Made by a program: the position numbers and the translations under genes
In this document: positions 1-57,926 of the stretch, piece after piece
Position numbering within the stretch: position 1 is the stretch's first letter
How the letters are laid out: every line of letters starts with the position of its first letter
Origin: an uncultured Flavobacteriales bacterium
GTDB lineage: Bacteria; Bacteroidota; Bacteroidia; Flavobacteriales; CAJXXR01
Direction: 5' to 3'
DNA length: 57,926 nucleotides
Assembly: GCA_913063375.1 (NCBI GenBank)
Contig: CAJXXR010000020.1
Span: 1 to 57,926, forward strand
Notes under the pieces: generated by a model
Told to the model about the DNA's origin: nothing
What the model saw: only the letters and a program-made list of their open reading frames with translations
The model's database searches: none

Positions 1-74
1 AGGGATTCGAACCCCCGGTACTTGCGTACAATGGTTTTCAAGACCACCGCATTAAACCGCTCTGCCATCTCTCC
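1..74 (-). tRNA. tRNA-Ser (anticodon TGA), 3' end truncated by window edge
   Basis: Reverse complement of 1-74 reads GGAGAGATGGCAGAGCGGTTTAATGCGGTGGTCTTGAAAACCATTGTACGCAAGTACCGGGGGTTCGAATCCCT. This is a typical tRNA-Ser 5' end with a D-arm, an anticodon loop CTTGAAA (anticodon TGA), a long variable arm and a T-arm GGTTCGAATCC. The acceptor 3' strand lies beyond position 1. Confidence 0.85.
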
Positions 75-286
75 TGATGCGGATGCAAAAGTACATTTGT
101 TTTTAAACCTTCCAAATATTTGTAGCAAAAAAATTCAAAAAAAACACAAGGTAATCACTAACCCTAAGATCTTCAAAACAATAGATAGGTCTGAATATTT
201 CAATGATTTTTGATAGAATAAAAAGAACTTATAAACAGACAGAAAATATGCGCTTCATATATTAAGAAACTTCCAAGAAAAATGAT

Positions 287-294
287 TATTTTTG
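287..294 (+). promoter_or_regulatory. Candidate Bacteroidetes sigma-A -7 element (TATTTTTG = TAnnTTTG) upstream of purL
   Basis: TAnnTTTG match lies 25 nt upstream of the purL ATG. No clear -33 TTTG partner was found. Confidence 0.25.
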
Positions 295-318
295 CCGTTT
301 AAAGCAAACTAAAGATCC

Positions 319-3300
319 GTGATGTTAACATTTTACAAAGGTGCTGAAGGGCAGGTTTATGCCTTACAAACAAGTGAAAAGATTGCAAACGAAAGCCTTG
401 AGAAGCTGAGTTGGCTATTTGGTAATGCAGATTTGCAAACCAGTAGTTCAGTCTCTGGAACCTTCGTAGGACCAAGAAAAGAGATGATTTCTCCTTGGAG
501 TACCAACGCTGTTGAGATCACGCAAAATATGGGGGTTGTCGGTATCGAAAGAATCGAATTGTATCTACCATTGGCGGTAGGTGATAATTTTGACCCAATG
601 TTACAGGTGAAATATACTGAACTTGGTCAAGACCTTTTCGAAGTAGAAATCAATCCTGAGCCAATTATTCAGGTGGAGGATATTGCTTCTTACAACGCCA
701 AAGAAGGATTAGCCTTATCAGATGAAGAGGTTGTTTACTTAGAAGAAATAAGCACTAAAATTGGAAGAAAACTAACAGATGCTGAAGTATTTGGTTTCTC
801 ACAAATCAACTCTGAGCACTGTCGTCATAAAATTTTCAACGGGACCTTCATCATTGATGGTGAAGAAAAGCCAGTATCGCTTTTCAAATTAATCCGTCAA
901 ACGTCCGAAGAAAACCCAAACAATATTGTTTCTGCTTATAAGGATAATGTTGCTTTTGTAGAAGGTTCAAAAATTGAACAATTCGCTCCAAACTCTGGAG
1001 ATAAAGCAGATTTTTATACGAAAAAAGAAATTGACGCTATCCTTTCTTTGAAAGCTGAAACGCATAATTTCCCTACTACTGTAGAGCCTTTTAATGGTGC
1101 AGCAACAGGAGCAGGTGGAGAAATTAGAGACCGTCTAGCAGGTGGTAAAGGTTCTTTACCTTTAGCAGGTACTGCGGTTTATATGACTTCTTACTCTAGA
1201 TTGGAAGAAGGAAGATCTTGGGAAGAAGGAACAAAAGAAAGAGACTGGTTATATCAAACTCCTTTAGATATTCTTATCAAGGCTTCAAATGGAGCTTCTG
1301 ACTTTGGTAACAAATTCGGACAACCACTTATTACAGGTTCTTTATTAACTTTTGAACACCAAGAGGGTGACCTACAATATGGTTTCGATAAAGTAATCAT
1401 GTTAGCCGGTGGTGTTGGAACTGGTAAAAAAGCTGAAGCCCTAAAAGATGTTCCTGAAAAAGGAGATAAGATCGTGGTGATGGGTGGTGATAACTACCGT
1501 ATCGGAATGGGTGGAAGTTCTGTATCATCTGTTGATACTGGAGAATTATCCAATTCAATTGAATTGAACGCTATTCAACGTTCAAATCCAGAAATGCAAA
1601 AACGTGTTGCCAATGCTATTCGTAGCATGGTAGAACAAGATATCAACCCTATCGTTTCTATTCACGATCATGGTGCAGGTGGACACTTAAACTGTCTTTC
1701 TGAATTGGTGGAAGAAACTGGTGGTAAAATCGACTTGAGCAAATTGCCTGTAGGTGACCCTACGCTTTCGGCAAAAGAGATTGTTGGAAATGAGTCTCAA
1801 GAGAGAATGGGACTGATCCTAAAAGCAAAAGATGTTGCTCAAATGGAACAGATCTCTGAGAGAGAAAGAGCTCCTTTCTATGTGGTTGGTGAAATCACCG
1901 AGGACAACAGATTTACTTTCGAATCTTCTAAAAACGGAGATACTCCAATGGATCTAGCCCTAGAAGACATGTTTGGCAATTCACCAAAGACAATCATGGA
2001 GGATAAAACGATAGTGACCAACTATGCAGCTATCAACTATGATGAAAGTAAAATTGAAGAATACGTAAAACAAGTACTACAAATTGAAGCTGTAGCTTGT
2101 AAAGACTGGTTAACAAACAAAGTTGACCGTTGTGTATCTGGACGTATTGCTAAACAGCAAAACACTGGACCTCTTCATATCCCACTGAACAATGTAGGTG
2201 TTGTTGCCTTAGACTACACTAGCCGTAAAGGTATCGCTACATCTATTGGACACTCTCCAGTAAGTGCTATCATCGATCCTACTGCTGGTTCTAGAAATTC
2301 TATCGCTGAAGCGTTAACGAATCTTATTTGGGCGCCACTTTCAAATGACCTTAACAGTGTTTCACTGAGTGCAAACTGGATGTGGCCAGCACGTAACGAA
2401 GGTGAAGACGCTAGATTATATACAGCTGTTGAAGCTATCAGTGAATTTGCAATTGAATTAGGAATCAATGTACCAACCGGTAAAGATTCTATGTCCATGA
2501 CGCAAAAATACCCTGATGGTAAAAAAGTTGTTTCTCCAGGAACTGTTATCATCTCTGCAATTGGAGAATGTTCTGATGTAAACAATGTTATCAGCCCAGT
2601 ATTAAAGAAAAATACACAACAACCACTATGGTATGTTGACCTAAGTAAGGATAGCCTTAAAATTGGTGGTTCTTCATTCGCCCAAACAATGAAAAAATTG
2701 GGGAACGAAGCACCTACTATTGAAGATGCAGCTTACTTTAAAACAGCATTCAACACGATCCAAAAACTAATCAAGGAAAAATTGATAGTTGCTGGTCATG
2801 ATATCTCTTCAGGAGGTTTGATCACTGCAGCATTGGAAATGTGTTTTGCCGACAATAACCTTGGCCTTGACTTAGATCTTTCTGCTTTAGGAAATGGTGC
2901 TATTGAAGCTTTATTTGCAGAGAATTCTGGATTGCTAATTCAAGTACAAGATGCAGACAAAGCCGCAGCTATCTTAAACGAAGCTGGTATCGACTTTAAA
3001 GCAATCGGGACTATCCGTGAGGATGACAAAATGAACCTAACAGTTGCAGGAAAAGAATACAACTGGAGTATAGCAGATATGCGTGATACTTGGTACAGAA
3101 GTTCATACCTATTGGATAGAAATCAATCTGGTGCTGCGAAAGCAAAAGAACGTTTCGAAAACTATAAGAACCACGAATTGAACTTTAAGTTCCCAGCGAA
3201 CTTTACTGGTCAATTTGCACAATGGGGTCTAGATCGTCACAGAACTATCTCTACAGGTCTTAAAGCAGCCGTTATCCGTGAAAAAGGATCGAACTCTGAA

Positions 3301-4011
3301 CGTGAAATGGCACATGCTCTTCACCTTGCAGGATTTGATGTAAAAGATATTCACATGACAGACCTTATGTCTGGAAAAGAAGATCTAACGGATGTGCACT
3401 TTATTGCAGCTGTAGGTGGATTCTCTAATTCAGATGTTCTAGGTTCAGCGAAAGGCTGGGCAGGTGTATTCAAATACAATGAAAACGCTAAAAGAGCATT
3501 AGAGAACTTCATGCAACGTGAAGACACGCTTAGCTTGGGTGTTTGTAACGGTTGTCAGTTGTTTATGGAACTAGGAATGGTCTATCCAGAGATGGGAGAA
3601 AACCACCCAACGATGCACCATAACGACTCGCACAAGTTTGAGTCTGGATTCGTTTCTGTAGATATCCCAGAAAACAACTCTGTTATGTTTAAGTCCCTTG
3701 CTGGAACTAAATTGGGAGCTTGGGTAGCGAATGGAGAAGGGAAATTTATTCTTCCTGGAGATAAGTCTCAATACGACGTTGCAGGTACTTATACGTATGA
3801 TAGCTATCCTGCAAATCCAAATGGATCTGACTACAATACAATGGCTATGACTTCAAAAGACGGTCGTGTATTAGTTATGATGCCTCACCTAGAACGTTCT
3901 ATCCTGACTTGGAACTGGGCACATTACCCAGACAACAGACAAGCAGATGAAGTAACGCCTTGGATCGAAGCATTTGTAAATGCAAAAGAATGGATATTGA
4001 GTAAACAATAG
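319..4011 (+). CDS. purL: Phosphoribosylformylglycinamidine (FGAM) synthase, single-chain large form
   Basis: 1230-aa ORF with the N-terminal FGAM synthetase domain, the AIR-synthase-related domains and a C-terminal glutamine amidotransferase with a catalytic Cys (GVCNGCQ). The length fits large PurL. Confidence 0.95.
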   Translation: MMLTFYKGAEGQVYALQTSEKIANESLEKLSWLFGNADLQTSSSVSGTFVGPRKEMISPWSTNAVEITQNMGVVGIERIELYLPLAVGDNFDPMLQVKYTELGQDLFEVEINPEPIIQVEDIASYNAKEGLALSDEEVVYLEEISTKIGRKLTDAEVFGFSQINSEHCRHKIFNGTFIIDGEEKPVSLFKLIRQTSEENPNNIVSAYKDNVAFVEGSKIEQFAPNSGDKADFYTKKEIDAILSLKAETHNFPTTVEPFNGAATGAGGEIRDRLAGGKGSLPLAGTAVYMTSYSRLEEGRSWEEGTKERDWLYQTPLDILIKASNGASDFGNKFGQPLITGSLLTFEHQEGDLQYGFDKVIMLAGGVGTGKKAEALKDVPEKGDKIVVMGGDNYRIGMGGSSVSSVDTGELSNSIELNAIQRSNPEMQKRVANAIRSMVEQDINPIVSIHDHGAGGHLNCLSELVEETGGKIDLSKLPVGDPTLSAKEIVGNESQERMGLILKAKDVAQMEQISERERAPFYVVGEITEDNRFTFESSKNGDTPMDLALEDMFGNSPKTIMEDKTIVTNYAAINYDESKIEEYVKQVLQIEAVACKDWLTNKVDRCVSGRIAKQQNTGPLHIPLNNVGVVALDYTSRKGIATSIGHSPVSAIIDPTAGSRNSIAEALTNLIWAPLSNDLNSVSLSANWMWPARNEGEDARLYTAVEAISEFAIELGINVPTGKDSMSMTQKYPDGKKVVSPGTVIISAIGECSDVNNVISPVLKKNTQQPLWYVDLSKDSLKIGGSSFAQTMKKLGNEAPTIEDAAYFKTAFNTIQKLIKEKLIVAGHDISSGGLITAALEMCFADNNLGLDLDLSALGNGAIEALFAENSGLLIQVQDADKAAAILNEAGIDFKAIGTIREDDKMNLTVAGKEYNWSIADMRDTWYRSSYLLDRNQSGAAKAKERFENYKNHELNFKFPANFTGQFAQWGLDRHRTISTGLKAAVIREKGSNSEREMAHALHLAGFDVKDIHMTDLMSGKEDLTDVHFIAAVGGFSNSDVLGSAKGWAGVFKYNENAKRALENFMQREDTLSLGVCNGCQLFMELGMVYPEMGENHPTMHHNDSHKFESGFVSVDIPENNSVMFKSLAGTKLGAWVANGEGKFILPGDKSQYDVAGTYTYDSYPANPNGSDYNTMAMTSKDGRVLVMMPHLERSILTWNWAHYPDNRQADEVTPWIEAFVNAKEWILSKQ

Positions 4012-4035
4012 TTTACTAAAACCAATATATTTAAA

Positions 4036-4066
4036 GCCTCTTAAGTTCTACTTAAGGGGCTTTTTT
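4036..4066 (+). terminator. Rho-independent terminator after purL
   Basis: gcctcttaag-ttcta-cttaaggggc hairpin (10-bp stem, one G.U) followed by TTTTTT. Confidence 0.7.
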
Positions 4067-4585
4067 ATGCATCCATTTACCAAATACACAGTACTGAAAA
4101 TAGTCTTACTTATGCCTAGAATAATGCATGATTTGACAAAAAATTAGAGTAGTTATTAAGGATTCAAAAGAAGAACCGAATGACATAACTGATCCAACTA
4201 GAATGGAATAGTCTACCAGGTTTGTATCTACTAAATACTCAAACAATTAAAGGCGAAAATTCTGTGAGAAAATTGATCAAGAAATATCAAATCTTTCTAT
4301 TTGCACTGATCTTATCCACAAAATAGCGTGTAGAATTCTATTAAATATAAGCGCATAATCTACTATCAAGGAACCATTGCAAAACATAAGGCAAAAAAAT
4401 CAAGAAGAAATAACATTAGCACCCTTACTTCCAAATAGTTACACGGACCAACTAAAGTAAACTATAATGATATATCAACTATTAAAAACAATGAAAAGCG
4501 AAAAATGTCGCAATGAATTTATTGGGTTTTGGAGCCCATTTTAAATCAAATAAAAACGATTGAAATTAATAAAAGTACAATCCTA

Positions 4586-5086
4586 CTACACACCGTTAGC
4601 ACAACATTTTTTATATTTCTTTCCACTTCCACAAAGGCAAGGATCATTTCTACCAATCCTATTTTTTGAAGTTGCAATGGGTGCATTATGAATACCAGAA
4701 ACATACATCCACTGATCTTCTATTTTTCTAAAAGAAGAATTTTCTTGTAAGCATTCAACCTTTCCTTCTTGGCTATAAAATGCCTTAAAATGAACCGTTC
4801 CAATTGTATCCGAAACCCCTCCTTTTTCGGAAGTCAAAATTTCTAATCCAGTCCATTGAATACTATTTACCCAGACTTCAATATCCTTATAATTATCTTG
4901 TAATGTTGCAGGATCATGGGTGGCCAAAATATACGCAATGTCTTTTAGAAAATAAGCCGCATATCTTGAACGCATTAAGTCCTCAGCTGTACTTGGCAAC
5001 TTAGTTCTTAAAATTAGCGCCTCACAGCAGCTCTTAAAGCTTTTACCACTTCCACATGGGCAATCTAACTCTGGACTATAATTCAT
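4586..5086 (-). CDS. ychJ: YchJ-family protein (UPF0225) with SEC-C metal-binding motifs at both ends
   Basis: N-terminal CPCGSGKSFKSCC and C-terminal GRNDPCLCGSGKKYKKCC flank an NTF2-like core (LMRSRYAAYF...). This is collinear with E. coli YchJ. The start was chosen at the Met of MNYSPELDCPCG (5086) rather than the track start 5125, which overlaps the upstream gene by 50 nt. Confidence 0.8.
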   Translation of the reverse strand: MNYSPELDCPCGSGKSFKSCCEALILRTKLPSTAEDLMRSRYAAYFLKDIAYILATHDPATLQDNYKDIEVWVNSIQWTGLEILTSEKGGVSDTIGTVHFKAFYSQEGKVECLQENSSFRKIEDQWMYVSGIHNAPIATSKNRIGRNDPCLCGSGKKYKKCCANGV

Positions 5087-5930
5087 CCTTATGAAAGCTT
5101 GCAAAGAATAATGTAAGAGCGTCAAAGTCCTGCTCCCCTATCAGATCCATAAAATGTGCATAATTCGGCATGGCATCTCTCAAATTATCTTTCAATCTGA
5201 AAAGGGTATTGAATTCATCTGTGAACTCATTCCTCAATTCAAACAAAAATCCAATGGTAGTATTGAACAACTTAAACAAAGTCTGATCTTCTGATAAGCT
5301 TTCATCATCAATAGATAAACATTGAATCATATTCAACAGTAAATTGACATCTTTAGCTTCTATTGCCACAGCCAACCCTTTATGAATATGCGAGAAGAAA
5401 TCTACTAAATCTGCTGCATCATTTACTCTTGGAATAGGAATCGGCTCGAAACTAACATCTTCAAAAACCTCAAGTGAAGCGGAAACATCTCCCTTCTGCA
5501 TCAACATAAAGGCTTTCAAATTGGCAATGGTTAGCTGCCCAAAGACATCTTCATCATCCAATTCCCAACGTGCCTTTTCTAATAACAAAACACCTTTGGA
5601 CATCGCGTCTACTCTATACTCCTCTCCCCTATTTATAGACAATTCAGCTAGAAAGATAAGCGCCCAATCCACAAGAAATTCAGCAGTATCCGCGTCTTCA
5701 TCTAAAAACTCATACCCCAAAGCATACTCATCCGAAGCTAGATCTAATTCACCAAAAAGTGTGAATCCAGAAGCTCTAAGCATCAATCCTTTCATATAAT
5801 ATTCCGGTGAAGCCTTTAAAGACTCTACAACTGGATTATTTAGAATTGCTTGGATAGTCTCCGCATCTTGATTAGCTATTGCTACTTGATAAGCACTCTC
5901 TAACTCTTCAAAGATATCTTGTTCTCGCAT
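5076..5930 (-). CDS. Hypothetical acidic cytoplasmic protein (284 aa)
   Basis: Long ORF, strongly acidic (E/D-rich), no recognisable motifs. 11-nt overlap with ychJ-like gene suggests an operon. Confidence 0.5.
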   Translation of the reverse strand: MREQDIFEELESAYQVAIANQDAETIQAILNNPVVESLKASPEYYMKGLMLRASGFTLFGELDLASDEYALGYEFLDEDADTAEFLVDWALIFLAELSINRGEEYRVDAMSKGVLLLEKARWELDDEDVFGQLTIANLKAFMLMQKGDVSASLEVFEDVSFEPIPIPRVNDAADLVDFFSHIHKGLAVAIEAKDVNLLLNMIQCLSIDDESLSEDQTLFKLFNTTIGFLFELRNEFTDEFNTLFRLKDNLRDAMPNYAHFMDLIGEQDFDALTLFFASFHKDEL

Positions 5931-6173
5931 GTTCGGAATTATTGAAAATTTTTAGTTTCAAACGTCGGCAAAGATAGTTCAAAAATTCACTTCTCGTTCC
6001 AAAATTATCAGCATAACATAAACAAATGGATAGTTCCTTTTATCATCGGTTTATTAACCAAGTCTCTAATTAAATGATTTAAATCATAAACCACTGATAA
6101 ACAGTATATTTTGATTGTTTACAGCTAGGTTATCTACCGGAAATTTATTAACTTACATAGAAATGAAAAGGCC

Positions 6174-6596
6174 ATGAAGCTTATTGTAAAACTAAATAAG
6201 TGGGCAAATGCCCGAACCAATTTGCCATTAGATATTCTGAGAATTCTTCTGGGCGGTTTCCTATTTTACAAAGGAGTGGATTTTATAGGGCATACCGAAT
6301 ACCTGACGGATATAATCTCTCCGGTTAAAACCTACGGTGCTGAAATTACCATTGTACATTATGTTGCAATGACCCATTTAACGGGTGGCTTAATGATTAT
6401 GTTTGGTTTATTGACCAGATTAGCTGTAATAGTTCAAATCCCAATTTTAGTAGGAGCAGTAGCCATCAACTTTATAGGTATCATGGATGTCAACAATGTC
6501 ATACTTGCCACAACAGTATTATTGGTCGCCAGTTTTTTCCTAGTATACGGATCAGGAAAACACTCAGCTGATTATAATCTGCAGATGAACGCTTAG
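6174..6596 (+). CDS. Small polytopic membrane protein, DoxX-like
   Basis: 140 aa with 4 predicted TM helices. The N-terminal pattern LRILLGGFLFYKG resembles the DoxX/SURF4 family. Confidence 0.45.
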   Translation: MKLIVKLNKWANARTNLPLDILRILLGGFLFYKGVDFIGHTEYLTDIISPVKTYGAEITIVHYVAMTHLTGGLMIMFGLLTRLAVIVQIPILVGAVAINFIGIMDVNNVILATTVLLVASFFLVYGSGKHSADYNLQMNA

Positions 6597-6768
6597 TCTT
6601 TTCACTCAAGAACCCAAGTGTTGAATTAATTTCTTTGTTGCAACAAAGGAGGTTCAGGAACAGGAGGGGCAGTAGCTCAATAAAATTCCAGTGTCAACTT
6701 AGTATTCCTAACTTGATTCTATTTTCATTTCAACCATTGGATAATTAATTATTGAGTTAATAAATGAG

Positions 6769-6799
6769 AGAGGCTGTCTTAAATATTAAGACAGCCTCT
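6769..6799 (+). terminator. Perfect 13-bp stem-loop (agaggctgtctta/aatat/taagacagcctct). Possibly a distal terminator of the DoxX-like gene.
   Basis: Perfect inverted repeat followed by atatatttt. It lies 173 nt past the stop of 6174..6596 inside a 650-bp gene-free stretch. Confidence 0.35.
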
Positions 6800-7248
6800 A
6801 TATATTTTACAGAGTATACAGAGGGAATTATGCTATATTTAGAGCTTAAAAATATAACATAGAATGAACATTACTAAAACAGGTGTCCCCGTAGAATTCT
6901 AATTTCAAAAAATAACTAAAGGAGAAATGTCTTTTTCTGATCTCATACCTCAACTTTAAGCCGACAGACTAGAACCAAAAATGGTACCCATAATTATAAG
7001 AACTGTAGATAATAAAATCATTAAACACGATCAGAATAAGGCTGACCACTCCACTGGTCGAAACATACTTTGAGGAGGCTCCCTAATAACAATTTTTGGA
7101 CTACGAGTAACTATAGGAACCTATACCAATATCATTCAAAGTGGCAACAATTATGAAGTAGCCTACGGCCCTGTTTTGTTTGGGATTTGTACTGCAATGG
7201 TAGGATGGAAAAAAATGAATAAGGACTAAGGCGAAAACCTTACCTCAA

Positions 7249-7650
7249 TTATGGCTCAGTAGAGATCCGAACTCCCTCATAAGTAAGATAAGCTCCAGAA
7301 CCAAGCCCACCAGCTCTGTAATACGAATAGATGCTATCATTCCTAAAACGAAATAGAAGGGGGAAATACCAAAATTCGCCTTTTGTATCTAACCAAAACT
7401 CATGCCCTAAAGCAGATAGGGTAGTATCCGTATCTCCATAGTTTACACTAATAACAGTATCCTTTTCACTATCCGTACACCATTGAGAGGGCATCCCATA
7501 ACATTCAACACTTTCATGCACAAAATATTTTCCAATATACTTATCTCTGAAATCTGAAGGTTTTGAATCATCCTTTTCACAGGATACTAAGCAACCAGTA
7601 ATTAGTGTTATTAATCCAATTATTTTTAAGTAGATTTTCATTTTATTCAC
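7249..7650 (-). CDS. Small lipoprotein (133 aa), paralogue of 7693..8115
   Basis: Signal peptide plus lipobox (LITGCLVSCEKDD). About 65% identical to the upstream neighbour (shared FRDKYIGKYFVHES, GHEFWLDT.GEF, FRFRNDSIYS.YR.GGLG, YEGVRIS.EP). Confidence 0.6.
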   Translation of the reverse strand: MNKMKIYLKIIGLITLITGCLVSCEKDDSKPSDFRDKYIGKYFVHESVECYGMPSQWCTDSEKDTVISVNYGDTDTTLSALGHEFWLDTKGEFWYFPLLFRFRNDSIYSYYRAGGLGSGAYLTYEGVRISTEP

Positions 7651-7692
7651 TCTTATATTTCAATTTGTTGATAAAAAATAGTACTGAATTAA

Positions 7693-8115
7693 TTATGGCT
7701 CACTAGAAATCCTAACCCCTTCATAAGTCTCGTAATACCCGCAACCAAGTCCACCATTCCTGTAGGACGAATAGATGCTATCATTCCTAAAACGAAATTT
7801 AAGAGGGAAAATAGAAAATTCACCGATTGAATCTAGCCAAAACTCATGCCCTAATGCGAATAAAGTATTATCTGCACCTCCATAGGTTACACTTATAACA
7901 GTATCCTTTTCGCTGTCATCATCATTATAAGGACACCATGGAGGCGGCGCACCATACTTGACAATACTTTCATGAACAAAATATTTACCAATATACTTAT
8001 TTCTGAAATCTGAAAGTTCTGAATCATCCTTTTCACAGGATTGTAAACAACCAACAATTATCACTACCAATCCAATTATTTTTAAATAGATCTTCACTTT
8101 TATATTTATTTTCAA
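7693..8115 (-). CDS. Small lipoprotein (140 aa), tandem paralogue of 7249..7650
   Basis: Same signal and lipobox (VVIIVGCLQSCEKDD) with the same conserved core. Tandem duplicate. Confidence 0.6.
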   Translation of the reverse strand: MKINIKVKIYLKIIGLVVIIVGCLQSCEKDDSELSDFRNKYIGKYFVHESIVKYGAPPPWCPYNDDDSEKDTVISVTYGGADNTLFALGHEFWLDSIGEFSIFPLKFRFRNDSIYSSYRNGGLGCGYYETYEGVRISSEP

Positions 8116-8210
8116 TTGATTATTAACTTTCTACTAAATTATACTATATTCTTGAATATTGGATACTATTTCTACTGATAGAACTAGCCACACAATAGTA
8201 TTCAATTAAA

Positions 8211-8798
8211 CTACAATACCTCCTGAACCCTCAACTGCAATCTTGGAATTACCTGTTTTTCAAACCAAGCATTACGCTTAAACCAAGCAATATTTCTAGG
8301 AGATGGATGCGGTAATGGAAAGAATTCTGGCAGATACTGCTCAAAATTTGAAACGGTTTCTGTCAATTTCTTTTTTTTCACTTTTGGCAAATAATAATCT
8401 TGAGCATATTTACCCACCAATAAAATAAGCTCAACAGTTTCTAAAGTATCAAATAATTGCTGATGCCACAATGGAGCACACTCCTTTCTAGGAGGCAAAT
8501 CACCCGATTTTCCTTTCCCAGGATAACAAAATCCCATAGGGATAATAGCTATATTTTTTGAATCATAGAATTGATCCTTATCCAAATTCATCCAATCCCG
8601 TAGTCTCCTACCACTTAAATCATCCCATGGAATTCCAGAATTATGCACTTTCAATCCTGGCGCCTGCCCTATAATTACAATTTTTGCACTTTTACTTACT
8701 GAAAGAACTGGATTGGGCCCCATTGGTAAATGATCCATACATACTGTGCAATTCAATATAGACTTTATAAGATTTTCCATGCTTTCAAATCGATTCAT
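8211..8798 (-). CDS. Uracil-DNA glycosylase superfamily protein
   Basis: 195 aa carrying motif A GQAPG (family 4/5 UDGs have GE/LAPG) and motif B HPSPRN near the C-terminus. The assignment is at superfamily level only. Confidence 0.55.
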   Translation of the reverse strand: MNRFESMENLIKSILNCTVCMDHLPMGPNPVLSVSKSAKIVIIGQAPGLKVHNSGIPWDDLSGRRLRDWMNLDKDQFYDSKNIAIIPMGFCYPGKGKSGDLPPRKECAPLWHQQLFDTLETVELILLVGKYAQDYYLPKVKKKKLTETVSNFEQYLPEFFPLPHPSPRNIAWFKRNAWFEKQVIPRLQLRVQEVL

Positions 8799-8819
8799 TT
8801 AGCAAACAATTAACACCTA

Positions 8820-9317
8820 TCACCTCCTCCTCCTAGCACGTGTTTTTGCGCTAATCACTGGATTGTACTGAGCATATTCAAGATCTAACTCTAAGCACAA
8901 CTCTTTAGCCGCCTTCTCTGCCTCTTCAACTCCTTTCATTCGACTAAGAATTACCTTTTTTCGATGAGACTTATTCATTAAATTTATATCGTAATAGGTA
9001 CTGGTATCCGTAGTTGCTATTTGCGCTCTACTATACACTGTGGAACTTTCCATTCGCTTAAGAACTGCTATATATGGATAATCTTCATACGACACCCAAT
9101 CGCCCCATTTATAACCAAAAATCTTTGAATACTCTTTTAATCGCTTATTTGAGATATCGAGATCTACACCTGTGGTACTGAAACTAGCCACAAACCCTAC
9201 AAGAATCAAAACAAGACCGACATAGGAAACGATACCCAAAATACCCAAAAGCATGAGTAAGTAGCCCGTAAATATTAATGGTTTAGAGAATAATTTACCT
9301 GTTGTGAAATTTTTCAT
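8820..9317 (-). CDS. Small membrane protein (165 aa) with basic C-terminus
   Basis: One long hydrophobic N-terminal segment (LIFTGYLLMLLGILGIVSYVGLVLILVGFVA). C-terminal AKTRARRRR. Confidence 0.45.
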   Translation of the reverse strand: MKNFTTGKLFSKPLIFTGYLLMLLGILGIVSYVGLVLILVGFVASFSTTGVDLDISNKRLKEYSKIFGYKWGDWVSYEDYPYIAVLKRMESSTVYSRAQIATTDTSTYYDINLMNKSHRKKVILSRMKGVEEAEKAAKELCLELDLEYAQYNPVISAKTRARRRR

Positions 9318-9472
9318 TTATAAATCTTAAACTATTTATTAATTAGTCAAGAATATACAATTAATGCACGATCGAGATCACTATTTAATCGATAATTTCA
9401 AACTATCACAACCAAAAAAAACCACCTCCTTTTCCAGGAGATGGTTTATAAAAAAATAATGGAGGAATATTT

Positions 9473-11203
9473 TTATTTACTGATACTTAACATTTCTTGT
9501 TGACCAGTCTTAAGATCTGTTATCTCAATGAAATAGATACTATTTTCATTCAAGCCATCTAAAGAAATAACTTTTTCATCTTGAAGCTCAACTTCCAATC
9601 GACTTACCTCTCTACCCATAATGTCGCTAACAGAAACTCTTAAGTTTTGTAACGCTCCATTATTTTCAAGATAAAGTCCTTCCTGAATATAAGAAACTTC
9701 AAGGGAAGCTTGATTCATACTTAACTTACCTTCGTCATAACCACAATAAATTTTTTGTGAATAATTTTGAGTTAAGTCCGTAAAGTTAGGTTGAGCTAAA
9801 GTTGTTGTATTATTTGAAGGATCTAAAGGATTCACTAAAGTATAATTCAATTGTGCATCTGTGATAGTTAATTGATCCGTACAATCTGATGTAGTCCCAA
9901 TTGCTGGTGTTCTCCATAATTTTGTATCAATCACAGATCCTACAGCACTTTGATTCTCACCAGTAAGCAAATACAAATTACCGTTTGAACTAAGACGTGT
10001 AACCATTTCAGGATTATAAATTAATGGTCTAATTGATCCTAAAGCAAGATACGGCTGGTAAACTGGATTTCCAGTTACCGATCCATAATTGTAAAGGTTG
10101 TGCTTCAAATACTCCATATTATATATAGTTAAGCCCCCTGTAAGGTTTGCATCAACCTCCATCATATAGGCTTTATAATTATTAGAATTATTGTTTTGAT
10201 ACCCCGCTACAGCAAAGGTATGTCCCATGTCAATCCACTCTAAATCACACCCAAAATTGTTACTATTTGGACTAATAAAATAATGATGCCCAGCCATGAT
10301 AGCTCCTGAATTATCCAATTGAACTATAAAAGATTCATGTGTTTCCGTTTCTTGACATAAAAGAAGCAATTCATTGGTATTGGTATTTTCAATTACATCT
10401 ACACCAAAGGTCAAGTGACCATAAAAGGTTGCAATAAAAGGTTTATCCCATACTGTACCCCCTCCTGTATCCAACAAAATATTTGATACGGCCTGCGTTT
10501 CAACGGAATTCGGCTCAGGATAAGACTGAGATCCAGTAAGGTAAATTTCCTCTACCCCATTGATGTTTACAAAACGGACTTCCGAAAACATATTGTAATT
10601 CTCTACTCCACCCATACCTGAATTATAATTGTTTGACCAATTCAAATTTAGGTTTGAACTTAAACTTGCAACATAGGATTCCTTTTGGGAACTTAACATA
10701 TTCCCATTAGGATCTGCCACAAAACCACATACCGCAATATCATCTGAATTAATTGAATAATCTGACCCTAATAAATAAGTATCTCTTCCTTGCTGAAAAA
10801 CATCGGTTTGATTCAATATATTACCAGTACCACCATCTATTACCAAAACCTTACCTCTCATAAGGCCACCACTAAGATAGGTACCTACTACGCTTATCTC
10901 ATTATTATGCATCGTAACTACTGAACTTAAGTGATCTTCAGGACCAAAGTCATACAGTCTATCCCAGATAATAACGCCATTCATATCGCGTAAAGTAAGG
11001 TGAAAATCTAAATTCCCGCCTCGATCCTCTGTACTACCAGAGATAAGGTAATCTGAATGAAATTCATCGGTCACAAAATTGAAATTTGTCTCATTACCAC
11101 TAGTTGAAGGATCATCGAAGGCGTAATTCTTCACCATTACCTGAGCCATTGAAATAGTTGAACTCAAAATTGCTGCAGCAGCAATAATCGATTTAATTTT
11201 CAT
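9473..11203 (-). CDS. Secreted protein with C-terminal T9SS (Por) sorting domain
   Basis: Signal peptide MKIKSIIAAAAILSSTISMAQV. The C-terminal ~80 aa (LYLENNGALQNLRVSVSDIMGREVSRLEVELQ...IYFIEITDLKTGQQEMLSISK) has the beta-sandwich CTD pattern of type-A T9SS cargo. The body is rich in Gly/Asn/Thr beta-propeller-like repeats. Confidence 0.6.
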   Translation of the reverse strand: MKIKSIIAAAAILSSTISMAQVMVKNYAFDDPSTSGNETNFNFVTDEFHSDYLISGSTEDRGGNLDFHLTLRDMNGVIIWDRLYDFGPEDHLSSVVTMHNNEISVVGTYLSGGLMRGKVLVIDGGTGNILNQTDVFQQGRDTYLLGSDYSINSDDIAVCGFVADPNGNMLSSQKESYVASLSSNLNLNWSNNYNSGMGGVENYNMFSEVRFVNINGVEEIYLTGSQSYPEPNSVETQAVSNILLDTGGGTVWDKPFIATFYGHLTFGVDVIENTNTNELLLLCQETETHESFIVQLDNSGAIMAGHHYFISPNSNNFGCDLEWIDMGHTFAVAGYQNNNSNNYKAYMMEVDANLTGGLTIYNMEYLKHNLYNYGSVTGNPVYQPYLALGSIRPLIYNPEMVTRLSSNGNLYLLTGENQSAVGSVIDTKLWRTPAIGTTSDCTDQLTITDAQLNYTLVNPLDPSNNTTTLAQPNFTDLTQNYSQKIYCGYDEGKLSMNQASLEVSYIQEGLYLENNGALQNLRVSVSDIMGREVSRLEVELQDEKVISLDGLNENSIYFIEITDLKTGQQEMLSISK

Positions 11204-11371
11204 AAAATAATTTTTAATGATTAACTATATAATAAATGTGTATCTCAAACATAAGATTAATGTAAATACGAGTCAATCACTGAATACTGGTATATTAAAA
11301 ACTAACCTTTTTACTTACTGATAGAACTAACCACACAATAGGATTCAATTAAACTACAATACCTCCTTAAC

Positions 11372-11676
11372 TCACAACTGTAACCTTGGAATTACCTGTT
11401 TTTCAAACCAAGCATTACGCTTAAACCAAGCAATATTTCTAGGTGAAGGATGCGGTAATGGATAGAATTTGGGCAGATACGCCTCAAAATTTGAAACGGT
11501 TTCAGTCAAATTCTTTTTTCCCACTTTTGGCAAAAAAAAATCTTGGGCATATTTTCCCACCAACAAAACAAGGTCAACATTATCTAAAACATCAAATAAT
11601 TACTGATGCCACAATGGAGCACACTCCTTTCTAGGAGGAAAATCACCCGATTTTCCATGCTTTAAAATCGATTCAT
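11372..11676 (-). pseudogene. Uracil-DNA glycosylase-like pseudogene (copy B)
   Basis: The C-terminal 64 codons are about 90% identical to 8211..8798. The N-terminal ~260 nt are deleted. The retained start is followed at once by TAA (ATG AAT CGA TTT TAA, versus ...TTT GAA in copy A). There is an A9 homopolymer frameshift at ~11536. Confidence 0.8.
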
Positions 11677-11697
11677 TTAGCAAACAATTAACACCTA

Positions 11698-12171
11698 TCA
11701 TCTCCTCCTCCTAGCCCGTGTTTTTGCACTAATCACGGGATTGTACTTGGTATATTCTAGATCTAACTCTAAGCACAACTCTTTAGCTGCCTCCTCTACT
11801 CCTTTCAGTCGACTAAGAATTACCTTTTTCCGATGGGACTTATTCATCAAATTGATATCGTAATAGGTATTGATATCCGTAGTGGCTATTTGCGATCTAC
11901 TATATACAGTAGAGCTTTCCATTCACTTAAGAACTGCTATATACGGATAATCTTCATAAGATTTTCAGCCCCCCATTTATAGCCAAAAACCTTTAAATAC
12001 GCTTTTAATTGATTTTTAGAGTTATCAAGATCTACCCCCGTTGTACTAAAACTGAGCAAAACCCCTATAAGCAGTATAATAATTCCAAGAAACGATACCC
12101 AAAAGCATTCGTAAGTATCCCGTAAATATTAATGGTTTAGATAATAATTTACCCGTTGTGAATTTCTTCAT
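11698..12171 (-). pseudogene. Pseudogene of the 165-aa membrane protein (copy B)
   Basis: The C-terminal 74 codons match 8820..9317. The upstream part is alignable but broken by indels (e.g. ccccccattt) and stops. The start codon is still recognisable at 12169-12171. Confidence 0.75.
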
Positions 12172-12327
12172 TTTTAAATATTATAACTATTTCTTAATTA
12201 ACCAAGAATATATAATTATTGTACAATCAAGGTCACTATTTGATCGATAATTTCAAACTATCACAACCAAAAAAAACCACCCCCTTTTACAGGAGATGGT
12301 TTCATAAAAAATAATGGGGGTATATTT

Positions 12328-14058
12328 TTATTTACTGATACTCAATCTTTCTTGTTGACCAGTATTTAGATCTGTAACCTCAATGAAATAGATACTATTT
12401 TCATTCAAGCCATCTAAAGAAATAACTTTTTCATCTTGAAGCTCAACTTCCAATCTACTTACCTCTCTACCCATAATATCACTTATAGATACTCTTAGGT
12501 TTTGTAACGATCCATCATTTTCAAGATAAAGTCCCTCTTGAATATATGCCACCTCTAGAGAAGCTTGTTCCATACTTAACTTACCGAACTCATAACCACA
12601 ATACATTGCTTGCGAATAATTTTGATTTAAGTCCATCAAGTTAGGTTGATCCAAAGTGGTTCCATTTCCTAATTGATCTAAAGGATTTACTTGTGTATAA
12701 AACAATTTACTATCTGTAATAGTCATTGGATCTGTACAATCTGAATTAGTTCCAATTGCCGGAGTTCTCCACAACTTTGTATTTATAACTGATCCTACAG
12801 TACTAGTATTCTCTCCAGTAAGCAAATATAAATGACTATTCGAACTATGACGTGTAACCATTTCTGGATTATAAATAAATGGTCTGATAGCTCCTAAAGC
12901 CGTATATGGTTTGTAAACAACGTTTCCAGTTGCCGATCCATAATTGTAAAGGTTGTGCTTCAAATACTCCTTATTATATACAGTTAAGCCTCCCACTAGG
13001 TTTGCATCAACCTCCATCATATAGGCTTTATAGTTATTTGAATTATGGTTTTGATACCCTGCTACAGCAAAGGTTTGTCCCATATTTATCCACTCCAAAT
13101 CACAACCAAAATTGTTCATATTTGGACTAATATAATAATGATGCCCAGCCATTATAGCCCCTGAATTATCCAATTGAGCAATAAATGATTCATGTGTTTC
13201 CGTTTCTTGACATAAAAGGATCAATTCATTGGTGTTGGTATTTTCTATTACATCTACACCAAAAGTCCAGTGACCAGGAAAGGTTGCAATAAAAGGATTA
13301 TCCCATACAGTTCCACCACCTGTATCCAATAAGATATTTGAAACTGCCTGTGTTTCAGCGTAGTTTGGTTCTGGATAAGATTGAGATCCCGTAAGGTAAA
13401 TTTGTTCTACTCCATTAATGTTAACAAATTTCACTTTGGAAAACATATTATAAACCTCGTTACCACTCGTATTAGAAGTATAACTATTTGACCAGTTTAA
13501 GTTAAGACTTGAATTCAAATTTGCAACATAAGAATCTTTTTGTGCAGTCAACATATTCCCATTGGGATCTGCCACAAAACCACATACCGCAATATCGGCT
13601 GAACTATTTGAAAAATCTGATCCCAATAAATAAGTATCTCTTCCTGGTTCATAAACATCGGTTTGATTCAATAAATTACCGGAATTACCGTCAATTATTA
13701 AAACCTTACCTCTCATAAGTCCACCATTTAAGTAAGTCCCAACTACACTAATCTCATTACCTTTCGTTGTCACTACTGAACTTAAATGATCTTCAGGACC
13801 AAAATCATATAGTCTATCCCAAATAATAACGCCATTCAAGTCCCGTAAAGTAAGGTGGAAATCCAAATTCCCGCCTCTATCCTCTGTACTACCCGAAATA
13901 ATGTAATCTGTATCAAATTGATCAGTCACAAAATTGAAATTGGTTTCATTACCTCCAGTTGAAGGATCATCGAAGGTGTAATTCTTCACCATGACCTGCG
14001 CCATTGAGATAGTTGAACTCAAAATTGCTGCAGCAGCAATAATCGATTTAATTTTCAT
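12328..14058 (-). CDS. Secreted T9SS-cargo protein, paralogue of 9473..11203
   Basis: 576 aa, identical length, about 85% identity across signal peptide, body and CTD. Confidence 0.6.
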   Translation of the reverse strand: MKIKSIIAAAAILSSTISMAQVMVKNYTFDDPSTGGNETNFNFVTDQFDTDYIISGSTEDRGGNLDFHLTLRDLNGVIIWDRLYDFGPEDHLSSVVTTKGNEISVVGTYLNGGLMRGKVLIIDGNSGNLLNQTDVYEPGRDTYLLGSDFSNSSADIAVCGFVADPNGNMLTAQKDSYVANLNSSLNLNWSNSYTSNTSGNEVYNMFSKVKFVNINGVEQIYLTGSQSYPEPNYAETQAVSNILLDTGGGTVWDNPFIATFPGHWTFGVDVIENTNTNELILLCQETETHESFIAQLDNSGAIMAGHHYYISPNMNNFGCDLEWINMGQTFAVAGYQNHNSNNYKAYMMEVDANLVGGLTVYNKEYLKHNLYNYGSATGNVVYKPYTALGAIRPFIYNPEMVTRHSSNSHLYLLTGENTSTVGSVINTKLWRTPAIGTNSDCTDPMTITDSKLFYTQVNPLDQLGNGTTLDQPNLMDLNQNYSQAMYCGYEFGKLSMEQASLEVAYIQEGLYLENDGSLQNLRVSISDIMGREVSRLEVELQDEKVISLDGLNENSIYFIEVTDLNTGQQERLSISK

Positions 14059-14342
14059 AAAATAATTTTTAATGATTAACTATATAATAAATGTGTATTT
14101 CAAACATAAGATTAATGTAAAAGCGAGTCAATCACTGAATACTGGTATATTTAAAACTAACCTCTCTATACGGTTGATTATAAGCATTTTACAAATTGTA
14201 ATTACAAGGGTAATTGCATCAATTTAACAAATTACATACTGATTGTTTTAATTTTAACTATTGTTACTATTTAGAAATAACAACTTTTTAAACATTACCA
14301 TTATTTACAAGTTTTAGGCATATTTTATCAAAAGTTATAAAA

Positions 14343-14379
14343 ACAAAAAAGGGGAATCATTTTCATGATTCCCCTTTTT
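14343..14379. terminator. Bidirectional rho-independent terminator (serves the yceI-like gene on the minus strand)
   Basis: A-run, then ggggaatcat/tttc/atgattcccc hairpin (10-bp stem), then TTTTT. Confidence 0.7.
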
Positions 14380-14395
14380 ACCCATAACCGGCTAA

Positions 14396-14977
14396 TTAGA
14401 ATTCTAAATCTGCAATCAGATCAAACTCATCATATATAGCCTTATCTTTCAATCCATCAAAAAAGCTAGTTGAACCATAACGAACATCAAATTTTGTTCT
14501 ATCTATCTTCAAAGAAGCATTTGCCTTGTTTCCGTATACCGAAAGCTCAAATTGAATCGAATTGGTAATTCCTTTGATCGTAAGATCTGCAGTTACCTTA
14601 TAACTGTTCTTACCAGTCATTTTTACTTTCTTAAAGTTCAAGGTAGCTGTTGGATGAGTTGCAACGCCAAAGAAATCATCAGATTTTAGATGCCCTTCTA
14701 GTTTCCCTTTATACTCACCTTCCATATCGGTATTATTGATAGAAGACATATCCATTATAAATGAACCACCTGTCAACTTCTCTCCATCAAATTCCAATGA
14801 ACCAGACTTTAAAGCAATTGTTCCTTGGTGTGCTCCTGTAACTTTATATCCTTTCCAAACTACTGAGCTAGTAGTTGTTTTAATATCCTTCTTCGCAGCC
14901 TGTAGTGGTGTAAAAGAAAAAGTAAATAATGCAATCAATGTTGCTAATCCTAAGTTTTTGAATGTATTCTTCATCAT
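14396..14977 (-). CDS. YceI-family periplasmic (polyisoprenoid-binding) protein
   Basis: 193 aa with a signal peptide and the YceI-like beta-barrel signature (HLKSDDFFGVATHPTATL..., KIDRTKFDV). Confidence 0.75.
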   Translation of the reverse strand: MMKNTFKNLGLATLIALFTFSFTPLQAAKKDIKTTTSSVVWKGYKVTGAHQGTIALKSGSLEFDGEKLTGGSFIMDMSSINNTDMEGEYKGKLEGHLKSDDFFGVATHPTATLNFKKVKMTGKNSYKVTADLTIKGITNSIQFELSVYGNKANASLKIDRTKFDVRYGSTSFFDGLKDKAIYDEFDLIADLEF

Positions 14978-14992
14978 GCTATTGTTTTAAAA

Positions 14993-15349
14993 TTATGATC
15001 CGTAATAAAATCGCTCGTTAATAATCATACCATCCTGCCATTGCTGAACCGCAACTTGGGTAACATTTTTCACTCCCCAATCTTTATGTGTATAATCCAT
15101 ATGCCATTCTACCATAGTGACATTGCCTTCACCAATAGCAACTTTCAACACCTTTGCTCCACGAAATTCCGTGATAGCACCAAAAAATTCTTCTTCTCTC
15201 TTTCTGTTGGCAGCTTTTCCAATGACCGGGGCTTGGTCATTTTCTTGCATTACCACATCTTCGTGGTAATATTTCTCGAAGGCCTCCATGGCTTCACCTT
15301 GGAGAATCATATCATTTACATTAGAAATGTTTTCTAATAATCTGTCCAT
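14993..15349 (-). CDS. SnoaL-like/NTF2-fold small protein
   Basis: 118 aa, cytoplasmic, pattern consistent with SnoaL_2-type polyketide-cyclase-like fold. Weak call. Confidence 0.4.
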   Translation of the reverse strand: MDRLLENISNVNDMILQGEAMEAFEKYYHEDVVMQENDQAPVIGKAANRKREEEFFGAITEFRGAKVLKVAIGEGNVTMVEWHMDYTHKDWGVKNVTQVAVQQWQDGMIINERFYYGS

Positions 15350-15445
15350 AACACTATCTTTATTTGTTATGGTACAAAGGTCTATAAGAAAGACCGGGAA
15401 GAAAATAAGCTAGATTATCAAATGATGTTAAACTAGATTAACATT

Positions 15446-16030
15446 TTACTGATCCAAGATCAACTGACTCTTTATTTTACTTAAAAACTCTTTAGTCATA
15501 CCAAGGTAGGATGCAATCATATATTGTGGTACACGTTGGTCTATAGAAGGGTTTTGTTCTTTAAAATACAGGTATCGCTCCTTTGCAGTAAGACTGAAAT
15601 TTCGCACTATCCTCTTTTGGGAAGAAACCAAAGCTCGCTCTAACATTTTCCGAAACAAGCGCTCCATCTTTGGAATCTCATTGACCAAGCTCTCTTGATC
15701 ATTGTAGGTAAATTGAAGAACCTCTGTAGTCTCAATGCATTGAATATTAAAATCTGAAGGATCTTGAGATATTAAACTTCCCAAATCTGAAGCCCACCAA
15801 TCCTCTATACAAAAATTGATGATATGCTCCTGTCCCTCCTTATCAATATGATAGCTCTTTGCGCACCCCTTAAGAATAAAACAACTGATTTTACAAACAT
15901 CACCTTGTTGAAGAATATATTGCCCCTTTTGATATTTTCTATATTTTATTTTTGACAATAAAATTGCCTGTTCCTCCTCAGTAAGGTCAATGTATTTACT
16001 AATATAATTCAATAAGGAATCCGTATTCAT
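15446..16030 (-). CDS. Crp/Fnr-family transcriptional regulator
   Basis: N-terminal cNMP-binding beta-roll (YQKGQYILQQGDVCKISCFILKGCAKSY) and a C-terminal HTH (IASYLGMTKEFLSKIKSQL). Confidence 0.8.
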   Translation of the reverse strand: MNTDSLLNYISKYIDLTEEEQAILLSKIKYRKYQKGQYILQQGDVCKISCFILKGCAKSYHIDKEGQEHIINFCIEDWWASDLGSLISQDPSDFNIQCIETTEVLQFTYNDQESLVNEIPKMERLFRKMLERALVSSQKRIVRNFSLTAKERYLYFKEQNPSIDQRVPQYMIASYLGMTKEFLSKIKSQLILDQ

Positions 16031-16177
16031 AAGATTGATAGGTCAAAATAAAATTCTAGCAAAAATCAACTACTTAACTTAACAAAGCTAGTGGTTTTAT
16101 TACTGTATAACGAAATTGTAAAATAATTTCATGCAATTATTGTAACTTAAGTTGATGTTTAACTAAACAATGGAGCC

Positions 16178-16435
16178 ATGAAATTATTTAAAATTACGCT
16201 AATAGTGCTACTTCTAGGATTTACTAGTTGTTCTAACGATCCTCAAGTCCAACAAAAATATCAAGATACCAAAACTGAAATGGACAATACCGTAAAAGAA
16301 ATCAAACAAAAGGTAGAGGAAAAAACAGAACAGATAGACCAAGATATCCAAGCCCTAGAAAAGGACCTTGATAAATTGAATAAGCAATCAAAGGAGATCT
16401 CCAAAAAAGTAGATAATCTGATTAATGAATTGTAA
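16178..16435 (+). CDS. Small coiled-coil lipoprotein (85 aa)
   Basis: Signal plus lipobox LLGFTSCSN, then a K/E/Q-rich heptad sequence. Confidence 0.5.
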   Translation: MKLFKITLIVLLLGFTSCSNDPQVQQKYQDTKTEMDNTVKEIKQKVEEKTEQIDQDIQALEKDLDKLNKQSKEISKKVDNLINEL

Positions 16436-16446
16436 AAAAGGAGACT

Positions 16447-16935
16447 ATGAAAAATCTAATCACACTACTATTTGCCACTTTACTTCTCATTGCTCCAACT
16501 GGATTGAGGGCTCAAAAAAAAGATAAAAAACCTAAGAAGGTAGAGCAAAAAGTCAAAGTAGAAAAAGAAAACAAAGGCAAAGAAAAACAAGAAAAGACCA
16601 ACAAAGGCAAAGCTTTAGGAAAAAACAAAGGAGACCTTAAAGGAAAAGAATTTGGAAAGGCAGTTTCCTCAGCTGCCAAAATAAGGAAAAACAAATTATC
16701 CAAAGCTGACGAATCCATTAATGAAATGGAAGAGAAAGGTAATCGAAACAAAAAGAAATTAAAGGAAGCAAAAAAGAAATTGGAAAAGCAGAAGAAAGAG
16801 AAAAAGGTATCCGAGAAAGAATACAAGAACAAAATGAATAAGATCCGAAACCTTGAGAACGAGATAGAGGAAATTGAAAAGAAGAGAATAAAAGCTAAGA
16901 GAAAGAAAACTACTATAGAAAAAACCTTAAAATAA
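16447..16935 (+). CDS. Secreted lysine-rich low-complexity protein (162 aa)
   Basis: Signal peptide MKNLITLLFATLLLIAPTGLRAQ followed by about 140 aa of K/E-rich coiled-coil low complexity. The antisense ORF 16512..16964 is its mirror artefact. Confidence 0.5.
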   Translation: MKNLITLLFATLLLIAPTGLRAQKKDKKPKKVEQKVKVEKENKGKEKQEKTNKGKALGKNKGDLKGKEFGKAVSSAAKIRKNKLSKADESINEMEEKGNRNKKKLKEAKKKLEKQKKEKKVSEKEYKNKMNKIRNLENEIEEIEKKRIKAKRKKTTIEKTLK

Positions 16936-17060
16936 CCTTTCGCTACCACCGTAAAAGAGTACAATTAATTTTGTACTCTTTTTTTTTGAATAGCAAGAAT
17001 GGACAACTTGAAATTGTGAATTATGCCTACATTTACCCAAATACTAATCTACAAATAAGC

Positions 17061-17978
17061 ATGGATAACCAATTGCAACAAACCTATATTCAAGGCTTAA
17101 ATAAGGCTCTAATTTTCATTGACAACAATTTAAATAAGCCATTGACACTGGAACAAATTGCAGAAACAAGCAATTATTCACCCTACCACTTTCACCGTAT
17201 TTTCAAAGCCATCACAGGCGAAACGCTCAATAATTACATTAATAGACTTCGCATAGAAAAAATAGCCTCTATATTAATGCGCGTAAAAACAATTCCACTA
17301 GAGCAATTAGCTATAGACTACGGATTCAATAGTGGCTCATCACTATCCAGATCTTTCAAAAAATTCTATGGGATCAGCCCTTCTAGATTTAGAGATATGA
17401 GCAACGAACAGTTTAGCAAGATCCGTCAAACAGAAAGCAAGAATGGACAAGAAAAAATAAGCTTCGAACAATACATTTGCAACATTACTAATCTAAACAA
17501 CTGGATAAAGATGAATGCAAATATCGAAGTAAAAGAGCTGCCAAAAATAGAACTAGCCTATGTAAATCACCAAGGACCCTTTGATCAAATTGGAGTTGCC
17601 TACGGACAACTTATGCAATGGGCAGGTCCACAAGGATTAATGAGTAACCCCAACACAAAAACCTTAACTATCTACCACGATGATCCTAAAGTAACGGATA
17701 CCGCCCTACTAAGACAAAGCGCTTGCATTACATTACATCAAGAAATAAAAACTTCTGGAGCCATTGGAAAAAGAACTATCTCAAAAGGGAAATTTGCTAT
17801 TGGTAGGTTTGAAATAAATTTTGAAGAATTTGAACAATCTTGGAATGGCATGTTCCTTTGGATTACCGAAAAAGGATACCAAACTAGAGATGGTGAATAT
17901 TTTGAAATGTACCATAATAATTTCAATGACCATCCGGAGAAAAAGTGCATCGTTGATATTTGTATTCCTATTATATAA
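17061..17978 (+). CDS. AraC-family transcriptional regulator with C-terminal GyrI-like effector-binding domain
   Basis: AraC HTH (YSPYHFHRIFKAITGETLNNYINRLRIEKIA, SLSRSFKKFYGISPSRFR) followed by a GyrI-like domain (KELPKIELAYVNHQGPFDQIG...). Start taken at MDNQLQQTY (Met31 of the track ORF). Confidence 0.75.
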   Translation: MDNQLQQTYIQGLNKALIFIDNNLNKPLTLEQIAETSNYSPYHFHRIFKAITGETLNNYINRLRIEKIASILMRVKTIPLEQLAIDYGFNSGSSLSRSFKKFYGISPSRFRDMSNEQFSKIRQTESKNGQEKISFEQYICNITNLNNWIKMNANIEVKELPKIELAYVNHQGPFDQIGVAYGQLMQWAGPQGLMSNPNTKTLTIYHDDPKVTDTALLRQSACITLHQEIKTSGAIGKRTISKGKFAIGRFEINFEEFEQSWNGMFLWITEKGYQTRDGEYFEMYHNNFNDHPEKKCIVDICIPII

Positions 17979-18020
17979 TACCTGAATTTATATCTTATCT
18001 ACAACAGGTTTTGAATACTA

Positions 18021-18049
18021 AAAAAGGCGATCCATGGATCGCCTTTTTT
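18021..18049. terminator. Bidirectional terminator between araC-like (+) and the giant ATPase gene (-)
   Basis: aaaaa, then ggcgatcca/tggatcgcc hairpin, then tttttt. Confidence 0.75.
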
Positions 18050-18075
18050 GATAATATGAAAGAATAGGCCACTCC

Positions 18076-21000
18076 CTATTTCTGAGACAGTACATTTCTA
18101 ATACCATCCAATCCTTCTGTTACAGATTCTATCTGAGAAACAATCATAGCCATTTGATTGTCTCCACCAAAACCTTTTAATTTTTGATTCTTTAAGAAAG
18201 TTCTTTTGATAGCTTCCCAACGAGTCATCTCCGTCGGTTCAATCCATCCAACCAATTCTTTAAACTTCAACAAATTTGCTTCCGCACTTGTTGTAAGCGT
18301 TTGAGATTCGTTTTCATAGGCACTTAGCACAAGCGTCTTTAATTCCTTTTCATTCATTATAGGAATAATCTTCTCTGCTATCTTATTCATATTTCTATAA
18401 GATCCTTGAAGCTTAAAAGAAGGCTCCTCTCTATATTGATCCTCCATGGCTGCAGACTTGATATACTGCATATTCACTTTCAATATGATATCACGTACCT
18501 GAATCAAATGTTTCAATACTGCAACATAATCATTGATCTCTTCTACAGTATGATTGGATTCAAAGGAAATTCCCTCTTGACTATCTGTTGTTGCCAGTTT
18601 AATAAGCGCATATAAATCCTTCTGACTTTTACCAGACAAATTGCGAAGGGTAGAATTTGAAGTCAAACAATTCTCTATATAACTACTCTTAAATACATCG
18701 GCACTGTCCCCGATGATATCCCCTAAATTGTAAATATCAGCTCTATTCGCCAACATATCTGGAATCTGAAACTTATCTCCACTTTCCGTATATGGGTTCC
18801 CAGCCATTACTACACAAACCTTCTTTCCACGAAGATCGTACGTCTTACTTTGCCCCTTGAACACACCTTCAATCTTTCTTTGCCCATCACTCAAGGAAAT
18901 AAACTTCTGCAGAAATTCTGGATTACAATGTTGAATATCATCCAAATAAATCATGATATTATCCCCCATTTCAAATCCTAAATTCAATTTCTCAATCTCC
19001 TCCCTTGCTCCAGCATTTGGTGCACTTTCAGGATCCAAAGAAGTTGTCTCATAGCCCAAGGAAGGCCCATTTATCTTTAAGAAAATCACCCCCAATCGAC
19101 TGGCGATATACTCCATTAAAGTAGTTTTCCCATATCCGGGAGGAGATATCAATAAAAGCATTCCCATTAAATCAGTTCGCTTATTAGCTCCAGCTGTCCC
19201 AATCTGTTTGGCTAGATTATCCCCTATTAATGGCAGGTACACCTTATTGATCAACTTATTTCGAACAAAAGAGCTCATTACCTTTGGCTTCAATTCATCC
19301 AATTTCAAATCCAGCTTATAACGATCTATAAAACTCTTTTTCAAAGTCTTAAATTGATTAAAAGCCGGAACTTCATTCAGCACAAACCCAAGCAACCTCT
19401 TTTTATAATCTTGATAATCCAGGTTTAATTTCTGCTTCTGAATCAAGGAATGTGTTCCATTTAGACCGTCAAGATCCATTTTCAACTCAGTATCGATCAA
19501 ATGCCTTTTATCTGGCCCTGACGTCAACAGCAACATGGAGGCTTCTGAAATTAAATCCTCACTTGTTGGAGTATGAGATTCTGAGTAAGCCTTCAACCAA
19601 CTTTTGGTAATGGAATATTTTGACGAGGCTTTTACCAAGTTTTTAGTCGATTCCTCAAAGCTGGTTTTCAATTTATTTTTATTCAAATAATTTGTAAAAG
19701 CTTCACATAGATCAAAGGCTTCCTTACCAATACTAAAGCTATCATCTGAGGCCAATTCTGTAAATAGATACTTCGATACCTCCACAATATCCGCTTCAGT
19801 AAAAATACCTTCCTCAAGAATAAATTCACCAATTTCCTCACTCAAATCATGAATGAGGTCATCAAATACTTTTGTATTAGGGAAAGCTTTCAAAATATTT
19901 CCTATTCCCTTTATTTGATGATTTAAAATAGAACTCTTATCAGCATCAATAAACAGATTCCAATAAAAGGAAGCACAAGCTCTTGCCGTAGAAGAGTACT
20001 TCAAGACTCCACCCAAATGACCTATCTGCAACAAGGCCTTTACAATAATCAAAGCATCCAAATCATGAACACCTTTTACATAACCTTCGTCATACCTAGG
20101 AGCCATCGTCTCCTCAATCAATTGCAACAAGGCTTCATCGGTTCCTTCCAGCCATTCCGAAAGGCTTTGCGTACCTTTTTCTATAACCTGCAACACCAAC
20201 CAAGCTAAGTACTCAGCACGGTAAATATTTTCATTTTCAGAGACCAAGCCCTGCTTCCATACAGGTCTAGTTCTTAAGAAATCAGGATCTACAATCTGCT
20301 CAAAAAAATTGGTCCCTGTAATATGGTAATACATCTCATTATTCCTTGGAACAATAGACAGATCCAGGAGTTGATTGTTGACAGAAAACTGATGTTTCCC
20401 AAAGGATATAATTCCATCTCCTTGATAAAGTTCTGACTTATCTCTAAGTTGTCTTATAGCTTCTTCATGCGTAGACTTCAACTTACTCTGGATATTATCC
20501 GACTTTACGGTATCACCTAGTTCAACCAGGTCTTTGATAATATTCCTAAGTTTATCAACCATTAGGTCTGATGCCAAATACCCATTGATAGCATTTACAT
20601 CCTTCATTCCAGATAGACGAGTATGAATCCCCTTAATTATTCTTTCAGCAGAAAATTCTAACTGGGCAGTTTTTTTATTTCGTCTTTCTGTAAGTTGAAC
20701 TTTACGAGACTCAAATGCATTGTAGACTTCTTCTCTTTTTTCTGAGATCTTATTCAAAAAGGAATCAAATTCACCAAACTTACCTTCCAACTCTTCGAGC
20801 TGAATCAATAATTTCGTCAAATACTCTTCACATTTCTCAGCTGTATCTGAGATATCCAAATAATTAACCGCACCCTGACCAATCAGCTTCAATTGAGAAT
20901 GGAAAACAGCCTCTCCCTCTGTCAATTGTAAATCCTTCCTTTTTCTCTTTAGGACGGAATTGATCTGATTAAAACGGGCATAGATGGCAGAAATATTATT

Positions 21001-22959
21001 GATAATCTTGGTTGTTTGTGTCGCATCTTCAATTTTCAGATTACTCACAATTTCAATCAACATTTCCAATTCCTGCGAAGTCGTCATCACCTGTTCCTCG
21101 AGGGTATTCACCTCGATGACCTTAGCCAGTTCTTCAACAGCATTATTGAAGCCATCTATTTTCTCCTCATAATAATGTAAAGACCTTGGCTCCAGCAAAT
21201 ATTTCACACACTTATTGGATACATCCTCATTGTGTTTAGTCATCTCCACCTCATGACTTGCAATCAGATCTAGATCTACATATCTAAGATCTTTTAAAGA
21301 AATAACTTCACCTCGAATGGTACGGAGCTCAGCTAAAATTGTCACAAATTCATCAATATGGTCACTCTTCGCAACCTTTATTCTACTGATTAGTTTCTTG
21401 AACTTCTCTGTAAAATCATATTGCTTATCAGCTGTATTCTTTTTAACCTTTACAACCTTATCAAATTCATCTATAGCAAGTGAAGCCGATGATTTTATCT
21501 CTAATAAAGGTTCAGATAATCTATTAGTTTCTTCATCTGCCAACCAATAATAGCTATCAGTAATATCTGTAGTTTTTTTGACTAGATCGAGATAAAGGTT
21601 ATCGTAACTATCTTCTTTTTGAATAAGATTCAAGACCTCATGACATTCCGCCATCGCCCGAACTATATCCTTATTTCCAATTTTACTCAATAGGGATGAG
21701 CTATCTGGATGCAATGTAAAAGATCCCTCTTCAAAGGGTGTTTTCCAAATTTGAACAGCATGATGACTTTGCGCTTCCTCTTCACCTTTGAAAAAGCACA
21801 ATTCACCATTACTAAACAACGAATACCCATGACATACCGTTGGTGTATTCACCTGTTGAGAAATCAAATTATAGGAAAGCAGCACATAAACCCCTGTTTC
21901 ATTATTATTGAAAATATACAAGAAATCTTCCCCATTTGGAGAGGCTAGCATTCGCTGGTACTGCATGGTACCAACCTCAAGGTCAAAGATTTTATACTCC
22001 CCCGTTTGCAAATAATACCCTTGGGAAAAAATCACACCATGATCATCAGGAAGCAAAACACAAGATTGTGCTATTGCATCCACGCGCATAGCTTCTGAAG
22101 CTTTTCTATTGTAAATAATATACCTGAATTCACTTTCCTTATAAGGTTTGATCTTCAAGAATATCATATTGGCAACTACAGCATAATACATTTCCGCATC
22201 ATCCAAAGTTTGATCCTGATAAACTACAGGTTCACTATAAATACCTTTGCCAATTTCTGTATTATCCTCAACCTTTATAGTTAAGTCCCCACCTATAGCT
22301 TCAACAAATATTAGATCTTCAATTGATACATGAGGATGCAAACCATCGCGGTACATGTCCCTAGTGGTTCTTTTCCAAGTAAACTCATATTGATTGGGAT
22401 AGACTACCTCATGACTACTTCTATTATCTATATAATCAATACCATTTTCAGCAACCCTCCACTTAAAAGCTTTAATATCGCTTTCAGCTTTCCCAATTTT
22501 AAAAACCAGATATAAAAAGGGTCCTATTTCAACAAACTTAGTAAACTGAGTTTCCTTATAATATTTATAGAGTTCATTAAAGTCTTCTAGGAACTTCTCA
22601 CTTCCAAGCAAGGACTCATCCTGCTGATGAAAGTTGTGATCCTTATATTCATAAACGCTAAACACGTCTTCCAACTTGGTTCCAGTCCTTAGACCAATAT
22701 GAACATTGTACCCGAAAATAAATCTATCTCCTATAGAAATCATATCTCTAGGAATACACTTATTGGCCGTAGTAACCCTTTCTGTAGAAATTAGGGTAGT
22801 CTCTACAGCGCCAAATAAATTCTTCCTAGAAGTATTTAAGCCTGCTAATCTATCTTGAAGTTCTTTCCCCTGCTTTAATAAACGACTTCGAATGATTTCA
22901 TAAGTCCCTTGCTCCAAAACGGAAGTTCCTCCTTCTGAAGCTTCGTTCAGATCCTTCAT
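18076..22959 (-). CDS. Giant (1627 aa) orphan protein with a MoxR/AAA_5-type ATPase domain near the C-terminus
   Basis: Walker A LISPPGYGKTTL (about residue 1277), Walker B IMIYLDDIQHCNPEFLQKFISL and sensor-1 VCVVMAGNPYT match the MoxR/dynein-related AAA_5 pattern. The ~1250 N-terminal residues have no recognisable motif (mixed alpha and beta). Last gene of the PspA-NfeD-flotillin cluster. Confidence 0.8.
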   Translation of the reverse strand: MKDLNEASEGGTSVLEQGTYEIIRSRLLKQGKELQDRLAGLNTSRKNLFGAVETTLISTERVTTANKCIPRDMISIGDRFIFGYNVHIGLRTGTKLEDVFSVYEYKDHNFHQQDESLLGSEKFLEDFNELYKYYKETQFTKFVEIGPFLYLVFKIGKAESDIKAFKWRVAENGIDYIDNRSSHEVVYPNQYEFTWKRTTRDMYRDGLHPHVSIEDLIFVEAIGGDLTIKVEDNTEIGKGIYSEPVVYQDQTLDDAEMYYAVVANMIFLKIKPYKESEFRYIIYNRKASEAMRVDAIAQSCVLLPDDHGVIFSQGYYLQTGEYKIFDLEVGTMQYQRMLASPNGEDFLYIFNNNETGVYVLLSYNLISQQVNTPTVCHGYSLFSNGELCFFKGEEEAQSHHAVQIWKTPFEEGSFTLHPDSSSLLSKIGNKDIVRAMAECHEVLNLIQKEDSYDNLYLDLVKKTTDITDSYYWLADEETNRLSEPLLEIKSSASLAIDEFDKVVKVKKNTADKQYDFTEKFKKLISRIKVAKSDHIDEFVTILAELRTIRGEVISLKDLRYVDLDLIASHEVEMTKHNEDVSNKCVKYLLEPRSLHYYEEKIDGFNNAVEELAKVIEVNTLEEQVMTTSQELEMLIEIVSNLKIEDATQTTKIINNISAIYARFNQINSVLKRKRKDLQLTEGEAVFHSQLKLIGQGAVNYLDISDTAEKCEEYLTKLLIQLEELEGKFGEFDSFLNKISEKREEVYNAFESRKVQLTERRNKKTAQLEFSAERIIKGIHTRLSGMKDVNAINGYLASDLMVDKLRNIIKDLVELGDTVKSDNIQSKLKSTHEEAIRQLRDKSELYQGDGIISFGKHQFSVNNQLLDLSIVPRNNEMYYHITGTNFFEQIVDPDFLRTRPVWKQGLVSENENIYRAEYLAWLVLQVIEKGTQSLSEWLEGTDEALLQLIEETMAPRYDEGYVKGVHDLDALIIVKALLQIGHLGGVLKYSSTARACASFYWNLFIDADKSSILNHQIKGIGNILKAFPNTKVFDDLIHDLSEEIGEFILEEGIFTEADIVEVSKYLFTELASDDSFSIGKEAFDLCEAFTNYLNKNKLKTSFEESTKNLVKASSKYSITKSWLKAYSESHTPTSEDLISEASMLLLTSGPDKRHLIDTELKMDLDGLNGTHSLIQKQKLNLDYQDYKKRLLGFVLNEVPAFNQFKTLKKSFIDRYKLDLKLDELKPKVMSSFVRNKLINKVYLPLIGDNLAKQIGTAGANKRTDLMGMLLLISPPGYGKTTLMEYIASRLGVIFLKINGPSLGYETTSLDPESAPNAGAREEIEKLNLGFEMGDNIMIYLDDIQHCNPEFLQKFISLSDGQRKIEGVFKGQSKTYDLRGKKVCVVMAGNPYTESGDKFQIPDMLANRADIYNLGDIIGDSADVFKSSYIENCLTSNSTLRNLSGKSQKDLYALIKLATTDSQEGISFESNHTVEEINDYVAVLKHLIQVRDIILKVNMQYIKSAAMEDQYREEPSFKLQGSYRNMNKIAEKIIPIMNEKELKTLVLSAYENESQTLTTSAEANLLKFKELVGWIEPTEMTRWEAIKRTFLKNQKLKGFGGDNQMAMIVSQIESVTEGLDGIRNVLSQK

Positions 22960-23072
22960 GTAAATGATTTAATAATTTGAAATAAAGAAAATACCCACAC
23001 TAATCAATTGTAGTACCAGCACCATGTACCCTACCAATGAGGGTACATCCTACCATAAGGTACTTGAATTAA

Positions 23073-25163
23073 TTAGTTTTGAATGCCTAAAGCACTTGGC
23101 GTGATATCTCCAATTCCAGCAGACTTAACAGCCGACATAAGATCATTCAGCACACCAGTAGTAGAAGTGTTATTGTTTTCTTGCATCATTCTAAACACAA
23201 TAGTAGAAATAGACAAGTTTTTCAAATCTTCTGAACTAATCCCAAATTGATCAATTAGACTTCTAATTTTTTCATTCAAATTTCTCCCGTCTACTTCGTC
23301 TAACAATTGCCCTTTCAATTCAGTCAATATTGCACTATTATTGATGGTTCTCTCTACACGTTTTCCGTTAGATATCGCACCAATAATTTTATCAAAGAAT
23401 ACAGCTTCTCCACCAACAATATCAATTTTGGCAGTTCTCAACGCTGTAGAAAGCACATCAGCTTGAGCATCCGCAATATCCTTTTGAATATGTATTTGAG
23501 CCAATTCAACTTGCTTTTGCATGTCCAATTCTAGCTTAAACTCTTCATGTTCTTTTCCAACACCATCCAACTGCTTCATTGCATCTGCTTTTCTGTGGAT
23601 CCCGTCAGCTTCTACATGGTATTTTTCTTTACTTACAGCGGCTTCTGCAAGTCCTTTCTTCTCATCAGCAATTGCTTTCAATTCAATTACCTGAGCTTCC
23701 GCATTACCCATTTCAACATCAGCCTTAGCTTGTGCTGATTGTGTTAATTCAATTGCTTTTGCTTCTGCAATAGCTTTCGCCTCCAGTATTTGCGCCTCTG
23801 CAATTCCTGAAGCTGCTTCATTTGCAACAGTGGCTTCTGCCATCACCTTGATTGCTTCTGATCTTTGAACAGAAGATTCCTGCTCTGCCTTGGCATCAAT
23901 CATGATTTGTTCAGCTTTAAACTCAGAAGATTTTTTACCGGCTTCCGCAGCTTTTATTTGTTGAACTAAATTAGCCTCGGCCAGCTCTTCGGCTTTAGTT
24001 ACAGCAACCAATTTTTCACGATCCGCTTGAGATTTAGTCTTAGTATCTTTGATGCTTTCCTCTTCAATAACAACCGTTTTTTCAATCGAAACACGCTCTC
24101 TAATTACCTCTTGAATACTTTTCTTCTCTTCTTCAATGGCCTTTTCTTTGGCAATTTGAGCAAGCGTTACTATTCTTTCTCTTTCCGTTACCTCCAACAA
24201 TCTATCCTTTTCAACCTTTTCAGTTTCAACGGCAGCGGTTCTCTCTTTATTTTTAGCAGCAACAATAACCTCTCTTTCCTTGTTTTGTTCTGCTATCTCT
24301 ATCTCTTCCGAAGCAATAATACGAGCCCTTTCAGACTTTAACCTTTCCTCTTCTACAACTTTAGCAATTTCCGCTTCTTCTCTAGATTTGATATTGGCAA
24401 CTTCCCTTTTTTGCTTTTCTTCAGTCTCGGCCAATTGTTTTTCCAATTGCAGAATAGCTTCCCTAGCTTCAACATCTTGTTTTGTAATGGTCTTCTCCTT
24501 ATTCTTTTCAATTTGATTGGATTCAATTTTTTCACGAGACGTGATTTGAATAATCTTCTTAATACCTTCAGCATCTAGAATATTATTTTGATCCATCTTG
24601 AACAAAGGTGTTTGCTCCAAATAATCAATGGCAGCATCATCCAAGATATACCCATTAAGATCTGTACCCAAACTATTTAGAATTTCCTCTCTAAAGGCAT
24701 CACGCTTATTGTATAGATCTACAAAGTCGAATTTTTTACCTACTGTTTTCAAGGCCTCTGAAAACTTTGAATCAAACAAATCATTCAATGACGCAGCATG
24801 CGAAGCCCTTGCACATCCTACAGATTGAGCTACTTGAATAACATCCTGAGCTGTTTTATTTACACGTACAAAAAACACAACCTTAATATCAGCACGCATA
24901 TTATCCTTACATACTAATCCATCAGAACCTTGACGCTCTATTAGAATATTTTTCAAGGAGATATCCATCACCTCCAATTTATGAAGGACAGGTACTACCA
25001 TCATTCCATTAAAGGATACTTTCGTACCTCCAACTCCCGTTCGAACTAGTGACTGTCCCTGAGACGTTTTTTTGTACCATTTAGCAACCATTCCGATGAC
25101 TCCCAACAATACGAGAACCAAAATTATTGTAACCATAAAAGTTGCATTTTGTAACATTTCCAT
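23073..25163 (-). CDS. Flotillin-like SPFH (band-7) domain protein
   Basis: N-terminal TM anchor, an SPFH core, then a long Glu/Ala/Lys-rich coiled-coil flotillin domain. 696 aa, like FloT/YqiK. Confidence 0.85.
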   Translation of the reverse strand: MEMLQNATFMVTIILVLVLLGVIGMVAKWYKKTSQGQSLVRTGVGGTKVSFNGMMVVPVLHKLEVMDISLKNILIERQGSDGLVCKDNMRADIKVVFFVRVNKTAQDVIQVAQSVGCARASHAASLNDLFDSKFSEALKTVGKKFDFVDLYNKRDAFREEILNSLGTDLNGYILDDAAIDYLEQTPLFKMDQNNILDAEGIKKIIQITSREKIESNQIEKNKEKTITKQDVEAREAILQLEKQLAETEEKQKREVANIKSREEAEIAKVVEEERLKSERARIIASEEIEIAEQNKEREVIVAAKNKERTAAVETEKVEKDRLLEVTERERIVTLAQIAKEKAIEEEKKSIQEVIRERVSIEKTVVIEEESIKDTKTKSQADREKLVAVTKAEELAEANLVQQIKAAEAGKKSSEFKAEQIMIDAKAEQESSVQRSEAIKVMAEATVANEAASGIAEAQILEAKAIAEAKAIELTQSAQAKADVEMGNAEAQVIELKAIADEKKGLAEAAVSKEKYHVEADGIHRKADAMKQLDGVGKEHEEFKLELDMQKQVELAQIHIQKDIADAQADVLSTALRTAKIDIVGGEAVFFDKIIGAISNGKRVERTINNSAILTELKGQLLDEVDGRNLNEKIRSLIDQFGISSEDLKNLSISTIVFRMMQENNNTSTTGVLNDLMSAVKSAGIGDITPSALGIQN

Positions 25164-25203
25164 AATCTAATCTGTTTGTTTGTTTATTAGTTTCTTTAAA
25201 AAT

Positions 25204-25860
25204 TTAATCCAATGTTTCGTAAGCCTCTACAATGTAAAATTGAGATTCCTTAATATGGTTTACCACCAATATTCTATCTCCCCTTTTCACTTGACCTTCT
25301 GTAGTTTTGATATTTATTCGATAATTTGAACCAGAGATGATCATCTCTCCTTGCCCCATTCTTGTACTATTGGCAGAAACCACGACATATCCTACTGCCC
25401 CAACCAAATCCTGAACTTCATCAGCATCCTTATCCAACAATGCAAATATCTTAACAAATGGATAGGTCACTGGCTTTGCGACCAACAGACTCACAATAAA
25501 AATGGGCAACAATAATAAGAGTGAAAATAAGAAAGAACCATTTCCCAACATATGATTTACCGTTACAGACAAAAGCCACATCGGAATTACCAAAAAGGTT
25601 AGAAAAACCATTAAAGGTATTTTATCAATATTGAAAAAGGACAGGACATTATTTAACCAGGATACTGAAATATCAGGATTTCCATCACCTTCCACTTCGG
25701 CATCCACTTCAACCTCTGCCTCCATTTCAATCTCTATATCAAATGTGCTGATATCCAATGCTCCGAATATTACAAGCAGCCAATAAAAGATTATAAATAC
25801 CAGCAATGCAGTTGGTATGAAATTTACCGCAGAAAAAGCGGCATGAAAAAGTTCCATCAT
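25204..25860 (-). CDS. NfeD-like membrane protein (short form, C-terminal OB-fold)
   Basis: Hydrophobic N-terminal half with 3-4 TM segments and an acidic EIEMEAEVEVDAEVEGD insert. The C-terminal beta-barrel (GQGEMIISGSNYRINIKTTEGQVKRGDRILVV) resembles YuaF/NfeD partners of flotillins. Located 40 nt upstream of the flotillin gene. Confidence 0.55.
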   Translation of the reverse strand: MMELFHAAFSAVNFIPTALLVFIIFYWLLVIFGALDISTFDIEIEMEAEVEVDAEVEGDGNPDISVSWLNNVLSFFNIDKIPLMVFLTFLVIPMWLLSVTVNHMLGNGSFLFSLLLLLPIFIVSLLVAKPVTYPFVKIFALLDKDADEVQDLVGAVGYVVVSANSTRMGQGEMIISGSNYRINIKTTEGQVKRGDRILVVNHIKESQFYIVEAYETLD

Positions 25861-25919
25861 GATCTAATAATTAATGAAGTATACCTAGTAAGTTTAAATT
25901 TGATCCTTTAGAATTGAAC

Positions 25920-26618
25920 TTATTTATTCAATCCCATTTTGGCTTTAAGGGCTGCCAAACTAGTAGCCGCATTTAATTCCTTGAGAGTCGTGTCAATTTC
26001 AACGCGTACCAGTTCATCAGAATCATTCAATTGAGCATATCCCTCAGCACTTGCTTCTTCCTGCAGTACTTTATCTTTCATTCTCTCCAACATGGCAATG
26101 GTACCAGATGAATCTATTTGCGCTATGTCTTTATTCAATTCTTTGGTAGTGGAAGCAACTACGGCACGTGCCCTCAATGTTTTCAATTCAGAATCCCATT
26201 GATCAACATTTAACTTCACTCGGCTAATATTGGCATTAAGCTGGGACAATGATGCATCAATCTTTTGCTTGTTCTTAGATGACTCCTTACTAAATTGTAT
26301 CTGCTCTTCTCGAAGAATCAATGCCTGGGTCGCCAACCAGTCAGCTTGCTCTTTATCCAAATCTCCATTCTTAGCACGTTCCAAAAGAATGCTAGCCTTT
26401 TCTTCATAATCTTTAGCCTTTGCAAGAAATTTTTCATGCTCATTCCTAGCTCTAATAGACATCGCCTTTACTTCTGCAAATGCTTTAAGGTGACTCTCTA
26501 AATGATTTTTCATATCTCTAATTCCTTGCTCCATAAGTTTAATTGGATCCTCCAATTTATCGATTGCAGAATGGGATTCTGCTTCACCAATCTTAAATAA
26601 ACGTTTTAAAAAATTCAT
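25920..26618 (-). CDS. PspA/IM30 (Vipp1, ESCRT-III-like) family protein, paralogue 1
   Basis: 232 aa coiled-coil protein. N-terminus MNFLKRLFKIGEAESHSAIDKLEDPIKLMEQGIRDMKNHL is collinear with PspA. First gene of the cluster. Confidence 0.85.
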   Translation of the reverse strand: MNFLKRLFKIGEAESHSAIDKLEDPIKLMEQGIRDMKNHLESHLKAFAEVKAMSIRARNEHEKFLAKAKDYEEKASILLERAKNGDLDKEQADWLATQALILREEQIQFSKESSKNKQKIDASLSQLNANISRVKLNVDQWDSELKTLRARAVVASTTKELNKDIAQIDSSGTIAMLERMKDKVLQEEASAEGYAQLNDSDELVRVEIDTTLKELNAATSLAALKAKMGLNK

Positions 26619-27172
26619 TATTTAACTAGTATTGATTCCCTGAATTAAAATAAATTAAGTAGAATACATTAAAAAATAACAACCCTATGAACCTTAGAGG
26701 AGCATGGTTAAAATCCATACACAATTATACTATTATTTTTAGCCATTTCCAAAAAATACAACGTGTTTTTATAACAAAATTGATATATAATTCAAAAACA
26801 AAACGGCTTATCCACATAAAACACAGGACAAACAAAGAATAACACACTCAAAACTAATAAATTATATAAAAACTAAAAATACCAGCACCAAGCATACTAA
26901 TATTATTAGCAATAAATACAATTTGTATTTATCTTTCCCCACTATATTTGTACATTTGATCTTCATTAACAAACAGATTATTAAAGGGCAATAAATATCA
27001 ATTATTCAAAATATAATTGTTCTGATTAAAAAAAAGGTTTTTATTGCATTGATGATTATCTACAATCCCTAAAAAGATAATCTAAACCACAGATTATTAA
27101 ATAAATACATCAATTTCAAAGGTGTATTTATAACATATGAAGTTTTATACTTCTAAAGAATAAATAAGCAAA

Positions 27173-28714
27173 TTGAAAAAAAGTCAATCTAGAATACTAA
27201 AATTAGCACTTTTCGCCACAGGACTATCTGGGATAGTTGCTGAATATATTTTATCCACCCTTGCCACCTACTTCCTTGGAGATTCTGTATTCCAATGGAC
27301 CATGATCCTTTCCATCATGTTATTTTCCATGGGGCTTGGAGCTAGGCTTAGCATGAAATTCAAAACCAATATTTTAGAAAAATTTCTAATTGCTGAATTT
27401 CTACTAACCCTTCTTACTTCAACTGCCGCCCTAACTACCTATTTCTTTATGGGGCATGCTGAAAATCTGGGATTCATCATATACAGCTTCTGTATTAGTA
27501 TTGGCCTTTTGATAGGTATGGAAATCCCACTGGTAACTAGGGTTAATGAAGAAAATGAAGAACTAAGAACCAATATTGCAGGTGTATTAGAAAACGACTA
27601 TTATGGAAGTTTGATAGGTGGTTTATTCTTTGTATTCATTGGTCTTCCTTATTTAGGCCTTACCCACACGCCATTTATTTTGGGTACCATCAACTTCCTA
27701 GTAGCCATATTACTTTTCATCAAACTAAAAGATCATATTGCTAAAAGGTTCAAAATTGGCTTTGCCATCACCATTCCAAGTTTAATAATTATACTAAGCT
27801 TCCTTAGCTATAATGCAGATGAGATAGTTCTATACGGGGAGCAAAAAAGATACAATGACAAGGTTGTTTTCTCTAAACAAACCAAATACCAAAAAATCAC
27901 AATCACCCAATGGCAAGAAAATTACTGGCTATACCTTAATTCCAGCAAACAACTTTGCACGTTTGATGAGTGGCTTTACCATGAACCACTGGTACATCCA
28001 GTAATGAAACTAACAACACACCCTAAGCATGTATTAATCCTAGGCGCAGGAGATGGTTGCGCAATCCGAGAGGTATTGAAATACGAAAATGTTGAAAAAA
28101 TCACCCTCGTAGACATTGATCCTGAGATGACCAAAATTGGTAGGTCCAACGAAATTTTCGTTAAGATGAACGACAGCGCCTATTACGATCCCAAAGTAAC
28201 GGTTATCAATCAGGACGCATTCCAATTTCTAGAAAATAATGAAGAATTTTACGATGTCATGATCCTAGATTTCCCTGATCCAAAAAGCATTGATATCAAC
28301 AGAGTTTATACCAAGGAATTTTACACCCTCTGCAACAAAAGACTTCGCCCATTGGGACATATCATTACCCAAGCCGTAAGCCCATATTATACAACAAAAG
28401 CCTTTAGGTCCATTGAAAAAACATTAGCTGCCTCTGGATTCAATACACTTCCAATTCACAACCACGTATACTCTTTTGGCGAGTGGGGATGGGTAATAGG
28501 TTCCAAATTCCAAGATAAGGAGAAAATGAAACAGCATCTACTGAAATCCAATTATCAAGATTTAGATGTACAATGGATCACCAATGAATCCATTAATCTT
28601 ATGACCTCCTTTGGCAAAGACCTTATCAAAGCAGATGACATAGAAGTAAACACCATTCATAACCCTGTCTTATACCGCTATTACCTAGACGGAACTTGGG
28701 CTAGATACCTGTAA
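27173..28714 (+). CDS. Membrane-anchored spermidine synthase-like aminopropyltransferase (paralogue 1)
   Basis: About 200 aa with ~7 TM helices, then a Spermine_synth domain (VLILGAGDGCAIREVL, TLVDIDPEMT, ILDFPDP). Confidence 0.75.
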   Translation: MKKSQSRILKLALFATGLSGIVAEYILSTLATYFLGDSVFQWTMILSIMLFSMGLGARLSMKFKTNILEKFLIAEFLLTLLTSTAALTTYFFMGHAENLGFIIYSFCISIGLLIGMEIPLVTRVNEENEELRTNIAGVLENDYYGSLIGGLFFVFIGLPYLGLTHTPFILGTINFLVAILLFIKLKDHIAKRFKIGFAITIPSLIIILSFLSYNADEIVLYGEQKRYNDKVVFSKQTKYQKITITQWQENYWLYLNSSKQLCTFDEWLYHEPLVHPVMKLTTHPKHVLILGAGDGCAIREVLKYENVEKITLVDIDPEMTKIGRSNEIFVKMNDSAYYDPKVTVINQDAFQFLENNEEFYDVMILDFPDPKSIDINRVYTKEFYTLCNKRLRPLGHIITQAVSPYYTTKAFRSIEKTLAASGFNTLPIHNHVYSFGEWGWVIGSKFQDKEKMKQHLLKSNYQDLDVQWITNESINLMTSFGKDLIKADDIEVNTIHNPVLYRYYLDGTWARYL

Positions 28715-28717
28715 TCT

Positions 28718-29797
28718 ATGTGGCTATTTAGCAGAAAAAAAGACTTTGGTATTCTGTACTTACCAGTATGGATAATCTGGATACTCCTATTCCTTCTTCC
28801 CAACGCAACACTCCATAGTGAACTTCCATTATGGGTTTGGGTCGTATTCATATTAGGAATAGATGTAAGCCATGTATGGAGCACTATTTTTAGAACCTAT
28901 TTTGACAAGCAAGAATTTAAGAGACACAAAACCATTTTAATTCTAGCCCCGATTTTTGCATTCATTATCCTGTTAGGAATTGCGCTAGAATCTTCTTTAT
29001 ACTTTTGGAGGACATTGGCTTATTTAGCGGTTTTCCACTTCATGAAACAACAATATGGGTTTTTCGCACTCTACAGTGCTAAAACAAAATCTTTTAACAA
29101 ACATAGATTTCTCAATGATAAATGGGTTCTCTACACCAGTATGCTATTCCCGGTACTATTCTGGCATTTCACCGACCGAAATTTTGACTGGTTCCTAGCT
29201 GGTGATTTCTTCTCTTTCAACTACCAACTAAGTGAGCAATTACAAAATGTACTAATCATTGCCTACTGGGGGATTTTACTAGCTTGGTTTATCGAAGAGA
29301 TTCACTTAATCAAAACAAAAGCAATAAAGCTATCATATGGGAGGATGTTATGGATGGGAACCACAGCTTTCAATTGGTTTCTAGGAATTATTTGGTTCAA
29401 CTCTGATGTTGCATTTACGCTAACCAATGTAGTTGCACACGGCATCCCTTATATCGCATTGATAATCATTTATCAAAATGCAAAAAGAAGCACAAAGAAT
29501 ACACTTCTTTATAAAAATGCATTTATTACTGGAGCAAGTATTTTGGTCTTTTCCTTCCTTTTTGCATTTTCTGAAGAATATCTTTGGGATATGTTTCTAA
29601 ACCGTGAAAAAACTGCATTTTTCAACAGTATTTTCCAGTATAGATTTGATAGTCTTACCAATGAAAAACTACAGTCCCTACTGCTAGTCACACTATCATT
29701 ACCACAGGTTACACATTATATCTTGGACGGATTTATTTGGAAAATGAATGACTCCAATCCACATCTTAAAAATATTTTAACAAAAGGAAATGGATAG
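28718..29797 (+). CDS. Polytopic membrane protein with conserved His clusters, function unknown
   Basis: 359 aa, 8 or more TM segments, recurrent His motifs (HVWSTIF, FHFMKQQYG, HGIPY). Starts 3 nt after the stop of 27173..28714 and overlaps the next gene by 8 nt. Confidence 0.55.
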   Translation: MWLFSRKKDFGILYLPVWIIWILLFLLPNATLHSELPLWVWVVFILGIDVSHVWSTIFRTYFDKQEFKRHKTILILAPIFAFIILLGIALESSLYFWRTLAYLAVFHFMKQQYGFFALYSAKTKSFNKHRFLNDKWVLYTSMLFPVLFWHFTDRNFDWFLAGDFFSFNYQLSEQLQNVLIIAYWGILLAWFIEEIHLIKTKAIKLSYGRMLWMGTTAFNWFLGIIWFNSDVAFTLTNVVAHGIPYIALIIIYQNAKRSTKNTLLYKNAFITGASILVFSFLFAFSEEYLWDMFLNREKTAFFNSIFQYRFDSLTNEKLQSLLLVTLSLPQVTHYILDGFIWKMNDSNPHLKNILTKGNG

Positions 29798-31301
29798 AAG
29801 AATGTTCTTAAAGTTAAGCGGAGGATTACTTTTCCTATCTGCTTGTGACAATGATTTTACCCAAAAATCTAAATTGAAAAATACTAGATTTAAAATCCAC
29901 ATCGACTCCAATGATAAAATTGGACACTTGGTACGATCTGCCGTCCAACTACCAATTTCAAGTACCATCAAAACAGAGACATTAATTGTAGGGGCAGGAA
30001 TATCTGGACTATCTGCTGCATGCACATTAAAGTCAAATGACTTTCAACTGTGTGAATTGAATCCAAACTTAGGCGGAACCTCAAGTGCCGTATCTATCCA
30101 TGGGAATTTATATTCACAAGGCGCCCATTACGATTTAGCCTATCCTAGCAATTATGGGAAGGATGGCTTAGAACTACTAGAACAGTTAAACGTTATCCAG
30201 TTTAACAGCACTAAAAACCTTTGGGAATTCAAAGACAAACAATACTTGATCTCTTCAAAAAATGAAGAAGCTTGTTATGATAACGGGAAATTGAGGGCTT
30301 CCATTTTAGAAGATTCCGAATTAAAGAAAAACTTTCTATCCTTAATAAAAGAATACGATAATCAATTCCCCCTACCAAGTACAGCGATCTCATCAGAATT
30401 ACATCATTTAGATCATATTTCTTTTGAAGACTACCTTAGGAAGTATCTACCTATTGACAATCATTTCCTTGAAGCAATTGACTATCAAATGTTGGATGAT
30501 TATGGAGCCGCAAGTAAACAAATATCTGCTCTTGCAGGTATCCATTACTATAAATGCCGCCCCTATTACAACCATCAGGAAATTGAACTATTTTCGCCAC
30601 AAAAAGGAAATTACTACTTCATAGAAAAGATGGTTGAGCAACTTCCTGAAGAAAACATTAACAGCAACCATTTAGTATTTAAGATTGAGCAAGAAGGAGC
30701 CAAATGGAAAGCAGACGTATTGGATGTTTTAAACATGTCAAGAAAACAATTCATTGTAGACAAATTGATTTATGCAGGACAAAAGCACGTTTTAAAATAT
30801 GCTCACCCTTCCTCATATCAAGAATTCAGTGACATAGATTATGCACCTTGGATTGTCATAAATTTAGAATTGGACGACTCACTACTTGACGGAAGTAAAT
30901 GGCAAAATGACTTTTTATCTCCCAATAGATCATTCCTAGGATTTGTTGATTCAAAAAATCAAGACAATACAAACACTCGAGTATTAACAGCCTACCACTG
31001 CTTCCCGGACATACACCACTTTATTGTTCAAAATATTTCAACCCATGCAGAAGACTTGGTAAACGAAACAATCAACAACATATCCCTATACTTTAAAAGA
31101 GATATTAGCCCAATGGTAAAACAAGTCCATGTAAAACTATTGGGACACGCCATGCCAATTCCGAAATTGGGTTACTTAACCAAGCAAAGAGTATTGGAAA
31201 AGGATGGTTTAGCATTTGCAGGGGCTGACACGGGAAGATTACCACTTATGTTCGATGCAATGGATTCTGGAATACAGGCCAGCAAATCGCTCGAAATATA
31301 A
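29790..31301 (+). CDS. Tat-exported FAD-dependent amine-oxidase-family lipoprotein
   Basis: Twin-arginine motif DRRMFLK plus lipobox LSAC. Dinucleotide fold VGAGISGLSAAC...LNPNLGGT, typical of flavin amine oxidase and protoporphyrinogen-oxidase-like enzymes. Confidence 0.6.
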   Translation: MDRRMFLKLSGGLLFLSACDNDFTQKSKLKNTRFKIHIDSNDKIGHLVRSAVQLPISSTIKTETLIVGAGISGLSAACTLKSNDFQLCELNPNLGGTSSAVSIHGNLYSQGAHYDLAYPSNYGKDGLELLEQLNVIQFNSTKNLWEFKDKQYLISSKNEEACYDNGKLRASILEDSELKKNFLSLIKEYDNQFPLPSTAISSELHHLDHISFEDYLRKYLPIDNHFLEAIDYQMLDDYGAASKQISALAGIHYYKCRPYYNHQEIELFSPQKGNYYFIEKMVEQLPEENINSNHLVFKIEQEGAKWKADVLDVLNMSRKQFIVDKLIYAGQKHVLKYAHPSSYQEFSDIDYAPWIVINLELDDSLLDGSKWQNDFLSPNRSFLGFVDSKNQDNTNTRVLTAYHCFPDIHHFIVQNISTHAEDLVNETINNISLYFKRDISPMVKQVHVKLLGHAMPIPKLGYLTKQRVLEKDGLAFAGADTGRLPLMFDAMDSGIQASKSLEI

Positions 31302-32843
31302 CTAATACAAATCCCAATTACCATCTAAATAGTAACGGTACAGTACTGGAGAATTTATAGTATTTACTTCCACCTTAGAGGTGTCAAACAAGGGTTTTCC
31401 AAAAGAAGTAATCAACTGAATAGACTCCCTATTCAACCATTTATTATTCAAATAGCTATAATCAGATTGACGCATTATATCAATCATTTTATCTTTAGTT
31501 AGACGCTTACTACCAATTATCCAACCCCATTCCCCTAAGGTCAAAACCTGATTATGCATCGGTAATGTATGGAATCCGGAAGATGACATTGTAGTCTCTA
31601 TGCACTTAAAAGCCTTAGTAGCATAATAGGGACTTCCAGCTTGGGTAATGATATGACCATTTGGGCGCAATAAACGATAAGCCATCTGATAAAATTCCTG
31701 CGTATACAACTTATTCAAATCGATACTTTTGGCATCAGGTAGATCAACAATTATTAAGTCAAAATAAGTTTCACACTGCTCTAAATATTTAAACCCATCC
31801 TGATTTAATATAGCAACCTTCGGATTAAAAAGGGCTGAATCATTATACTGTGTTAAGCCTTTAAAATCCATTCCTATTCGAGTCATTGCAGGGTCCAAAT
31901 CCACCAAGGTGATTTGATCCACATCCTCGTATTTTAAAAGCTCCTTCACATTAAAGCCATCTCCACCACCAATTATTAGAACGTCCTTATGCTCTGGAGT
32001 CAATGCAACTACTGGATGTACCATCGGCTCATGGTACAAAAACTCATCGAAGGTACTTAGTTGTTGATTTCCATTTATAAACAACCAATAATGCTCCTTC
32101 CATTGGGTAATGGTTATTTTCTGATAAGGAGTTTGCTCCGTGTATACAATCTTATCTTTATACCTAGATTGCTCACCAAACAGAACTACCTTTTCTGAAA
32201 GCGAAAATCCAACCATCAACAACAAACTAATGAAAAAGGAAACAGAATAAACCCACTTTTTTAATTGCGGATAATAGGACTTATAGTTCCAATACAATAA
32301 GACTGCAACAGTAAAATTTAAGGCACCGAAGGCGAATGCTGTATTGGTAATACCCAAGTATGGAAGACCAAAAAAGGCAAATGACAATCCCCCTATCAAA
32401 CTACCAATATAATCCCAAGACATAATATTGGATATATTCTTATCCAAACTTTCATGCTTCTCATTCAAGCGTGTTACTAGCGGGATTTCAAAACCAATAC
32501 AAACACCAATCAATAAGGCCAAACCATAAATTAGAATATGGATGAAATTGGTTGCTGAAGCTAAAGAGTAAACAACTAAAGGAGAAAAACTTATTAATAA
32601 TGATAAGGCAAATTCAACTGCAATAAAAGTGGCCAACAAATCTTTTGTCACAAATCGACTTAGACGACTCCCCACCCCCATTGCAAACAACATAATAGAC
32701 AAAACAACTGTCCATTGTATAATAGTATCACCTATAAAATAAGAGGCAAGGGTAGATAAAATAAATTCAGAAGTAAAGCCAGAAATTCCTGTGGCAAAAA
32801 TGGCCAACTTCAACCAAGTACCCTTGTCGATTTTAAACTGCAT
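31302..32843 (-). CDS. Membrane-anchored spermidine synthase-like aminopropyltransferase (paralogue 2)
   Basis: 513 aa, same architecture as 27173..28714 (VLIIGGGDGFNVKELL, TLVDLDPAMT, IVDLPDA). Its stop codon abuts the stop of the convergent FAD-oxidase gene (TAACTA). Confidence 0.75.
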   Translation of the reverse strand: MQFKIDKGTWLKLAIFATGISGFTSEFILSTLASYFIGDTIIQWTVVLSIMLFAMGVGSRLSRFVTKDLLATFIAVEFALSLLISFSPLVVYSLASATNFIHILIYGLALLIGVCIGFEIPLVTRLNEKHESLDKNISNIMSWDYIGSLIGGLSFAFFGLPYLGITNTAFAFGALNFTVAVLLYWNYKSYYPQLKKWVYSVSFFISLLLMVGFSLSEKVVLFGEQSRYKDKIVYTEQTPYQKITITQWKEHYWLFINGNQQLSTFDEFLYHEPMVHPVVALTPEHKDVLIIGGGDGFNVKELLKYEDVDQITLVDLDPAMTRIGMDFKGLTQYNDSALFNPKVAILNQDGFKYLEQCETYFDLIIVDLPDAKSIDLNKLYTQEFYQMAYRLLRPNGHIITQAGSPYYATKAFKCIETTMSSSGFHTLPMHNQVLTLGEWGWIIGSKRLTKDKMIDIMRQSDYSYLNNKWLNRESIQLITSFGKPLFDTSKVEVNTINSPVLYRYYLDGNWDLY

Positions 32844-32860
32844 TCAAGTAGAATTTAAGC

Positions 32861-33751
32861 CTAAGAAAAGCTCATACAGATTAGCATAGAACCACCCACA
32901 TATGCAAAGGCTTCAATTACAGCAGCGCCTACATTTGGATGTTCTTGGTTGATGATTTCATCTACCAATTTTCTTTTCGGAAGTAAGATCTTATCTGTCA
33001 AGATCCTAGCAATAGGCAATAACAACAGACCAATACCAGTTTCAAACAATAGATTCTCACCCACCATCATCCAACTTTCAGCCTCCATTTGAGCACCGAA
33101 TCTTATCAAATTCCCAATAGCAACTATTGCGCCTGCGAATCCTATTCCAACCGCTACATTATCTTTTTCAATATGCTCATGAATATCATAAGGTGTGATG
33201 GCATTATAAACCAATGCAACCAACATCAAAGCGACTTGAGCAAAGAGCCAGAATAGTAAAATACCAATAAAATTGTCTTGATTCTCTGCTATGACACCGC
33301 TAATAATCAATCCATTTGCAATACAAACAGCTCCCTCAATAACTCCTAAACCAACATTTTGATCTTCTATAATTTCCTTTTTTACGGAATACTTTCTCAA
33401 AACAACCTTATCAGAGATGATCATAGAAACATTTAGCAATACAATTGCCAATAATCCATAAATGGAAATATCTATAATATTATCTACGATATGATCAACT
33501 CCGTCTCCCGCATAAACGGCTGATATGACAATAACCAACCCAACATAATACCCAACATGAGCAAATGAAAAAGCTAGGTTATCTTTTTCCACCAATTCAT
33601 GATCTAAATCGATATCCTTATGAATTAATTGATATACTTTCTTCCCTACTAAAAATAGAACAAAGCTAACAGCCAAGTAAACCAAAGCCGTAAGTAGATT
33701 ATCTAATGATGATAAAAAATTAAAATGCATACTAGTATAGTTTAAATTCAA
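32861..33751 (-). CDS. Membrane protein with two tandem DUF350-like repeats (YjfL-like)
   Basis: Two internally repeated halves, each ...Y..I...D...E....N.A......G..V.......AV. The second ends ITPYDIHEHIEKDNVAVGIGFAGAIVAIGNLI. DUF350 assignment is from memory of the YjfL family. Confidence 0.45.
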   Translation of the reverse strand: MNLNYTSMHFNFLSSLDNLLTALVYLAVSFVLFLVGKKVYQLIHKDIDLDHELVEKDNLAFSFAHVGYYVGLVIVISAVYAGDGVDHIVDNIIDISIYGLLAIVLLNVSMIISDKVVLRKYSVKKEIIEDQNVGLGVIEGAVCIANGLIISGVIAENQDNFIGILLFWLFAQVALMLVALVYNAITPYDIHEHIEKDNVAVGIGFAGAIVAIGNLIRFGAQMEAESWMMVGENLLFETGIGLLLLPIARILTDKILLPKRKLVDEIINQEHPNVGAAVIEAFAYVGGSMLICMSFS

Positions 33752-33759
33752 TTAGGGAA

Positions 33760-34458
33760 TTATTTACCAAATCCAGATCCACGAGATCTACCTCCTGATC
33801 TACTTCTTGATGAAGACCAACCAGATTTTGTAGCACGCCTAGAGAAAAAAGATGGTCTAGACTTCTTAGTTTGAGCAGAATTGGTACCATATTTAGAGTA
33901 CTTTCCTTCTTTTGGACCATAATAGCTTCTTTTTCCATAATAGCCTCCCCCACGATATGTATTATAATCGCTTCTGTAAACAGGTCTGTTCATCATTCCG
34001 AACATCTGACTCATAAACATATATCGACCATAAAATGACCAAAATGAACTACCATTATGAGTTCTCCATTCACCATACTTGGAATCACCCACATATCTAT
34101 AACCTGGAGGAACTGCAACTTTAGATAAGGATCCATCTGGGCCCTTTTCCAAAACAACCATCCCTAAATTACCTTCATTCTTCCAAAAGAATTCTTTCTC
34201 CACTTCTTTCCAATCAGAAGTAGATTCAGTAGGAATACTATCAGCAACACGAATTACCTTATACTTGTGTTTATAGGTCTTAAAGAAAGTCCCATCTACA
34301 TCCATATCTTCAATGATGACAGAAAATTCTTTTTCATCACTTAACTCGACAATATAGCTATCAAGCGGTGATTTTTTATACTCTCGACCACCACAACTAC
34401 TCAAAATAGTAAACAACACTACGGCTATTCCACTAAAAAGAATTGATTTTAATTTCAT
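33760..34458 (-). CDS. Lipoprotein with Gly/Ser/Arg-rich C-terminal tail (possibly DUF1190/YjfM-like)
   Basis: Lipobox LSSCGG. A central aromatic/Met-rich block (FWSFYGRYMFMSQMFGMMNRP) and a GGGYYG...SRSRSGGRSRGSGFGK tail resemble E. coli YjfM. Confidence 0.4.
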   Translation of the reverse strand: MKLKSILFSGIAVVLFTILSSCGGREYKKSPLDSYIVELSDEKEFSVIIEDMDVDGTFFKTYKHKYKVIRVADSIPTESTSDWKEVEKEFFWKNEGNLGMVVLEKGPDGSLSKVAVPPGYRYVGDSKYGEWRTHNGSSFWSFYGRYMFMSQMFGMMNRPVYRSDYNTYRGGGYYGKRSYYGPKEGKYSKYGTNSAQTKKSRPSFFSRRATKSGWSSSRSRSGGRSRGSGFGK

Positions 34459-34465
34459 CTATGTT

Positions 34466-34996
34466 TTATCTAGGTAGAATGTTTGAAAACTCAAACGCAT
34501 CTACATTTTTACCTATTGCCGCACCGAATTCTTCTTCTCCCCATCGGTCAATAGAAATCAACTCCTTGGTTTCAGAATGTACATACATCCAATTCACCAA
34601 TTCAGATCCTTCTTCTTCACCTTCAATATAACAAATTCCTTGACTGGACTCGGTACGCTTATACGTTTTATTATTATACACCAATCTATTCGGTGCCTCA
34701 TCATTTGCAACAATACTATTCACTAAGTCGGCATCAATTTCAAAAATATCCACCTTCTTCCAAACTAAACATACCAATTTATCGTCGTCTTCGACGCTAA
34801 GGTAACAATCTTCAGTCCCAGAATCTAAAAAATATTCTTTGCTATAAAAATTATTTCCCCAATCATAGGTATATACCTTTTTCACCTCCCAAGTTTTCAT
34901 GAAATAATCCACAAGGAATCCCAATTTCATATCATTCAAGGTGAAATCTACATTCGGCTCTTCCTTTTTAGATTTAAAAAAATCAAATATTCCCAT
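34466..34996 (-). CDS. Hypothetical cytoplasmic protein (176 aa)
   Basis: Clean ORF sitting 3 nt after the stop of the upstream K+ channel gene. No diagnostic motifs. Confidence 0.5.
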   Translation of the reverse strand: MGIFDFFKSKKEEPNVDFTLNDMKLGFLVDYFMKTWEVKKVYTYDWGNNFYSKEYFLDSGTEDCYLSVEDDDKLVCLVWKKVDIFEIDADLVNSIVANDEAPNRLVYNNKTYKRTESSQGICYIEGEEEGSELVNWMYVHSETKELISIDRWGEEEFGAAIGKNVDAFEFSNILPR

Positions 34997-34999
34997 AAT

Positions 35000-35815
35000 T
35001 TATTTATTTTTCATGGTTTTACCACAATGCTCACAAACACAATCTTCTTTATCTTCCTTTTTATCCTTTTCAGTATTTCCGAATCCATTGGCTAAAATCC
35101 CAGCCGGAAGCGCAAATATTCCAATACCGAGGATAGCCATTACTCCGGCCATAACTTTACCCATAGCGGTAATAGGATAAACATCACCATAACCAACAGT
35201 AGTAAGTGTAGCTACTCCCCACCACATGGTAGCTGGGATACTCGAAAATGTTTCAGGCTGAACTTCATTCTCTATAAAATACATCAAACTTGAAGCAACC
35301 ACCAATAAAGTTATTACTGCAAAAAGCGATATAATTAATTCCTCTTTAGCAGCTTTCATCACTCTCTTTATATGTGAAAGTGCTTTATTATACCTTCCCA
35401 ACTTTAATATTCTAAACAATCGAAGCAAACGAACCCCTCTCAAAATTCTTAAATCCGCCTTTATTAATAATGGAACGAAGGCAGGGATTATAGCCAATAA
35501 ATCTACAATACTATAGAAGGAAAAAAAATATTTAATACGACCAGCAATTGGCCTACTATAGGCACTCTTCTCAGTAATAGACCAAATTCTTAATAAATAT
35601 TCAATGGAAAAAATCCCTATAGATATCCATTCAAGAATGGAAAAAATCTGTTGGAATTCAATCCTAATCCAGGAAACCGATTCCAAAATAACAGCTAAAA
35701 TATTTAGAAGGATTAAGGTGATTATTAAGAAATCTACACGACGACTTATCTCATCTCCCTTTTTCCCTTTCTCTAAAATTTCGTAACAACGACTTTTAAG
35801 GCTCCTGTAACTCAT
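35000..35815 (-). CDS. Voltage-gated K+ channel (6-TM Kv-like, KvAP-type)
   Basis: S4 voltage sensor RILRGVRLLRLFRILKLGR, pore helix and selectivity filter TLTTVGYGD, S5/S6 helices. The start codon abuts the speD stop (35815/35816). Confidence 0.8.
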   Translation of the reverse strand: MSYRSLKSRCYEILEKGKKGDEISRRVDFLIITLILLNILAVILESVSWIRIEFQQIFSILEWISIGIFSIEYLLRIWSITEKSAYSRPIAGRIKYFFSFYSIVDLLAIIPAFVPLLIKADLRILRGVRLLRLFRILKLGRYNKALSHIKRVMKAAKEELIISLFAVITLLVVASSLMYFIENEVQPETFSSIPATMWWGVATLTTVGYGDVYPITAMGKVMAGVMAILGIGIFALPAGILANGFGNTEKDKKEDKEDCVCEHCGKTMKNK

Positions 35816-36178
35816 TTACGATACTTGCATTATTCCCAATCCTCTCTTTACACTTTGATAACTATGATTTTTTGATTGTAATTTTTCTACCAAATAATCA
35901 TAGGTTTTCAAATAATCCATTTTCAGATTACAGGTGAAAAAATCCACTGCAGCATAACCGTTCTCTGGCCAAGTATGAATAGCCAAATGACTCTCTGCAA
36001 CAACAACAACTCCTGTTACTCCTTGAGGTGAAAATTTGTGAAAAACTGATTTTATCACAGTTGCTTTGGAAGCCTTAGCAGCTGCAATCATATCCACCTC
36101 CAATTCCTCCATATTATCTAACGCATCAAAAGAACAATCATTGAATTCCATTAAAATATGTAAGCCTAATTCCGCCAT
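35816..36178 (-). CDS. speD: S-adenosylmethionine decarboxylase proenzyme (class 1, pyruvoyl-dependent)
   Basis: 120 aa. Self-cleavage/pyruvoyl site VVVVAESHLAIHTWPE and FTCNLK match SpeH/SpeD. Confidence 0.8.
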   Translation of the reverse strand: MAELGLHILMEFNDCSFDALDNMEELEVDMIAAAKASKATVIKSVFHKFSPQGVTGVVVVAESHLAIHTWPENGYAAVDFFTCNLKMDYLKTYDYLVEKLQSKNHSYQSVKRGLGIMQVS

Positions 36179-36346
36179 CTATTTATTCCTTTTCTTTTAT
36201 ATCGTCTCCAAAAATACACAATGGTAAAAATTATAATTACCGGAAACAACAAACTAATAATCAGTGAAAAAGTCCACCAAATTGCCAAAATAATCAATAA
36301 TTGAATGATTAATGGGATTATATTCTTGAAACGCACAATTATAATT

Positions 36347-36382
36347 TTTTCTAAAAACCAAAAGAGGCCAAATAGCCTCTTT
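36347..36382 (-). terminator. Rho-independent terminator after PspA paralogue 2
   Basis: On the minus strand: aaagaggc/tatttg/gcctcttt hairpin followed by tggttttt, 20 nt past the PspA-2 stop. It separates PspA-2 from the speD operon. Confidence 0.6.
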
Positions 36383-36402
36383 CAATTCTTGATTAGGAAA
36401 TA

Positions 36403-37125
36403 CTATCCTTTATTTTCTTCTTTTTTCGCTGCCATCTTTGCCTTCAAAGCTGCCAAGCTATCTGATGCTTTACTAGCACCTGGATTACCAATAGCTTTAT
36501 CAATTTCCTCATCTACAGATCTTGATTCATTGGAAATATCACCATAAGCTTCTGACAAGGCTTCTTCTTGCTCTACCTTTTCCTTCATTCTTTCTAACAT
36601 AGAAATGGTATCTGAAGAATCAATAGAAGCCATTTGCTTATTTAGATTTTTGGTAGCGGAAGCAACCTTCACCCTAGCTTTTAAGGTTTTTAGCTCATTC
36701 TCCCATGAACCAATCTTTGAGCGTAAGGTCTTAACATTGGCTTCCAATTTTCTAACATTACCACCAAATTGAACCTGATCCTTTTGTAAACGAGTAGCAT
36801 TAGCCTCGCTGTCCACCTTTCGGTTTAACGCCTCGCTTGCCAATCTATCTGCTTCCTCTGCACCTATTTGGCCTGATTCAGCTCTTTGCAATAACAACAT
36901 AGCTTTTTTCTCATAATCTGAGGCTTTATTTTGTTCATTGCTAATATCATTTCTTGACCTGATCTCTAAAGCTTTCACTTCAGCCAATGCCTTTAAACAG
37001 CTTTCAAGATCCTTTTTCATATCTCTAATCCCCTGCTCAGTCATTTTGATAGGGTCTTCTAACTTATCCACTACGGAATTTACTTCTGATTTACCCAAGG
37101 TAAATAATCGCCTAAATATACTCAT
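36403..37125 (-). CDS. PspA/IM30 family protein, paralogue 2
   Basis: 240 aa. N-terminus MSIFRRLFTLGKSEVNSVVDKLEDPIKMTEQGIRDMKKDL parallels paralogue 1 and PspA. Confidence 0.85.
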   Translation of the reverse strand: MSIFRRLFTLGKSEVNSVVDKLEDPIKMTEQGIRDMKKDLESCLKALAEVKALEIRSRNDISNEQNKASDYEKKAMLLLQRAESGQIGAEEADRLASEALNRKVDSEANATRLQKDQVQFGGNVRKLEANVKTLRSKIGSWENELKTLKARVKVASATKNLNKQMASIDSSDTISMLERMKEKVEQEEALSEAYGDISNESRSVDEEIDKAIGNPGASKASDSLAALKAKMAAKKEENKG

Positions 37126-37137
37126 AACTACTGTTCC

Positions 37138-37533
37138 TTATCTTTTTGAAAATGTGATTAACTGATCTGAATATTCAGATAATAATAAACCTAAAGAATT
37201 GATAGACCCTTCTAGTTCATTTTGATCCAAATTTAGAATCTGCAAAGTATCCCTGAAAATTAACTTCTCCCCTGTTTCATCTAATACAAAAGCTCCATGA
37301 AGGATATCTCTGTTTTTCTGTAATAGTTGCTTATACACAGATGGGTCTGCATCTTTTAAATCTAGGATATGCTGCTCCAAAATCAAAAATGGATCTGCAC
37401 AGCCCAAAACGAAGTTCTTAATACCAACACTCTCATCCTCGATCACTAAAATACCATCATCTTCATTTTCCACAGTGATTAGATATCCGATGTCAAGGAG
37501 GAAATTCTTGACTTTTTCAAAGCTACTTGTCAT
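37138..37533 (-). CDS. Small acidic cytoplasmic protein co-transcribed with PspA-2 (YbjN/YjfI-like?)
   Basis: 131 aa, 12 nt upstream of PspA-2. The fold assignment is a guess. Confidence 0.45.
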   Translation of the reverse strand: MTSSFEKVKNFLLDIGYLITVENEDDGILVIEDESVGIKNFVLGCADPFLILEQHILDLKDADPSVYKQLLQKNRDILHGAFVLDETGEKLIFRDTLQILNLDQNELEGSINSLGLLLSEYSDQLITFSKR

Positions 37534-38003
37534 GTCTTTATTTTTCTTTATATCAGTCTATTAAATGGATTGTAATCTCATCATCTTCACAACCACTAAT
37601 TTATTTAAAATCTGCTGATTTTTTAAATTTTTTTGATGATTTCAGCATTCAAATTTATCCGTTTGCTAAATCCGATACACAATGATACTACAATTTTTAG
37701 TAATTGCACAATATTTTAGCAAAATAATTAGTGAAAATACAAGAATCACTCAAATAAACCTCCTTATCAAACGCACATCAGACTTAACAATACGCCCAAA
37801 GACTCAATAAATCCAATACTTTACACATACGATAGCAATATTGCTAATATAATTAGTAAACAAACCAAGCCAATTACAAATTCTTATCACTATTTGAAAT
37901 AATCTATATAAATTCTTGCATAAAAATGTAAGTACTGAATGAAAGAACCTATTTCACTTTAGAAATAAAATGACCTTATGATCAAAATTGATAACTTTGG
38001 ATT

Positions 38004-38429
38004 ATGAAAAATTACAGTGAAGACGAAATTGATGATTTAATCAAACGATTTGAAGCAAGAAGTCTACCGAAGGTAGAATGGACACATGAAGCTCATCTTG
38101 TTGTTGCTATTTGGTATGCACAAAAAAATGGGATGAATCAAGCACTAGACCTGGTGAGGGATTATATTACACAACACAACCAATCCGTCGGGACTCCCAA
38201 CACTGACACAGAGGGATACCATGAATCGATTACGAAATTTTGGTTGATAGCTGCTGATAAGTTCCTACAAACTGGACAATCACTATCAATTTCTCAGGCA
38301 TGTAATGCCTTTATCAATTCTCCACAAGGTAAAAGTAATTACCCTTTAAATTTCTATTCAGAAAAACGACTGTTTTCAGTTGAAGCAAGACGCTTTTGGA
38401 TAAGGCCTGATATAAAAGAAATGAAATAA
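38004..38429 (+). CDS. Hypothetical protein (141 aa)
   Basis: ORF with a downstream bidirectional terminator. No motif recognised. Confidence 0.45.
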   Translation: MKNYSEDEIDDLIKRFEARSLPKVEWTHEAHLVVAIWYAQKNGMNQALDLVRDYITQHNQSVGTPNTDTEGYHESITKFWLIAADKFLQTGQSLSISQACNAFINSPQGKSNYPLNFYSEKRLFSVEARRFWIRPDIKEMK

Positions 38430-38434
38430 CGCAT

Positions 38435-38474
38435 AAAAAAAAGCCGTTCCAAATTATTGGAACGGCTTTTTTTA
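38435..38474. terminator. Bidirectional terminator shared by 38004..38429 (+) and pruA (-)
   Basis: aaaaaaa, then agccgttcc/aaattatt/ggaacggct, then tttttt. Confidence 0.75.
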
Positions 38475-38488
38475 TTTTAATCCTATTC

Positions 38489-40114
38489 TTAACCTAAGAA
38501 TGGGTATCTATAATCTGTTGCAGGAACAAATGTTTCCTTGATTGTCTTTGCAGACACCCAACGCATCAAGTTCATTGCTGAACCAGCTTTATCATTTGTA
38601 CCAGAAGCTCTTGCTCCGCCAAATGGTTGTTGAGAAACAACTGCACCGGTTGGCTTATCATTAATATAATAGTTACCACATGCATTTTCCAATGCCTTAC
38701 TAGCACTATCAATGATATAACGATCAGTTGCAAACAAAGCACCAGTCAAAGCGTAAGGAGATGTTTCATCAACGATCTTCAATGTCTCTTCAAACTTATC
38801 CGCATCGTATACATAAATCGTTACTACAGGACCGAACAATTCTTGTTCCATCGTTTCGTAGTAAGGATTTGAAGTAACGATAATAGTTGGTTCGATAAAG
38901 TAACCTTTAGATTTATCGTAATTTCCACCTACAAGAATCTCAGCATCAGAAGCTGCTTTTGCACGGTCGATATAACTCGCCAATTTATTGAAAGAACCTT
39001 CGTGGATAACGGCATTGATGAAATTAGAGAAATCACCAGGATCACCCATTTTCACGGTAGCCATATCTGTTACCAATACATCTTTGATAGCCGCCCAAAG
39101 TGTATTTGGAGCGTATACTCTAGATGCTGCAGAACATTTCTGTCCTTGGTATTCGAATGAACCTCTAATGATAGCAGTAGCTGCAGGTCTCGCCTCAGCA
39201 GACTCATGAATCACAATAAAGTCTTTACCACCAGTCTCACCAACTATTCTTGGGTACGAGTTATACATATCGATATTGTTACCGATTTGCTTCCAAAGGT
39301 GCTTAAATACATGCGTAGAACCAGTAAAGTGAAGTCCAGCAAATTCTTTATGAGATATTACTACATCAGAAATCTCAACAGGATCACCATATACAACATT
39401 GATTACACCGTCTGGTAAACCAGCAGCCTTGAACAAGTCAACAATTACTTGAGCAGAGTATACTTGACTATCAGAAGGCTTCCAAACGATTACATTCCCC
39501 ATCAATGCAGGTGCAGAACAAAGATTGGCAGCAATAGAAGTAAAGTTAAATGGAGTAATTGCATATATAAATCCTTCCAAAGGTCTCAACTCCATTCTGT
39601 TCCACATTCCTGGATCAGATTCTGGTTGATCTTTATACAGTTGTGTCAAATACACAGCATTGAAACGCAAGAAGTCAATCAGCTCACAAGAAGCATCGAT
39701 TTCCGCTTGGAAGATATTTTTTGATTGTGCTATCATAGTAGCAGCATTCATTCTATTTCTGAAAGGACCAGCCAATAGATCAGCAGCTTTCAAAAAGATA
39801 GATGCACGGTGCTCCCATGGCATTTGTGACCAAGACTTTCTAGCCCCTAAAGCAGCATCGATAGCTTGTTTGGCATGTTCAGCACCACCGCGGTGATACT
39901 GTCCTACTACACGTTGGTGATCATGTGGAGGTGTAATTTGAGCAGTATTACCTGTTCTAACTTCCTCAGATCCGATATACATCGGGATATCCAACTGTTC
40001 GGACATCATTTTATTGTAAAGTGCTTGAACAGCTTCACGTTGTTCACATCCGGGAGCGTAAGGCTTCACCGGCTCACATGATGCGTGAGGCACATTAAAG
40101 AATGCATTTGCCAT
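38489..40114 (-). CDS. pruA: L-glutamate gamma-semialdehyde (1-pyrroline-5-carboxylate) dehydrogenase
   Basis: 541-aa aldehyde dehydrogenase with the P5CDH signatures VGETGGKDFIVIHESA and FEYQGQKCSAASR (catalytic Cys). Confidence 0.85.
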   Translation of the reverse strand: MANAFFNVPHASCEPVKPYAPGCEQREAVQALYNKMMSEQLDIPMYIGSEEVRTGNTAQITPPHDHQRVVGQYHRGGAEHAKQAIDAALGARKSWSQMPWEHRASIFLKAADLLAGPFRNRMNAATMIAQSKNIFQAEIDASCELIDFLRFNAVYLTQLYKDQPESDPGMWNRMELRPLEGFIYAITPFNFTSIAANLCSAPALMGNVIVWKPSDSQVYSAQVIVDLFKAAGLPDGVINVVYGDPVEISDVVISHKEFAGLHFTGSTHVFKHLWKQIGNNIDMYNSYPRIVGETGGKDFIVIHESAEARPAATAIIRGSFEYQGQKCSAASRVYAPNTLWAAIKDVLVTDMATVKMGDPGDFSNFINAVIHEGSFNKLASYIDRAKAASDAEILVGGNYDKSKGYFIEPTIIVTSNPYYETMEQELFGPVVTIYVYDADKFEETLKIVDETSPYALTGALFATDRYIIDSASKALENACGNYYINDKPTGAVVSQQPFGGARASGTNDKAGSAMNLMRWVSAKTIKETFVPATDYRYPFLG

Positions 40115-40346
40115 AACTATATTTTCGTTCTGTGGATAAACAAATTTTGAGCGAAGTTACAAAAAATGAAACAGATTTTGGGTACAATTTGTAACATCAC
40201 TAAAAGCAATTTTTCCGAACAATTAAAACATCAAAAATACAAACCAAACAAGGCAGTCTATTGTGTTATTTCAGTAATAGTACGTCAATATTTTTGTAAC
40301 TTTGTGGTTATAACGGCTAACATTGGTAGTCCCCAAATTATAAGTA

Positions 40347-40979
40347 ATGAACCATACTATAAAAGCCCTTGAATGGCGCTATGCTGTAAAAGCATTTGAC
40401 CCAAATCATAAATTAACAGATCATCAAGTAGAAGGAATCAAAAAGGTACTTAACCTTACCGCTAGCTCATACGGTTTGCAACCTTTTAAGTTTGTATTTG
40501 TTGACAATGTTGAAAAGAGAGAACAATTATTAGCCTATTCTTTCAAACAAAGACAAGTAATTGATGCATCTCATCTTTTGATAATGGCTATTGAAACTAA
40601 CGTGGATGATAACTTTGTAGAAAGTTACCTGGATAACATTTCCGAAACAAGAAAGGTTGAAAAAGATAACCTAACGCAATTTGGAGCAATGATGAAAGGT
40701 AGCATTGGAAATCTGGATCAAGATGGAAAGGAATCTTGGGCAAAAAATCAAGCATATATTGCCTTAGGGAATATATTGACCTACTGCGCCGTAGAAGGAA
40801 TTGACACCTGCCCAATGGAAGGATTTGTTGCTGACGCTTACGACGAAATTTTAGGATTCCATGAAATGGGATTAAAATCTGTATTAGTTGTCCCTCTAGG
40901 AATACGCTCTTCTGAAGATCAGTATCAAAATTTACCAAAAGTACGTAGACAAACAGATGATATAATTAAACATATCTAA
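40347..40979 (+). CDS. NAD(P)H nitroreductase family protein
   Basis: 210 aa. N-terminal ALEWRYAVKAFD...SSYGLQPFKFVFV is typical of the NfsB/nitroreductase fold. Confidence 0.8.
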   Translation: MNHTIKALEWRYAVKAFDPNHKLTDHQVEGIKKVLNLTASSYGLQPFKFVFVDNVEKREQLLAYSFKQRQVIDASHLLIMAIETNVDDNFVESYLDNISETRKVEKDNLTQFGAMMKGSIGNLDQDGKESWAKNQAYIALGNILTYCAVEGIDTCPMEGFVADAYDEILGFHEMGLKSVLVVPLGIRSSEDQYQNLPKVRRQTDDIIKHI

Positions 40980-41098
40980 TAAATTTTCTACTGACTCAGA
41001 ATTTTTTATAAATTGCAATTATATTATTGTATTTATTTATAGATCACAATGCCTATTAGAAAGTAATTTCACTTTTTAATAGGCTATAAGAATAGTGA

Positions 41099-41557
41099 AT
41101 GACAACTATAGAAAAAGAAATTAATCAAACTAAGGATTTTTATGATGTTCGAATCAAAGCATTCGTCAATCTTATTTTCACATACAATCATTTATTAAAG
41201 GAAAATAAATTCCTTCAGGATAATTTTGGTAGTTCAATGCAGCAATTCAATGTATTGAAAATCATAAAAGGTAAGCATCCAGAACCTATCAATCCAGGAA
41301 AAATCAAAGAGGTAATGGTAGAAAAAGCGCCTGATCTAACTAGACTAATTGACCGCTTAGTAAAAAAGGAGTTGGTTAAGCGATGGAAATCCGAAAATAA
41401 CAGAAGGCAAATAAACATAACCCTTACTCAAAAAGGACTCGACCTTCTTGAAGAAATGAGCCCTGCCGTAGAGAATCATTATAAAGAAAAGTTCTCACAA
41501 CTGTCTGACGAAGAGGCAGAGCAACTCAGTACTCTTTTAGATAAGATTCGCTATTAA
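41099..41557 (+). CDS. MarR-family transcriptional regulator
   Basis: 152 aa with a winged HTH (QFNVLKIIKGKH...LTRLIDRLVKKELVKR...NRRQINITLTQKG). Confidence 0.6.
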   Translation: MTTIEKEINQTKDFYDVRIKAFVNLIFTYNHLLKENKFLQDNFGSSMQQFNVLKIIKGKHPEPINPGKIKEVMVEKAPDLTRLIDRLVKKELVKRWKSENNRRQINITLTQKGLDLLEEMSPAVENHYKEKFSQLSDEEAEQLSTLLDKIRY

Positions 41558-41940
41558 TTCAATTCAAATGGGATTCGCAATTGGAATTTAGGAATATCTA
41601 CCCAAAAATCTTCCCCATCTAGGATTCCTACAAATTTATACGATCCAGACATCGCTCCAAAGGAGGATTTCAAATGACAAGCAGAACTATATTCATGCGA
41701 TTCTCCAGGTAATAAAATAGGCTGTCTACCTATCACACCTTCCCCACGTACTTCAGAATCTTTATCAAGACTATCTGAAATATTCCATAACCGCTCTAAA
41801 AGCTGAACGGTTCTATCTGACTTGTTCATAATTTTCACTTTATAGGTGAAAATAAAAAACACTACATCCTTTCTTAGGTAACGTCCCTCAAAATGAGGCG
41901 CAACATTTACCTGAATGCCATTACTAACTTTAACGTACAT
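41554..41940 (-). CDS. apaG: ApaG (DUF525) protein
   Basis: 128 aa, collinear with E. coli ApaG (VQLLERLWNISD...EVRGEGVIGRQPILLPGESHEYSS...DIPKFQLRIP). Confidence 0.8.
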   Translation of the reverse strand: MYVKVSNGIQVNVAPHFEGRYLRKDVVFFIFTYKVKIMNKSDRTVQLLERLWNISDSLDKDSEVRGEGVIGRQPILLPGESHEYSSACHLKSSFGAMSGSYKFVGILDGEDFWVDIPKFQLRIPFELN

Positions 41941-42144
41941 ATTTGGATAATGAATGACACAAAACTACATTAATTTCATCGATGATGGATATTCCATTCC
42001 TCTCAAATTTATGAAAAAAAAAGAGGTATAAAAATAGTCAATTGTAAAAATAGACTTGTATTTGACCTTTTTCACAAAAAAAAGAAGTCAAATGATTATT
42101 TTTTTTAGTTAAAGACTAACCTTCACTTCTCTAAGATTTGAGAA

Positions 42145-44937
42145 TTGATTAAATTGCGCCACTATTTCCAAAGCCAATCTATGTCAGTAAATAATAGATC
42201 ACATATCTCCATTGAAGGGGCCAGATTACACAATCTTAAAAATGTAGACCTGCAAATACCAAGAAATAAATTGGTTGTTATAACAGGTTTATCTGGATCT
42301 GGAAAATCCTCTCTAGCTTTTGACACCTTATATGCAGAGGGTCAAAGAAGGTATGTTGAAAGTCTGTCTTCCTATGCAAGACAATTCATGGGGAAGCTTG
42401 AAAAACCGGATGTTGATAATATTAGAGGACTTTCTCCTACTATTGCCATTCAGCAAAAAGTAAATACTAGTAATCCAAGATCAACAGTAGGTAGTTCAAC
42501 TGAGATTTATGACTATTTAAAACTAGTCTTTTCAAGAATCGGAACAACCATCTCGCCAATTTCTGGAAAAGAAGTAAAAAAACATACTGTAACAAATGTT
42601 GTAGACGCCATCTTAAACCTTGATGAAGGGGATAAATTCTTGATATGTGCTCCATTTGACACAGATAGAGAATTTGAAATATTTAAAAGTAGCCTTCTTG
42701 GTCAAGGGTACGCTAGATTATGGATGGATGGAGAGATTATATCTACAGATGATTTATCCGAAAAAGATTTAAAGAAAAAAAATAAATATATCATCGTCGA
42801 TAGATTGATGGTATCGAATGATACAACTTTTAAAAAGAGACTTGCTGATTCAATACAACAAGCCTTTCACGAAGGAGAAGGCATCCTAGAAATAAAGAAC
42901 ATAACCACTGGAGATAATTTCACCTATTCCAATAAATTTGAATTGGATGGAATATTATTTCAGGAACCCAATATTCATTTCTTTAGCTTTAATAGTCCTT
43001 TTGGCGCATGTCCAACCTGTGAAGGCTTTGGAAAAACAATAGGCCTAGACAAAAGTTTAATCCTTCCAATTCAAAGTACATCCCTGTTTGATGACGCTAT
43101 AGTTTGTTGGAAGTCTGATTCTGGAAAAGCATGGAAAGATGCTTTGTTTAATACTGGATTACCAATCCATAGAGCCTATGAGGATTTAACAGAGGATGAA
43201 AAGGATATCGTTTGGAATGGCTCAGGTAACTATAAAGGAATTTACGCCTACTTTGATGAATTAGAAAATAGTAGCTACAAAATTCAAAATAGAGTTACCC
43301 TTTCAAGATATAGAGGTAAAACAACCTGCCCTGATTGTCAAGGAAAAAAACTGAGAAAAGAAACAGATTATGTCCAAGTTGGAGGACAAAACCTCGGCAC
43401 CTTAAGTGATTTACCACTTGATGAATTAAAACAATTCTTCGATGAACTTAAGCTTGATACCTACAGAGCAGAAGTTGCAAAACGTCTTTTATACGAAATC
43501 AACTCTAGATTAGGTTTCCTAATTGATGTTGGATTATCCTATCTAACACTTAGCAGACTTTCAAATAGTCTTTCTGGTGGAGAATCTCAAAGAATCAATC
43601 TTGCCACCTCTCTTGGAAGTAGTTTGGTGGGATCTGTATATATTTTGGATGAACCAAGTATAGGATTACACTCTAAGGACACAGAAAAACTGATCTCGGT
43701 ATTAAAGAAATTGAGAGATATTGGAAATACAGTAATAGTTGTTGAACATGATGAAGAAATCATGATGTCGGCTGACTATATTATAGATATTGGCCCAGAA
43801 GCAGGTATAAATGGTGGAGAAATTGTCTTTACTGGAACCTATGATGAATTGCCAAAAAGCGAACGCAGCTATACAGCAAAATACCTTACAGGTATAGAAT
43901 CAATTGAGGTTCCTAAAATCAGAAGGCAGGCTATTGATTATATCTATGTTAAAGGAGCCAGTGAAAATAACTTAAAACAGGTAGACGTCACCATTCCATT
44001 AGGTTGTTTTACCGCTGTATCTGGAGTTAGCGGGTCGGGTAAAAGTTCTTTGATAAAGGATGTATTATACCCAGCTATTCACAGACAACTAGGTGGATAT
44101 GGTCACCGTTTAGGAAAACATGAATCTGTACATGGTGCCATTTCTAGAGTCCAAAATGTCGAATTTGTTGACCAAAACCCTATTGGAAAATCTAGCAGGT
44201 CAAATCCTGTAACCTATATAAAAGCCTTCGATGACATTCGAAATCTTTTAGCAAGTCAAAGTCTCGCTGTTCAAAGAGCATATAAAGCCAAACATTTTTC
44301 ATTTAATGTTCCAGGAGGACGTTGTGAGAATTGCCAAGGGGAAGGTACTGTAACCATTGAAATGCAATTCATGGCAGACCTTCACATCACCTGTGAACAC
44401 TGTAAAGGACATAGATACCAAGATCAAATTCTAGATATCAAATTTGGTGGAAAAAATATTTTTGAAATTCTTGAACTAACGGTTGACGAAGCATATCTGT
44501 TCTTCGATAGTAATGACCAAAAGAAAATCACCAATAAGCTATACCCACTTTTACAAGTCGGATTGGGTTACGTTAAACTGGGACAAGCATCGAGTACTTT
44601 AAGTGGTGGAGAGGCCCAAAGGATAAAATTAGCATCCTTCCTAAGTAAATCAGGAAGCCATGACCATACCCTATTTATATTTGATGAACCTACCACTGGC
44701 CTTCATTTTCATGATGTCAAAAAATTACTAAGCTCCTTCGATGCATTACTTGAAAAAGGACACAGTCTAATCGTTATTGAACATAACCTGGATGTATTAA
44801 AATGCGCCGATTGGATAATAGACTTAGGTCCTGAAGGAGGTAAGAAAGGAGGAAATTTACTATTCCAAGGTATTCCTGAGGAGTTAGTGAATGTGAAAAA
44901 CTCTCAAACAGCTCCTTATCTAAAGGAAAAATTATAA
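42145..44937 (+). CDS. uvrA: Excinuclease ABC subunit A
   Basis: 930 aa with two ABC ATPase modules (GLSGSGKSSLAFDTLYAEGQRRY, GVSGSGKSSLIKD), zinc-finger Cys clusters and LSGGE signatures. Alternative start at Met13 (42181). Confidence 0.95.
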   Translation: MIKLRHYFQSQSMSVNNRSHISIEGARLHNLKNVDLQIPRNKLVVITGLSGSGKSSLAFDTLYAEGQRRYVESLSSYARQFMGKLEKPDVDNIRGLSPTIAIQQKVNTSNPRSTVGSSTEIYDYLKLVFSRIGTTISPISGKEVKKHTVTNVVDAILNLDEGDKFLICAPFDTDREFEIFKSSLLGQGYARLWMDGEIISTDDLSEKDLKKKNKYIIVDRLMVSNDTTFKKRLADSIQQAFHEGEGILEIKNITTGDNFTYSNKFELDGILFQEPNIHFFSFNSPFGACPTCEGFGKTIGLDKSLILPIQSTSLFDDAIVCWKSDSGKAWKDALFNTGLPIHRAYEDLTEDEKDIVWNGSGNYKGIYAYFDELENSSYKIQNRVTLSRYRGKTTCPDCQGKKLRKETDYVQVGGQNLGTLSDLPLDELKQFFDELKLDTYRAEVAKRLLYEINSRLGFLIDVGLSYLTLSRLSNSLSGGESQRINLATSLGSSLVGSVYILDEPSIGLHSKDTEKLISVLKKLRDIGNTVIVVEHDEEIMMSADYIIDIGPEAGINGGEIVFTGTYDELPKSERSYTAKYLTGIESIEVPKIRRQAIDYIYVKGASENNLKQVDVTIPLGCFTAVSGVSGSGKSSLIKDVLYPAIHRQLGGYGHRLGKHESVHGAISRVQNVEFVDQNPIGKSSRSNPVTYIKAFDDIRNLLASQSLAVQRAYKAKHFSFNVPGGRCENCQGEGTVTIEMQFMADLHITCEHCKGHRYQDQILDIKFGGKNIFEILELTVDEAYLFFDSNDQKKITNKLYPLLQVGLGYVKLGQASSTLSGGEAQRIKLASFLSKSGSHDHTLFIFDEPTTGLHFHDVKKLLSSFDALLEKGHSLIVIEHNLDVLKCADWIIDLGPEGGKKGGNLLFQGIPEELVNVKNSQTAPYLKEKL

Positions 44938-44940
44938 TCT

Positions 44941-44977
44941 AAAAGAGCCCGCTAGTAAAGTAGGGCTCTTTTTTTTA
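44941..44977 (+). terminator. Rho-independent terminator after uvrA
   Basis: agagccc/gctagtaaagta/gggctct followed by T8. Confidence 0.75.
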
Positions 44978-45156
44978 CTTCTTGTCTGCTTTATTGTAGA
45001 ACACATCTTTAACAAGTCTATCCTATCAAATAACGAGCTTTTCCTGCTATACGTAGAGAATTCTACTATCAACTGGTCTTAAGCCCTACATTTGACTTTA
45101 TAATAGTCAGACCAATAAATGTTTTGTTTACTGGTTATATTAGGGTTATGAACAGG

Positions 45157-45190
45157 GGCAGCTAATTTGGTTTAGCTGCCTTTTTTTTTT
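45157..45190 (+). terminator. Second plus-strand intrinsic terminator 180 nt downstream of the uvrA terminator
   Basis: Perfect 9-bp stem ggcagctaa/tttggt/ttagctgcc followed by T10 then A9. Confidence 0.55.
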
Positions 45191-45255
45191 AAAAAAAAAT
45201 CATGCTTCCCGTCTATGTTCAAAAAATAGACATTCAATTGCATTTCAGCATCAAC

Positions 45256-46146
45256 CTATTCCTTTTTTCTAAATGGGGAAATATCATAGAAGAACTGCCC
45301 AAAGAACCCTTTAGGAAATTGTTCAAGCCCTTTGAAACCTAATTTAATATCTCTACCGTTACTAGGGATATAAGCAGTACCGAAAATATAATCCCAAATG
45401 CTTAATGAAATACCGTAATTCGCTCCATGCTTCCTATCTTCTGGAAGCTCATAGGCATGATGCCATATATGCATTCGTGGGTTATTTAATATATATTTCA
45501 ATGGTCCATAGGATAGGTCAATATTCGCATGATTAAAATGACCAATGGCAATAGAAATATAATAAACGATATAAGCCTGTTGAGGATCAAAATTACCAAT
45601 TAACATCATGGCTATATATTTCATTGGTGTATATAGTACATTCTCCATCCAATGAAATCTCAAATGCGCTGCAAAGCCCATTTCTTCAACCGAATGGTGC
45701 ACCTTATGAAACCTCCACAAAAACTTAAACCGATGTAAGTTGAGATGGGTAAACCATTGTATAAAATCTAAAACAACAAAAAATACAATCAATTGAACCA
45801 CTTGATTCAATTGCTTTGTATCATATACAACTAAGTTGTCCAAACCTCCAATCAACGCTACGAACCACGTCTCAACCAAGGAGGAAAATGCAAAAAAGAT
45901 TATAAGCTTAAAGAGATAAAAATTAAAAAACATATAGAAGGCATCCAACCAAAAATCCTTACGAATTATAGCTTGACTTTTTCTCCAAGGAAAAATGATT
46001 TCCAAAGCCCAAACCACAACTGACAATACAACCAACCACCAAAAATAATTGATATACCAAGGACTTACTCCAAAGGTTATTTCACTCCAGGTATAATGCC
46101 CAAAACGTTTAAAAGAATTCAAAAAGATCTCTAAATAATCATTCAT
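45256..46146 (-). CDS. Sterol desaturase / fatty-acid hydroxylase superfamily membrane enzyme
   Basis: 296 aa polytopic. His boxes HLNLHRFKFLWRFHKVHHS, HFNHANID, IWHHAYE. Confidence 0.7.
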   Translation of the reverse strand: MNDYLEIFLNSFKRFGHYTWSEITFGVSPWYINYFWWLVVLSVVVWALEIIFPWRKSQAIIRKDFWLDAFYMFFNFYLFKLIIFFAFSSLVETWFVALIGGLDNLVVYDTKQLNQVVQLIVFFVVLDFIQWFTHLNLHRFKFLWRFHKVHHSVEEMGFAAHLRFHWMENVLYTPMKYIAMMLIGNFDPQQAYIVYYISIAIGHFNHANIDLSYGPLKYILNNPRMHIWHHAYELPEDRKHGANYGISLSIWDYIFGTAYIPSNGRDIKLGFKGLEQFPKGFFGQFFYDISPFRKKE

Positions 46147-46244
46147 TGTTCAGTAGTATAATTCATCTGATTCTATCTATATAAATGTATCATTTTTTTG
46201 ATGTAAAAAAAAAGCGTCAAACAAACTTGTTTGACGCTTTTTCG

Positions 46245-47495
46245 CTAGTTCGAAATCTCCATTATTCGATATTTCAATCGACTAACGGATTCCCCAATTT
46301 CAGACCAAGCTATTAGAACTTTTCCATCCGATAAACTCGCAATAACAGGATGACTATTATCACTATTTCCTTGACTAATCTTTAACCTATTTATTTCCTT
46401 CCCTTTCTGAATCCAACTTAAGGAAATTTCTCTATCAAATTCCTTAGTTTCTGGAGAAGTCAATTCATACACTAATCCATACGAATCAGCTCCACTCTTC
46501 ACCAATTGAGGATGGGCTCCATGTTCTTCAATCAGAATCCTTGGGCTAAACGATCCAGATTCATTATAACAAAAATACACACCTGGACTACCTCCCATTG
46601 TATACCAAGCTACCCCTAGTTTATCTTCACCACCAGCCATCGATGGCCCAGTATGTGGACATCCACCAACCTTCCATTGATCAGGACTAATATTTACCTT
46701 TTCACTAAAAATCAATCCATCATTTAGAGAACTCATATAGTACATATCTCGGATATTTTCTTCGTTCATCATCCTCAAGGCTACATGGACTTTATTATCT
46801 TGTGAAACTTGAATGTCCGTTCTGCAACATTGACATGTTCCTGAAACAATCACTTTTTGATTTGAAAAGTCAATAGTTCCACCGGTAGTCCCAAAATATA
46901 GACAACTTCCAAAAGTCTGATTTTCTACCTTCCGAGAATCCAACCACACGATCCCTAATTCACCATTACCTAATCTGGCAATATCAAAGAAACTCTGGCT
47001 TTGTGCAGCCGGATCTTGTACCAATTTTTCCTTTGTTGTCCAGGTCTTTCCTTGATCAGATGATTTTACAAAATATAAACTACCCGCAAACCTATTATTA
47101 GGATTGCTTTCTTTAATTCTGAATAATGCAATGATGGTCCCATCTGACTTGATTCCAATTTTTGACATACTCTCAGCATGCGCTTGCATCCCTCTTGATT
47201 CTTCTATATATTGAATACTCTGAAAACCCTTTTCTATTGAAACATATTTAGAAAGACACATCACGTTTTCGTCTTTTTCAACATCATACTCTGTAAAACA
47301 GATAATGGTATTACCCAGCTCATCCAAACTGAAATAAGGATCCAAATATTGCTTACCCTCTTGTGTTGGAATTTCCAAAATAGCCCCTAAATCCTGACCA
47401 TGAACCACTCCAATGGAAGTGATCATGATCAATGAGAATAATAGACTATTTAACGTACTAATTCCCATTTTTCCCTTTTCTGTAAAAGTCGACAT
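46245..47495 (-). CDS. Secreted BNR/Asp-box repeat protein (sialidase-like beta-propeller)
   Basis: Signal peptide. Asp-box SSDQGKTWT. Gly/Ser-rich beta-propeller-like sequence. Enzymatic specificity not inferable. Confidence 0.5.
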   Translation of the reverse strand: MSTFTEKGKMGISTLNSLLFSLIMITSIGVVHGQDLGAILEIPTQEGKQYLDPYFSLDELGNTIICFTEYDVEKDENVMCLSKYVSIEKGFQSIQYIEESRGMQAHAESMSKIGIKSDGTIIALFRIKESNPNNRFAGSLYFVKSSDQGKTWTTKEKLVQDPAAQSQSFFDIARLGNGELGIVWLDSRKVENQTFGSCLYFGTTGGTIDFSNQKVIVSGTCQCCRTDIQVSQDNKVHVALRMMNEENIRDMYYMSSLNDGLIFSEKVNISPDQWKVGGCPHTGPSMAGGEDKLGVAWYTMGGSPGVYFCYNESGSFSPRILIEEHGAHPQLVKSGADSYGLVYELTSPETKEFDREISLSWIQKGKEINRLKISQGNSDNSHPVIASLSDGKVLIAWSEIGESVSRLKYRIMEISN

Positions 47496-47501
47496 GTCTT
47501 A

Positions 47502-49802
47502 TTAGTTAAATTTATAACCTATTCCTAAATTGATATTCCTTGGGTTTCCAGTGGTATAATTATCACCCCAATTCGTTGAACGTACCACATTTGCATATAG
47601 TTTATCTGTGACATTCAATATATTCATCCAAAACTCAAAGGACTTTAACTCGTACCCTAAACGCAAGTTAAAAACAGTATACCCTACATATTCCTTTTCA
47701 TTGGCCTGATCCGTAAAGTATGGACTAATATGTTGCATCTCCAAACTAGATCTAAAACCTTTCAATTTTGAAGGCTTATAACTAATAGCGGCATTTATTA
47801 TCCAATTCGGCGCACCGAACATATCCTTTCCAGCGTAATCCCTTTCATCAGACTCTTTATAATCTATAAATTCATGATGAGCATATAAGGCGCTTGTTCT
47901 AGCACTTAGGTCTTTATTAAACTTATAAGAATAAGCGGCTTCAATTCCCATATGCCTAGTTTCACCAGCATTTTTCTTCTCAGTGGAACCGTCGTTTTGC
48001 TGAACAGATATTATTTCATCTTGACCGTTCATAACAAATCCTGTTAACTCACCTTTACCTTTTTTATTTTGAGCAAACCATAAGCCTAGTTCATAACTAT
48101 CATAGATTGCAGGTTCAATAGTTGGCACCTTAACACCTCTATATAATTCCCCTATTTGTGGAGGAGCAAAACCACGACTGTAATTCCCGTAGAAACCAAA
48201 ATTATCCATTGGATTATACGTAAATCCTAAATTTGGAGTCAATTGACTATATACATCTCTACTATCTGGAGCACCTGAAAATGCGGTACTATCCAATGCA
48301 TTATCATAATCATAAACAAAATGATCATAGCGCATAGAAGTCGTCAGTATAAAATCTTTGAAAGGGCTTAATTTAAATTGCAAATAAGCAGCAGTATTGG
48401 TTAAGTCAGCAGTATATTTTGCCAATAAACTATCAACAGTTTCAAAGGATTCATAATTCCCATTATCATCCTTATTAATTCTAATATACTCAGCCTCGTA
48501 GGTATTTGGACTATAATCCAAACTCAAACCTGCTATTAATGAAGAATTTAACCAAGTATAATCTTGCTTATGTTGACCAACCAGCCCATAACTAACGAAA
48601 CTATTATCATTCACCTCACCATGTGCCAAATTTGGATTACCAGCTTGAATCCATGGTTTATAATCATCTTTTACGCGATAAGAAGGGTTTTGCTTAATTG
48701 AATTATCTCTATAATACCCCGTTAATGAAGTCTTCGATGACTTATTCCAAAATTGTTTCAATGCCAGTTTACTTCTAAAAGCTTGAACATCTCTATTTGT
48801 AAAAGTATGACTTGACTGATATTCACGGTCATAAAACTGTGTACTATCCAGACTCCCTTTCATATCTGCATAATAATCGATAATGGCGTTATCCATCACC
48901 AAGGCCGTTCTTTCACTTAATTTATACTTCAAGGATAAACTTAAAGCCAGTTTATCAAAGCCATTATGTTCTCCAGATTCTCTTTCCCTTTCTCCATAAT
49001 AACCAGCTAAGCGGATTCCCAACTTATTCAATGTATTGGAGGCATAAAAATCAGTTCTTTTATACCCTAGGTCATTCCCCTGAATGGACAACCCAGCAGT
49101 TGGTTTGATACTTGGCTGAAATGAAATGAAATTCACAGCTGCTCCAATCGCCTCACTTCCATACATACTAGAAGCAGGTCCACGAATCACTTCCACCTTT
49201 TTGACATTAGCCATGTTAATTTCCAGAAGTGCATTATGGTTGAATATCCCTGATGCTCTAATAGGAATTCCATCTTCCAAGTAAAGGTAGTTGGCACCAT
49301 AAGCAATAGGTTGCCTGATACTCATCGTATGTTGCTCATTTCCCAGATCAACCATAAAAACGCCCGGTGTCTGATTTAAAACCTGGTCAATTGAAGTAGG
49401 TTTATTTTCAGAGATCGTAGTCGCTGAAATAGTAGAAATTGCAATTGGAGTTTCTATTCTTTTTTCTTCTTCTTTATTTCCAGAAAGGATGATTTCATTT
49501 AAGGAGAAGTTTTCAGTATTTAATTTCACTTCTACTAGGGTACTCGCAACTATAATGGTTGATTGGTACCCCATTGAACTTATTTCTAAAGAATCTCTTT
49601 CTTGACTATTCGCTAAAATAAATTTACCAGAAAGATCTGTTATTGTAGTTTCATTATTCGTCAAGTTTTTGATAAAAGCAGAGGCTACAGGCTCATTTGT
49701 ACTGTAATCTGTAACATATCCTTCTACGTTATTTTGGGCATACAAGTTTGCTATACTGAATAGACTTATCAGCATGCAAAATAGATTTGATTTCTTCATC
49801 AT
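47502..49802 (-). CDS. TonB-dependent outer-membrane receptor with N-terminal carboxypeptidase-regulatory-like domain
   Basis: Signal peptide, CarbopepD_reg-like N-domain (GYVTDYSTNEPVASAFIK), plug region, beta-barrel ending GIGYKFN (C-terminal aromatic). Confidence 0.8.
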   Translation of the reverse strand: MMKKSNLFCMLISLFSIANLYAQNNVEGYVTDYSTNEPVASAFIKNLTNNETTITDLSGKFILANSQERDSLEISSMGYQSTIIVASTLVEVKLNTENFSLNEIILSGNKEEEKRIETPIAISTISATTISENKPTSIDQVLNQTPGVFMVDLGNEQHTMSIRQPIAYGANYLYLEDGIPIRASGIFNHNALLEINMANVKKVEVIRGPASSMYGSEAIGAAVNFISFQPSIKPTAGLSIQGNDLGYKRTDFYASNTLNKLGIRLAGYYGERERESGEHNGFDKLALSLSLKYKLSERTALVMDNAIIDYYADMKGSLDSTQFYDREYQSSHTFTNRDVQAFRSKLALKQFWNKSSKTSLTGYYRDNSIKQNPSYRVKDDYKPWIQAGNPNLAHGEVNDNSFVSYGLVGQHKQDYTWLNSSLIAGLSLDYSPNTYEAEYIRINKDDNGNYESFETVDSLLAKYTADLTNTAAYLQFKLSPFKDFILTTSMRYDHFVYDYDNALDSTAFSGAPDSRDVYSQLTPNLGFTYNPMDNFGFYGNYSRGFAPPQIGELYRGVKVPTIEPAIYDSYELGLWFAQNKKGKGELTGFVMNGQDEIISVQQNDGSTEKKNAGETRHMGIEAAYSYKFNKDLSARTSALYAHHEFIDYKESDERDYAGKDMFGAPNWIINAAISYKPSKLKGFRSSLEMQHISPYFTDQANEKEYVGYTVFNLRLGYELKSFEFWMNILNVTDKLYANVVRSTNWGDNYTTGNPRNINLGIGYKFN

Positions 49803-49995
49803 TATTCTCCTATTCTGTGGATATTACGAGACAGTCCAATAGCTATTGGATAATATCTCAATAAAATTTCTTTAAAAAATGGCTGTAGAATATCAGACAT
49901 AGACCAATTACTATATACGGCATTACAACCAATATAGTAGGTAGGAAAAAGTTCCTATCAAAACGTAATGATAGGGCTAGGATCTGATATGTTAA

Positions 49996-50379
49996 TTAAA
50001 CCAATTGAGGAGGGGGAGAATCTATAGAAGAAACCCAGGGGCTAAAGTTCTCAAAAAAGCCGTCGAACATCACTTTTTCTAATAATTCAGAATAGCCAAA
50101 GTTTAGGACGTCGTTTGCAATAGGTATATAATCCGATTTGATTCGGTTTAAAGAAAAAGAAGGTTTAGAGTCTTCTGTAGGAATTTCTTCATTAGCGATC
50201 TTACTCAACTCTTTATTCAAATAACAAGTACCATTACAATTTAACTCAGGTTGATCTCTATTTTCACAAAGAACTTCTGTGATATATTCATAGTTCGCCT
50301 GATAGTCCACTAAAACCCAAACAGGCTTAAAAATGGACATTTGGAATATAAAAAGTAATATGTAGGATAACGCCTTCAT
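49996..50379 (-). CDS. Hypothetical secreted protein (127 aa)
   Basis: Signal peptide MKALSYILLFIFQMSIF. Cys pairs. No family recognised. Confidence 0.4.
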   Translation of the reverse strand: MKALSYILLFIFQMSIFKPVWVLVDYQANYEYITEVLCENRDQPELNCNGTCYLNKELSKIANEEIPTEDSKPSFSLNRIKSDYIPIANDVLNFGYSELLEKVMFDGFFENFSPWVSSIDSPPPQLV

Positions 50380-50475
50380 CGTATATATGGCGTCAAAGGT
50401 ATAAAAGTATTCAGTAGTATTAACTAATATTTATCATGATAAATACCAACATTAAACATGAAATAAAAAGGTTAT

Positions 50476-51000
50476 TTAAATATATTTAGATATAACCTTC
50501 AATAAATCATCCACTTGACATGGCTTTGAAATAATTTCTTTCATTCCTGAAGTTAAAATATTCTCAACTATCTCATCATTTACATCTGCTGTAAGACAAA
50601 CTATCGGTGTTTCAATGGAGAACATTTTAATCATTTTAGCTGCTTGAATACCATTGATGTTTGGCATATTCAAATCCATTAAAATAATATCATACGCTGA
50701 ATGTTTAGCCATTTGAAAGGCTTCCTTTCCATCATTAGCAATATCTACCGATGCTCCATTTGATTCAAGCATCATAGTTATTAAACGCTGATTCATAAGA
50801 TAGTCTTCTGCCAATAATACACGAATGCCATCTATTCTATTTACACTAGAATTTTGCGAAGAAGAAGCATCAAGATAGTCTGATTGATTCAAATCTTCCT
50901 TCGTATTATTTGAGATTTCCTTCTCAGAAAATCCATTTGGCTCACTTCCTTCTTCATGCATAATAAAAAAATAATATAAACAGAGCGATATCTTAAACAT
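50476..51000 (-). CDS. Stand-alone response-regulator receiver (REC) domain protein
   Basis: CheY-like receiver (VLLAEDYLMNQRLI...ILMDLNMPNINGIQAAKMIK) with phospho-acceptor Asp in MDLNMP. Preceded by a ~55-aa low-complexity N-extension. The true start may be internal. Confidence 0.65.
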   Translation of the reverse strand: MFKISLCLYYFFIMHEEGSEPNGFSEKEISNNTKEDLNQSDYLDASSSQNSSVNRIDGIRVLLAEDYLMNQRLITMMLESNGASVDIANDGKEAFQMAKHSAYDIILMDLNMPNINGIQAAKMIKMFSIETPIVCLTADVNDEIVENILTSGMKEIISKPCQVDDLLKVISKYI

Positions 51001-51192
51001 AGCAATACTGCTACACTTATTTTCATATTGACTAATTTAACTTCCTTAACAATAATCATGCAAGGATTTCACTAACATCAATAACAACAGCTTTGTCTAC
51101 AAAAATAAACAGAAATCTTAAATTAAATAGAAATATACAAATAAAATTAATACATAGTAAAGGATGAATCGGTTCATTTTAAAAGTTGACAA

Positions 51193-53295
51193 CTAGTCTT
51201 GTCCAATAACAAAGGCTAAAGCCAATCTAATTTTGGTATAAGAATAAGCCATTTGTAAATCCTCAAAAATCACTTTCATTGCTTGCGGTTTTCCCAATCT
51301 AAAATAGGCATCAGCGATTATTTTCTTTTCATCAGATGAAATTAAATGCGCTACATCTACCTCCATTCCTTTTTGAATACCTGCAGCTAAATGTGAGATT
51401 ACTGTTACCTCTTTGATCGAACGAATCTGAGCAATTTCTTCCACCGATTTCCCTTCATTATACAGGCCACAACTATGTTTAAAGGAATCTCCTTTCCCTT
51501 TCAAATCTTTATAATAGGCTTGAATAACCTCAACAAAACCAGCTCCATACTTCTCCAATTTCACGTTACCAACACCTGAAATATTAGCAAGATCAGGAAG
51601 TGATGTAGGCATTGCTGTTTCCATATCTTTTAAGGTCGCATCACCAAATATCATATAGGCTGGAATTCCTTCTTTATTGGCATAAAACATTCTCTTAACC
51701 CTTAAGAGGTCAAATAATGTTTTCTTCTCCGGTTTACGCTGCTTTTTCTTAGCTACTTCTTTTTGTTCTTTTTCCTCGTAGGCAACCAGGTTAACATTTT
51801 TATTTTTGAACAGTACTTGTGCACCTAGATCACATACTTTTAGATTATTTCTATCCTTGTACTTGGGCTCAATAAGTCCCAATTGGATCATCTGTAATAG
51901 ATAATGTTGCCACTGATAGAAGGATAGATCTTTCCCCAATCCGAAGGTTGGAATTTCATGTAATCCCCTATCCATGACTTCTGAATTGTACGACCCTCTC
52001 AATACTTGAATCAATACATTCCCACCAATAGACTCTTTGGACCTTTTTAATGCAGATAGCGCCTTTTGACTTAGTAGCGTACCATCAAAGATCTTCGGAG
52101 GATTCTCACATACATCACAATTCCCACAATCTGATTCCGAAGATTCATTAAAATAATTCAAAAGAATTTTTCGACGGCAAATAGAGGCCTCAGCATAATC
52201 AAAAACCCTATTTAATTTGGAGTCTAATAATTCCTGTTGACTTGACTCCTGATTGATTTTCTTCCATAATAACAAATCAGAATATGAATATAAAAGTAAG
52301 GCCTCTGATGCTAAGCCATCCCTCCCTGCTCTACCTACTTCCTGGAAGTAATTTTCAATATTTTTCGGTAAATTATGATGTATAACCCAACGTACATTGG
52401 GTTTATCTATCCCCATTCCAAATGCAATGGTAGCACAGATTATTTTACATCTATCCGTTATGAAATCGTCTTGAATTTTGTCTTTTTTATCAAAGCTCAT
52501 TCCAGCGTGAAATGCTTCTGCATCAATTCCAGCACCTTGTAATTTATTGGCTAATCGCTCTGTTTCTTTTCTACTCAAGCAGTAAATAATTCCAGAACTA
52601 TCTGGGCGGTCATCGATAAATGCTTTTATACGTTTAAACTTCTGCTGCCCCGGCTCTACAGAAAAATGGATATTTGGTCTATCGAAGGAAGCTAAAAAGA
52701 CATTTTCCTTATTCGGGAAATGTAATTTTTCTAAAATATCATCACGAGTAATTTCATCTGCAGTTGCAGTCAATGCAATTATTGGCAATTCTGGCTTATG
52801 CTTTTTTATCTTCCCAATACTAGCGTATTCTGGTCTAAAATCATGTCCCCAAACAGAAATACAGTGTGCCTCATCAATGGCCAATAAATTAATAGTACCG
52901 TTGAAAATAAGGTCATGAATATCAGATTGTATAAATCGCTCTGGTGACATATACAATAGGTCATACTTGCCAGCCATTGCATTGGATAAAATCAATTGCT
53001 GTTCTCCAAAATCCAAACTCCCGTGAATGAACTCTGCTGCTACACCACAAGCTTTTAAACTACCTACTTGATCCTTCATTAAGGAAATTAAGGGAGACAC
53101 TACAATACACATCCCCTCTTGAACAATTGCAGGAATTTGAAAACACATAGATTTCCCACCACCAGTAGGCATTAACACAAGTGAGTCCTCCCCTCTTAAA
53201 ACATGCTCTATTATTTCCTTTTGTAGCGGTCTAAAATCTGCATATCCAAACACATCCTTCAACACCTTCCTACAATCTGTCATCCATTTTTCCAT
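51193..53295 (-). CDS. recQ: ATP-dependent DNA helicase RecQ
   Basis: 700 aa. Helicase motifs (LVLMPTGGGKS, DEAHCISVWGHDFRPEY), the RecQ zinc-binding/RQC region and a C-terminal HRDC. Confidence 0.9.
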   Translation of the reverse strand: MEKWMTDCRKVLKDVFGYADFRPLQKEIIEHVLRGEDSLVLMPTGGGKSMCFQIPAIVQEGMCIVVSPLISLMKDQVGSLKACGVAAEFIHGSLDFGEQQLILSNAMAGKYDLLYMSPERFIQSDIHDLIFNGTINLLAIDEAHCISVWGHDFRPEYASIGKIKKHKPELPIIALTATADEITRDDILEKLHFPNKENVFLASFDRPNIHFSVEPGQQKFKRIKAFIDDRPDSSGIIYCLSRKETERLANKLQGAGIDAEAFHAGMSFDKKDKIQDDFITDRCKIICATIAFGMGIDKPNVRWVIHHNLPKNIENYFQEVGRAGRDGLASEALLLYSYSDLLLWKKINQESSQQELLDSKLNRVFDYAEASICRRKILLNYFNESSESDCGNCDVCENPPKIFDGTLLSQKALSALKRSKESIGGNVLIQVLRGSYNSEVMDRGLHEIPTFGLGKDLSFYQWQHYLLQMIQLGLIEPKYKDRNNLKVCDLGAQVLFKNKNVNLVAYEEKEQKEVAKKKQRKPEKKTLFDLLRVKRMFYANKEGIPAYMIFGDATLKDMETAMPTSLPDLANISGVGNVKLEKYGAGFVEVIQAYYKDLKGKGDSFKHSCGLYNEGKSVEEIAQIRSIKEVTVISHLAAGIQKGMEVDVAHLISSDEKKIIADAYFRLGKPQAMKVIFEDLQMAYSYTKIRLALAFVIGQD

Positions 53296-53453
53296 ACTGC
53301 GAATATATTTATTCTATTAAAATTCAATCTTCTATTTCATTCAAAATATTTCACTTTTTTCACCAACCTATTCTCTTTAAAATAAAAAAATCCATGAAAG
53401 CTGTTTTAAAATTTAGCTTACATGGATTTATCGAACGTTAAATTGTAAATATT

Positions 53454-54113
53454 CTAGTACCGGTCGGTAATATTTCCATCCTCCATATAGAGTAATCTAT
53501 CTCCATATTTCGCCAACTCTTCGTTGTGTGTAACGATTACAAAAGTTTGATTATACTCATCACGAAGCATCAAAAATAATTCATGCAATTCTCTCGCATT
53601 TTTAGAATCCAAATTACCCGAAGGTTCATCGGCCAAAATCACCTTTGGCTTATTCATCAATGCTCTAGCAATTGCAACTCTTTGTTGCTCTCCTCCACTT
53701 AATTCATTCGGTTTATGATTGAGTCTATTTCCTAAACCCATTTTTTTCAAAAGGCCCGTAGCCCTTTCCTCTGAAGCGCCCTTATTGTTCGTGGCTATAT
53801 AACCTGGCATAGCCACATTTTCCATGGCTGTAAATTCCGGTAATAAGTGATGGAACTGGAAAATAAAACCAATATTTTTATTTCTAAACTTAGCCAGGTC
53901 CTTTTTTGATAAATTTGTCACCTCCACACCATCAAACAAAACAGAACCACTATCAGGAATATCCAATGTCCCCATCATTTGAAGTAAGGTTGACTTTCCT
54001 GCCCCGGAAGCTCCCATTATGCTAGTAATGCTACCCGACTCTATGGTCAAATCAACTCCTTTAATTACTTCTAGGTCATTAAAGGATTTATGGATATTAT
54101 TTAATTGTATCAT
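53454..54113 (-). CDS. ABC transporter ATP-binding protein, LolD/MacB-type
   Basis: Walker [10 protein letters not shown], signature [15 protein letters not shown], Walker [13 protein letters not shown]. 219 aa. Confidence 0.85.
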
Positions 54114-54115
54114 AA

Positions 54116-56638
54116 CTAAATAAAGGTATTTTTAATTTTTTTGTAATCTAAGAAATATAGCACTTTCAAAGAAACTAAATTATTCAGATCCGACTTCAAG
54201 ACTTCTCGTGTACTTTCTAGGTAATTATTTTCAGAATGATCAAAGCTATCCAAATAAGAAGTTCTCAACAATAAACTCATTTCACTTCCAGGTGCAAATC
54301 TCCAAACACATCCAAGGTCAGCATTTAGACTATTAAACACTAAATCGTGTTTTTGACGCCCCTCTTCATCCAAACCATCATAAGCTGTATCCTCCAAATA
54401 TCCCTTCTTCAATTGATGGAAAGAAGTATTCCTTAAATCCCTCCAATAATGCCTCATTCGAACACTGAAAGATAATTTAGAGTTTAAATGGTATTGAGCA
54501 GTCAATTCATGCACGAATGTTTTCAATTCCCTTTTGGCGAAAATTATTTCAGCCATATCGTCCGAAAAACTTTTACTCGTTTCTCCATCACTATCCAAGA
54601 AGGTTGTCCAACCTACGTGATTTCTATCAAAGTTGTGTCGTGCTTCCAATATAAAGGATAAATTATTACTTACGCGTATTCTTGGAGCCAACTTATACCC
54701 CACACTTTGATGTCCGTGATCAGATCTATTGTACACACTAACATTAGCATCTACAGCAATTTTTTTTCTGTAATCTGGAGATACCCAATATTGAATATAT
54801 TGAGAAGCTCCCGTTATAAATTTATGATCAAAACCACCGGTTCTAGATTCGTAATAATTATTTTTTTCTATAAATCGTAAACTAGCATTTACACCATGAC
54901 TTAGAAATTTATGAGTCGTTTCATTGGCTGATAAATTCACATCCCAACTCACAAATAAATTCGGGGCATATATATATTTTAGATGCATTTTAGCTTCAAC
55001 CTCCCCATTGACTCTTTTCTTATTGGCTGTTAATTCTTTTAATTTCACAGCAGCATTCACATTGTACTTATTATTTACATCTATATAACCCAAATCATTG
55101 ATGTCAAATTTGTCTGAGGTGATTTCCTCCCAAAAACTATAATTTAATTTTCCCGCAATTTTTTCAAATTGAAAACCTGTATTGAACCCAGTTTTATCCC
55201 CTTGTTCATCAAAAATATGTGATTGCTTCCAGGCTCCAGAAATTTGATATTTGTCCTTATTTAGAAATAATTTTCCTAATAGCGCATAGGTATAGGCATC
55301 CCTTGAAGATCCTTCTCTACCAACATAGGTATTTACCATAGCGATACTAGATCCATCCCTAAAAGCCTTATCTACTACAAAAACAGAGTAATTTGTAAGC
55401 GGATTTAATATAACCTCCCGTTTCGCACCAGATAATGTATCCAATACCATTGCCGTATTTTCTAGAGAAATTGCATTAAAGAACCCTGTCCCTAAACCGT
55501 TGTCAGACCTTCCTGAAAGTTTAAAGGCATTAAATAATTTTGGTTGCTTTATTTCTGATTCTACTTCTTCATCCATCCGCAATTGATCATCAATAGCATT
55601 CGCATTACCATTGGCAATTCTACGTGAATAGAATAAATCACCTTTGTTGAACAACTCTGTACCCTCTGTAAAAAAGTCTCTATTTTCATTTAGCCTGACT
55701 TCAAAAGGAGATATATTGTGTACTTCATTCACAAAATCGGATTGACCGAAATCTGGTACTAAAGTCATATCCATAGTATAACTATTTGAAAGACCATATT
55801 TCAAATCCATTCCCCCCACCGCATTCGGATTCGAAGAAGAATTTTCATCGTGAGAAATGGTTAGGTAAGGGAAAAGTGATAATCTAACAGGCGTCTTCAA
55901 GCCCTGAATTCCTTTTAAAATACCTGTTTGCTGGTCTTCATTTCCCAAAGAAGCATCCATAAACTGCCATGAACTAGTTTCCCGTGTTCTTCGTTTATGA
56001 CGAACAATATTCAAGCCCCAAGACTGCACATCTGAATCGGGAAAACGAAGAGAAGAAAAAGGAATCTCAATTTCAGCAACCCAACCCTTATCGGTTATTT
56101 TAACTTTTGAATCCCAGATTGCATTCCAGCTGGCATCGCCATTTTTTTGATCAATTTGTATATTCCCTGCGGAGAGGTTAAACGCAAATTTATTTTGAGC
56201 ATCATCGTACGGGAAAATTCTAATTTCAATCCAATCAGTATTCTTTCCAAATTCATCTCGGAAGCCCAATTCTTTTAAAATAGAATCGGGTTTTGAATCT
56301 TTCATAAATAAAGCAAAGTACACTGAATTATCTGTGTATGACACCTTTACTTCTGTCTGATATTCATCGGCAACCTTAGCACCATTATTAGGAGATTGTT
56401 CCACAAATCCAGTAGCACCTTTTTTAGTACTCCATGTAGTTTCATTTAAGAAACCATCCACTTTGATATTTCCTTCAACCCTAGTGGCCGAAAGTTGTTT
56501 TCTACTTTGAGCAAAGGCAGTTGAAAAACAACTCAAAACAAGTATAATAATCCAATTTTTCACTAAAATCACAGCTTTTAAATTCGATTTCAAAAATATC
56601 CAATAATTCCTATTGAACCTATAAATCTTTACAATCAA
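54116..56638 (-). CDS. Large secreted/outer-membrane protein (840 aa), DUF5916-like with putative N-terminal carbohydrate-binding domain
   Basis: Signal-anchor sequence. N-terminal region ([18 protein letters not shown]...) resembles CBM9-like modules. The rest has an amphipathic beta-strand pattern suggestive of an outer-membrane barrel. Stops 2 nt before the ABC ATPase start. The true start is probably an internal Met. Confidence 0.45.
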
Positions 56639-56757
56639 ATAGAATTTATTCTAAAAGAATTTAGTCACTTAAAAAGTGTCCTTATAATTTTGGGTTTTTA
56701 TCCTCCGAGAACTGAATAATTATGCAATAATATTTTTTCTAATTCATTACAATAGTC

Positions 56758-56765
56758 TATTTTTG
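56758..56765 (+). promoter_or_regulatory. Candidate Bacteroidetes -7 element (TATTTTTG) upstream of sucC
   Basis: TAnnTTTG match 29 nt upstream of the sucC ATG. Confidence 0.25.
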
Positions 56766-56793
56766 CCATGCTTACATAAATCTTAAGACAAAG

Positions 56794-57926
56794 ATGAATT
56801 TACACGAATATCAAGGAAAAGAAATATTAGCTAGCTTCGGTGTTGGAATACAAAGAGGTATAGTTGCTACAACTCCTGAAGAGGCTGTAGAAGCTGCAAA
56901 AAAACTTACTGAAGAAACGGGAACTGGATGGCATGTGCTTAAAGCACAGGTTCATGCTGGTGGACGTGGAAAAGGTGGTGGTGTAAAATTAGCCAAAAGC
57001 CTTGATGAAGTTAAAGAAATTGCATCGAACATTATCGGTATGCAATTGGTAACTCCTCAAACTTCTGCAGAAGGAAAGAAAGTACACCAAATTTTGGTTT
57101 GTGAAGATGTATACTATCCAGGTGAAAGTGAAACTTCTGAAATATACATGTCTGTTTTATTGAACCGTCAAACTGGTAGAAACATGATTATGTATTCTAC
57201 AGAAGGTGGTATGGACATTGAAGCTGTTGCTGAAGCGACTCCAGAAAGAATCTTTACTGAAGAAATCGACCCAAGTTTAGGTCTTCAAGGTTTTCAAGCG
57301 CGTAAAGTTGCCTTTAACCTAGGATTATCTGGTGCTGCATTCAAAGCAATGACGAAATTCGTTACTTCTTTGTACAAGGCTTATGAAGGATCTGATGCTT
57401 CTCTTTTCGAAATCAACCCTGTATTAAAAACTTCTGATGATAAAATCATCGCTGTTGATGCAAAGGTGACTATCGATGATAACGCAATGTACCGTCATAA
57501 AGATTATGTTGCATTAAGAGATACTCGTGAAGAAGATGCAATAGAAGTTGAAGCAGGTGAATACGGATTAAATTTCGTAAACCTTGATGGAAACGTTGGT
57601 TGTATGGTAAACGGAGCAGGACTTGCAATGGCTACTATGGATATCATCAAATTATCTGGTGGTAACCCAGCGAACTTCCTAGATGTAGGTGGTACTGCAG
57701 ATGCTAAACGTGTTGAGCAAGCTTTCAGAATTATCTTAAAAGATGAAAATGTTAAAGCTATCTTGGTAAACATTTTTGGTGGTATCGTAAGATGTGACCG
57801 TGTTGCTCAAGGTGTTGTTGACGCTTGCAAAAACATCGATGGATTAAATATCCCAATTATCGTTAGACTTCAAGGTACAAATGCTGAAGAAGCTAAATTG
57901 ATTATTGATGAAAGTGGACTTGAAGT
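56794..57926 (+). CDS. sucC: Succinyl-CoA synthetase beta subunit (5' portion, continues past the window end)
   Basis: MNLHEYQGKEILASFGVGIQRGIV...VLKAQVHAGGRGKGGGVKLA is the ATP-grasp N-domain of SucC. The open frame has no stop to the end of the window, so it is not in the ORF track. Confidence 0.9.
   Translation, partial: MNLHEYQGKEILASFGVGIQRGIVATTPEEAVEAAKKLTEETGTGWHVLKAQVHAGGRGKGGGVKLAKSLDEVKEIASNIIGMQLVTPQTSAEGKKVHQILVCEDVYYPGESETSEIYMSVLLNRQTGRNMIMYSTEGGMDIEAVAEATPERIFTEEIDPSLGLQGFQARKVAFNLGLSGAAFKAMTKFVTSLYKAYEGSDASLFEINPVLKTSDDKIIAVDAKVTIDDNAMYRHKDYVALRDTREEDAIEVEAGEYGLNFVNLDGNVGCMVNGAGLAMATMDIIKLSGGNPANFLDVGGTADAKRVEQAFRIILKDENVKAILVNIFGGIVRCDRVAQGVVDACKNIDGLNIPIIVRLQGTNAEEAKLIIDESGLE

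Follow-up and report, generated by a model that had tools for sequence, protein, structure and literature searches.

Does a 3.1-kb stretch that occurs twice in succession in an uncultured marine flavobacterium represent a genuine chromosomal duplication, and, if so, why has one of its three genes been kept intact in both copies and the other two in one copy only? The host is a Flavobacteriales-like bacterium, and the locus was analyzed in a window of 57,926 nt, by which we mean the whole stretch of DNA under analysis. Our preferred reading, to which we assign a probability of roughly 0.85, is a fixed tandem duplication followed by late decay of passenger genes and by later exchange between the copies, as read from one assembled contig.

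Layout of the duplicated region

An earlier note on this DNA had described a tandem segmental duplication with differential decay. Self-BLAST and global alignment uphold that description, recovering two direct, head-to-tail units 7 nt apart, with disabling lesions in the second.

8173 to 11308 (3136 nt), minus strand: unit A, with intact UDG-like and membrane-protein genes, cargo A and its upstream region
11316 to 14163 (2848 nt), minus strand: unit B, with UDG and membrane-protein pseudogenes, cargo B and its upstream region

Each unit holds, on the minus strand, a gene of the uracil-DNA glycosylase (UDG) superfamily, a gene for a two-helix membrane protein and a gene for a predicted 576-aa secreted protein, referred to here as the cargo. 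The units have an identical gene order and common end points and are collinear throughout, so that only five indels distinguish them. In the global alignment, identity between the units was 90.2% in the 3' part of the UDG gene, complete (21/21) in the UDG-membrane spacer, 85.2% in the membrane-protein coding sequence, 87.7% in the membrane-cargo spacer, 85.2% in the cargo coding sequence and 96.2% in the cargo upstream region. The boundaries are precisely shared, with 95 to 96% identity at the unit ends, and both outer flanks of the tandem are single copy in the window. Apart from the two units and a small neighboring duplication (7247 to 8117), the window has no other long repeat. An invertible, phase-variation type of switch was ruled out because no inverted repeats were found between positions 6000 and 17000. 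An Rfam scan of the window returned no RNA family in the duplicated region.

Decay of the passenger genes in unit B

The two genes that accompany the cargo are intact in unit A and disrupted in unit B.

8211 to 8798, minus strand: intact UDG-superfamily gene, 195 aa, with GQAPG and HPSPRN motifs (PF03167, E 1.6e-24)
11354 to 11676, minus strand: UDG pseudogene, with codon 5 changed to a stop, 265 nt deleted out of frame and nonsense codons at two more places
11649 to 11656, no strand: GATTTTCC at the deletion scar, the sole copy in unit B; unit A has two (8506 to 8513 and 8771 to 8778)
8820 to 9317, minus strand: intact gene, 165 aa, whose product has a hydrophobic hairpin near its N-terminus, at about residues 9 to 53 (hydropathy, homologue search)
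11698 to 12171, minus strand: membrane-protein pseudogene, with frameshifts of -14 and -1 nt, an in-frame loss of 9 nt and one nonsense codon

The UDG gene of unit A matches PF03167 over its full length at 87.1 bits, against a gathering cut-off of 24.3, and the GQAPG and HPSPRN columns are invariant over 17 sequences (the unit A protein and 16 relatives). Within the PF03167 superfamily it resembles the approximately 190-aa proteins annotated as 'uracil-DNA glycosylase family protein' in Flavobacteriia, for example that of Kordia (66% identity). It is not assignable to UDG family 4, scoring 23.3 bits with TIGR00758 (cut-off 125.3) and 24.8 bits with NF040953 (cut-off 250).

The unit B copy is dead. 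The deletion between direct repeats that the earlier note had put at about 260 nt measures 265 nt; the repeats are the two copies of the 8-nt sequence, of which one remains, and the loss takes out approximately residues 10 to 97, including the GQAPG region. The early nonsense change, GAA in unit A and TAA in unit B, was located at codon 5. Two nonsense codons that the note had missed change WHQQ to WHQ-stop and RLQLR to RLQL-stop. The note had allowed that the second UDG fragment might belong to a functional family of short ORFs. This is ruled out: among the best 120 of at least 8000 UDG relatives no short forms were found, all 120 being 188 to 239 aa long, and the remnant lacks motif A.

The membrane protein belongs to a conserved hypothetical family, of which a search at E<=1e-3 returned 841 representatives, most of them matching over the full length. 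A Pfam search gave no match. The alignment places gaps of 14, 1 and 9 nt in its unit B copy, in agreement with the disruption by indels already described, and adds a nonsense codon (AVLKR to AVLK-stop) that had gone unrecorded. With disabling lesions set against intact paralogues from conserved families, the sequence data support the view that both unit B copies are pseudogenes of real, widespread gene families. For annotation, the ORFs of 64 aa, 74 aa and smaller sizes in unit B should be left uncalled, being fragments of genes.

Substitutions in the membrane-protein remnant retain a third-codon-position bias. By the NG86 method, whose values near or above 0.5 are imprecise in this 35% GC genome, its dS is 0.483, and dN/dS is 0.20 overall and 0.10 in the C-terminal 86 codons. 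Since a signature of purifying selection is still present at this level of silent divergence, the dead membrane copy appears to have decayed late. In the UDG remnant dS is 0.162 and dN/dS 0.44, and third-position divergence is lower than elsewhere (14/108 versus 193/734, p = 0.003).

The junction and the origin of the duplication

11309 to 11315, no strand: unit junction, TTTTACT(T), unlike either outer flank (boundary sequences)

Positions 11300 to 11332 consist of a unit right end, TTTTACTT and a unit left end, a combination that is unique and unlike both outer flanks. The earlier note had seen AACTAACC-like microhomology at the unit boundaries and taken it as consistent with duplication by slippage or recombination. 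This sequence does occur only three times in the window (11300, 11325 and 14155), always at unit ends. However, in place of a single copy exactly at the junction and one at each outer boundary, two copies flank the junction out of register with 17 nt (TTTTTACTTACTGATAG) between them. The left end of unit A reads AACTAGCC, and homology begins 8 nt further out, at ACTGATAG, which itself belongs to the repeated unit. No shared microhomology was found at the actual breakpoints when the boundary sequences were compared, and the microhomology-mediated origin was rejected in the form proposed. One illegitimate or unequal recombination event may instead have copied the three-gene block head to tail.

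Relatives and gene neighborhood

The earlier note had suggested looking to relatives for a single-copy ancestor, and a related (sister) species, L002, has this arrangement: in the variable interval that holds the tandem in the window, bounded by a YceI and a DoxX gene, L002 carries just one cargo gene. Its flanks align with the window at approximately 76 to 78% nucleotide identity. A 164-aa gene near its cargo gene was considered as an orthologue of the membrane protein and ruled out (E = 0.6). With the L002 orthologue as the one outgroup (O), site patterns numbered 293 for AB/O, 88 for AO/B and 116 for BO/A, and cargo A and cargo B thus appear to be each other's closest relatives.

The three genes of the unit keep different company elsewhere. 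The closest UDG relative (P0010, 74% identical) lies in the related species at another locus, no membrane-protein or cargo homologue was present within 4 kb of 80 Bacteroidota-dominated UDG loci, and the neighbors of cargo homologues at other loci differ. The duplicated genes are, on these neighborhoods, apparently functionally unrelated passengers. When the cargo family alignment was run against 185,579 species-representative genomes, it gave no match and so yielded no nearer relative with one copy, and the corresponding scan with the UDG alignment found relatives at <=64% identity only.

Retention and divergence of the cargo genes

9473 to 11203, minus strand: cargo A, 576 aa, the apparently faster-evolving copy (ORF list, dN/dS, structure model, outgroup)
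12328 to 14058, minus strand: cargo B, 576 aa, intact, apparently slower-evolving and nearer to the orthologue of the related species (ORF list, dN/dS, outgroup)
9419 to 9447, minus strand: intrinsic-terminator-like hairpin and T-run downstream of cargo A
12273 to 12303, minus strand: terminator-like hairpin downstream of cargo B
11246 to 11276, minus strand: promoter-like site upstream of cargo A, TTGACT ... TATGTTTG (consensus match only)
14103 to 14131, minus strand: promoter-like site upstream of cargo B, equivalent to that of unit A

Both cargo frames are open over 576 aa, and the proteins are 84.0% identical, close to the 85% estimated earlier. The promoter-like site of cargo A sits in a region 96% identical to its unit B equivalent. 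Between the cargo genes dN is 0.093, dS 0.533 (at the level where NG86 becomes imprecise) and dN/dS 0.17; by this low ratio, both copies are maintained by purifying selection. The comparison gave no indication of gene-wide positive selection. Locally, in codons 441 to 500, dN/dS rises to approximately 0.5 to 0.9. When changes were assigned to lineages with the single outgroup, cargo A had 42 lineage-specific amino-acid changes and cargo B 19 (p = 0.004), at 58 third-position changes each. The cargo A protein thus appears to evolve about twice as fast as cargo B at equal silent change, an asymmetry that, like the timing of the duplication, rests on one comparison because one outgroup sequence exists. 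The suggestion in the earlier note of selection for two divergent variants stands only in part.

Silent divergence between the units is mosaic. It is two- to three-fold lower in the 5' end of the cargo gene with its promoter region, in the cargo C-terminal domain and in the 3' part of the UDG gene. Third-position differences number 13/101 at the cargo ends and 138/475 in the center (Fisher p = 7e-4), permutation confirmed the heterogeneity of third-position divergence (p = 0.003 to 0.005), and the copies share identical runs of 90, 77 and 59 nt. Because of this mosaic, the data point to partial gene conversion, or homogenization, between the copies. Constraint at the nucleotide level, on regulatory or translation-initiation sequence, could partly explain the low divergence at the cargo ends instead; this reading is disfavored because the ends and the center are equally diverged from the outgroup (0.446 and 0.432).

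Alternative explanations

In some central windows of the cargo gene, A-B silent divergence reaches the A-O level, so that the duplication could be older than it appears and masked by conversion. An extended form of this idea, in which the duplication arose no later than the divergence from the sister species, took on its young look by concerted evolution and was reduced to one copy in the sister, draws on several central windows where A-B third-position divergence equals both A-O and B-O and on the clearly evident homogenized tracts. We regard it as unlikely, since over the whole gene AB/O patterns predominate, the membrane-protein remnant has a dS of only about 0.48, well under the A-O values of 1.25 to 1.44 (themselves in the range where NG86 is imprecise), and conversion would have had to maintain the precise boundaries and the near-identity of the ends across non-coding DNA. 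Along the cargo gene silent divergence varies between about 0.1 and about 0.5, which might also reflect import: homologous recombination with a diverged strain, using the conserved ends as arms, would have brought in the middle of one cargo gene or all of unit B, either after a recent duplication or in its place. The position in a variable interval would suit such an event, as would codons 181 to 240 and 436 to 480, where copy A is the one that deviates and divergence between A and B nears the inter-species level. Even so, import seems improbable: dS is the same in the membrane-protein remnant, beyond the cargo gene, as in the cargo (0.48 and 0.53), which makes high divergence the background of the unit and the low-divergence patches the exceptions; AB/O patterns predominate in nearly all 48-codon windows; and no donor-like sequence occurs among 5.8 billion proteins, where the cargo family has 7 members.

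The window comes from a metagenome contig (JGI 3300030037, Ga0239576_1000087), and exact runs of 59 to 90 nt common to the copies could confuse a de Bruijn graph, so that an assembler might have joined two strain variants of a single-copy locus in tandem. We consider such an artefact very improbable indeed. The junction is unlike the outer flanks, which are themselves single copy, and the reads must contain junction-spanning k-mers that single-copy genomes would lack. The 15% divergence is biased by codon position and accompanied by several independent lesions, a combination in keeping with paralogy or long co-residence, and both cargo proteins are recorded on two contigs from NCBI, JGI and ENA sources.

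Proposed history of the duplication

Under the favored reading of a tandem duplication with later decay and exchange, the block would have been copied inside the YceI-DoxX interval after the split from the sister species with its single cargo gene. Both cargo copies would have retained promoter region, signal peptide, terminator and open frame. The passengers of unit B would have been tolerated for most of the time since the duplication and then inactivated, the UDG copy by nonsense mutations and a slippage-type deletion between the 8-nt repeats, the membrane copy by frameshifts and one nonsense codon. The copies may afterwards have recombined, by gene conversion or unequal exchange, and become alike again in the 3' part of the UDG gene, in the C-terminal domain of the cargo and in its 5' end with the region upstream.

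Predicted structure and secretion of the cargo proteins

The predicted cargo architecture comprises a signal peptide, a beta-propeller, a disordered linker and a C-terminal seven-strand beta-sandwich. By inspection, the putative N-terminal signal peptide is MKIKSIIAAAAILSSTISMA-QV, with residues 4 to 15 helical in the model. The N-terminal domain (approximately residues 39 to 430) is modelled as an all-beta propeller at moderate confidence (mean pLDDT 64.5). Its top PDB match is CylK (PDB 7roo; E 8e-13, TM 0.49), which belongs with beta-propeller enzymes and binding proteins; sequence identity is 14 to 15%, and the likeness is one of predicted fold. The last 88 residues are modelled as the seven-strand beta-sandwich at the extreme C-terminus (pLDDT 84.3). 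Foldseek with the full model returned generic propellers and with the tail model generic Ig/FnIII domains and DUF3244 (TM 0.69), and neither search assigns a function. A PDB sequence search with the tail profile gave a weak S-layer match only (E = 0.002), which is uninformative.

Type A cargo of type IX secretion (T9SS; PF18962/TIGR04183) has a Sec signal peptide and, at the C-terminus, a sorting domain of seven Ig-like strands that bears motifs A to E (PMC10202324). Of these motifs, B is PNP-like, D is GxY and E is a C-terminal lysine. The proteins described here share with it a signal-peptide-like N-terminus (MKIKSIIAAAAILSSTISMAQV), a confidently modelled C-terminal seven-strand beta-sandwich, sub-threshold tail matches, a C-terminal basic residue and a Bacteroidota host. 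Por_Secre_tail matches with E<1 occur in 6/7 family members (best 4.7e-4, model positions 15 to 73 of 75), TIGR04183 matches two of the seven (best E = 0.0011), and all seven members, each alone in its 90%-identity cluster, have K or R among their last 5 residues. In a profile-profile alignment (hhalign) the cargo tails run in register with bona fide tails to the last residue (P = 3e-4, probability 39%). Bona fide Por_Secre_tail proteins are found near cargo homologues at other loci. The cargo proteins differ from type A cargo in that all scores are below the curated cut-offs (Por_Secre_tail, 18.3 bits for cargo B and 14.4 for cargo A against 27), family alignments have LEN where PNP is usual in motif B, and the tail fold search is generic. 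At the motif D position the alignments have xIYFIE or GxY. The window genes scanned also included no T9SS component. The T9SS-CTD label given by the earlier note is plausible but weaker than the note had it, with scores under the family thresholds.

Biological meaning

In the general model of gene duplication, a tandem segmental duplication is followed by loss of redundant passengers, asymmetric divergence of paralogues and concerted evolution between repeats. Our locus follows this model in gene order, boundaries, one gene kept twice, dead passengers, homogenized patches and a faster paralogue. Nothing fundamental differs, the feature that stands out being a membrane-protein copy that was apparently long under selection before it died. 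It is an ordinary evolutionary event by a common process, duplication then gene loss. As a worked case, it illustrates that pseudogenes with a purifying-selection signature can date the end of tolerated redundancy. It also points to secreted beta-propeller proteins that make up an orphan family of very few members and whose sorting tail falls under current T9SS model thresholds. A more speculative view, which we hold to be doubtful, is that the cargo pair might be a small diversification module, with promoter, signal peptide and secretion tail kept identical by recurrent conversion as the exposed propeller and linker diverge, copy A being under relaxed or positive selection. Were this true, the surface or secreted protein that the organism displays, an orphan restricted to its lineage, would be present in two variants.

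A tandem duplication with a retained secreted-protein gene pair

Only two long repeats were found when the window was compared with itself, a 3-kb repeat in two blocks and a separate small pair. Global alignment resolved the larger repeat into two collinear, direct, head-to-tail units with 7 nt in between, which confirmed the approximately 3-kb tandem segmental duplication proposed in the earlier note. Both units share the gene order UDG, membrane protein and 576-aa secreted-type protein (the cargo).

Repeats and genes of the duplicated region
8173-8513 / 11316-11656, 3-kb repeat, first block, 90.9% identical (self-comparison)
8771-11308 / 11649-14163, 3-kb repeat, second block, 85.6% identical (self-comparison)
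7247-7665 / 7691-8117, separate small repeat pair (self-comparison)
8173-11308, minus strand, unit A, 3136 nt
11316-14163, minus strand, unit B, 2848 nt
8211-8798, minus strand, UDG-superfamily gene of unit A, 195 aa (PF03167, 87 bits)
8820-9317, minus strand, membrane-protein gene of unit A, 165 aa, N-terminal hydrophobic hairpin
9473-11203, minus strand, cargo A, 576 aa
12328-14058, minus strand, cargo B, 576 aa

The two cargo proteins are intact at 576 aa each, with a mutual identity of 84.0%, and the two passenger genes of unit B are decayed remnants. The UDG remnant has lost 265 nt between direct repeats: GATTTTCC occurs at 8506 and 8771 in unit A, and one copy is left at 11649 in unit B. 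This deletion has the classical hallmarks of slippage between direct repeats of 8 nt. It shifts the reading frame and takes out residues ~10-97, among them the invariant motif GQAPG. At UDG codon 5, GAA in unit A corresponds to TAA in unit B, and gaps of 14, 1 and 9 nt disrupt the unit B membrane gene. The deletion, the early stop and the indels had been proposed before; in addition, the UDG remnant was found to carry two further nonsense codons and the membrane remnant one.

The decayed unit B copies are pseudogenes of real genes. At least 8000 relatives of the UDG-like protein were found; the nearest named ones among those listed are from Kordia (66%), and the best 120 are all 188-239 aa long. 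Since no short form occurs among these 120, the idea that the UDG remnant belongs to a functional short ORF family was rejected. The membrane protein is covered by no Pfam model and has 841 representative relatives, with mostly full-length matches. Across 80 loci, mostly from Bacteroidota, no membrane-protein or cargo homologue was found within 4 kb of the UDG gene, and the nearest UDG relative in a related species (P0010, 74% identical) lies on another contig than the cargo gene, among other neighbours. Because the three genes share no such neighbourhood, the block is a segmental duplication with passengers and not a duplicated operon.

A contig that stitches two strains' variants of a single-copy locus in tandem would be an alternative source of such a repeat. 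Against such an artefact, the junction sequence is unique, the outer flanks are single-copy, the copies diverge by 15% with a codon-position bias, and the lesions are independent. Both cargo proteins are also recorded from NCBI, JGI and ENA on two contigs, the JGI contig being the same as the window. The tandem segmental duplication is well defined and very probably real, and its secreted-protein gene pair has been kept.

Junctions and mechanism

The sequences at the unit boundaries were used to examine the earlier proposal that microhomology gave rise to the duplication.

Junction sequences
Left flank to unit A start: ...TATTTCT / ACTGATAGAACTAGCCACAC
Unit A to unit B: ...AAAACTAACCT TTTTACTT ACTGATAGAACTAACCACAC
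Unit B to right flank: ...AAAACTAACCT CTCTATACGG

The motif AACTAACC has three matches in the window, only at unit ends, where approximately two are expected by chance, and two of the three are copies of each other. At the left end of unit A it takes the form AACTAGCC. Between the two junction motifs are 17 nt, of which 8 (ACTGATAG) are repeated-unit sequence. Had a single crossover within microhomology been at work, the junction would carry exactly one motif; the proposed mechanism is therefore not supported. The duplication probably arose instead by some illegitimate or unequal recombination, with breakpoints that carry no informative homology.

Timing and sequence exchange

The locus was compared with a contig of a related species (L002, GCA_002163335.1), where the aligned flanking genes, which encode cNMP-binding, SnoaL, YceI, DoxX and YchJ-like proteins, are approximately 76-78% identical in nucleotides. 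Between YceI and DoxX, L002 has a different gene set with one cargo gene (P0003, 71% identical to cargo A), and neither a UDG nor a membrane-protein gene is present in that interval. The interval itself is variable (6174-14977 in the window versus 2147-18770 in L002); in L002 it holds approximately 16 kb of other genes, among them OmpA-like, DUF1287, acetyltransferase and fused aspartokinase/homoserine dehydrogenase-like genes. With the L002 cargo gene as outgroup (O), site patterns were 293 for AB|O, 88 for AO|B and 116 for BO|A, and dS (NG86) was 0.53 between cargo A and B and 1.25 and 1.44 to the outgroup. Given this grouping and the lower dS between the copies, the duplication is either younger than the split from the sister species or has been held alike by conversion.

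Divergence between the copies is mosaic. Third positions of the cargo genes differ at 13 of 101 sites in codons 1-35 and 511-576 versus 138 of 475 in the centre (Fisher p = 7e-4), and permutation tests on run length and window variance gave p = 0.003-0.005. Constraint does not account for the similar ends, since these are as diverged from the outgroup as the centre (0.446 versus 0.432); in windows of the C-terminal domain, 30-48% of nucleotides differ from the outgroup and 3-10% between A and B. Stretches without any difference, 90 nt long at 11154-11244, 77 nt at 9524-9601 and 59 nt at 8242-8301, mark the low-divergence tracts. These tracts indicate sequence exchange between the copies, whose concerted evolution is partial.

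Selection on the cargo pair and late decay of the remnants

Both cargo genes are maintained by purifying selection, as judged from their dN/dS of 0.17 (dN 0.093, dS 0.533); local values reach 0.5-0.9 only at codons 441-500, a poorly modelled linker. In relative-rate tests against the outgroup, third positions were balanced (A 58, B 58), whereas codon positions 1 and 2 (A 58, B 30, p = 0.004) and amino acids (A 42, B 19, p = 0.004) were not. Protein evolution is therefore asymmetric, with cargo B as the conservative copy and approximately twice as many replacement changes in cargo A.

When the membrane remnant is read in the unit A frame, its differences from the intact copy fall mostly on third positions (0.108, 0.069 and 0.268 by codon position), and it has a dS of 0.483 and a dN/dS of 0.20 (0.10 in the C-terminal 86 codons). 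Since its age and constraint are the same as those of the live cargo genes, purifying selection acted on the second membrane gene during most of the period after duplication, and its inactivation is recent. For the UDG remnant dS is just 0.162 and dN/dS 0.44, and its third-position divergence is 14/108 versus 193/734 in the rest of the unit (p = 0.003). These values fit a segment that was homogenised later, after which the dead copy evolved in a largely neutral way.

The cargo protein and its family

The cargo begins with a signal-peptide-like stretch, MKIKSIIAAAAILSSTISMA-QV, recognized by inspection. An AlphaFold model of moderate confidence, built from a 7-sequence alignment (mean pLDDT 64.5), has three regions.

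Regions of the cargo model
Residues ~39-430, all-beta propeller
Residues 434-499, disordered linker
After the linker, C-terminal sandwich

PDB fold matches were generic propellers, with CylK on top (TM 0.49), and the cargo is a predicted secreted or surface beta-propeller protein. A T9SS C-terminal domain was assigned to it earlier. Modelled alone, the last 88 residues form seven strands (pLDDT 84), as type A T9SS sorting domains are described to do (PMC10202324), whereas the support from sequence stays below threshold. Por_Secre_tail scored 18.3 and 14.4 bits on the pair (cut-off 27) and matches 6 of the 7 family members at E<1, and TIGR04183 matches 2 of 7. With hhalign, the cargo tails aligned with three bona fide tails through the last residue (P = 3e-4), and Foldseek found only generic Ig-like domains for the tail. 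Taken together, we consider export by the T9SS a reasonably likely prediction.

Among 5.8 billion proteins the family has only 7 members, and the five besides the cargo pair are found in unrelated neighbourhoods. Three loci from one run (Logan ERR13847728; L006, L007 and L008) hold members 55%, 46% and 43% identical to cargo A in different neighbourhoods, two of which adjoin bona fide Por_Secre_tail proteins. In this lineage, a genome may carry more than one member of the family.

Each cargo gene has a terminator-like hairpin, and a putative promoter-like site, TTGACT-17-TATGTT(TG), is the same in both. Its TATGTTTG also matches the Bacteroidota consensus TAnnTTTG.

Hairpins
9447-9419, minus strand, terminator-like hairpin of cargo A
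12303-12273, minus strand, terminator-like hairpin of cargo B

Neighbouring features and significance

Immediately to the left of unit A is another tandem duplication, independent of the first (7247-8117, minus strand), which contains two small lipoprotein-like genes. Both have a cysteine after a hydrophobic leader (LITGC / IIVGC), their DNA is 79% identical, and neither has a Pfam match. Together with the 3-kb repeat, this small duplication marks the interval as duplication-prone. Elsewhere, two 513-aa spermidine-synthase-domain proteins with 53% identity to each other flank 28718-31301 in opposite orientations; they are older paralogues, not detectable in the DNA comparison. The 1627-aa protein is unconnected with the duplication.

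Other features of the window
1-74, minus strand, tRNA gene truncated at the edge of the window (Rfam RF00005, 39.5 bits)
7249-7650, minus strand, lipoprotein-like gene 1, 133 aa
7693-8115, minus strand, lipoprotein-like gene 2, 140 aa
18076-22959, minus strand, 1627-aa protein with DUF3686, DUF7902 and weak AAA domains (Pfam matches of the source contig)
27173-28714, plus strand, and 31302-32843, minus strand, 513-aa paralogue pair

As an event, the duplication is a further instance of a well-known process. Two points are of note: the remnants allow pseudogenisation to be dated neatly, and the cargo belongs to an orphan family.

Follow-up and report, generated by a model that had tools for sequence, protein, structure and literature searches.

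A rearranged Bacteroidota copy of the PspA-flotillin-AAA+ operon whose giant ATPase keeps flotillin and YqiJ as its constant partners

Four co-directional genes in a 57,926-nucleotide contig of an uncultured Flavobacteriales bacterium (the whole stretch of DNA that was analysed, hereafter the window) encode a PspA/IM30 paralogue, a short NfeD-type membrane protein, a flotillin and a giant AAA+ ATPase. We show that this locus is a rearranged new copy of an already published operon type and not a discovery. The four genes are supported as a conserved functional module; this analysis shows what the genes encode, how their domains are laid out, that their synteny is conserved and that the ATPase is orthologous to Pseudomonas aeruginosa BacE, and published work on the orthologous operon shows co-transcription and co-regulation. 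Taken as a whole, the explanation that we prefer, and to which we give about an even chance, is a membrane maintenance and stress module of the published type, in which the ATPase would act on a flotillin/YqiJ scaffold or on its clients.

An ORF check of the window placed the four genes on the minus strand at 25920-26618, 25204-25860, 23073-25163 and 18076-22959, separated in gene order by 59, 40 and 113 nt, which agrees exactly with the coordinates, shared direction and gaps given in a preliminary description of this DNA. The bidirectional intrinsic terminator reported there at the end of the operon (18021-18049, both strands) was also borne out, as its perfect stem of 13-14 bp, bordered by A6 and T6 runs, folds with -18.1 and -18.5 kcal/mol on the two strands (z -6.0 and -6.9). 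No terminator was found between the four genes. The 7-bp hairpin in the flotillin-ATPase spacer (23010-23030) is present and lacks a T-run, as described, and this 113-nt spacer folds no better than shuffled sequence (z -1.4). Co-transcription of the flotillin and ATPase genes, which had been called plausible, is supported by the orthologous operon of P. aeruginosa PA14, where RT-PCR joined bacD (flotillin) to bacE (ATPase) and the operon was found to be co-transcribed (PMC10948618). The presumed promoter region on the minus strand is an AT-rich stretch of 554 nt (26619-27172) common to the operon and the divergent spermine-synthase gene. A single Bacteroidetes-type -7 motif (TAGTTTTG; 26849-26856, minus strand) lies in it, against none in the three gaps between the operon genes; the motif is suggestive only, since it is not enriched over chance. 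A scan for sigma-70 promoters gave matches at chance level, and an Rfam search of 17.8-38.5 kb, the upstream region included, returned no match.

The first gene (25920-26618, minus strand) encodes PspA-1, a protein of 232 aa whose identification as a paralogue of the PspA/IM30 family, regarded as ESCRT-III-like, we confirm: it scores 105.5 bits against PF04012 (cut-off 33.9) and covers profile positions 3-216 of 220. Given that it scores far under the cut-offs of the equivalog models for E. coli PspA and LiaH, PspA-1 is a member of the family and an orthologue of neither. The second gene (25204-25860, minus strand) encodes a 218-aa protein with a predicted N-terminal transmembrane segment, acidic loop, transmembrane segments and C-terminal OB-like domain. 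Taken alone, this protein had no Pfam match, and pairwise BLASTP against E. coli YqiJ gave an E of only 0.003. A profile of 24 orthologues aligned along the full length of E. coli YqiJ (184 columns; hhalign probability 96.4%, E 1e-9), and PF21001 (YqiJ_N) was matched by 14 of these orthologues. Two of the 24 matched PF01957 (best E 0.0049), and the sole PDB match of the profile was the NfeD domain of YuaF (2k14, E 0.031). The earlier label 'NfeD-like' is acceptable, with YqiJ-type short NfeD membrane protein as the more exact name.

The third gene (23073-25163, minus strand) encodes a YqiK-type flotillin of 696 aa. Its earlier identification as a flotillin was correct, as BLASTP matched it to E. 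coli YqiK at 1e-43 with 27% identity over 451 aa, aligning aa 7-444 with YqiK aa 9-438, transmembrane segment and SPFH domain included. These two are followed by a long Glu/Ala-rich coiled coil and a conserved C-terminal region. The protein is 79% identical to the copy of the nearest relative, and its conservation across phyla spans the entire sequence, with E values of 1e-165 to 1e-266 for full-length copies. A search of the 696-aa protein against Pfam, Band_7 included, gave nothing even at E=10, and no precomputed matches exist for its orthologues, which RefSeq labels 'SPFH domain-containing' or 'flotillin family'; this subfamily has diverged beyond the reach of the current Pfam models.

The last gene (18076-22959, minus strand) encodes the giant DUF3686/DUF7902/AAA+ ATPase of 1627 aa, assigned by Pfam, AlphaFold2 and orthology to BacE. 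The AAA domain noted before is indeed present, as a divergent module at aa 1268-1391 (PF00004 35 bits, AAA_5 27 bits). It is not the sole recognisable part of the protein, as had been thought, and the N-terminal region of about 1250 aa is far from featureless: Pfam placed PF12458 (DUF3686) at aa 33-471 with an E of 4e-182 and 606 bits and PF25472 (DUF7902) at aa 593-675 with 88 bits, and the architecture of PF12458, PF25472 and C-terminal AAA was common to all 240 homologues listed. An AlphaFold2 model of aa 1-1195 (mean pLDDT 74) predicts a beta-propeller at ~55-406, for which Foldseek returned WD40-type propellers, a coiled coil at ~430-841, a small beta domain at ~851-888 and a helical domain at ~914-1145. 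This predicted layout of propeller, coiled coil and helices agrees with what Ravi et al. described (PMC11237479, section 19). Further downstream, an AAA+ module is predicted at ~1230-1450, followed by a C-terminal helical domain. The AlphaFold2 model of aa 1180-1627, made from a 10-sequence alignment, has a mean pLDDT of 62 and falls below 50 in the ATPase core, and Foldseek with this low-confidence model gave generic AAA+ matches only, none with an E below 0.006. The Walker A (GYGKTT), Walker B (DDIQH) and sensor-1 N residues are intact and invariant in the alignment of this ATPase. A Walker B with DD rather than DE may mean slow, switch-like hydrolysis and not a processive motor.

The preliminary description had called this ATPase MoxR-type, which we could not establish. 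PF00004 outscores AAA_5, the alignment of the AAA region with E. coli RavA reached an hhalign probability of only 17%, and a VWA partner gene appeared neither among the scanned window genes nor in the annotated loci inspected (the neighbour clusters of 80 loci were Pfam-scanned in part). For FtsH, the probability was 91%, restricted to 36 P-loop columns. The family itself is large, with more than 5000 homologues scored and 3222 member sequences in one P. aeruginosa sequence cluster, and the ATPase shows 48-57% identity across phyla. A literature search on 'DUF3686' found nothing. Judged by its sequence, the window ATPase is the orthologue of P. aeruginosa BacE/PA3728, with 41% identity over 1633 aa, that is, over the full length.

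Conservation of the neighbourhood was counted in 60 related loci with at least 3.2 kb of upstream DNA. A flotillin gene was located upstream of the ATPase gene on the same strand in 56 of them and a YqiJ-like gene in 53, the latter directly upstream of the SPFH gene, as it is here. This synteny extends across at least nine phyla, among them Bacteroidota, Planctomycetota, Verrucomicrobiota, Desulfobacterota, Kiritimatiellota and Hydrogenedentota, and the YqiJ-flotillin-ATPase triad was also found in Pseudomonas, Streptomyces and Deinococcus replicons. PspA was upstream in 21 of 34 Bacteroidota loci and in none of 25 loci of other phyla, where a family HMM found no PspA, divergent copies included, within ±10 kb. 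The constant partner of the ATPase is therefore flotillin/YqiJ and not PspA. Synteny in other genomes, which the preliminary description had named as a check, clearly exists, and the genomic partnership that it proposed for the ATPase stands with respect to flotillin and fails for PspA as a constant member. The remaining four of the 60 loci had a lone ATPase, with no flotillin gene in the upstream flank examined (at most 10 kb). Given that E. coli yqiJK lacks the ATPase and that the ATPase is almost never found without flotillin, the ATPase looks like an accessory of the flotillin complex. Unrelated genes were inserted between flotillin and ATPase in 21 Bacteroidota loci, one Desulfobacterota locus and one Verrucomicrobiota locus, so tight translational coupling of the two is not required. 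The inserts in other Bacteroidota were heterogeneous, which led us to reject the idea of a conserved additional gene between flotillin and ATPase.

The window differs from its relatives in gene order. A companion PSP/polyamine operon lies at 31302-37533 on the minus strand and was assigned with Pfam; its genes encode CesT_Tir_1 (37138-37533, minus strand), PspA-2 (36403-37125), AdoMet decarboxylase, an ion channel, a DUF4178 protein, a lipoprotein-like protein, a DUF350 protein and a 7TM-spermine synthase. Between the two operons, at 27173-31301 on the plus strand, are polyamine genes for a 7TM-spermine synthase, a 359-aa protein and an amine oxidase (Pfam), a trio also found in the relatives L083 and L092. 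In the nearest relatives, the companion-operon genes are colinear with the flotillin-ATPase module and form a single cluster. PspA-1 and PspA-2 share 46% identity. The nearest relative has only one PspA, and this is closer to PspA-2 (64% identity) than to PspA-1 (54%), which marks PspA-1 as the diverged duplicate. As read from gene order and sequence identity, the window is a lineage-specific rearrangement in which a duplicated PspA now heads the YqiJ-flotillin-ATPase trio. That the duplicate was kept in this position suggests a selective advantage in expressing PspA together with the module.

Under our preferred reading, the locus would be a cytoplasmic-membrane maintenance and stress module, the Bacteroidota copy of the PSP-flotillin-AAA+ operon. 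Its invariant core would be formed by the YqiJ-type short NfeD protein, the YqiK-type flotillin and a dedicated, soluble giant ATPase. The flotillin presumably assembles into a large SPFH oligomer at the inner membrane face, and the beta-propeller and ~400-aa coiled coil of the ATPase could dock onto the flotillin/YqiJ assembly, allowing the C-terminal AAA+ module to use ATP to assemble, remodel or disassemble the scaffold or to process clients in it. PspA would be a lineage-specific addition of Bacteroidota and gamma-proteobacteria, contributing membrane sealing at the same patches and perhaps serving as a second substrate. That the ATPase docks there, on what it acts and in which direction ATP drives the step we only infer. 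Prohibitin with m-AAA is a precedent for such an arrangement. Another pairing of an SPFH scaffold with an AAA+ machine is HflK/C-FtsH, as cited in PMC13086221.

A first alternative, which is possible and in our view doubtful, takes the ATPase as a functional analogue of Vps4 that recognises PspA polymers and disassembles or remodels them in an ATP-driven manner, with flotillin/YqiJ as a platform only. The position of PspA directly upstream of the trio, not only in most of the Bacteroidota loci counted above but also in P. aeruginosa and the pQBR103 cluster, speaks for this possibility, as does the retention of the PspA duplicate with the trio after the rearrangement in this genome. Moreover, an SPFH protein tethers PspA in B. 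subtilis (PMC8581546), and the niche is open, since no Vps4-like factor is known in bacteria, and no such regulator of bacterial PspA, according to a 2025 review (PMC7619361). Against it, the ATPase is equally conserved in the 25 non-Bacteroidota loci without PspA, and its N-terminus is a predicted beta-propeller, with neither an MIT domain nor the Vps4 C-terminal oligomerisation domain found by Pfam. Likewise, searches of PDB sequences (phmmer and profile) gave similarity confined to the P-loop, to p97, VAT and RuvB, and thus no wider likeness to classic-clade AAA proteins. The ATP-driven remodelling role put forward in the preliminary description agrees in this general form with the remodelling or chaperone role inferred by Ravi et al. 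2024 (PMC11237479); its PspA-specific, Vps4-like version is less likely given the constancy of flotillin/YqiJ and the lack of PspA in all 25 loci outside Bacteroidota. An extension of the same idea, that the DUF3686 AAA+ protein would be the first dedicated ATP-driven remodeller of bacterial membrane scaffolds, docking on flotillin cages by way of its beta-propeller and coiled coil, also turning over PspA/ESCRT-III polymers where PspA is present and thereby forming a convergent functional counterpart of Vps4, is on balance unlikely.

Rather improbable is a second alternative, in which flotillin and NfeD hold unfolded or damaged membrane proteins and the AAA+ protein serves as their ATP-dependent unfoldase, extractase or refoldase instead of remodelling the scaffold. 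It draws on the same flotillin/YqiJ-ATPase synteny, on the precedent of HflK/C-FtsH and on S. aureus, where FloA-NfeD keep unfolded proteins stable independently of ATP (PMC11222466, as summarised in PMC13086221). No protease or chaperone domain was found in the ATPase or in its conserved neighbours, and the evidence presented here fits clients and scaffold alike as the substrate.

We consider it very unlikely that the locus is an anti-phage or conflict system made of the giant ATPase, a PLD-type effector and an XRE regulator. In relatives and in P. aeruginosa, the operon does have genes for a PLD/HKD protein and an XRE regulator on its flanks, copies occur on large plasmids, and PADLOC gave a weak match to mad8 (E 0.0037). 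Nevertheless, none of the four proteins had a significant PADLOC match, the window lacks both the PLD and the XRE gene, and 41-57% full-length identity across phyla together with the 3222 P. aeruginosa member sequences is atypical for fast-evolving, patchy defence genes. Hardly credible, finally, is a DNA-repair (SMC/SbcC-like) ATPase merely located beside membrane genes, a reading suggested by the NCBI/Pfam names 'DNA repair ATPase' and 'ATPase involved in DNA repair', the long predicted coiled coil and weak RuvB_N and AAA_22 matches, as the RuvB matches span ~50 P-loop residues below curated cut-offs, no nuclease or DNA-binding domain was found, the protein is of the AAA+ and not the ABC type of SMC/SbcC, and its conserved neighbours are all membrane proteins. 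The family is probably mis-named in the databases, and the name most likely derives from the coiled-coil similarity.

The operon type and the remodelling inference were already known, and this locus contributes no more than a rearranged variant in which PspA is duplicated. The practical gain is threefold: an extremely conserved ATPase family, almost always encoded beside flotillin, is linked to a tractable model, P. aeruginosa BacE/PA3728; flotillin/YqiJ rather than PspA is shown to be its constant partner; and the domain map of the ATPase can guide the design of constructs.

Among the closest known systems is Group 1 of Ravi et al. 2024, which combines CesT/Tir-PspA with a band-7/flotillin protein, a novel AAA+ protein with coiled coil and beta-propeller, and YqiJ/YuaF (PMC11237479, section 19). 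The components are the same, as is the inference of ATP-dependent sub-membrane assembly or remodelling; the difference is that the window splits the ancestral supercluster, with the CesT/Tir-PspA dyad remaining with the polyamine genes. The same authors noted shortened operons lacking PspA as the more widespread form, and our synteny counts reproduce this. The P. aeruginosa 'biofilm-associated cluster' bacABCDEF (PA3732-PA3727; PMC10948618) has the same gene order on one strand, namely PspA (BacB), YqiJ/short NfeD (BacC), flotillin (BacD/PaFlo3) and DUF3686-AAA+ (BacE). In PA14, BacB to BacF were all up 6- to 13-fold in a bacA mutant, and sigma-54 control of the Pseudomonas operon was proposed from a -24/-12 promoter motif (PMC10948618); P. 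aeruginosa strains with deleted paFlo genes showed no pronounced phenotype (PMC13086221). In contrast to this cluster, the window has no CesT/Tir (BacA) gene before PspA-1, and 26619-27172 contains neither an ORF of at least 60 aa nor a CesT homologue; CesT_Tir_1 lies 10.5 kb away with PspA-2, and the CesT family is PF22550 in Bacteroidota and DUF2170 in Pseudomonas. The PLD (BacF) gene of P. aeruginosa and the relatives is also missing, with no tblastn match to PLD/HKD in the window. E. coli yqiJ-yqiK has homologous genes in the same order and lacks both ATPase and PspA at that locus, and the window flotillin is 143 aa longer than E. coli YqiK, with only its first 444 aa aligning by BLASTP. 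Compared with Vps4 and FtsH, the window ATPase has a propeller and coiled-coil N-terminus, lacks an MIT or protease domain and shows no homology beyond the AAA+ fold, so that what it shares with ESCRT-III/Vps4 and HflK/C-FtsH is an analogy only: a membrane-bound polymer or cage paired with an AAA+ ATPase.

The preliminary description placed four co-directional genes followed by a bidirectional terminator in this region, and both features were borne out. The ORFs match exactly and all lie on the minus strand, encoding the PspA/IM30 protein PspA-1 (25920-26618, 232 aa), a YqiJ-type NfeD-like protein (25204-25860, 218 aa), a YqiK-type flotillin (23073-25163, 696 aa) and a giant ATPase (18076-22959, 1627 aa), with spacers of 59, 40 and 113 nt. 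The terminator (~18021-18049, acting on both strands) is convincing, as a perfect 13-14 bp hairpin lies between A6 and T6 and folds at -18 kcal/mol whichever strand is used (z of -6 to -7 against shuffles). The 7-bp hairpin described in the 113-nt flotillin-ATPase spacer is likewise present, without a T-run; the entire spacer folds no better than shuffles (z -1.4), and no terminator-like site was found in any of the three operon spacers. Past the terminator, an 85-aa ORF on the opposite strand (16178-16435, plus), which adjoins an AraC/GyrI-like regulator gene (16971-17978), has weak, sub-cut-off Pfam matches of coiled-coil type (Fzo_mitofusin, Mu Gam) and is probably unrelated to the operon.

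PspA-1 is a clear PspA/IM30 member (PF04012, 105 bits). Pfam returned nothing for the second and third gene products, even at E=10, so their initial labels, NfeD-like protein and flotillin, were checked independently. By BLASTP, the 696-aa protein matched the flotillin member of the E. coli yqiJK pair, YqiK, over 451 residues (E 1e-43), an alignment that takes in the membrane segment at the N-terminus as well as the SPFH region. For the 218-aa protein, a profile built from 24 sequences aligned end-to-end with E. coli YqiJ (hhalign 96.4%, E 1e-9), 14 of the 24 orthologues matched PF21001 (YqiJ_N), and the profile's sole PDB sequence match was the NfeD domain of B. subtilis YuaF (E 0.03). The labels were therefore right, and judging from these matches the two genes are more precisely described as a YqiJ/YqiK-type pair. 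This flotillin subfamily is strongly conserved across phyla (79% identity to the nearest relative); the Pfam Band_7 and flotillin models miss the window's member even at E=10, whereas BLASTP with E. coli YqiK finds the subfamily easily.

The giant ATPase was initially credited with a MoxR-type domain and an otherwise unrecognisable sequence, a reading that did not hold. Residues 33-471 match DUF3686 (PF12458, E 4e-182) and residues 593-675 DUF7902 (PF25472), while the AAA module scores 35 bits with PF00004 and 27 bits with AAA_5. An AlphaFold2 model of residues 1-1195 (10-sequence alignment, mean pLDDT 74) predicts an all-beta domain (aa 55-406), very long helices (aa 430-841), a small beta domain (aa 851-888) and a helical domain (aa 914-1145). 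Foldseek matched the modelled beta domain to WD40-type propellers (DCAF1, target TM 0.40-0.43, as well as Vps18 and clathrin) and found no specific relative. In the AAA module, Walker A (GYGKTT), Walker B (DDIQH) and the sensor-1 Asn are invariant. The Walker B motif (YLDDIQH, aa 1336-1343) carries an invariant DD rather than DE; it resembles the 'IDDIQ' motif of DnaA type and may point to slow or switch-like hydrolysis. Given that the AAA core was poorly modelled and gave generic Foldseek matches, and that hhalign returned 17% for RavA and 91% for FtsH (P-loop only), the MoxR-type label is not supported. Neither the window nor the annotated loci inspected showed a VWA partner gene.

Surveying one genome per species, we collected 80 loci with full-length ATPase relatives (48-57% identical) from Bacteroidota, Planctomycetota, Verrucomicrobiota, Desulfobacterota, Kiritimatiellota and Hydrogenedentota, in which ORFs were called and searched using the window's proteins. 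Upstream sequence reached 3.2 kb or more in 60 loci; the flotillin gene lay directly upstream of the ATPase on the same strand in 56 of these and a YqiJ-like gene in 53, and in four the ATPase was alone, with no flotillin gene in the upstream flank (at most 10 kb). Of the 34 Bacteroidota loci with 5 kb or more of upstream sequence, 21 had PspA upstream, against none of 25 loci from other phyla, and a PspA family HMM detected no further copies within ±10 kb. Within this survey, the proposed synteny held for flotillin, and for PspA in Bacteroidota only; the constant unit is therefore YqiJ, flotillin and ATPase (the trio), with PspA a recurrent, lineage-restricted addition. A triad of small protein, SPFH protein and ATPase also occurs on Pseudomonas, Streptomyces and Deinococcus replicons. 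On pQBR103, a 425-kb environmental megaplasmid of Pseudomonas fluorescens SBW25, it ends a YjfI-PspA-rhomboid-DUF2491-DUF350-DUF1190-GspS cluster (84.4-97.6 kb in full), and the module is therefore horizontally mobile. The flotillin-ATPase junction is filled with 0.5-2.4 kb of heterogeneous, unrelated DNA at 23 loci, all but two from Bacteroidota; among the inserts are an IS200-like transposase, a DUF559-like gene and, recognised by eye, esterase-like and AbiEii-like ORFs. The junction looks like an insertion hot-spot, implying that expression of the ATPase need not be tightly coupled to that of flotillin.

PspA is preceded by a 131-aa CesT/Tir-like gene in 17 Bacteroidota loci; in 20, the upstream region carries a gene for an XRE regulator on the other strand, in divergent orientation. 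In the window no CesT gene lies upstream of PspA-1; a second locus ~10 kb away carries CesT_Tir_1 (37138-37533, minus) and a paralogue, PspA-2 (36403-37125, minus). Genes for AdoMet decarboxylase, an ion channel, DUF4178, a lipoprotein-like protein, DUF350 and a 7TM-spermine synthase follow on the minus strand to 31302, and a second 7TM-spermine synthase, a 359-aa unknown protein and an amine oxidase on the plus strand (27173-31301), so that 27173-37533 forms a complete PSP/polyamine supercluster adjoining the four-gene operon. In the closest relatives with context (L082, L083, L092 and L093; ATPase 65-71% identical), the genes form a single colinear cluster wherever the contig reaches upstream of YqiJ (L082, L083, L093): divergent PLD and XRE genes come first, followed by CesT, one PspA copy, YqiJ, flotillin, the ATPase and a pair of TerB-like genes. 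Polyamine genes come straight after the cluster in L083 and L092. Directly after the ATPase, all four encode two small proteins with faint TerB similarity and a 33-46 aa ORF (L082 14912-15851, L083 14605-15522, L092 7842-8722, L093 15050-15975); in the window, which lacks PLD, XRE and TerB genes, the terminator comes there instead. The one PspA of the relatives shares 64% identity with PspA-2 and 54% with PspA-1; PspA-1, which heads the trio without a CesT/Tir partner, is 46% identical to PspA-2 and has an 11-residue deletion. Colinearity and PspA identities indicate a lineage-specific rearrangement, in which the trio parted from the CesT-PspA dyad and is headed now by a diverged PspA duplicate. 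A PspA copy was nevertheless kept beside the trio, which is mild evidence for the importance of co-expression.

The evidence best supports a reading in which the giant ATPase serves the YqiJ-flotillin complex as an accessory machine: it almost never occurs without flotillin, yet is missing beside some flotillin pairs, for example E. coli yqiJK, and an SPFH plus AAA+ precedent exists in HflK/C-FtsH. For docking, substrate and direction of the reaction, we infer that the propeller and coiled coil would serve as a docking or spacer part, while the AAA+ module would use ATP to assemble, remodel or disassemble the SPFH scaffold, or to handle clients that the scaffold retains; PspA would be recruited alongside as an optional membrane-sealing polymer, and possibly be a second substrate. 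A Vps4-like, PspA-centred role, as originally proposed, is possible in PspA-bearing lineages but leaves the equally conserved ATPase in phyla without linked PspA unexplained. The initial observation thus stands and its interpretation only in part; our analysis points to flotillin, not PspA, as the primary partner. The NCBI and Pfam names ('DNA repair ATPase', 'ATPase involved in DNA repair') find support in coiled-coil and P-loop similarity and nothing beyond it; since neither domain content nor conserved neighbourhood supports DNA repair, they are probably a misnomer spreading to thousands of genomes. A defence role is unlikely given the high conservation of the ATPase and the absence of significant PADLOC matches.

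The family has a P. aeruginosa member, a 1746-aa DUF3686/DUF7902/AAA protein that is 41% identical to the window ATPase over 1633 residues. Upstream of it lie DUF2170, PspA, a 213-aa and a 688-aa protein, and downstream PLDc_2, YaeQ, RecJ and a peptidase_M4 gene that is presumably lasB. The peptide IKVMDR, which a published PA14_16190 RT-PCR primer encodes, occurs in the protein; together with its identity and neighbourhood, this confirmed that BacE (PA3728), the ATPase of bacABCDEF (PA3732-PA3727), is an orthologue. That operon is a single transcript by RT-PCR, bacD-bacE junction included, and in a bacA mutant the levels of BacB to BacF are 6- to 13-fold higher (PMC10948618); flotillin-gene deletions in P. 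aeruginosa caused no pronounced phenotype (PMC13086221). The CF-adaptation literature lists PA3728 merely as 'ATPase', and our literature search found no paper mentioning DUF3686 or addressing the function of this giant ATPase. The family is well defined, widespread and testable. The operon type itself was described by Ravi et al. 2024 (PMC11237479), who infer ATP-dependent sub-membrane assembly or remodelling and report that abbreviated, PspA-less operons are more widespread. The window locus is thus not novel in itself but a new, rearranged member of that type, and its supercluster at 27173-37533 matches their second and third operon groups.

Follow-up and report, generated by a model that had tools for sequence, protein, structure and literature searches.

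A DUF3686-DUF7902-AAA+ protein family encoded beside flotillin genes: candidate MoxR-class remodellers of a bacterial membrane scaffold

Introduction

What might be the role of a soluble protein of 1627 residues whose single ATPase module sits behind some 1250 residues of other sequence? The question is raised by one gene in a 57,926-nucleotide stretch of DNA from an uncultured Flavobacteriales bacterium, which was analysed as a whole and is called the window here. An original prediction, made from the sequence alone, had described the gene product as an architectural orphan and possibly the founder of a new family of scaffold-bound ATPases. We know of no dedicated ATPase that has been characterised for bacterial flotillin/SPFH scaffolds. 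The protein analysed here belongs to a large family whose genes lie near-invariably beside a flotillin gene, and yet the family is publicly annotated as a 'DNA repair ATPase'. Relabelling it and probing the flotillin link would open a concrete experimental route into the membrane-stress biology of flotillin and PspA.

Results

The gene occupies positions 18076..22959 on the minus strand and, by ORF calling and translation, is an unbroken open reading frame of 1627 codons, within which no competing frame of 80 aa or more was found. Translation and Pfam together define a DUF3686-DUF7902-AAA+ protein. DUF3686 (PF12458) covers residues 33-471 (21547..22863, minus strand) with E=4.2e-182 and 606 bits against a cut-off of 25, matching model positions 1-448 of 448. 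This part of the chain consists of a long N-terminal helix (residues 17-49) followed by a beta-rich domain of ~26 strands (residues 55-406), which weak Foldseek matches suggest may be a divergent 6-7-bladed beta-propeller. Residues 472-845 (20425..21546, minus strand) form an elongated all-helical rod of spectrin-like three-helix bundles, and Pfam places DUF7902 (PF25472) inside this rod at residues 593-675 (nt 20935-21183, minus strand; E=4.2e-25). Residues 846-1253 (19201..20424, minus strand) have no Pfam match and were divided, using the AlphaFold model and the conservation profile, into a small beta domain (845-888), an all-helical middle domain (914-1145, weakly conserved from ~1000), a beta-hairpin (1160-1181) and long linker helices (1182-1253). 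Neither sequence nor profile searches of the PDB gave a match for the N-terminal 1250 residues.

The AAA+ alpha/beta core follows at residues 1254-1411 (18727..19200, minus strand). It contains, in order, Walker A GYGKTT (residues 1275-1280; nt 19120-19137, minus strand), a conserved loop LGY..TSLDP (1301-1310), Walker B YLDDIQ (1338-1343; nt 18931-18948, minus strand), the PEFLQ motif (1347-1351), a predicted pre-sensor-1 beta-hairpin (~1362-1375), sensor-1 MAGNP (1385-1389; nt 18793-18807, minus strand) and the sequence PDMLANRAD (1400-1408). The remainder of the chain, residues 1412-1627 (18079..18726, minus strand), was assigned from the AlphaFold model and the conservation profile as a lid and C-terminal helical region. 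Among homologues at 29-50% identity conservation peaked at the ATPase motifs and at the loop that follows strand beta2, which suggests that the enzyme is functional. Next in conservation, in a profile of 69 distant full-length homologues, came a block at ~1500-1560 (SA..YR.EPsF.LQGSYRnM); R1522 within it is a putative sensor-2 arginine, judging by its resemblance to MoxR 'GxSxR'.

Two models spanning the whole protein contained a single alpha/beta ATPase core. A dynein- or midasin-type multi-AAA chain was rejected, there being one P-loop and one ATPase core instead of six modules. A degenerate second AAA module was rejected as well: no second P-loop motif was found in the protein, and the AlphaFold secondary structure showed no second alpha/beta ATPase core in residues 845-1250. 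The protein had no transmembrane segment (the peak 19-residue Kyte-Doolittle mean was 1.54), no CxxC motif and no Pfam vWA match. An N-terminal array of the BrxC or dynamin type was rejected too: the one PADLOC match to a defence model was a marginal match to mad8, and the N-terminal domains, although catalogued, are uncharacterised in function. The original prediction had been exact on the open reading frame and on the positions of Walker A, Walker B, PEFLQ and sensor-1. Its view of a single AAA module, with no second ATPase module, vWA domain, zinc finger or transmembrane segment, agreed with Pfam, P-loop, Kyte-Doolittle, CxxC and AlphaFold results. Its ~1250 unassigned residues, in contrast, include the two Pfam domains described above.

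The class of the AAA+ module was read differently by sequence and by predicted structure. Pfam detected the module with E=2.1e-8, and PF00004 (35.1 bits) outscored AAA_5 (27.0 bits, cut-off 22), both passing their cut-offs. Whether the query was the single sequence or a profile of 70 sequences, PDB searches matched p97 and similar proteins over a 38-residue P-loop stretch and nothing else. The predicted fold, however, was closest to the MoxR members CbbQ and NorQ (PDB 6l1q and 9qh4), at a sequence identity of just 13-15%, and it included a MoxR-type pre-sensor-1 beta-hairpin. At the helix-2 insert position the AlphaFold model had no hairpin; instead the conserved 15-residue loop LGY..TSLDP..AP joined a short helix to alpha2. 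The AAA_5 call of the original prediction is thus outscored at the level of sequence and favoured by the predicted MoxR-like fold. Walker B, YLDDIQ, departs from the canonical hhhhDE, and its DD was kept in at least 90% of the 69 distant homologues. With DD rather than DE the enzyme may be a slow switch and not a motor. No vWA domain or partner gene was found in the protein or in four Pfam-annotated neighbourhoods, which fits an adaptor fused in cis.

We then considered whether this architecture is unusual. A word-indexed search in which 8000 candidates were scored gave 5281 homologues at E<=1e-5. Among the matches listed, 120 of 120 agreed with the query in length and in Pfam string, and the nearest relatives were Bacteroidota. 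With clustering at 50% identity, an exhaustive search with residues 1-1200 found at least 1364 representatives, of which the full-length ones (1550-1930 aa) aligned collinearly down to ~27% identity. A phyletic scan for related stretches (at least 600 stretches) placed the family in at least eight phyla-level groups: Bacteroidota, Planctomycetota, Verrucomicrobiota, Kiritimatiellota, Desulfobacterales, Pseudomonadota, Actinomycetota and Deinococcota. The P. aeruginosa homologue (P0291) was 41% identical over its full length with the same Pfam string; we take its locus to be PA3728 / PA14_16190 (BacE), on gene order and gene numbers and not on an accession. By its sequence, the 1627-residue protein is an ordinary member of a catalogued, uncharacterised DUF3686-DUF7902-AAA+ family, and the architecture is neither new nor that of an orphan.

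The standard NCBI name of this family, 'DNA repair ATPase', is one of the labels behind a first functional reading, repair of DNA. The others are the description that Pfam gives for DUF3686 ('ATPase involved in DNA repair') and an annotation of PA14_16190 that PMC8855297 quotes. Behind these labels we found no DNA-binding, nuclease or SMC/Rad50/SbcC-type ABC ATPase feature in Pfam or NCBIfam, and the sole P-loop, at residue 1275, is of AAA+ type. No repair gene was a conserved partner in the neighbourhoods inspected, where the conserved neighbours were membrane proteins; in P. aeruginosa recJ follows at a distance of two genes, but it was not recovered in other phyla. Literature searches found no papers on DUF3686 / PF12458, and on PA3728 / PA14_16190 they found lists and annotations alone; the papers found to mention the family carry no functional data. 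The name probably came from coiled-coil similarity to SbcC/SMC-type COGs. An SMC/Rad50-type ATPase was rejected on the lack of any SMC, Rad50 or SbcC match, the AAA+ fold and the membrane-protein neighbours, and we regard a role in DNA repair as extremely unlikely.

In the window the ATPase is the last gene of a four-gene cluster on the minus strand, in the order pspA, YqiJ/NfeD-like, YqiK-type flotillin, ATPase, with intergenic gaps by coordinates of 59, 40 and 113 nt. The first gene (25920..26618, minus strand) encodes a 232-aa PspA/IM30 protein, bacterial ESCRT-III-like (Pfam PspA_IM30, E=4.1e-30). The second (25204..25860, minus strand) encodes a YqiJ/YuaF-like short NfeD protein of 218 aa with three hydrophobic segments and a C-terminal OB-like domain. 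Directly upstream of the ATPase, the third (23073..25163, minus strand) encodes a 696-aa YqiK-type flotillin with an N-terminal TM helix, an SPFH domain, a coiled coil and a flotillin C-terminus. Pfam searches with the flotillin-like and YqiJ-like proteins gave no match even at E<=10, and direct PDB sequence searches gave nothing or marginal matches, with a weak match of the 218-aa protein to YuaF (2k14). The identity of both was settled only by profile comparison: the 696-aa protein (profile of 23 orthologues) matched E. coli YqiK with an hhalign probability of 100% (E=3.6e-41), and the 218-aa protein matched E. coli YqiJ with a probability of 95% (E=2.5e-8). On this profile evidence the 696-aa partner is a true flotillin. 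Hydrophobicity windows indicated that both partners are membrane-anchored (the TM-like window of the flotillin being residues 1-31) and that the ATPase is soluble. On visual comparison the block 'KIDIVGGE' toward the flotillin C-terminus seems to match YqiK 'IKIIQVDG', and the ~100-residue tail beyond it did not align; as a speculation, this tail might be the docking site. A promoter and terminator scan gave counts no higher than in shuffled sequence and is uninformative on the operon boundaries.

Among the 62 related loci with enough sequence, 60 had a flotillin gene immediately upstream of the ATPase gene and on its strand, mostly with gaps below 250 nt, and two (L011 and L030) lacked an upstream flotillin. 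Of 59 related loci, 52 carried the YqiJ/NfeD-like gene. Neither the flotillin-ATPase gap nor the region downstream of the ATPase contained a fourth conserved partner; small families (TerB-like, DUF4178-like) occurred there sporadically. The same triad was present in P. aeruginosa. Elsewhere, the Band_7 protein of the Streptacidiphilus triad matched the flotillin profile (hhalign E=1e-130), as did the corresponding Vibrio protein (E=2e-25); in the P. fluorescens pQBR103 triad the corresponding gene is annotated 'SPFH domain-containing protein', and in Deinococcus genes of triad sizes were judged by size and position only. Gene adjacency of the ATPase family to flotillin is therefore near-obligate across phyla. 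Since the gene almost always adjoins that of a flotillin scaffold, 'scaffold-bound' in the original prediction was close to the mark; 'new' was not, the family being known from its two Pfam families, its NCBI name and the operons described in PMC11237479.

In that 2024 study, Ravi et al. described computationally a 'Betapropeller+Coiled-coil+AAA-ATPase' of PspA/flotillin operons, with Dokdonia donghaensis ANH61663.1 as an example neighbourhood, and noted shortened flotillin-YqiJ-ATPase operons (PMC11237479). Its account of these proteins is purely computational and, as far as we know, does not assign the AAA+ clade; here the fold is placed beside MoxR. The present analysis further quantifies the linkage, which favours flotillin over PspA, and notes the DD Walker B.

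That linkage bears on the possibility that the ATPase works as a Vps4 analogue, disassembling or recycling polymers of the ESCRT-III-like PspA. Ravi et al. drew the ESCRT-III/Vps4 analogy for PspA-linked AAA+ proteins (PMC11237479), and pspA heads the same-strand cluster in the window and is found with the ATPase in P. aeruginosa and on pQBR103. Across the related loci, however, pspA was upstream in just 25 of 58, all Bacteroidota-type, and we consider such a Vps4-like role quite unlikely.

The P. aeruginosa locus allowed the operon to be compared with a studied one. Its bacABCDEF operon and the window share a core of PspA, a short NfeD/YqiJ-like protein, an SPFH/flotillin protein and the ATPase, the last being 119 residues longer in P. 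aeruginosa. The Pseudomonas operon opens with the DUF2170 CesT/Tir-like BacA and closes with the PLD-family BacF, and the window has neither. Work on strain PA14 showed that the six bac genes are transcribed together and that the BacC, BacD (flotillin), BacE and BacF proteins rise jointly, 6- to 13-fold, in a bacA mutant (Wallart et al. 2024, PMC10948618). Deletion of the P. aeruginosa flotillin PaFlo3 (BacD) lowered biofilm by only ~20% (PMC13086221), so that any phenotype may be subtle under laboratory conditions.

The PLD-family gene raises the further possibility of a membrane-acting conflict or defence module, in which the ATPase would be the sensor or activator of abortive infection, or of a stress-triggered attack on lipid or nucleic acid that the linked PLD-family enzyme would deliver. 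In P. aeruginosa and several Bacteroidota the operon is flanked by a PLD-superfamily gene and by a regulator of the XRE or S24 type, genes for RNA ligase, HipA and TelA are found close to the Vibrio locus, and the family is carried on megaplasmids and distributed patchily across phyla. Against this, the window has no PLD or XRE gene adjoining the operon, and the PADLOC mad8 match was marginal (E=0.0037) and covered the AAA core, the three partner proteins having no match. At 90% identity, the cluster that contains the P. aeruginosa protein numbers 3222 sequences, and the adjoining SPFH gene is reported as core genome (PMC13086221). A defence function thus appears very unlikely.

Discussion

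We propose that the ATPase remodels the flotillin scaffold as a MoxR-class enzyme whose substrate adaptor is fused to it in cis. It would be the ATP-driven part of a three-gene membrane module, formed with the YqiJ/NfeD-like protein and the YqiK-type flotillin and extended by PspA in the window genome. We rate the chances that this proposal is right as about even. It builds on family membership, domain order, the MoxR-like predicted fold and the near-obligate adjacency to flotillin; from these we infer ring formation, a propeller-flotillin contact (from gene order only) and a remodelling output. The joint rise of the Bac proteins in P. aeruginosa and the solubility of the ATPase beside two membrane-anchored partners speak for the proposal, as does the chaperone-like part in building sub-membrane complexes that Ravi et al. 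suggested independently (PMC11237479). Speaking against it are the DD Walker B, the two loci that lack an upstream flotillin, the small effect of deleting PaFlo3, the weak Foldseek matches behind the propeller and, by sequence, the p97 P-loop stretch as the sole PDB similarity.

The proposed mechanism would run as follows. The C-terminal MoxR-class modules would form a ring, as in CbbQ and NorQ, and a long spectrin-like helical arm tipped by the beta-propeller would project from each subunit. At the inner membrane face the propeller would dock on the flotillin oligomer, or on a client held by flotillin, and ATP turnover in the ring would pull on or re-arrange the docked assembly. Propeller and arm would thereby act in cis as the separate vWA adaptor does for ordinary MoxR ATPases, in a logic of ring, long linker and substrate-binding head that can be likened to that of midasin. 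The result would be flotillin cages that are assembled, disassembled or turned over during envelope stress. A stronger form of the proposal is possible but doubtful: the family could be the missing energy-dependent remodeller of SPFH/flotillin cages, as Vps4 is to ESCRT-III, its cis adaptor opening the flotillin dome, extracting subunits from it or recycling it during envelope stress.

Alternatively, the ATPase may be directed at a client. Organising or stabilising other membrane proteins is a role ascribed to flotillins, and a MoxR chaperone could mature, insert a cofactor into or extract a membrane-protein client held by the flotillin/NfeD microdomain, in the way that CbbQ serves Rubisco and NorQ serves nitric-oxide reductase. 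CbbQ and NorQ are the closest structural relatives by predicted fold, and Ravi et al. suggest a role in assembling membrane-linked complexes (PMC11237479). The neighbourhoods, on the other hand, contained no conserved candidate client gene (open reading frames in the gap and downstream formed no conserved families), the vWA adaptor is absent, and the invariant neighbours are flotillin and the YqiJ-like protein only. We therefore hold a dedicated client chaperone to be unlikely. Since the bac operon affects biofilm and virulence in P. aeruginosa, that organism would be a good place to start work on a flotillin remodeller.

Several known systems can be set beside the protein. CbbQ and NorQ are proteins of ~260 aa that act with separate vWA partners, CbbO and NorD, whereas here ~1250 residues are fused N-terminally, no vWA partner was seen, and Walker B carries DD. 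Midasin/Rea1 and dynein have six AAA modules per chain, whereas the 1627-aa protein has one and would have to oligomerise; its domain order is also reversed, with the head at the N-terminus. The pairing of an AAA+ machine with a scaffold or polymer has precedents in HflK/C-FtsH, in which an AAA+ protease accompanies an SPFH cage, and in Vps4-ESCRT-III. FtsH and Vps4 belong to the classical AAA clade, to which the module described here is not closest, and unlike these systems the 1627-aa protein lacks a protease domain, a TM anchor and an MIT domain. The kinds of partner on which HflK/C-FtsH and Vps4 rely, an SPFH scaffold and an ESCRT-III-like polymer, are both encoded in the window operon.

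Results

The 1627-aa protein is encoded by an unbroken minus-strand ORF of 1627 codons (18076..22959), within which no rival ORF of 80 aa or more was found. The motif sites of the original prediction were exact: residues 1275-1280 form the Walker A motif (GYGKTT), 1338-1343 Walker B (YLDDIQ), 1347-1351 PEFLQ and 1385-1389 the sensor-1 sequence MAGNP. It had also held that the protein has no second ATPase module, zinc finger, TM segment or vWA domain, and indeed no second P-loop motif, no CxxC motif and, by Pfam, no vWA were found, while the top 19-residue Kyte-Doolittle mean was 1.54, below TM level. Since the ORF, the motifs and the TM, vWA and second P-loop absences all checked out, this factual part is correct. 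The description of an architectural orphan with an unassigned N-terminus was wrong: Pfam assigns families to that region, and the protein has thousands of homologues. DUF3686 (PF12458) spans residues 33-471 (E=4.2e-182, entire model matched), DUF7902 (PF25472) residues 593-675 (E=4.2e-25), and the ATPase core at 1268-1391 matched PF00004 (E=2.1e-8) and AAA_5 (E=4.9e-6).

Of 8000 candidates scored in a word-indexed search, 5281 were homologues at E<=1e-5; the 120 matches listed were 1623-1848 aa long and 53-71% identical, with an identical Pfam string. With residues 1-1200 as query, an exhaustive search gave 1364 representatives of clusters at 50% identity, of which 433 had E<=1e-30, and full-length relatives of 1550-1930 aa aligned collinearly down to ~27% identity. 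A GTDB scan with one genome per species confirmed at least 592 relatives among 600 stretches and placed the family in Bacteroidota, Planctomycetota, Verrucomicrobiota, Kiritimatiellota and Desulfobacterales. Members also occur in Vibrio, Streptacidiphilus, Pseudomonas, Lysobacter and Neisseria, and on replicons of Proteus, Halomonas, Streptomyces, Nonomuraea and Deinococcus. The 120 listed homologues are named 'DNA repair ATPase' at NCBI and at times 'MoxR-like ATPase' in JGI. A DNA repair role as annotated found no backing from domains (Pfam, NCBIfam), inspected neighbourhoods or literature and is very improbable; we suspect that the name derives from coiled-coil likeness to SbcC/SMC-type COGs.

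Homologues in Planctomycetota, Verrucomicrobiota and Desulfobacterales loci are systematically longer, at ~1750-1980 aa, against 1608-1700 aa in Bacteroidota (relatives' loci L007, L018, L020, L022-L023, L025, L027, L029, L032, L034-L035, L042 and others). Because their ORFs continue 100-350 codons beyond the end of the alignment, they appear to carry a C-terminal extension. These loci have no recognisable upstream pspA; in L035 and L042 a PspA-like ORF sits downstream.

Two AlphaFold2 models, built from 70-sequence alignments, span the protein (mean pLDDT 83.9 and 83.8). They predict a long helix (residues 17-49), a beta-rich domain of ~26 strands, the putative propeller (55-406), an all-helical rod (423-845), a small beta domain (845-888), an all-helical domain (914-1145), a hairpin with long linker helices (1160-1253), an AAA+ alpha/beta core with a predicted hairpin directly ahead of the sensor-1 strand (1268-1411), and a helical lid and C-terminal region reaching residue 1627. 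Judged by predicted fold, the AAA+ module resembles remodellers of the MoxR class. Conservation across 69 full-length homologues (29-50% identity) peaked in two blocks, 1226-1440 and ~1500-1560, and was low at residues 1000-1225. The first block holds Walker A, the LGY..TSLDP loop, Walker B DDIQH, MAGNPYT and PDMLANRAD; the second carries SA..YR.EPsF.LQGSYRnM, where we infer sensor 2 to be located. The LGY..TSLDP loop (residues 1301-1310, after strand beta2) is near-invariant. At Walker B (nt 18931-18948) at least 90% of the distant homologues share DD in place of the canonical DE, and this conserved DD may make for slow, switch-like hydrolysis.

Three genes lie upstream of the ATPase gene in a four-gene same-strand cluster, with gaps of 113, 40 and 59 nt from the ATPase gene outward. 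The nearest (23073-25163, minus strand) encodes a protein of 696 aa whose N-terminal part forms a TM helix. This protein had no Pfam match even at E<=10, both Band_7 and Flot being missed, and no match in a PDB sequence search. A 23-sequence profile matched the E. coli flotillin YqiK with a probability of 100% (E=3.6e-41), and by this comparison the protein is clearly a YqiK homologue. Its conserved C-terminal tail of ~100 residues did not align with YqiK. This flotillin subfamily of Bacteroidota and PVC phyla is an annotation blind spot. The next gene encodes a 218-aa YqiJ-like protein that combines three hydrophobic segments with an OB-like domain at its C-terminus; its profile matched E. 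coli YqiJ (probability 95%, E=2.5e-8) and, weakly, B. subtilis YuaF. The third encodes a PspA/IM30 protein (Pfam E=4.1e-30).

To survey gene neighbourhoods, ORFs were called in 82 relatives' loci and searched with the window proteins, counting only loci with sufficient upstream sequence. Since the surveyed loci were the 80 best matches, the counts are biased to Bacteroidota and PVC phyla. A flotillin homologue stood immediately upstream on the same strand in 60/62 loci and a YqiJ-like gene upstream in 52/59, whereas PspA was upstream in 25/58; flotillin, not PspA, is the conserved partner of the ATPase. CesT/Tir-like and XRE/S24-type regulator genes were upstream in 22/58 and 23/58 loci, respectively, and among the 58 loci with room all three were seen in Bacteroidota-type loci only. 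Between the flotillin and ATPase genes and immediately downstream, the relatives' loci showed no further conserved gene. The ATPase could instead be a Vps4-like recycler of PspA, which is co-encoded with the system in the window genome; we consider this unlikely.

Upstream of the window pspA (26619-27172), neither a CesT/Tir-like ORF nor a divergent XRE/S24 regulator was found. No ORF in this 554-nt gap exceeds 51 aa. The top sigma-70-like match of the scanned region (10/12, at 26752-26724, minus strand) falls in the gap, but the scan was overall no better than chance.

The triad of YqiJ-like, flotillin and ATPase genes recurs in Streptacidiphilus (flotillin with a Pfam Band_7 match, profile E=1e-130), Vibrio chagasii (flotillin profile match E=2e-25), the P. 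fluorescens megaplasmid pQBR103 (L086; partner annotated 'SPFH domain-containing protein') and Deinococcus grandis pDEGR-1 (L087; called from gene size and position only). Because megaplasmids or chromids of several phyla (these two and plasmid hits H1-H13) bear the flotillin-ATPase module, its distribution suggests horizontal spread.

P. aeruginosa also has the triad gene order, and its homologue shares 41% identity with the window protein from end to end. The genes there run DUF2170, PspA, 213-aa, 688-aa, ATPase, PLD-family, YaeQ, RecJ and M4 peptidase, in agreement with the bacABCDEF operon, which we take to be PA3732-PA3727 from the gene order and from lasB, presumably PA3724. A role of the ATPase in a conflict or defence module with the PLD partner is quite unlikely. 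The six bac genes are co-transcribed by RT-PCR, and a bacA mutant shows BacB to BacF up 6- to 13-fold (Wallart et al., PMC10948618). BacD is the SPFH protein PaFlo3 and BacC a short NfeD; PaFlo3 deletion lowered biofilm by only about 20% (PMC13086221). We found no test of the ATPase itself in the literature on the family and its P. aeruginosa member.

The flotillin-ATPase operon lies within a ~19-kb membrane-stress and polyamine island. In its 27173-37125 part, the minus-strand genes are another pspA (36403-37125, E=4.4e-45) and those for an ion channel, DUF4178, an unassigned protein of 232 aa, a protein with tandem DUF350 and a 7TM+spermidine-synthase-like product (31302-32843); the plus strand carries a paralogue of the last (27173-28714, 53% identity), a 359-aa protein without assignment and an amine oxidase. 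On pQBR103, PspA, DUF2491, DUF350 and glutathionylspermidine synthase are likewise joined to flotillin-ATPase genes. Elsewhere in the window, two 576-aa minus-strand ORFs (9473-11203 and 12328-14058), 84% identical and ~1.1 kb apart, had no Pfam match. Convergent with the 3' end of the ATPase gene is one for an AraC-type regulator (16971-17978, plus) whose effector domain is GyrI-like; just upstream of it, two overlapping opposite-strand candidate ORFs (16447-16935 plus, 16512-16964 minus) had no convincing family match.

Discussion

The window protein is a further member of a widespread family that is known and computationally described. In their account of these operons, Ravi et al. (mSystems 2024, PMC11237479) already describe a flotillin/PspA operon with the ATPase, call abbreviated flotillin-YqiJ-ATPase operons more widespread and give a Dokdonia donghaensis example in Table S3; both PspA contexts set out there adjoin each other in the window. 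New here are the structural placement of the ATPase beside MoxR, the counts showing flotillin rather than PspA as invariant partner, the DD Walker B conservation and the tie to the position of bacE in P. aeruginosa. For experiments on flotillin biology, this family makes a worthwhile target.

Family membership, domain order, predicted fold class and gene adjacency are results of the analysis. As a joint reading with about an even chance of being right, we propose that the C-terminal AAA+ modules would assemble as a ring, that the propeller and spectrin-like arm would form a cis-fused adaptor contacting the flotillin/NfeD assembly at the membrane, and that ATP turnover would remodel this assembly. 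Oligomerisation, propeller-flotillin contact and remodelling output are steps that we infer. The ATPase could also be a client-directed MoxR chaperone, a lesser possibility. Known MoxR ATPases work through a separate vWA adaptor, whereas for the window ATPase Pfam found no vWA in the protein or in four annotated neighbourhoods, and the adaptor is proposed to act in cis.

Follow-up and report, generated by a model that had tools for sequence, protein, structure and literature searches.

The uncultured Flavobacteriales-like bacterium from which our window derives (the whole 57,926-nucleotide stretch of DNA analysed) encodes the membrane-repair protein PspA twice, as YjfJ-type PspA/IM30 (ESCRT-III-superfamily) paralogues belonging to separate sub-clades. 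In our preferred reading, to which we assign a probability of roughly 0.7, each paralogue heads a different, already described operon class; the copy here called PspA1 has lost its CesT gene and evolved three to four times faster through conservative replacements, and the two copies have divided their function. The locus is real and largely ordinary, the exceptions being the fast evolution of PspA1 and its missing chaperone gene.

A sequence-only reading of this DNA had placed two PspA/IM30 open reading frames here, and both were recovered exactly, on the minus strand: PspA1 (232 amino acids) at 25920..26618 and PspA2 (240 amino acids) at 36403..37125, with translations that agree with the N-terminal peptides quoted earlier. 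Both match Pfam PspA_IM30 (PF04012; gathering score 33.9), PspA1 at 105.5 bits (E 4e-30) and PspA2 at 154.4 bits (E 4e-45), and both align over their full length with solved Vipp1/PspA chains (E 3e-8 and E 1e-19, respectively). Aligned with each other, PspA1 and PspA2 share 46% identity over 229 residues (E 4e-65). PspA2 is well conserved, with homologues of up to 88% identity. Beyond these two PspA genes and a single CesT gene, the window has no other member of either family.

PspA1 is the first gene of a single-strand run with gaps of 59, 40 and 113 nt. It is followed by a 218-residue YqiJ/NfeD-like multi-transmembrane (TM) protein with a C-terminal beta-rich domain (25204..25860, minus strand), whose family profile matches E. 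coli YqiJ (hhalign probability 86.6%, E 4.5e-6) and whose homologues carry Pfam YqiJ_N in 10 of 16 cases and, weakly, the NfeD C-terminal domain in 2 of 16. Next comes a 696-residue YqiK-type flotillin-family membrane protein with an N-terminal TM segment, an SPFH-like region and a long Glu/Ala-rich coiled coil (23073..25163, minus strand). This protein has no direct match in Pfam, NCBIfam or PDB sequences; a profile of its family (25 homologues) aligned with E. coli YqiK, a 'flotillin family inner membrane protein' in RefSeq, at 99.9% hhalign probability (E 2e-37, residues 13-422), and Pfam Band_7 was matched by 2 of the 25 homologues (best E 3e-10). The final gene encodes a 1,627-residue AAA+ ATPase (18076..22959, minus strand) with Pfam DUF3686 (E 4e-182), DUF7902 (E 4e-25) and a C-terminal AAA domain (E 2e-8), and in all 80 loci retrieved with the flotillin query its gene comes after that of the flotillin. 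Of the 'NfeD-flotillin-ATPase operon' initially proposed behind PspA1, the flotillin (YqiK-type) and the ATPase (DUF3686/DUF7902/AAA) are borne out, and the 'NfeD' is better named YqiJ-like.

PspA2 lies second in a longer minus-strand run, with gaps of 12, 66, -13, 0, 3, 7, 8 and 17 nt. Its 'small acidic partner', as the first reading had it, proved to be a 131-residue CesT/Tir-like chaperone encoded 12 nt upstream (37138..37533; Pfam CesT_Tir_1, PF22550, E 6e-53; pI 4.3). Downstream follow a 56-residue basic, strongly hydrophobic small membrane ORF (36166..36336; pI 12, GRAVY 0.9) that overlaps the start of speD by 13 nt and is kept in relatives L001-L003 (66% over 35 residues, E 2e-11); a 120-residue S-adenosylmethionine decarboxylase (AdoMetDC) of class 1b size (35816..36178; Pfam AdoMet_dc E 8e-38); a 271-residue voltage-gated-type (Kv-like) ion channel (35000..35815; Ion_trans E 2e-33, Ion_trans_2 E 2e-13); a 176-residue DUF4178 protein (34466..34996; E 3e-21); a 232-residue predicted lipoprotein with a lipobox (LSSC) in its translation and a Gly/Ser/Arg/Tyr-rich tail (33760..34458), which has no Pfam match; a 296-residue tandem DUF350 (YjfL-family) membrane protein (32861..33751; E 4e-56 in two stretches); and, last, SynB, a 513-residue fusion of a membrane domain to an aminopropyltransferase (31302..32843; Spermine_synth E 5e-36; 84% identical to its L001 counterpart). 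Pfam thereby confirms the neighbours previously named speD, Kv-like channel and DUF350. We infer operon structure, as well as the partner specificity of both PspAs, from gene order only.

A second operon runs convergent to this one on the plus strand. It encodes SynA (27173..28714), a 513-residue paralogue of SynB with the same membrane-domain-aminopropyltransferase architecture (Spermine_synth C-terminal domain E 2e-38, residues 268-447), which is 52% identical to SynB, 89% to its L001 counterpart and 80% to that of Aquimarina; a 359-residue multi-TM protein (28718..29797) without a match in Pfam, NCBIfam or PADLOC, found at the same position in L001 (70% identity), L007, L091 and L092; and a 503-residue FAD amine-oxidase-like protein (29790..31301; Pfam NAD_binding_8 and Amino_oxidase), kept in L001, L007 and L085, whose N-terminus reads as a Tat-like RRMFLK motif plus a lipobox. 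The label 'polyamine operon' is probably a misnomer, as the match is to clusters of an MFS/7TM-aminopropyltransferase with AdoMetDC, and Li et al. reportedly proposed a non-polyamine role for such clusters of AdoMetDC with MFS-SpdSyn fusions. Li et al. 2019 (Biochem J 476:2579) is reference 89 in PMC11237479.

Both PspA contexts have already been published as CesT/Tir-PspA operon classes (Ravi et al. 2024, mSystems, PMC11237479). [quoted passage not shown] The second group of that description adds a 7TM-spermidine-synthase-like fusion, DUF350, a lipoprotein and DUF4178. The PspA2 module shares its CesT_Tir_1-PspA dyad, DUF4178, lipoprotein, DUF350 and TM-aminopropyltransferase fusion, together with AdoMetDC, and its lipoprotein slot, kept in all aminopropyl-module loci, corresponds to the 'Ctha_1186' lipoprotein of Ravi et al. 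Relative to the published description of that group, the present module adds the Kv-like channel and the 56-residue TM ORF, and is accompanied by the convergent operon with its paralogous fusion, 359-residue TM protein and Tat/lipobox amine oxidase.

Similar components occur in E. coli, where YjfJ aligns with PspA2 over its full length (24% identity, E 1e-8; common N-terminus MxI..LFTLGKS), YjfL is the counterpart of the DUF350 protein, and YqiK and YqiJ are homologous to the flotillin and the YqiJ-like protein. The E. coli yjfIJKLMC and yqiJK systems are unlinked, and yjfJ is associated with an ATP-grasp (glutathionylspermidine-synthetase-like) gene set, not with an aminopropyltransferase. 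Pairwise comparison of E. coli YjfI (DUF2170) with the CesT_Tir_1 protein gave no significant similarity (E 0.53).

Across about 115 related PspA loci, 75 have the flotillin context, 27 the aminopropyl context, 8 both in series (L004, L009, L010, L050, L102, L108, L112 and L126, super-operons fused under one PspA) and 5 are stand-alone. In Bacteroidota a single CesT-PspA dyad usually precedes one of the two modules, flotillin or aminopropyl, or both of them in series, and the gene set of the PspA1 module is present in more than 70 Bacteroidota loci. The pairing of PspA subtype with module is only loose: the tree requires at least about 10 context switches, and the PspA of L005 sits in a flotillin context yet is nested in the PspA2 clade (74% identity). 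Ravi et al. (PMC11237479) state as a generality that paralogues in multi-PspA genomes do not keep context. That each paralogue is 'wired' to a different membrane module stands as far as the contexts differ, and falls short in that the wiring is neither new nor strict. Nor is the 10-kb proximity of the two genes a conserved feature. The wider aminopropyl island, comprising both convergent operons, is kept in L001, L007, L091/L092 and Aquimarina. In L001, the nearest relative judged by PspA2, another gene occupies the position of the PspA1 module, and in L007 the same island adjoins a flotillin module that contains no PspA, so this kind of module need not have a PspA of its own. Many taxa, for example Pontibacter, Labilibacter and Myroides, also have YqiJ-flotillin-AAA modules that lack PspA altogether.

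Within this family PspA1 is an outlier. It has no homologue above 58% identity among 5.8 billion proteins, its terminal branch (0.49) is the longest in the tree, in which the mean root-to-tip distance is 0.28, and it has accumulated three to four times as many unique substitutions as its relatives (Tajima counts of, for example, 53 versus 15, chi-square 21). At columns conserved in at least 95% of sequences PspA1 keeps 84%, the lowest of 115 sequences and below the minimum of 91% elsewhere; this low conservation at near-invariant positions also fits relaxed constraint. A CesT gene immediately precedes PspA in 104 of the 110 full-context loci (flotillin, aminopropyl or both) and in 4 of the 5 stand-alone loci. 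PspA1 might be a redundant copy under relaxed constraint and heading for loss, with the CesT-PspA2 dyad alone functionally important and serving both modules in the manner of the lone dyad of the fused operons. Its long branch without a close orthologue, its low retention of near-invariant columns, the absence of CesT, the L007 flotillin module that lost or never had a PspA and the PspA-free modules of other taxa all favour such decay. We nevertheless consider it unlikely: PspA1 is an intact frame of full length that lacks internal indels relative to the family, the N-terminal helix and ELKTL.AR core motifs are retained, 63 of 68 hydrophobic columns are kept, and an identical sequence occurs on two contigs in the protein collection. 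The 45 replacements in PspA1 have a mean BLOSUM62 score of +0.36, compared with -0.71 +/- 0.30 under permutation, and 1 of 2,000 permutations reached the observed score. Because its substitutions are conservative, PspA1 is probably functional.

The region upstream of PspA1, described initially as some 550 bp and AT-rich, is a divergent spacer of 554 bp (26619..27172) with 23% GC, compared with 35% across the window, that separates PspA1 from the SynA operon. Its length and composition, the presence of Bacteroidetes-type TAnnTTTG (-7) boxes in both orientations (26943 and 26951 on the plus strand, 26849 on the minus strand) and the genomic linkage of flotillin and aminopropyl modules in several lineages would suit a shared bidirectional control region that co-regulates PspA1 and the SynA/amine-oxidase operon and so couples both PspA systems. 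We regard such control as unlikely, somewhat more so than decay of PspA1. The box density is compatible with a background of 1.6 per kb, sigma-70-like sites are at or below shuffle expectation, and the spacer contains no Rfam family. It shows no conservation in L001, L007 or Aquimarina, and the arrangement is not kept in relatives: L001 has orf141 at this place, L007 an unrelated 257-residue gene, and in Aquimarina the loci sit on separate contigs or at a distance of 1.57 Mb. The 470-bp region upstream of the CesT-PspA2 operon (37534..38003; 26% GC, one minus-strand TAnnTTTG box at 37650) has no k-mers or motifs in common with the PspA1 upstream region beyond those in shuffles. The proposal that the spacer coordinates both operons thus found no backing.

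The two paralogues are not recent duplicates of each other. PspA1 joined the PspA2 clade in only 5 of 100 neighbour-joining bootstraps, which placed it beside flotillin-context copies, with weak support for its exact placement (best sister in 28% of bootstraps; backbone branches 0.001-0.02). One PspA per module is also found in Aquimarina sp. MAR_2010_214 and Aquimarina sp. RZ0, so the differential context recurs in relatives, contrary to the case that the sequence-only reading had named against itself. In Aquimarina, the flotillin-module copy is 53% identical to PspA1 and the aminopropyl-module copy 47-49%; PspA2 shows 69% and 60% identity to the Aquimarina copies. Reciprocal similarities pair PspA1 with the flotillin copy and PspA2 with the aminopropyl copy. 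An 'RLFKIG' signature occurs in 28 flotillin contexts, one both-in-series locus (L004) and two stand-alone dyads, with none in aminopropyl contexts, and PspA1 shares a C-terminal '...MGLNK/MGLDK' signature with L004-type copies. By these sequence comparisons, PspA1 groups with flotillin-module copies and PspA2 with aminopropyl-module copies. A recent lineage-specific duplication with incidental differences in context, for which the uniqueness of PspA1 to this genome and the 10-kb spacing might speak, is already largely refuted and highly improbable given the mutual identity of only 46%, the many foreign flotillin-context PspAs (50-58%) that are closer to PspA1 than PspA2 is, the rarity of joint grouping and the reciprocal match to the Aquimarina paralogue pair, which fits orthology by module. 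The earlier idea of sub-functionalised scaffolds gains from the module-wise pairing and from the evidence against a recent duplication, and is tempered by the loose coupling of subtype and module.

Paralogue pairs with different contexts are known from other phyla, including cyanobacterial Vipp1/PspA and the two PspA paralogues of Corynebacterium, and the present pair is another example; unlike those, both contexts here are variants of one CesT/Tir-PspA operon class that is elsewhere fused under one PspA. In the functional split that we favour, both PspAs would use the conserved N-terminal helix to polymerise on the cytoplasmic face of the stressed inner membrane. PspA1 would partner the flotillin/YqiJ scaffold, with the AAA+ ATPase as a putative Vps4-like remodeller. 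For PspA2, which the CesT-like chaperone would hold or deliver, the partner would be a system that aminopropylates an envelope or membrane substrate with decarboxylated SAM. A functional link between PspA and an SPFH protein has experimental precedent in the B. subtilis pspA-ydjGHI operon, which likewise encodes PspA together with an SPFH/flotillin-family protein; there YdjI, the SPFH protein, connects PspA to the membrane (PMC8581546). That operon differs in having YdjG/YdjH (TPM domain) and neither AAA+ ATPase nor YqiJ, and its PspA belongs to a different clade. With its own PspA in each module, the flotillin-module copy may have been released to adjust to its own partners or to working without CesT, and we propose that this release is why PspA1 accelerated.

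The 18–38-kb interval of the window, mapped from the ORF listing and Pfam scans, holds two minus-strand gene sets with operon-like gaps between their genes, and each set includes one PspA gene. That these are PspA/IM30 paralogues, as the sequence-only reading had recognized, was borne out by profile and structure-database searches. Against PF04012 (PspA/IM30, ESCRT-III superfamily; gathering score of 33.9), PspA1 (25920–26618, minus strand), the copy in the flotillin module, scored 105.5 bits over residues 4–226, and PspA2 (36403–37125, minus strand), the copy in the aminopropyl module, scored 154.4 bits over residues 2–230. The two are 46% identical (E = 4e-65) and, in phmmer searches of PDB sequences, match by sequence the solved Vipp1/PspA chains of ESCRT-III-like fold (for example, 6zvr, 7o3w and 8qbw) over their full length (E = 3e-8 over residues 3–228 for PspA1 and E = 1e-19 over residues 1–232 for PspA2). 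Of the features bearing on membrane binding and polymerisation into rings or rods, the conserved N-terminal segment M..[FL].RLF..G... is recognizable in the sequence. Assignment to the classical proteobacterial PspA (TIGR02977 equivalog) was rejected, since that family requires 243 bits and the two proteins reached 38.2 and 64.2, and no match to the PspB, PspC or PspF families was found among the neighbouring genes scanned. Because both proteins fall below this threshold, and because Escherichia coli YjfJ aligns end to end with PspA2 and has the same N-terminal motif, they are classed as YjfJ-type PspAs.

Operon 1, all on the minus strand, consists of PspA1, a 218-residue multi-TM protein (25204–25860), a 696-residue membrane and coiled-coil protein (23073–25163) and a 1,627-residue protein (18076–22959) that is a large AAA+ ATPase with DUF3686 (E = 4e-182), DUF7902 and AAA domains. 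The middle two had been labelled NfeD and flotillin, and neither matched Pfam, NCBIfam or PDB sequences directly; both labels were recovered solely through profiles of their homologues compared with E. coli YqiJ and YqiK. The flotillin profile (A1) matched YqiK with an hhalign probability of 99.9% (E = 2e-37), Pfam Band_7 was matched by 2 of 25 flotillin homologues at 3e-10, and the flotillin alignment, run as a profile against the PDB, gave nothing beyond a marginal QmcA match (E = 0.036). The profile of the 218-residue protein (A2) matched YqiJ with a probability of 86.6% (E = 4.5e-6); of its 16 homologues, 10 matched Pfam YqiJ_N and 2 weakly matched the NfeD C-terminal domain (E = 0.014).

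Operon 2 begins with a CesT_Tir_1 gene (37138–37533, minus strand; E = 6e-53) 12 nt upstream of PspA2 on the same strand; its product, previously noted as a small acidic partner, can now be named as a CesT/Tir-like chaperone (pI of 4.3). Pairwise BLAST of E. coli YjfI against this protein was not significant. PspA2 is followed, still on the minus strand, by a 56-residue TM ORF (36166–36336), AdoMetDC (speD; 35816–36178), a Kv-like channel (35000–35815), DUF4178 (34466–34996; E = 3e-21), a predicted 232-residue lipoprotein with a lipobox (33760–34458), a tandem DUF350 protein (32861–33751; E = 4e-56) and SynB (31302–32843). The 56-residue ORF is extremely hydrophobic and basic (pI of 12), shares 13 nt with the beginning of speD and is kept in the closest relative (L001–L003; 66% over 35 residues); it does not figure in the published description of the operon.

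Between the two operons lie a 554-bp spacer (26619–27172; 23% GC) and three plus-strand genes: SynA (27173–28714), a 359-residue multi-TM protein (28718–29797) and an FAD amine-oxidase-like protein (29790–31301). SynA and SynB are paralogous 513-residue membrane–aminopropyltransferase fusions, both with hydrophobic N-terminal halves and a Spermine_synth domain at residues 267–447. Searches of Pfam, NCBIfam and PADLOC gave no match for the 359-residue protein. In the related loci L001, L007 and L091/L092 it is likewise flanked by SynA and the amine oxidase, whereas the Aquimarina island lacks it. At its N terminus the amine-oxidase-like protein has a Tat-like RRMFLK motif and, after it, a lipobox (LSAC), which suggests that this flavoprotein of the second aminopropyltransferase operon is exported and lipid-anchored. 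This gene and SynB converge at 31301/31302 with their stop codons 0 nt apart, so that a terminator would not fit. An anti-phage defence system was considered and rejected, as PADLOC-DB gave no matches other than PspA2–JetC coiled-coil noise (E = 6e-4).

Several features of the flanks were recorded alongside. Next to the CesT gene lies orf141 (38004–38429, plus strand), which has no Pfam match; between it and an aldehyde dehydrogenase gene is a perfect 17-bp hairpin bordered by runs of A and T (38436–38473) that looks like a bidirectional intrinsic terminator. Two 576-residue ORFs without a Pfam match (9473–11203 and 12328–14058, both minus strand) share 84% identity; an uncharacterised protein, probably secreted, seems to have been duplicated here recently. 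In the strongly A-rich segment at 16180–16935 (plus strand; AT skew of 0.37) lie the genes for two small, coiled-coil-like proteins that are rich in Lys and Glu and whose N termini resemble signal or lipoprotein sequences, and a partial tRNA at the window edge (1–74, minus strand) scored 39.5 bits in Rfam and was uncalled by ARAGORN.

The spacer at 26619–27172 had been proposed to coordinate the PspA1 operon and the divergent polyamine genes, an idea that found no support. It contains no Rfam family; scans for sigma-70 promoters and terminators did not exceed shuffled sequence, the sigma-70 model being of doubtful relevance for Bacteroidota, and Bacteroidetes −7 boxes occur in it at background level. 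No k-mer or operator common to the regions upstream of PspA1 and PspA2 was found beyond chance, and the spacer showed no conservation in relatives.

Both PspA contexts are instances of operon classes described in a recent survey (Ravi et al. 2024, PMC11237479), in which a CesT/Tir–PspA dyad forms the core of one neighbourhood class. In group 1 of this class the dyad is joined by a TM-band-7-flotillin protein, a YqiJ/YuaF protein and an AAA+ ATPase described as novel, and operon 1 matches all three, with its flotillin, YqiJ/YuaF-type protein and AAA+ ATPase. In group 2 it is joined by a 7TM-spermidine-synthase-like fusion, DUF350, DUF4178 and a lipoprotein, each of which has its counterpart in operon 2, the first as a membrane-fused spermidine-synthase-like domain. 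The dyad itself, as described there, is present for PspA2 but missing for PspA1. The survey also states that context is not kept among the paralogues of multi-PspA genomes. With both groups and this different-context rule published in 2024, both halves of the finding are known operon classes and little here is conceptually new; the sole unusual element is an orphan, fast-evolving PspA1 that lacks CesT, together with the pattern of two PspAs and one CesT.

To place the window among related loci, we surveyed 80 loci from a genome scan with the flotillin query and 80 from a metagenome scan with the PspA2 query, mapping genes by tblastn. PspA was found with the flotillin module at 75 loci, with the aminopropyl module at 27, with both in series under one PspA at 8 (L004, L009, L010, L050, L102, L108, L112 and L126) and as a stand-alone dyad at 5. 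The in-series loci run from the CesT–PspA dyad through YqiJ–flotillin–AAA to DUF4178–lipoprotein–DUF350–aminopropyltransferase, and often adjoin aminopropyl-only clades on the PspA tree; one of them, L004, has the flotillin closest to that of the window (80% identity). CesT lies directly upstream of PspA in 104 of 110 full-context loci. YqiJ–flotillin–AAA without PspA occurs in several taxa, and one locus, L007, shares the layout of the window, in which SynA and the flotillin module are transcribed away from each other, and has an unrelated 257-residue gene in place of PspA1. In the closest relative by PspA2 (L001; GCA_002163335.1), the entire aminopropyl island is kept in order at 70–90% identity, and an orf141 homologue stands at the position of PspA1 and the flotillin module in the window. 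This homologue (20157–20582 of L001; 70% identical) adjoins SynA, on the opposite side of the island from orf141 in the window, a difference that reveals a local rearrangement between these genomes.

The proposal that each paralogue is wired to a different module held in part. On a neighbour-joining tree of 115 context-labelled PspAs, context was clustered, with 10 changes where 24 were expected; across 1,000 permutations the count never fell below 18. Two Aquimarina genomes carry one PspA for each module, and reciprocal similarities between these and the window copies are consistent with orthology by module. Strict wiring did not hold, as the tree has at least 10 context switches, often beside fused operons, and the mostly aminopropyl-context clade of PspA2 also includes a flotillin-context PspA (L005; 74% identity). 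PspA1 attached weakly beside L004 and another related locus, L015; its neighbours in bootstraps were flotillin-context sequences, with PspA2 in just 5 of 100. Signature residues agree with this placement: RLFKIG occurs in 28 flotillin contexts, one in-series locus (L004), two stand-alone dyads and no aminopropyl context, and the C-terminal MGLNK/MGLDK of PspA1 is common to L004-type copies. As the trees were neighbour-joining on Kimura distances rather than maximum likelihood, their deep branching is poorly resolved.

In Aquimarina (L084/L085 and L168/L169), CesT is upstream of the flotillin copy, and no CesT gene or remnant was found at the aminopropyl copy. The window reverses this arrangement, with CesT beside PspA2. 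All three two-paralogue genomes examined have CesT_Tir_1 upstream of just one PspA. Which copy bears it differs between lineages, a hint that either two PspA polymers share a single chaperone or chaperone dependence can be lost on either side.

PspA1 is an outlier within its family. Although PspA2 has many close homologues, at up to 88% identity, none above 58% was found for PspA1 in 5.8 billion proteins, and all 235 retrieved homologues are nearer PspA2. Its terminal branch of 0.49 is the longest on the tree, its unique substitutions in Tajima triplets exceed those of its relatives three- to fourfold (for example, 53 versus 15), and it retains 84% of the columns with 95% or higher conservation, compared with an average of 98.8% and a minimum of 91% for other sequences. 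No second CesT was found in the window, nor any CesT remnant in the 554-bp non-coding region upstream of PspA1 (best tblastn E of about 1). Decay of PspA1 is a minority alternative; the PspA1 ORF is intact and aligns collinearly with its family, the replacements in it are strongly conservative, and an identical sequence was present on two contigs of the protein collection. The pattern reads as accelerated yet still constrained evolution following loss of the CesT partner. A fuller scenario, in which each module acquired its own PspA and PspA1 then became CesT-independent and co-evolved rapidly with its flotillin, YqiJ and AAA+ partners, is speculative, and we give it a probability of roughly 0.2.

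Mechanistically, both PspAs would presumably bind and polymerise on the stressed inner membrane, PspA1 acting with the flotillin/YqiJ scaffold and the AAA+ remodeller, and PspA2 and its chaperone with an aminopropylation system dependent on decarboxylated SAM. A link between PspA and SPFH proteins has experimental precedent in Bacillus subtilis (PMC8581546). The flotillin and aminopropyl modules are repeatedly fused or adjacent, which suggests that both serve a single pathway of membrane maintenance.

The value of the locus lies in a clean comparative case, in which the same modules occur under one PspA (the fused super-operons), with one each (the window and Aquimarina) or with none (Pontibacter, Myroides and L007). 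This range could be used to probe the operon-partner specificity of a bacterial ESCRT-III-like protein, the role of the CesT/Tir-like chaperone, and whether PspA is to the DUF3686 AAA+ ATPase what ESCRT-III is to Vps4; cultured Aquimarina strains, in which both paralogues are present, would offer a practical experimental system. If the scenario of rapid, CesT-independent co-evolution is true, PspA1 would be a naturally occurring separation-of-function variant among the ESCRT-III-like proteins of bacteria.

Follow-up and report, generated by a model that had tools for sequence, protein, structure and literature searches.

Operons that join PspA to a membrane-fused aminopropyltransferase (TM-Spermine_synth), DUF350, a lipoprotein and DUF4178 were described by Ravi et al. 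2024 (PMC11237479), who, in the passage dealing with them, suggest "aminopropylation of other substrates" and cite Li et al. 2019 (Biochem J 476:2579). Their account of PspA partners also includes band-7/flotillin, YqiJ and AAA+ proteins. For Pseudomonas aeruginosa, Li et al. 2024 (PMC11107197) put forward a hypothetical make-then-oxidise route to surface norspermidine, with SpeD2/SpeE2 (PA4773/PA4774) followed by the Tat-exported SpdH, a protein of 620 aa. The locus considered here has features of both and lies in a window of 57,926 nucleotides, the whole stretch of DNA that was analysed, from an uncultured Flavobacteriales bacterium.

Layout and conservation of the locus

The four open reading frames of the initial annotation were recovered at their positions (Table 1). 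The plus-strand trio APT1-HisTM-FADox is as tight as had been claimed, the coordinates giving a 3-nt gap (28715-28717) and an 8-nt overlap (29790-29797). The stop-to-stop arrangement was also read in the sequence and no terminator-like hairpin was found at the junction, in agreement with the annotation; convergent ends overlap or abut in 12 of 34 related loci.

A context absent from the initial annotation is the six-gene minus-strand operon, in the order AdoMet decarboxylase, K+ channel, DUF4178, lipoprotein, DUF350 and APT2, with the genes of 31302-34996(-) spaced 7-17 nt, and the PspA genes on both flanks (25920-26618 and 36403-37125, both minus strand). The position of PspA paralogue 2 is kept in 28 related loci. 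The 696-aa and 218-aa proteins have no Pfam matches, and their homologues adjoin the cluster in loci L001 and L038; from position only, they resemble flotillin and NfeD/YqiJ, putatively. The DUF3686/AAA+ ATPase also adjoins the cluster, in L001 and L075.

Table 1. Features of the locus, with positions counted from the first nucleotide of the window.
Feature	Position	Strand	Evidence or description
APT paralogue 1 (APT1; "H-type", upstream of HisTM)	27173..28714	+	513 aa, seven hydrophobic N-terminal segments and spermidine-synthase domain, PF01564, NF002956
HisTM, 10-helix membrane protein, undescribed family	28718..29797	+	359 aa
FADox, FAD oxidoreductase with Tat signal and lipobox, amine-oxidase/PPOX/phytoene-desaturase superfamily	29790..31301	+	503 aa
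Stop-to-stop junction of convergent operons, TAA/CTA	31299..31304	.	read in sequence
APT paralogue 2 (APT2; "D-type", beside DUF350; last gene of minus-strand operon)	31302..32843	-	513 aa, NF002956
Duplicated DUF350 (YjfL-family) membrane protein	32861..33751	-	PF03994 4e-56 in two stretches; eight hydrophobic segments
Lipoprotein, Ser/Arg/Gly-rich tail ending in invariant Gly-Lys	33760..34458	-	lipobox LSSC
DUF4178 protein	34466..34996	-	PF13785 3e-21
Six-TM potassium channel, TTVGYGD filter	35000..35815	-	PF00520 and PF07885
Class 1b AdoMet decarboxylase SpeD, predicted aminopropyl-donor source	35816..36178	-	TIGR03330, PF02675, motif AESH
Candidate micro-ORF, ~40 aa, one hydrophobic helix, basic tail	36166..36288	-	overlaps SpeD start
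PspA/IM30 paralogue 2, upstream of SpeD	36403..37125	-	PF04012 4e-45
PspA/IM30 paralogue 1, divergent from APT paralogue 1	25920..26618	-	PF04012 4e-30
696-aa coiled-coil protein and 218-aa four-TM protein, downstream of PspA paralogue 1	23073..25860	-	homologues beside cluster in related loci
1627-aa DUF3686/AAA+ ATPase	18076..22959	-	PF12458 4e-182, PF00004

Synteny was counted after 12 proteins of the window had been mapped by tblastn to 80 genomic loci. Among the 74 loci with sufficient flanking sequence, 56 have FADox directly downstream of HisTM; an aminopropyltransferase lies directly upstream of HisTM in 56/77. Aureispira and Saprospiraceae have one colinear operon, DUF4178-Lipo-DUF350-APT-HisTM-FADox, with a single transferase, and such single operons in related genomes show that the two operons of the window are one system. 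The order [AdoMet_dc]-DUF4178-micro-ORF-DUF350-TM-SpeE-Amino_oxidase-HisTM was seen in Spirosoma, Hymenobacter, Bacteriovoracaceae, an Obscuribacterales-like contig and other metagenomic contigs, and in these operons the genes of FADox and HisTM share 1-17 nt. The window FADox has 25% identity to its Spirosoma counterpart along the whole protein (E 2e-34), and HisTM has 39% to its own.

Since dozens of genomes hold this set of genes, its arrangement in the window is not due to chance. The comparison shows that SpeD, the two transferases, DUF350, the Lys-terminated lipoprotein, DUF4178, the K+ channel, the flavoprotein and HisTM form one conserved gene set, and that in several phyla FADox and HisTM form a dyad with coupled translation. 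This dyad appears to be accessory, since the Shewanella-type operon, as far as it is set out in the source, is without FADox and HisTM. We see about an even chance that the 5.7-kb region is the centre of a PspA-linked membrane-stress aminopropylation system of ~14-19 kb, split into two convergent operons and working by a make-then-oxidise mechanism.

Aminopropyltransferases, donor and acceptor

The two facing paralogues are 53% identical across 505 residues, and both pass the curated equivalog for membrane-fused polyamine aminopropyltransferases, NF002956/PRK03612 (cut-off 472 bits), APT1 with 548.4 bits over residues 3-511 and APT2 with 533.1 bits over residues 7-510. The family alignment places seven hydrophobic segments in the first ~215 residues and PF01564 is matched in APT1, which bears out the 7-TM plus spermidine-synthase architecture read earlier. 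The dcAdoMet-binding and catalytic motifs GxGDG, VDxD, NxD and DxPDx are kept in both enzymes (GAGDG, VDID, NQD and DFPDP, all intact, in APT1; GGGDG, VDLD, NQD and DLPDA in APT2) and are invariant inside each clade. By motif both enzymes are thus shown to be catalytically intact, and aminopropyl transfer is predicted. In a neighbour-joining tree APT1 clusters with the single-copy Saprospiraceae enzyme and APT2 falls within a separate Flavobacteriales clade. SpeD, with 134.5 bits against TIGR03330 (cut-off 75.65) and the self-processing Glu-Ser site (VVAESHLAIHTWPE), probably has decarboxylase activity; neofunctionalised SpeD homologues are known (PMC10407285).

It is conceivable that these enzymes serve ordinary polyamine metabolism, the transferases making bulk spermidine or longer polyamines and FADox acting as a periplasmic catabolic oxidase that scavenges external polyamines for nitrogen, with an incidental linkage to PspA. 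The equivalog match of both transferases, the retention of all catalytic motifs and the bona fide AdoMet decarboxylase inside the operon agree with this, and dissolved polyamines are metabolised by marine bacteria, according to the part of the literature considered. We nevertheless find it improbable, as the genes are tied across phyla to DUF350, DUF4178, the lipoprotein and PspA and not to other polyamine-pathway genes, and a bulk synthase would need no membrane anchor. Furthermore, homospermidine is the main polyamine of most Flavobacteriia, and its synthesis needs no decarboxylated AdoMet. Li et al. 2019 are also said to have found that fusions of this TM-SpeE kind do not produce spermidine. 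The other substrates raised in the cited passage of Ravi et al., with reference to that work (PMC11237479), point in the same direction.

The acceptor could instead be a protein. The lipoprotein, for which no Pfam match was found, ends in GK in 37/37 homologues; a peptide homologous to the micro-ORF stands at the equivalent position in loci L001, L005, L006, L007 and L008. The transferase might aminopropylate the invariant C-terminal Lys of the lipoprotein (of a micro-protein in other phyla) and FADox erase the mark, as a writer/eraser pair on the tail of an envelope protein, in the manner of LSD1. LSD1-type FAD amine oxidases, which are related to FADox, strip N-alkyl groups from lysine. We hold this to be very unlikely. 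The residues following TM7 are rich in K/R in the family alignment, which favours a cytoplasmic catalytic domain, the membrane side of that domain being ambiguous; a conserved C-terminal Lys could equally serve binding or sorting, and the lipoprotein is equated with the micro-proteins by operon position alone. We know of no earlier case in which a protein is aminopropylated, nor of a dcAdoMet-dependent enzyme that works in the periplasm. By operon position, the lipoprotein corresponds to the "LipoSIG+Ctha_1186+Low-comp" gene in the operon given by Ravi et al. (PMC11237479).

The predicted exported flavoprotein and its putative membrane partner

The N-terminus of FADox (MDRRMFLKLSGGLLFLSAC) combines a twin-arginine motif with a lipobox (DRRMFLK...FLSAC). 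Of 115 full-length homologues, 102 carry the RR motif, most of the exceptions resembling mis-called starts, and the majority of the distant orthologues examined likewise bear an RR signal. The lipobox Cys19 is invariant in an alignment of 22 sequences and absent in Aureispira and L091. FADox is predicted from these conserved signal features to be a Tat-exported lipoprotein, as had been proposed.

PF01593 matches residues 71-498 of FADox with 27.9 bits against a gathering threshold of 19.8, and the GxGxxG of the FAD fold is present as VGAGISG. The match is compatible with the amine-oxidase family named by the initial annotation, but PF01593 spans PPOX and CrtI too and does not discriminate amine oxidases, and a closer placement was not obtained; the best structural and HMM neighbours tilt slightly to PPOX, PDS, HpnE and PigB. 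We therefore place FADox, from sequence comparison, at the level of the amine-oxidase/PPOX/phytoene-desaturase superfamily. A PPOX/CrtI/HpnE-like desaturase pair of FADox and HisTM for a lipid, isoprenoid or tetrapyrrole, amine-independent and merely travelling with the transferase genes, has in our opinion only a slim chance.

HisTM belongs to a hitherto undescribed family, with no relatives found in Pfam, NCBIfam or PDB by sequence and fold comparison. The conserved histidines noticed earlier are real, but they do not form clusters: among 255 sequences the invariant residues are D49, H52, H107, Q111, H150, D163, D230, N237, H241, E286, E287, Q330, H333 and D337, with the five histidines scattered among Asp and Glu. 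The positive-inside rule puts H150, D163, D230, H241, E286 and E287 in the periplasmic half of the protein and D49, H52, H107, Q111, H333 and D337 in the cytoplasmic half. HisTM stands without a nearby FADox or transferase in 18 of 74 loci, where its neighbours are mutually unrelated, and it may therefore have a function independent of them.

It is possible, though we rate it as improbable, that HisTM founds a new cofactor-binding polytopic family and acts together with the Tat-exported flavoprotein as a dehydrogenase in the periplasm. Its substrate would be a membrane-anchored amine bearing an aminopropyl group (the head group of a lipid, or the C-terminal Lys of the lipoprotein or micro-protein), and not free polyamine; the transferase domain might then face the periplasm and receive dcAdoMet via its own 7-TM domain. 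If true, the envelope would be modified with cationic groups, and reversibly so, during membrane stress of the PspA type.

A proposed make-then-oxidise route, and the known systems

The best-supported reading is "make, then oxidise at the envelope", where family membership and synteny suggest the substrate and chemistry. SpeD would supply decarboxylated AdoMet in the cytoplasm, and the membrane-anchored transferases would load the aminopropyl group onto an amine at or in the membrane. Candidate acceptors are a polyamine exported afterwards, the head group of a lipid, or the lipoprotein tail with its terminal Lys; bulk putrescine is unlikely. The product would be displayed on the periplasmic face, and the lipid-anchored FADox would oxidise its C-N (or adjacent C-C) bond and so convert or remove the compound, a step that parallels the Tat-exported SpdH proposed downstream of SpeD2/SpeE2. 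HisTM would be the membrane partner of FADox, most likely a haem- or metal-binding subunit that docks it and hands electrons to the membrane, and less likely a substrate translocator. Duplication in Flavobacteriales would have given each half-system its own transferase. The make-and-oxidise module of the initial annotation holds as a functional unit, and its logic is supported by the conserved AdoMet_dc/DUF4178/DUF350/TM-SpeE/Amino_oxidase/HisTM operons of several phyla and by the P. aeruginosa analogue (PMC11107197); its substrate and chemistry stay at the level of prediction.

The Shewanella oneidensis SO_3762-3767 type, as outlined in PMC11237479 for its second group of operons, has in common with the minus strand of the window the TM-fused aminopropyltransferase, DUF350, a lipoprotein with low-complexity tail, DUF4178 and an adjacent PspA, and there, as in the window, the acceptor is unnamed in the passage concerned. 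That outline also gives a CesT/Tir chaperone and an RHH regulator, and the window is without either; no match to CesT, the chaperone paired with PspA, or to DUF2170 was found among the ORFs scanned at 18-41 kb. The window adds to the outlined type the AdoMet decarboxylase and K+ channel in the operon, a second paralogous transferase and the FADox-HisTM dyad. Operons of the E. coli yjfIJKLMC type (group 3 of PMC11237479, as excerpted) hold the PspA-like YjfJ, the DUF350 protein YjfL, a DUF1190 lipoprotein and YjfC, an ATP-grasp protein like glutathionylspermidine synthetase. [quoted passage not shown]

The haem-b anchors MsrQ (of MsrP/MsrQ), FdnI, HyaC and PhsC resemble the window in that a Tat-exported, cofactor-loaded enzyme adjoins a membrane-protein gene with invariant TM histidines on both sides of the bilayer. 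HisTM itself resembles none of these anchors in sequence or fold, nor was any such likeness found to known membrane cytochrome-b or metal-enzyme families, and haem binding in HisTM is putative; the large number of its invariant carboxylates and glutamines points to a role in catalysis or in binding cations and not to a simple wire.

The SpeD2/SpeE2/SpdH pathway of P. aeruginosa is closely analogous to the logic of the window (PMC11107197). SpdH and SpeE2 are not encoded together, whereas the FADox of the window (503 aa) is translationally coupled to a separate polytopic membrane protein, and the transferases are membrane-fused. SpeE2 is soluble, and the SpdH structure, deposited as an FAD enzyme, reportedly has haem bound too. 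The PspA-linked system itself has already been described, though it is uncharacterised, and the pair of predicted exported flavoenzyme and HisTM is among the things that the window adds to it.

Gene layout and the transferase pair

The four genes described in the initial annotation lie exactly where it had placed them, and the coordinates give the 3-nt gap and the 8-nt overlap claimed for the plus-strand operon, which consists of the first transferase, a ten-helix membrane protein (HisTM) and a Tat-signal FAD protein (FADox). The two 513-aa transferases are indeed paralogues, 53% identical across 505 residues, and their identity as membrane-fused aminopropyltransferases is borne out by the NCBIfam equivalog PRK03612, matched end to end with 548 and 533 bits (curated cut-off 472 bits). 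The spermidine-synthase motifs GxGDG, VDxD, NxD and DxPDx are kept in both, and a 56-sequence alignment has seven hydrophobic segments in the N-terminal ~215 residues, in agreement with the seven TM first proposed. The K/R counts of the loops place the N-terminus inside. By the positive-inside rule the dcAdoMet-dependent catalytic domain would then be periplasmic, but the 18 residues that follow the seventh segment are rich in K/R, which argues against such a location.

The second transferase is the last of six tightly packed minus-strand genes, running from 36178 to 31302 with gaps of 0–17 nt in the order SpeD (AdoMet decarboxylase), K+ channel, DUF4178, lipoprotein, DUF350, aminopropyltransferase. 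The hairpin and T run after PspA2 suggest that this operon has its own promoter. An Rfam scan of 22.5–38.5 kb, covering the regions ahead of both operons, found no riboswitch or leader above threshold; the sole matches there were sub-threshold and fell on the terminator-like hairpin at 38.4 kb. A sigma-70 promoter scan, with a model unsuited to Bacteroidota, was at chance level (49 found, 52.8 expected). The aldehyde dehydrogenase was considered as an aminoaldehyde sink and rejected, as it is not conserved beside the cluster in related loci.

The stop-to-stop junction of FADox and the second transferase, where interference had been expected, is real, and no terminator-like hairpin was found close by. 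When 34 related convergent pairs were compared, 12 proved to overlap (4 nt being typical), four are at most 60 nt apart and 18 are more than 60 nt apart; the closest relatives of the window belong to the last group, with 669–1567 nt between the convergent genes. Tight 3'-3' packing is therefore common, may be ancestral, and is dispensable.

Coordinates of features in the window and in related genomic loci (labels beginning with L)
Feature	Position	Strand	Remarks
576-aa paralogues	9473-11203; 12328-14058	-	84% identical, 1.1 kb apart, no Pfam match
DUF3686/AAA+ ATPase, 1627 aa	18076-22959	-	after PspA1
Glu/Lys-rich coiled-coil protein, 696 aa	23073-25163	-	after PspA1; no Pfam match
Four-TM protein	25204-25860	-	after PspA1; no Pfam match
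PspA1	25920-26618	-	divergent from plus-strand operon
Transferase 1	27173-28714	+	N-terminal domain 27173-27830
HisTM, 359 aa	28718-29797	+	
FADox, 503 aa	29790-31301	+	
Convergent junction	31299-31304		TAA/CTA
Transferase 2	31302-32843	-	N-terminal domain 32200-32843
DUF350		-	duplicated
Lipoprotein	33760-34458	-	
K+ channel		-	six TM
SpeD	35816-36178	-	class 1b; TIGR03330, 134.5 bits (cut-off 75.65)
Micro-ORF, ~40 codons	~36166-36288	-	13-nt overlap with SpeD start
GC-rich hairpin, then T run	~36350-36378	-	immediately after PspA2
PspA2	36403-37125	-	directly upstream of SpeD operon
Hairpin, 17 bp, perfect	38436-38473		between A and T runs; looks like a bidirectional terminator
Aldehyde dehydrogenase, 541 aa	38489-40114	-	
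Single-TM peptide, L082	2543-2674		
Single-TM peptide, L085	~3467-3610		
Single-TM peptide, L089	4396-4593		
Single-TM peptide, L090	2747-2929		
Single-TM peptide, L091	~4570-4710		
Single-TM peptide, L092	4483-4623		
Divergent transferase copy	~9100-9990		L021, L029, L031, L039, L073 and other Cytophagales loci

One conserved system across genomes

A HisTM profile search with one genome per species gave 80 loci, onto which twelve window proteins were mapped. Of the 74 loci with enough flank, 56 have FADox as the next gene after HisTM, and in 56 of 77 the gene just before HisTM is an aminopropyltransferase. This triad, in Flavobacteriales and Cytophagales, is usually convergent with a transferase-DUF350-lipoprotein-DUF4178-(K channel)-(SpeD)-PspA arrangement, as in the window. 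Aureispira and Saprospiraceae have a single transferase in a single colinear operon, DUF4178-lipoprotein-DUF350-transferase-HisTM-FADox. For distant HisTM homologues, in Spirosoma, Hymenobacter, a Bacteriovoracaceae MAG, an Obscuribacterales-like contig and further metagenomic contigs, the genes make up one operon arranged (AdoMet_dc)-DUF4178-micro-ORF-DUF350-TM-SpeE-Amino_oxidase-HisTM. Here FADox precedes HisTM, the opposite of the window, and the genes overlap by 1–17 nt; the Spirosoma HisTM is 39% identical to that of the window, and its FADox is a full-length homologue (25% identity, E 2e-34). These overlapping, homologous pairs imply that the FADox-HisTM dyad is an old, translationally coupled add-on to the aminopropyltransferase system. 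Some of the distant operons (L082, L085, L091 and L092) have a Band7-SHOCT gene ahead of DUF4178 genes.

The comparison shows that the donor-making enzyme, the two intact transferases, the predicted exported flavoprotein and its membrane partner form one conserved system, and the window is a rearranged form of this dyad-bearing system.

In a quick neighbour-joining distance tree of 97 transferases, paralogue 1 groups with Flavobacteriales enzymes encoded upstream of HisTM, a clade sister to the single-copy Saprospiraceae enzymes, and paralogue 2 belongs to a distinct clade of Flavobacteriales enzymes whose genes adjoin DUF350. Cytophagales also have two transferases, the HisTM-linked copy being a long-branch protein of ~400–500 aa in which GG[D/E]NG replaces GxGDG and further donor-binding positions are altered. 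Judging from these motifs, this protein may depend on another donor or be catalytically inactive. The FADox/HisTM half thus appears to have a dedicated transferase in two lineages, in differing forms. A short SpeD-like gene and a K+ channel precede the divergent Cytophagales gene.

The Ser/Arg/Gly-rich tail of the lipoprotein closes with an invariant G-x-G-K in all 37 of 37 homologues. Six colinear operons from other lineages have, in the slot between DUF4178 and DUF350, a single-TM peptide of 43–65 aa ending in (Y/H/N)-H-K, and two of the six had been overlooked by gene callers. In the window, the micro-ORF overlapping SpeD codes for a single hydrophobic helix with a basic tail (AIWWTFSLIISLLFPVIIIFTIVYFWRRYKRK...); L001, L005, L006, L007 and L008 have a similar peptide in this position.

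The predicted exported flavoprotein and its membrane partner

The Tat motif and the lipobox cysteine of FADox are conserved among homologues, and the RR signal is present in most distant orthologues, some of them being without the cysteine or having a degenerate motif. The AlphaFold2 model (pLDDT 81) matches the whole two-domain amine-oxidase/PPOX/PDS fold, with human PPOX (26.0) and rice phytoene desaturase (25.9) followed by L-amino-acid oxidase (25.1), a bacterial MAO (24.1), putrescine oxidase (23.5), LSD2 (23.3), SpdH (22.6) and maize PAO (21.2). Profile matches to PDB sequences are confined to the FAD-binding N-terminus, and the weak NCBIfam matches common to the family (PRK07233, HpnE, PigB, PPOX and CrtID) are all far below their cut-offs. 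By fold and profile FADox is thus a divergent superfamily member, leaning slightly towards desaturases and PPOX. These matches neither establish nor contradict the robust grouping with PPOX or PDS that the initial annotation named as refuting. Its make-and-oxidise reading stands in part. The operon context argues for an amine-derived FADox substrate, but the FADox sequence does not.

The distribution of the dyad in Flavobacteriales, Cytophagales and Saprospiraceae raised the idea of a carotenoid pair, a CruF hydratase and a CrtD desaturase. This was rejected because HisTM has no Caroten_synth match, FADox has a Tat signal, and the dyad occurs in AdoMet_dc/SpeE operons outside Bacteroidota too.

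HisTM belongs to a family of 1587 cluster representatives at 50% identity, annotated as hypothetical in every source that names a member. A Pfam search with 20 members, run to E<=10, found no match, and there was no match in NCBIfam or to PDB sequences at E<=10. With a pLDDT of 87 the ten-helix model is a confident one, and loop K/R counts give an N-in topology. Across 255 sequences six tryptophans and the polar residues D49, H52, H107, Q111, H150, D163, D230, N237, H241, E286, E287, Q330, H333 and D337 are invariant; H150, D163, D230, H241, E286 and E287 are predicted in the periplasmic half, and D49, H52, H107, Q111, H333 and D337 in the cytoplasmic half. The five invariant histidines lead us to favour a cofactor-binding protein (haem or metal), and its pairing with a Tat-exported redox enzyme would then resemble MsrP/MsrQ-type arrangements; a catalytic and a cation-translocating role remain as alternatives. 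A PAP2-like assignment was dropped, as the motif spacing misfits and no PAP2 structure was among the fold matches, in a comparison made against PDB structures only. In 18 of 74 loci HisTM has no FADox nearby and the neighbours are unrelated, with no theme shared among an alpha/beta hydrolase, an enolase-superfamily protein, LpxK, MgtE, a GFO/IDH oxidoreductase, a DNA methylase and a patatin. The one fusion of HisTM to an M1 aminopeptidase (P0316) is uninformative.

Proposed mechanism and known systems

The Tat-signal flavoprotein and HisTM in the operon, together with a Lys-ending, membrane-anchored small protein, point to the periplasmic face. We propose that the membrane-anchored transferases would take dcAdoMet made by SpeD and act on an amine at the membrane as acceptor, and that the aminopropylated product would be exposed to the periplasm and oxidised there by FADox, with HisTM as its putative docking and electron-accepting partner.

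Plain polyamine synthesis plus catabolism would also employ a donor-making enzyme, intact transferases and an oxidase. Such fusions reportedly fail to complement an E. coli speE mutant and are said to come from hosts without spermidine, and we consider this explanation unlikely. The Lys-ending tails and the possible periplasmic catalytic domain lead to a more unusual reading, the aminopropylation of protein lysines; with the K/R-rich stretch speaking against that location, it is quite improbable. A desaturase pair with no relation to amines would suit the lean of FADox and is, given the operon context, just as improbable.

In a large subset of these systems the Tat-signal flavoprotein and the His/Asp/Glu-rich membrane protein share an operon, and all versions encode a small membrane-anchored protein with an invariant lysine at its end. 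This makes the question of the acceptor easier to approach, and three candidate handles are now supplied: the substrate of FADox, the cofactor of HisTM and the Lys tail. Should the product be a cationic modification bound to the envelope, polyamine-type chemistry would be linked to PspA/flotillin membrane repair and possibly also to cationic antimicrobial resistance.

Membrane-fused AdoMetDC/aminopropyltransferase clusters are spread across bacterial phyla, and this kind of system is already known from comparative genomics. Three elements are new: the finding, demonstrated here for several phyla, that FADox and the undescribed HisTM family belong integrally to it; the split-and-duplicated architecture in Flavobacteriales; and the invariant Lys-terminated anchor proteins. 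No acceptor has been identified in the accessible literature, a search on the function of mycobacterial Rv2599-Rv2601 found no papers, and nothing specific about the fusion proteins is said in papers that cite Li et al. 2019.

Ravi et al. 2024 describe a second type of PspA-associated operon, in which a spermine/spermidine-synthase-like protein fused to 7TM is encoded with DUF350 (YjfL), DUF4178 and a lipoprotein whose tail is of low complexity; the minus-strand operon and PspA of the window match it. They cite such clusters for mycobacteria too, and propose, citing Li et al. 2019, that the operon monitors polyamines or 'aminopropylation of other substrates'. The three genes that follow PspA1 positionally resemble the flotillin/YqiJ/AAA+ partners of PspA (Ravi et al. 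2024). The nearest published idea to the mechanism proposed here is from P. aeruginosa, where SpeD2/SpeE2 makes thermospermine, which Tat-exported SpdH may cleave in the periplasm to give surface norspermidine (Li et al. 2024, PMC11107197).
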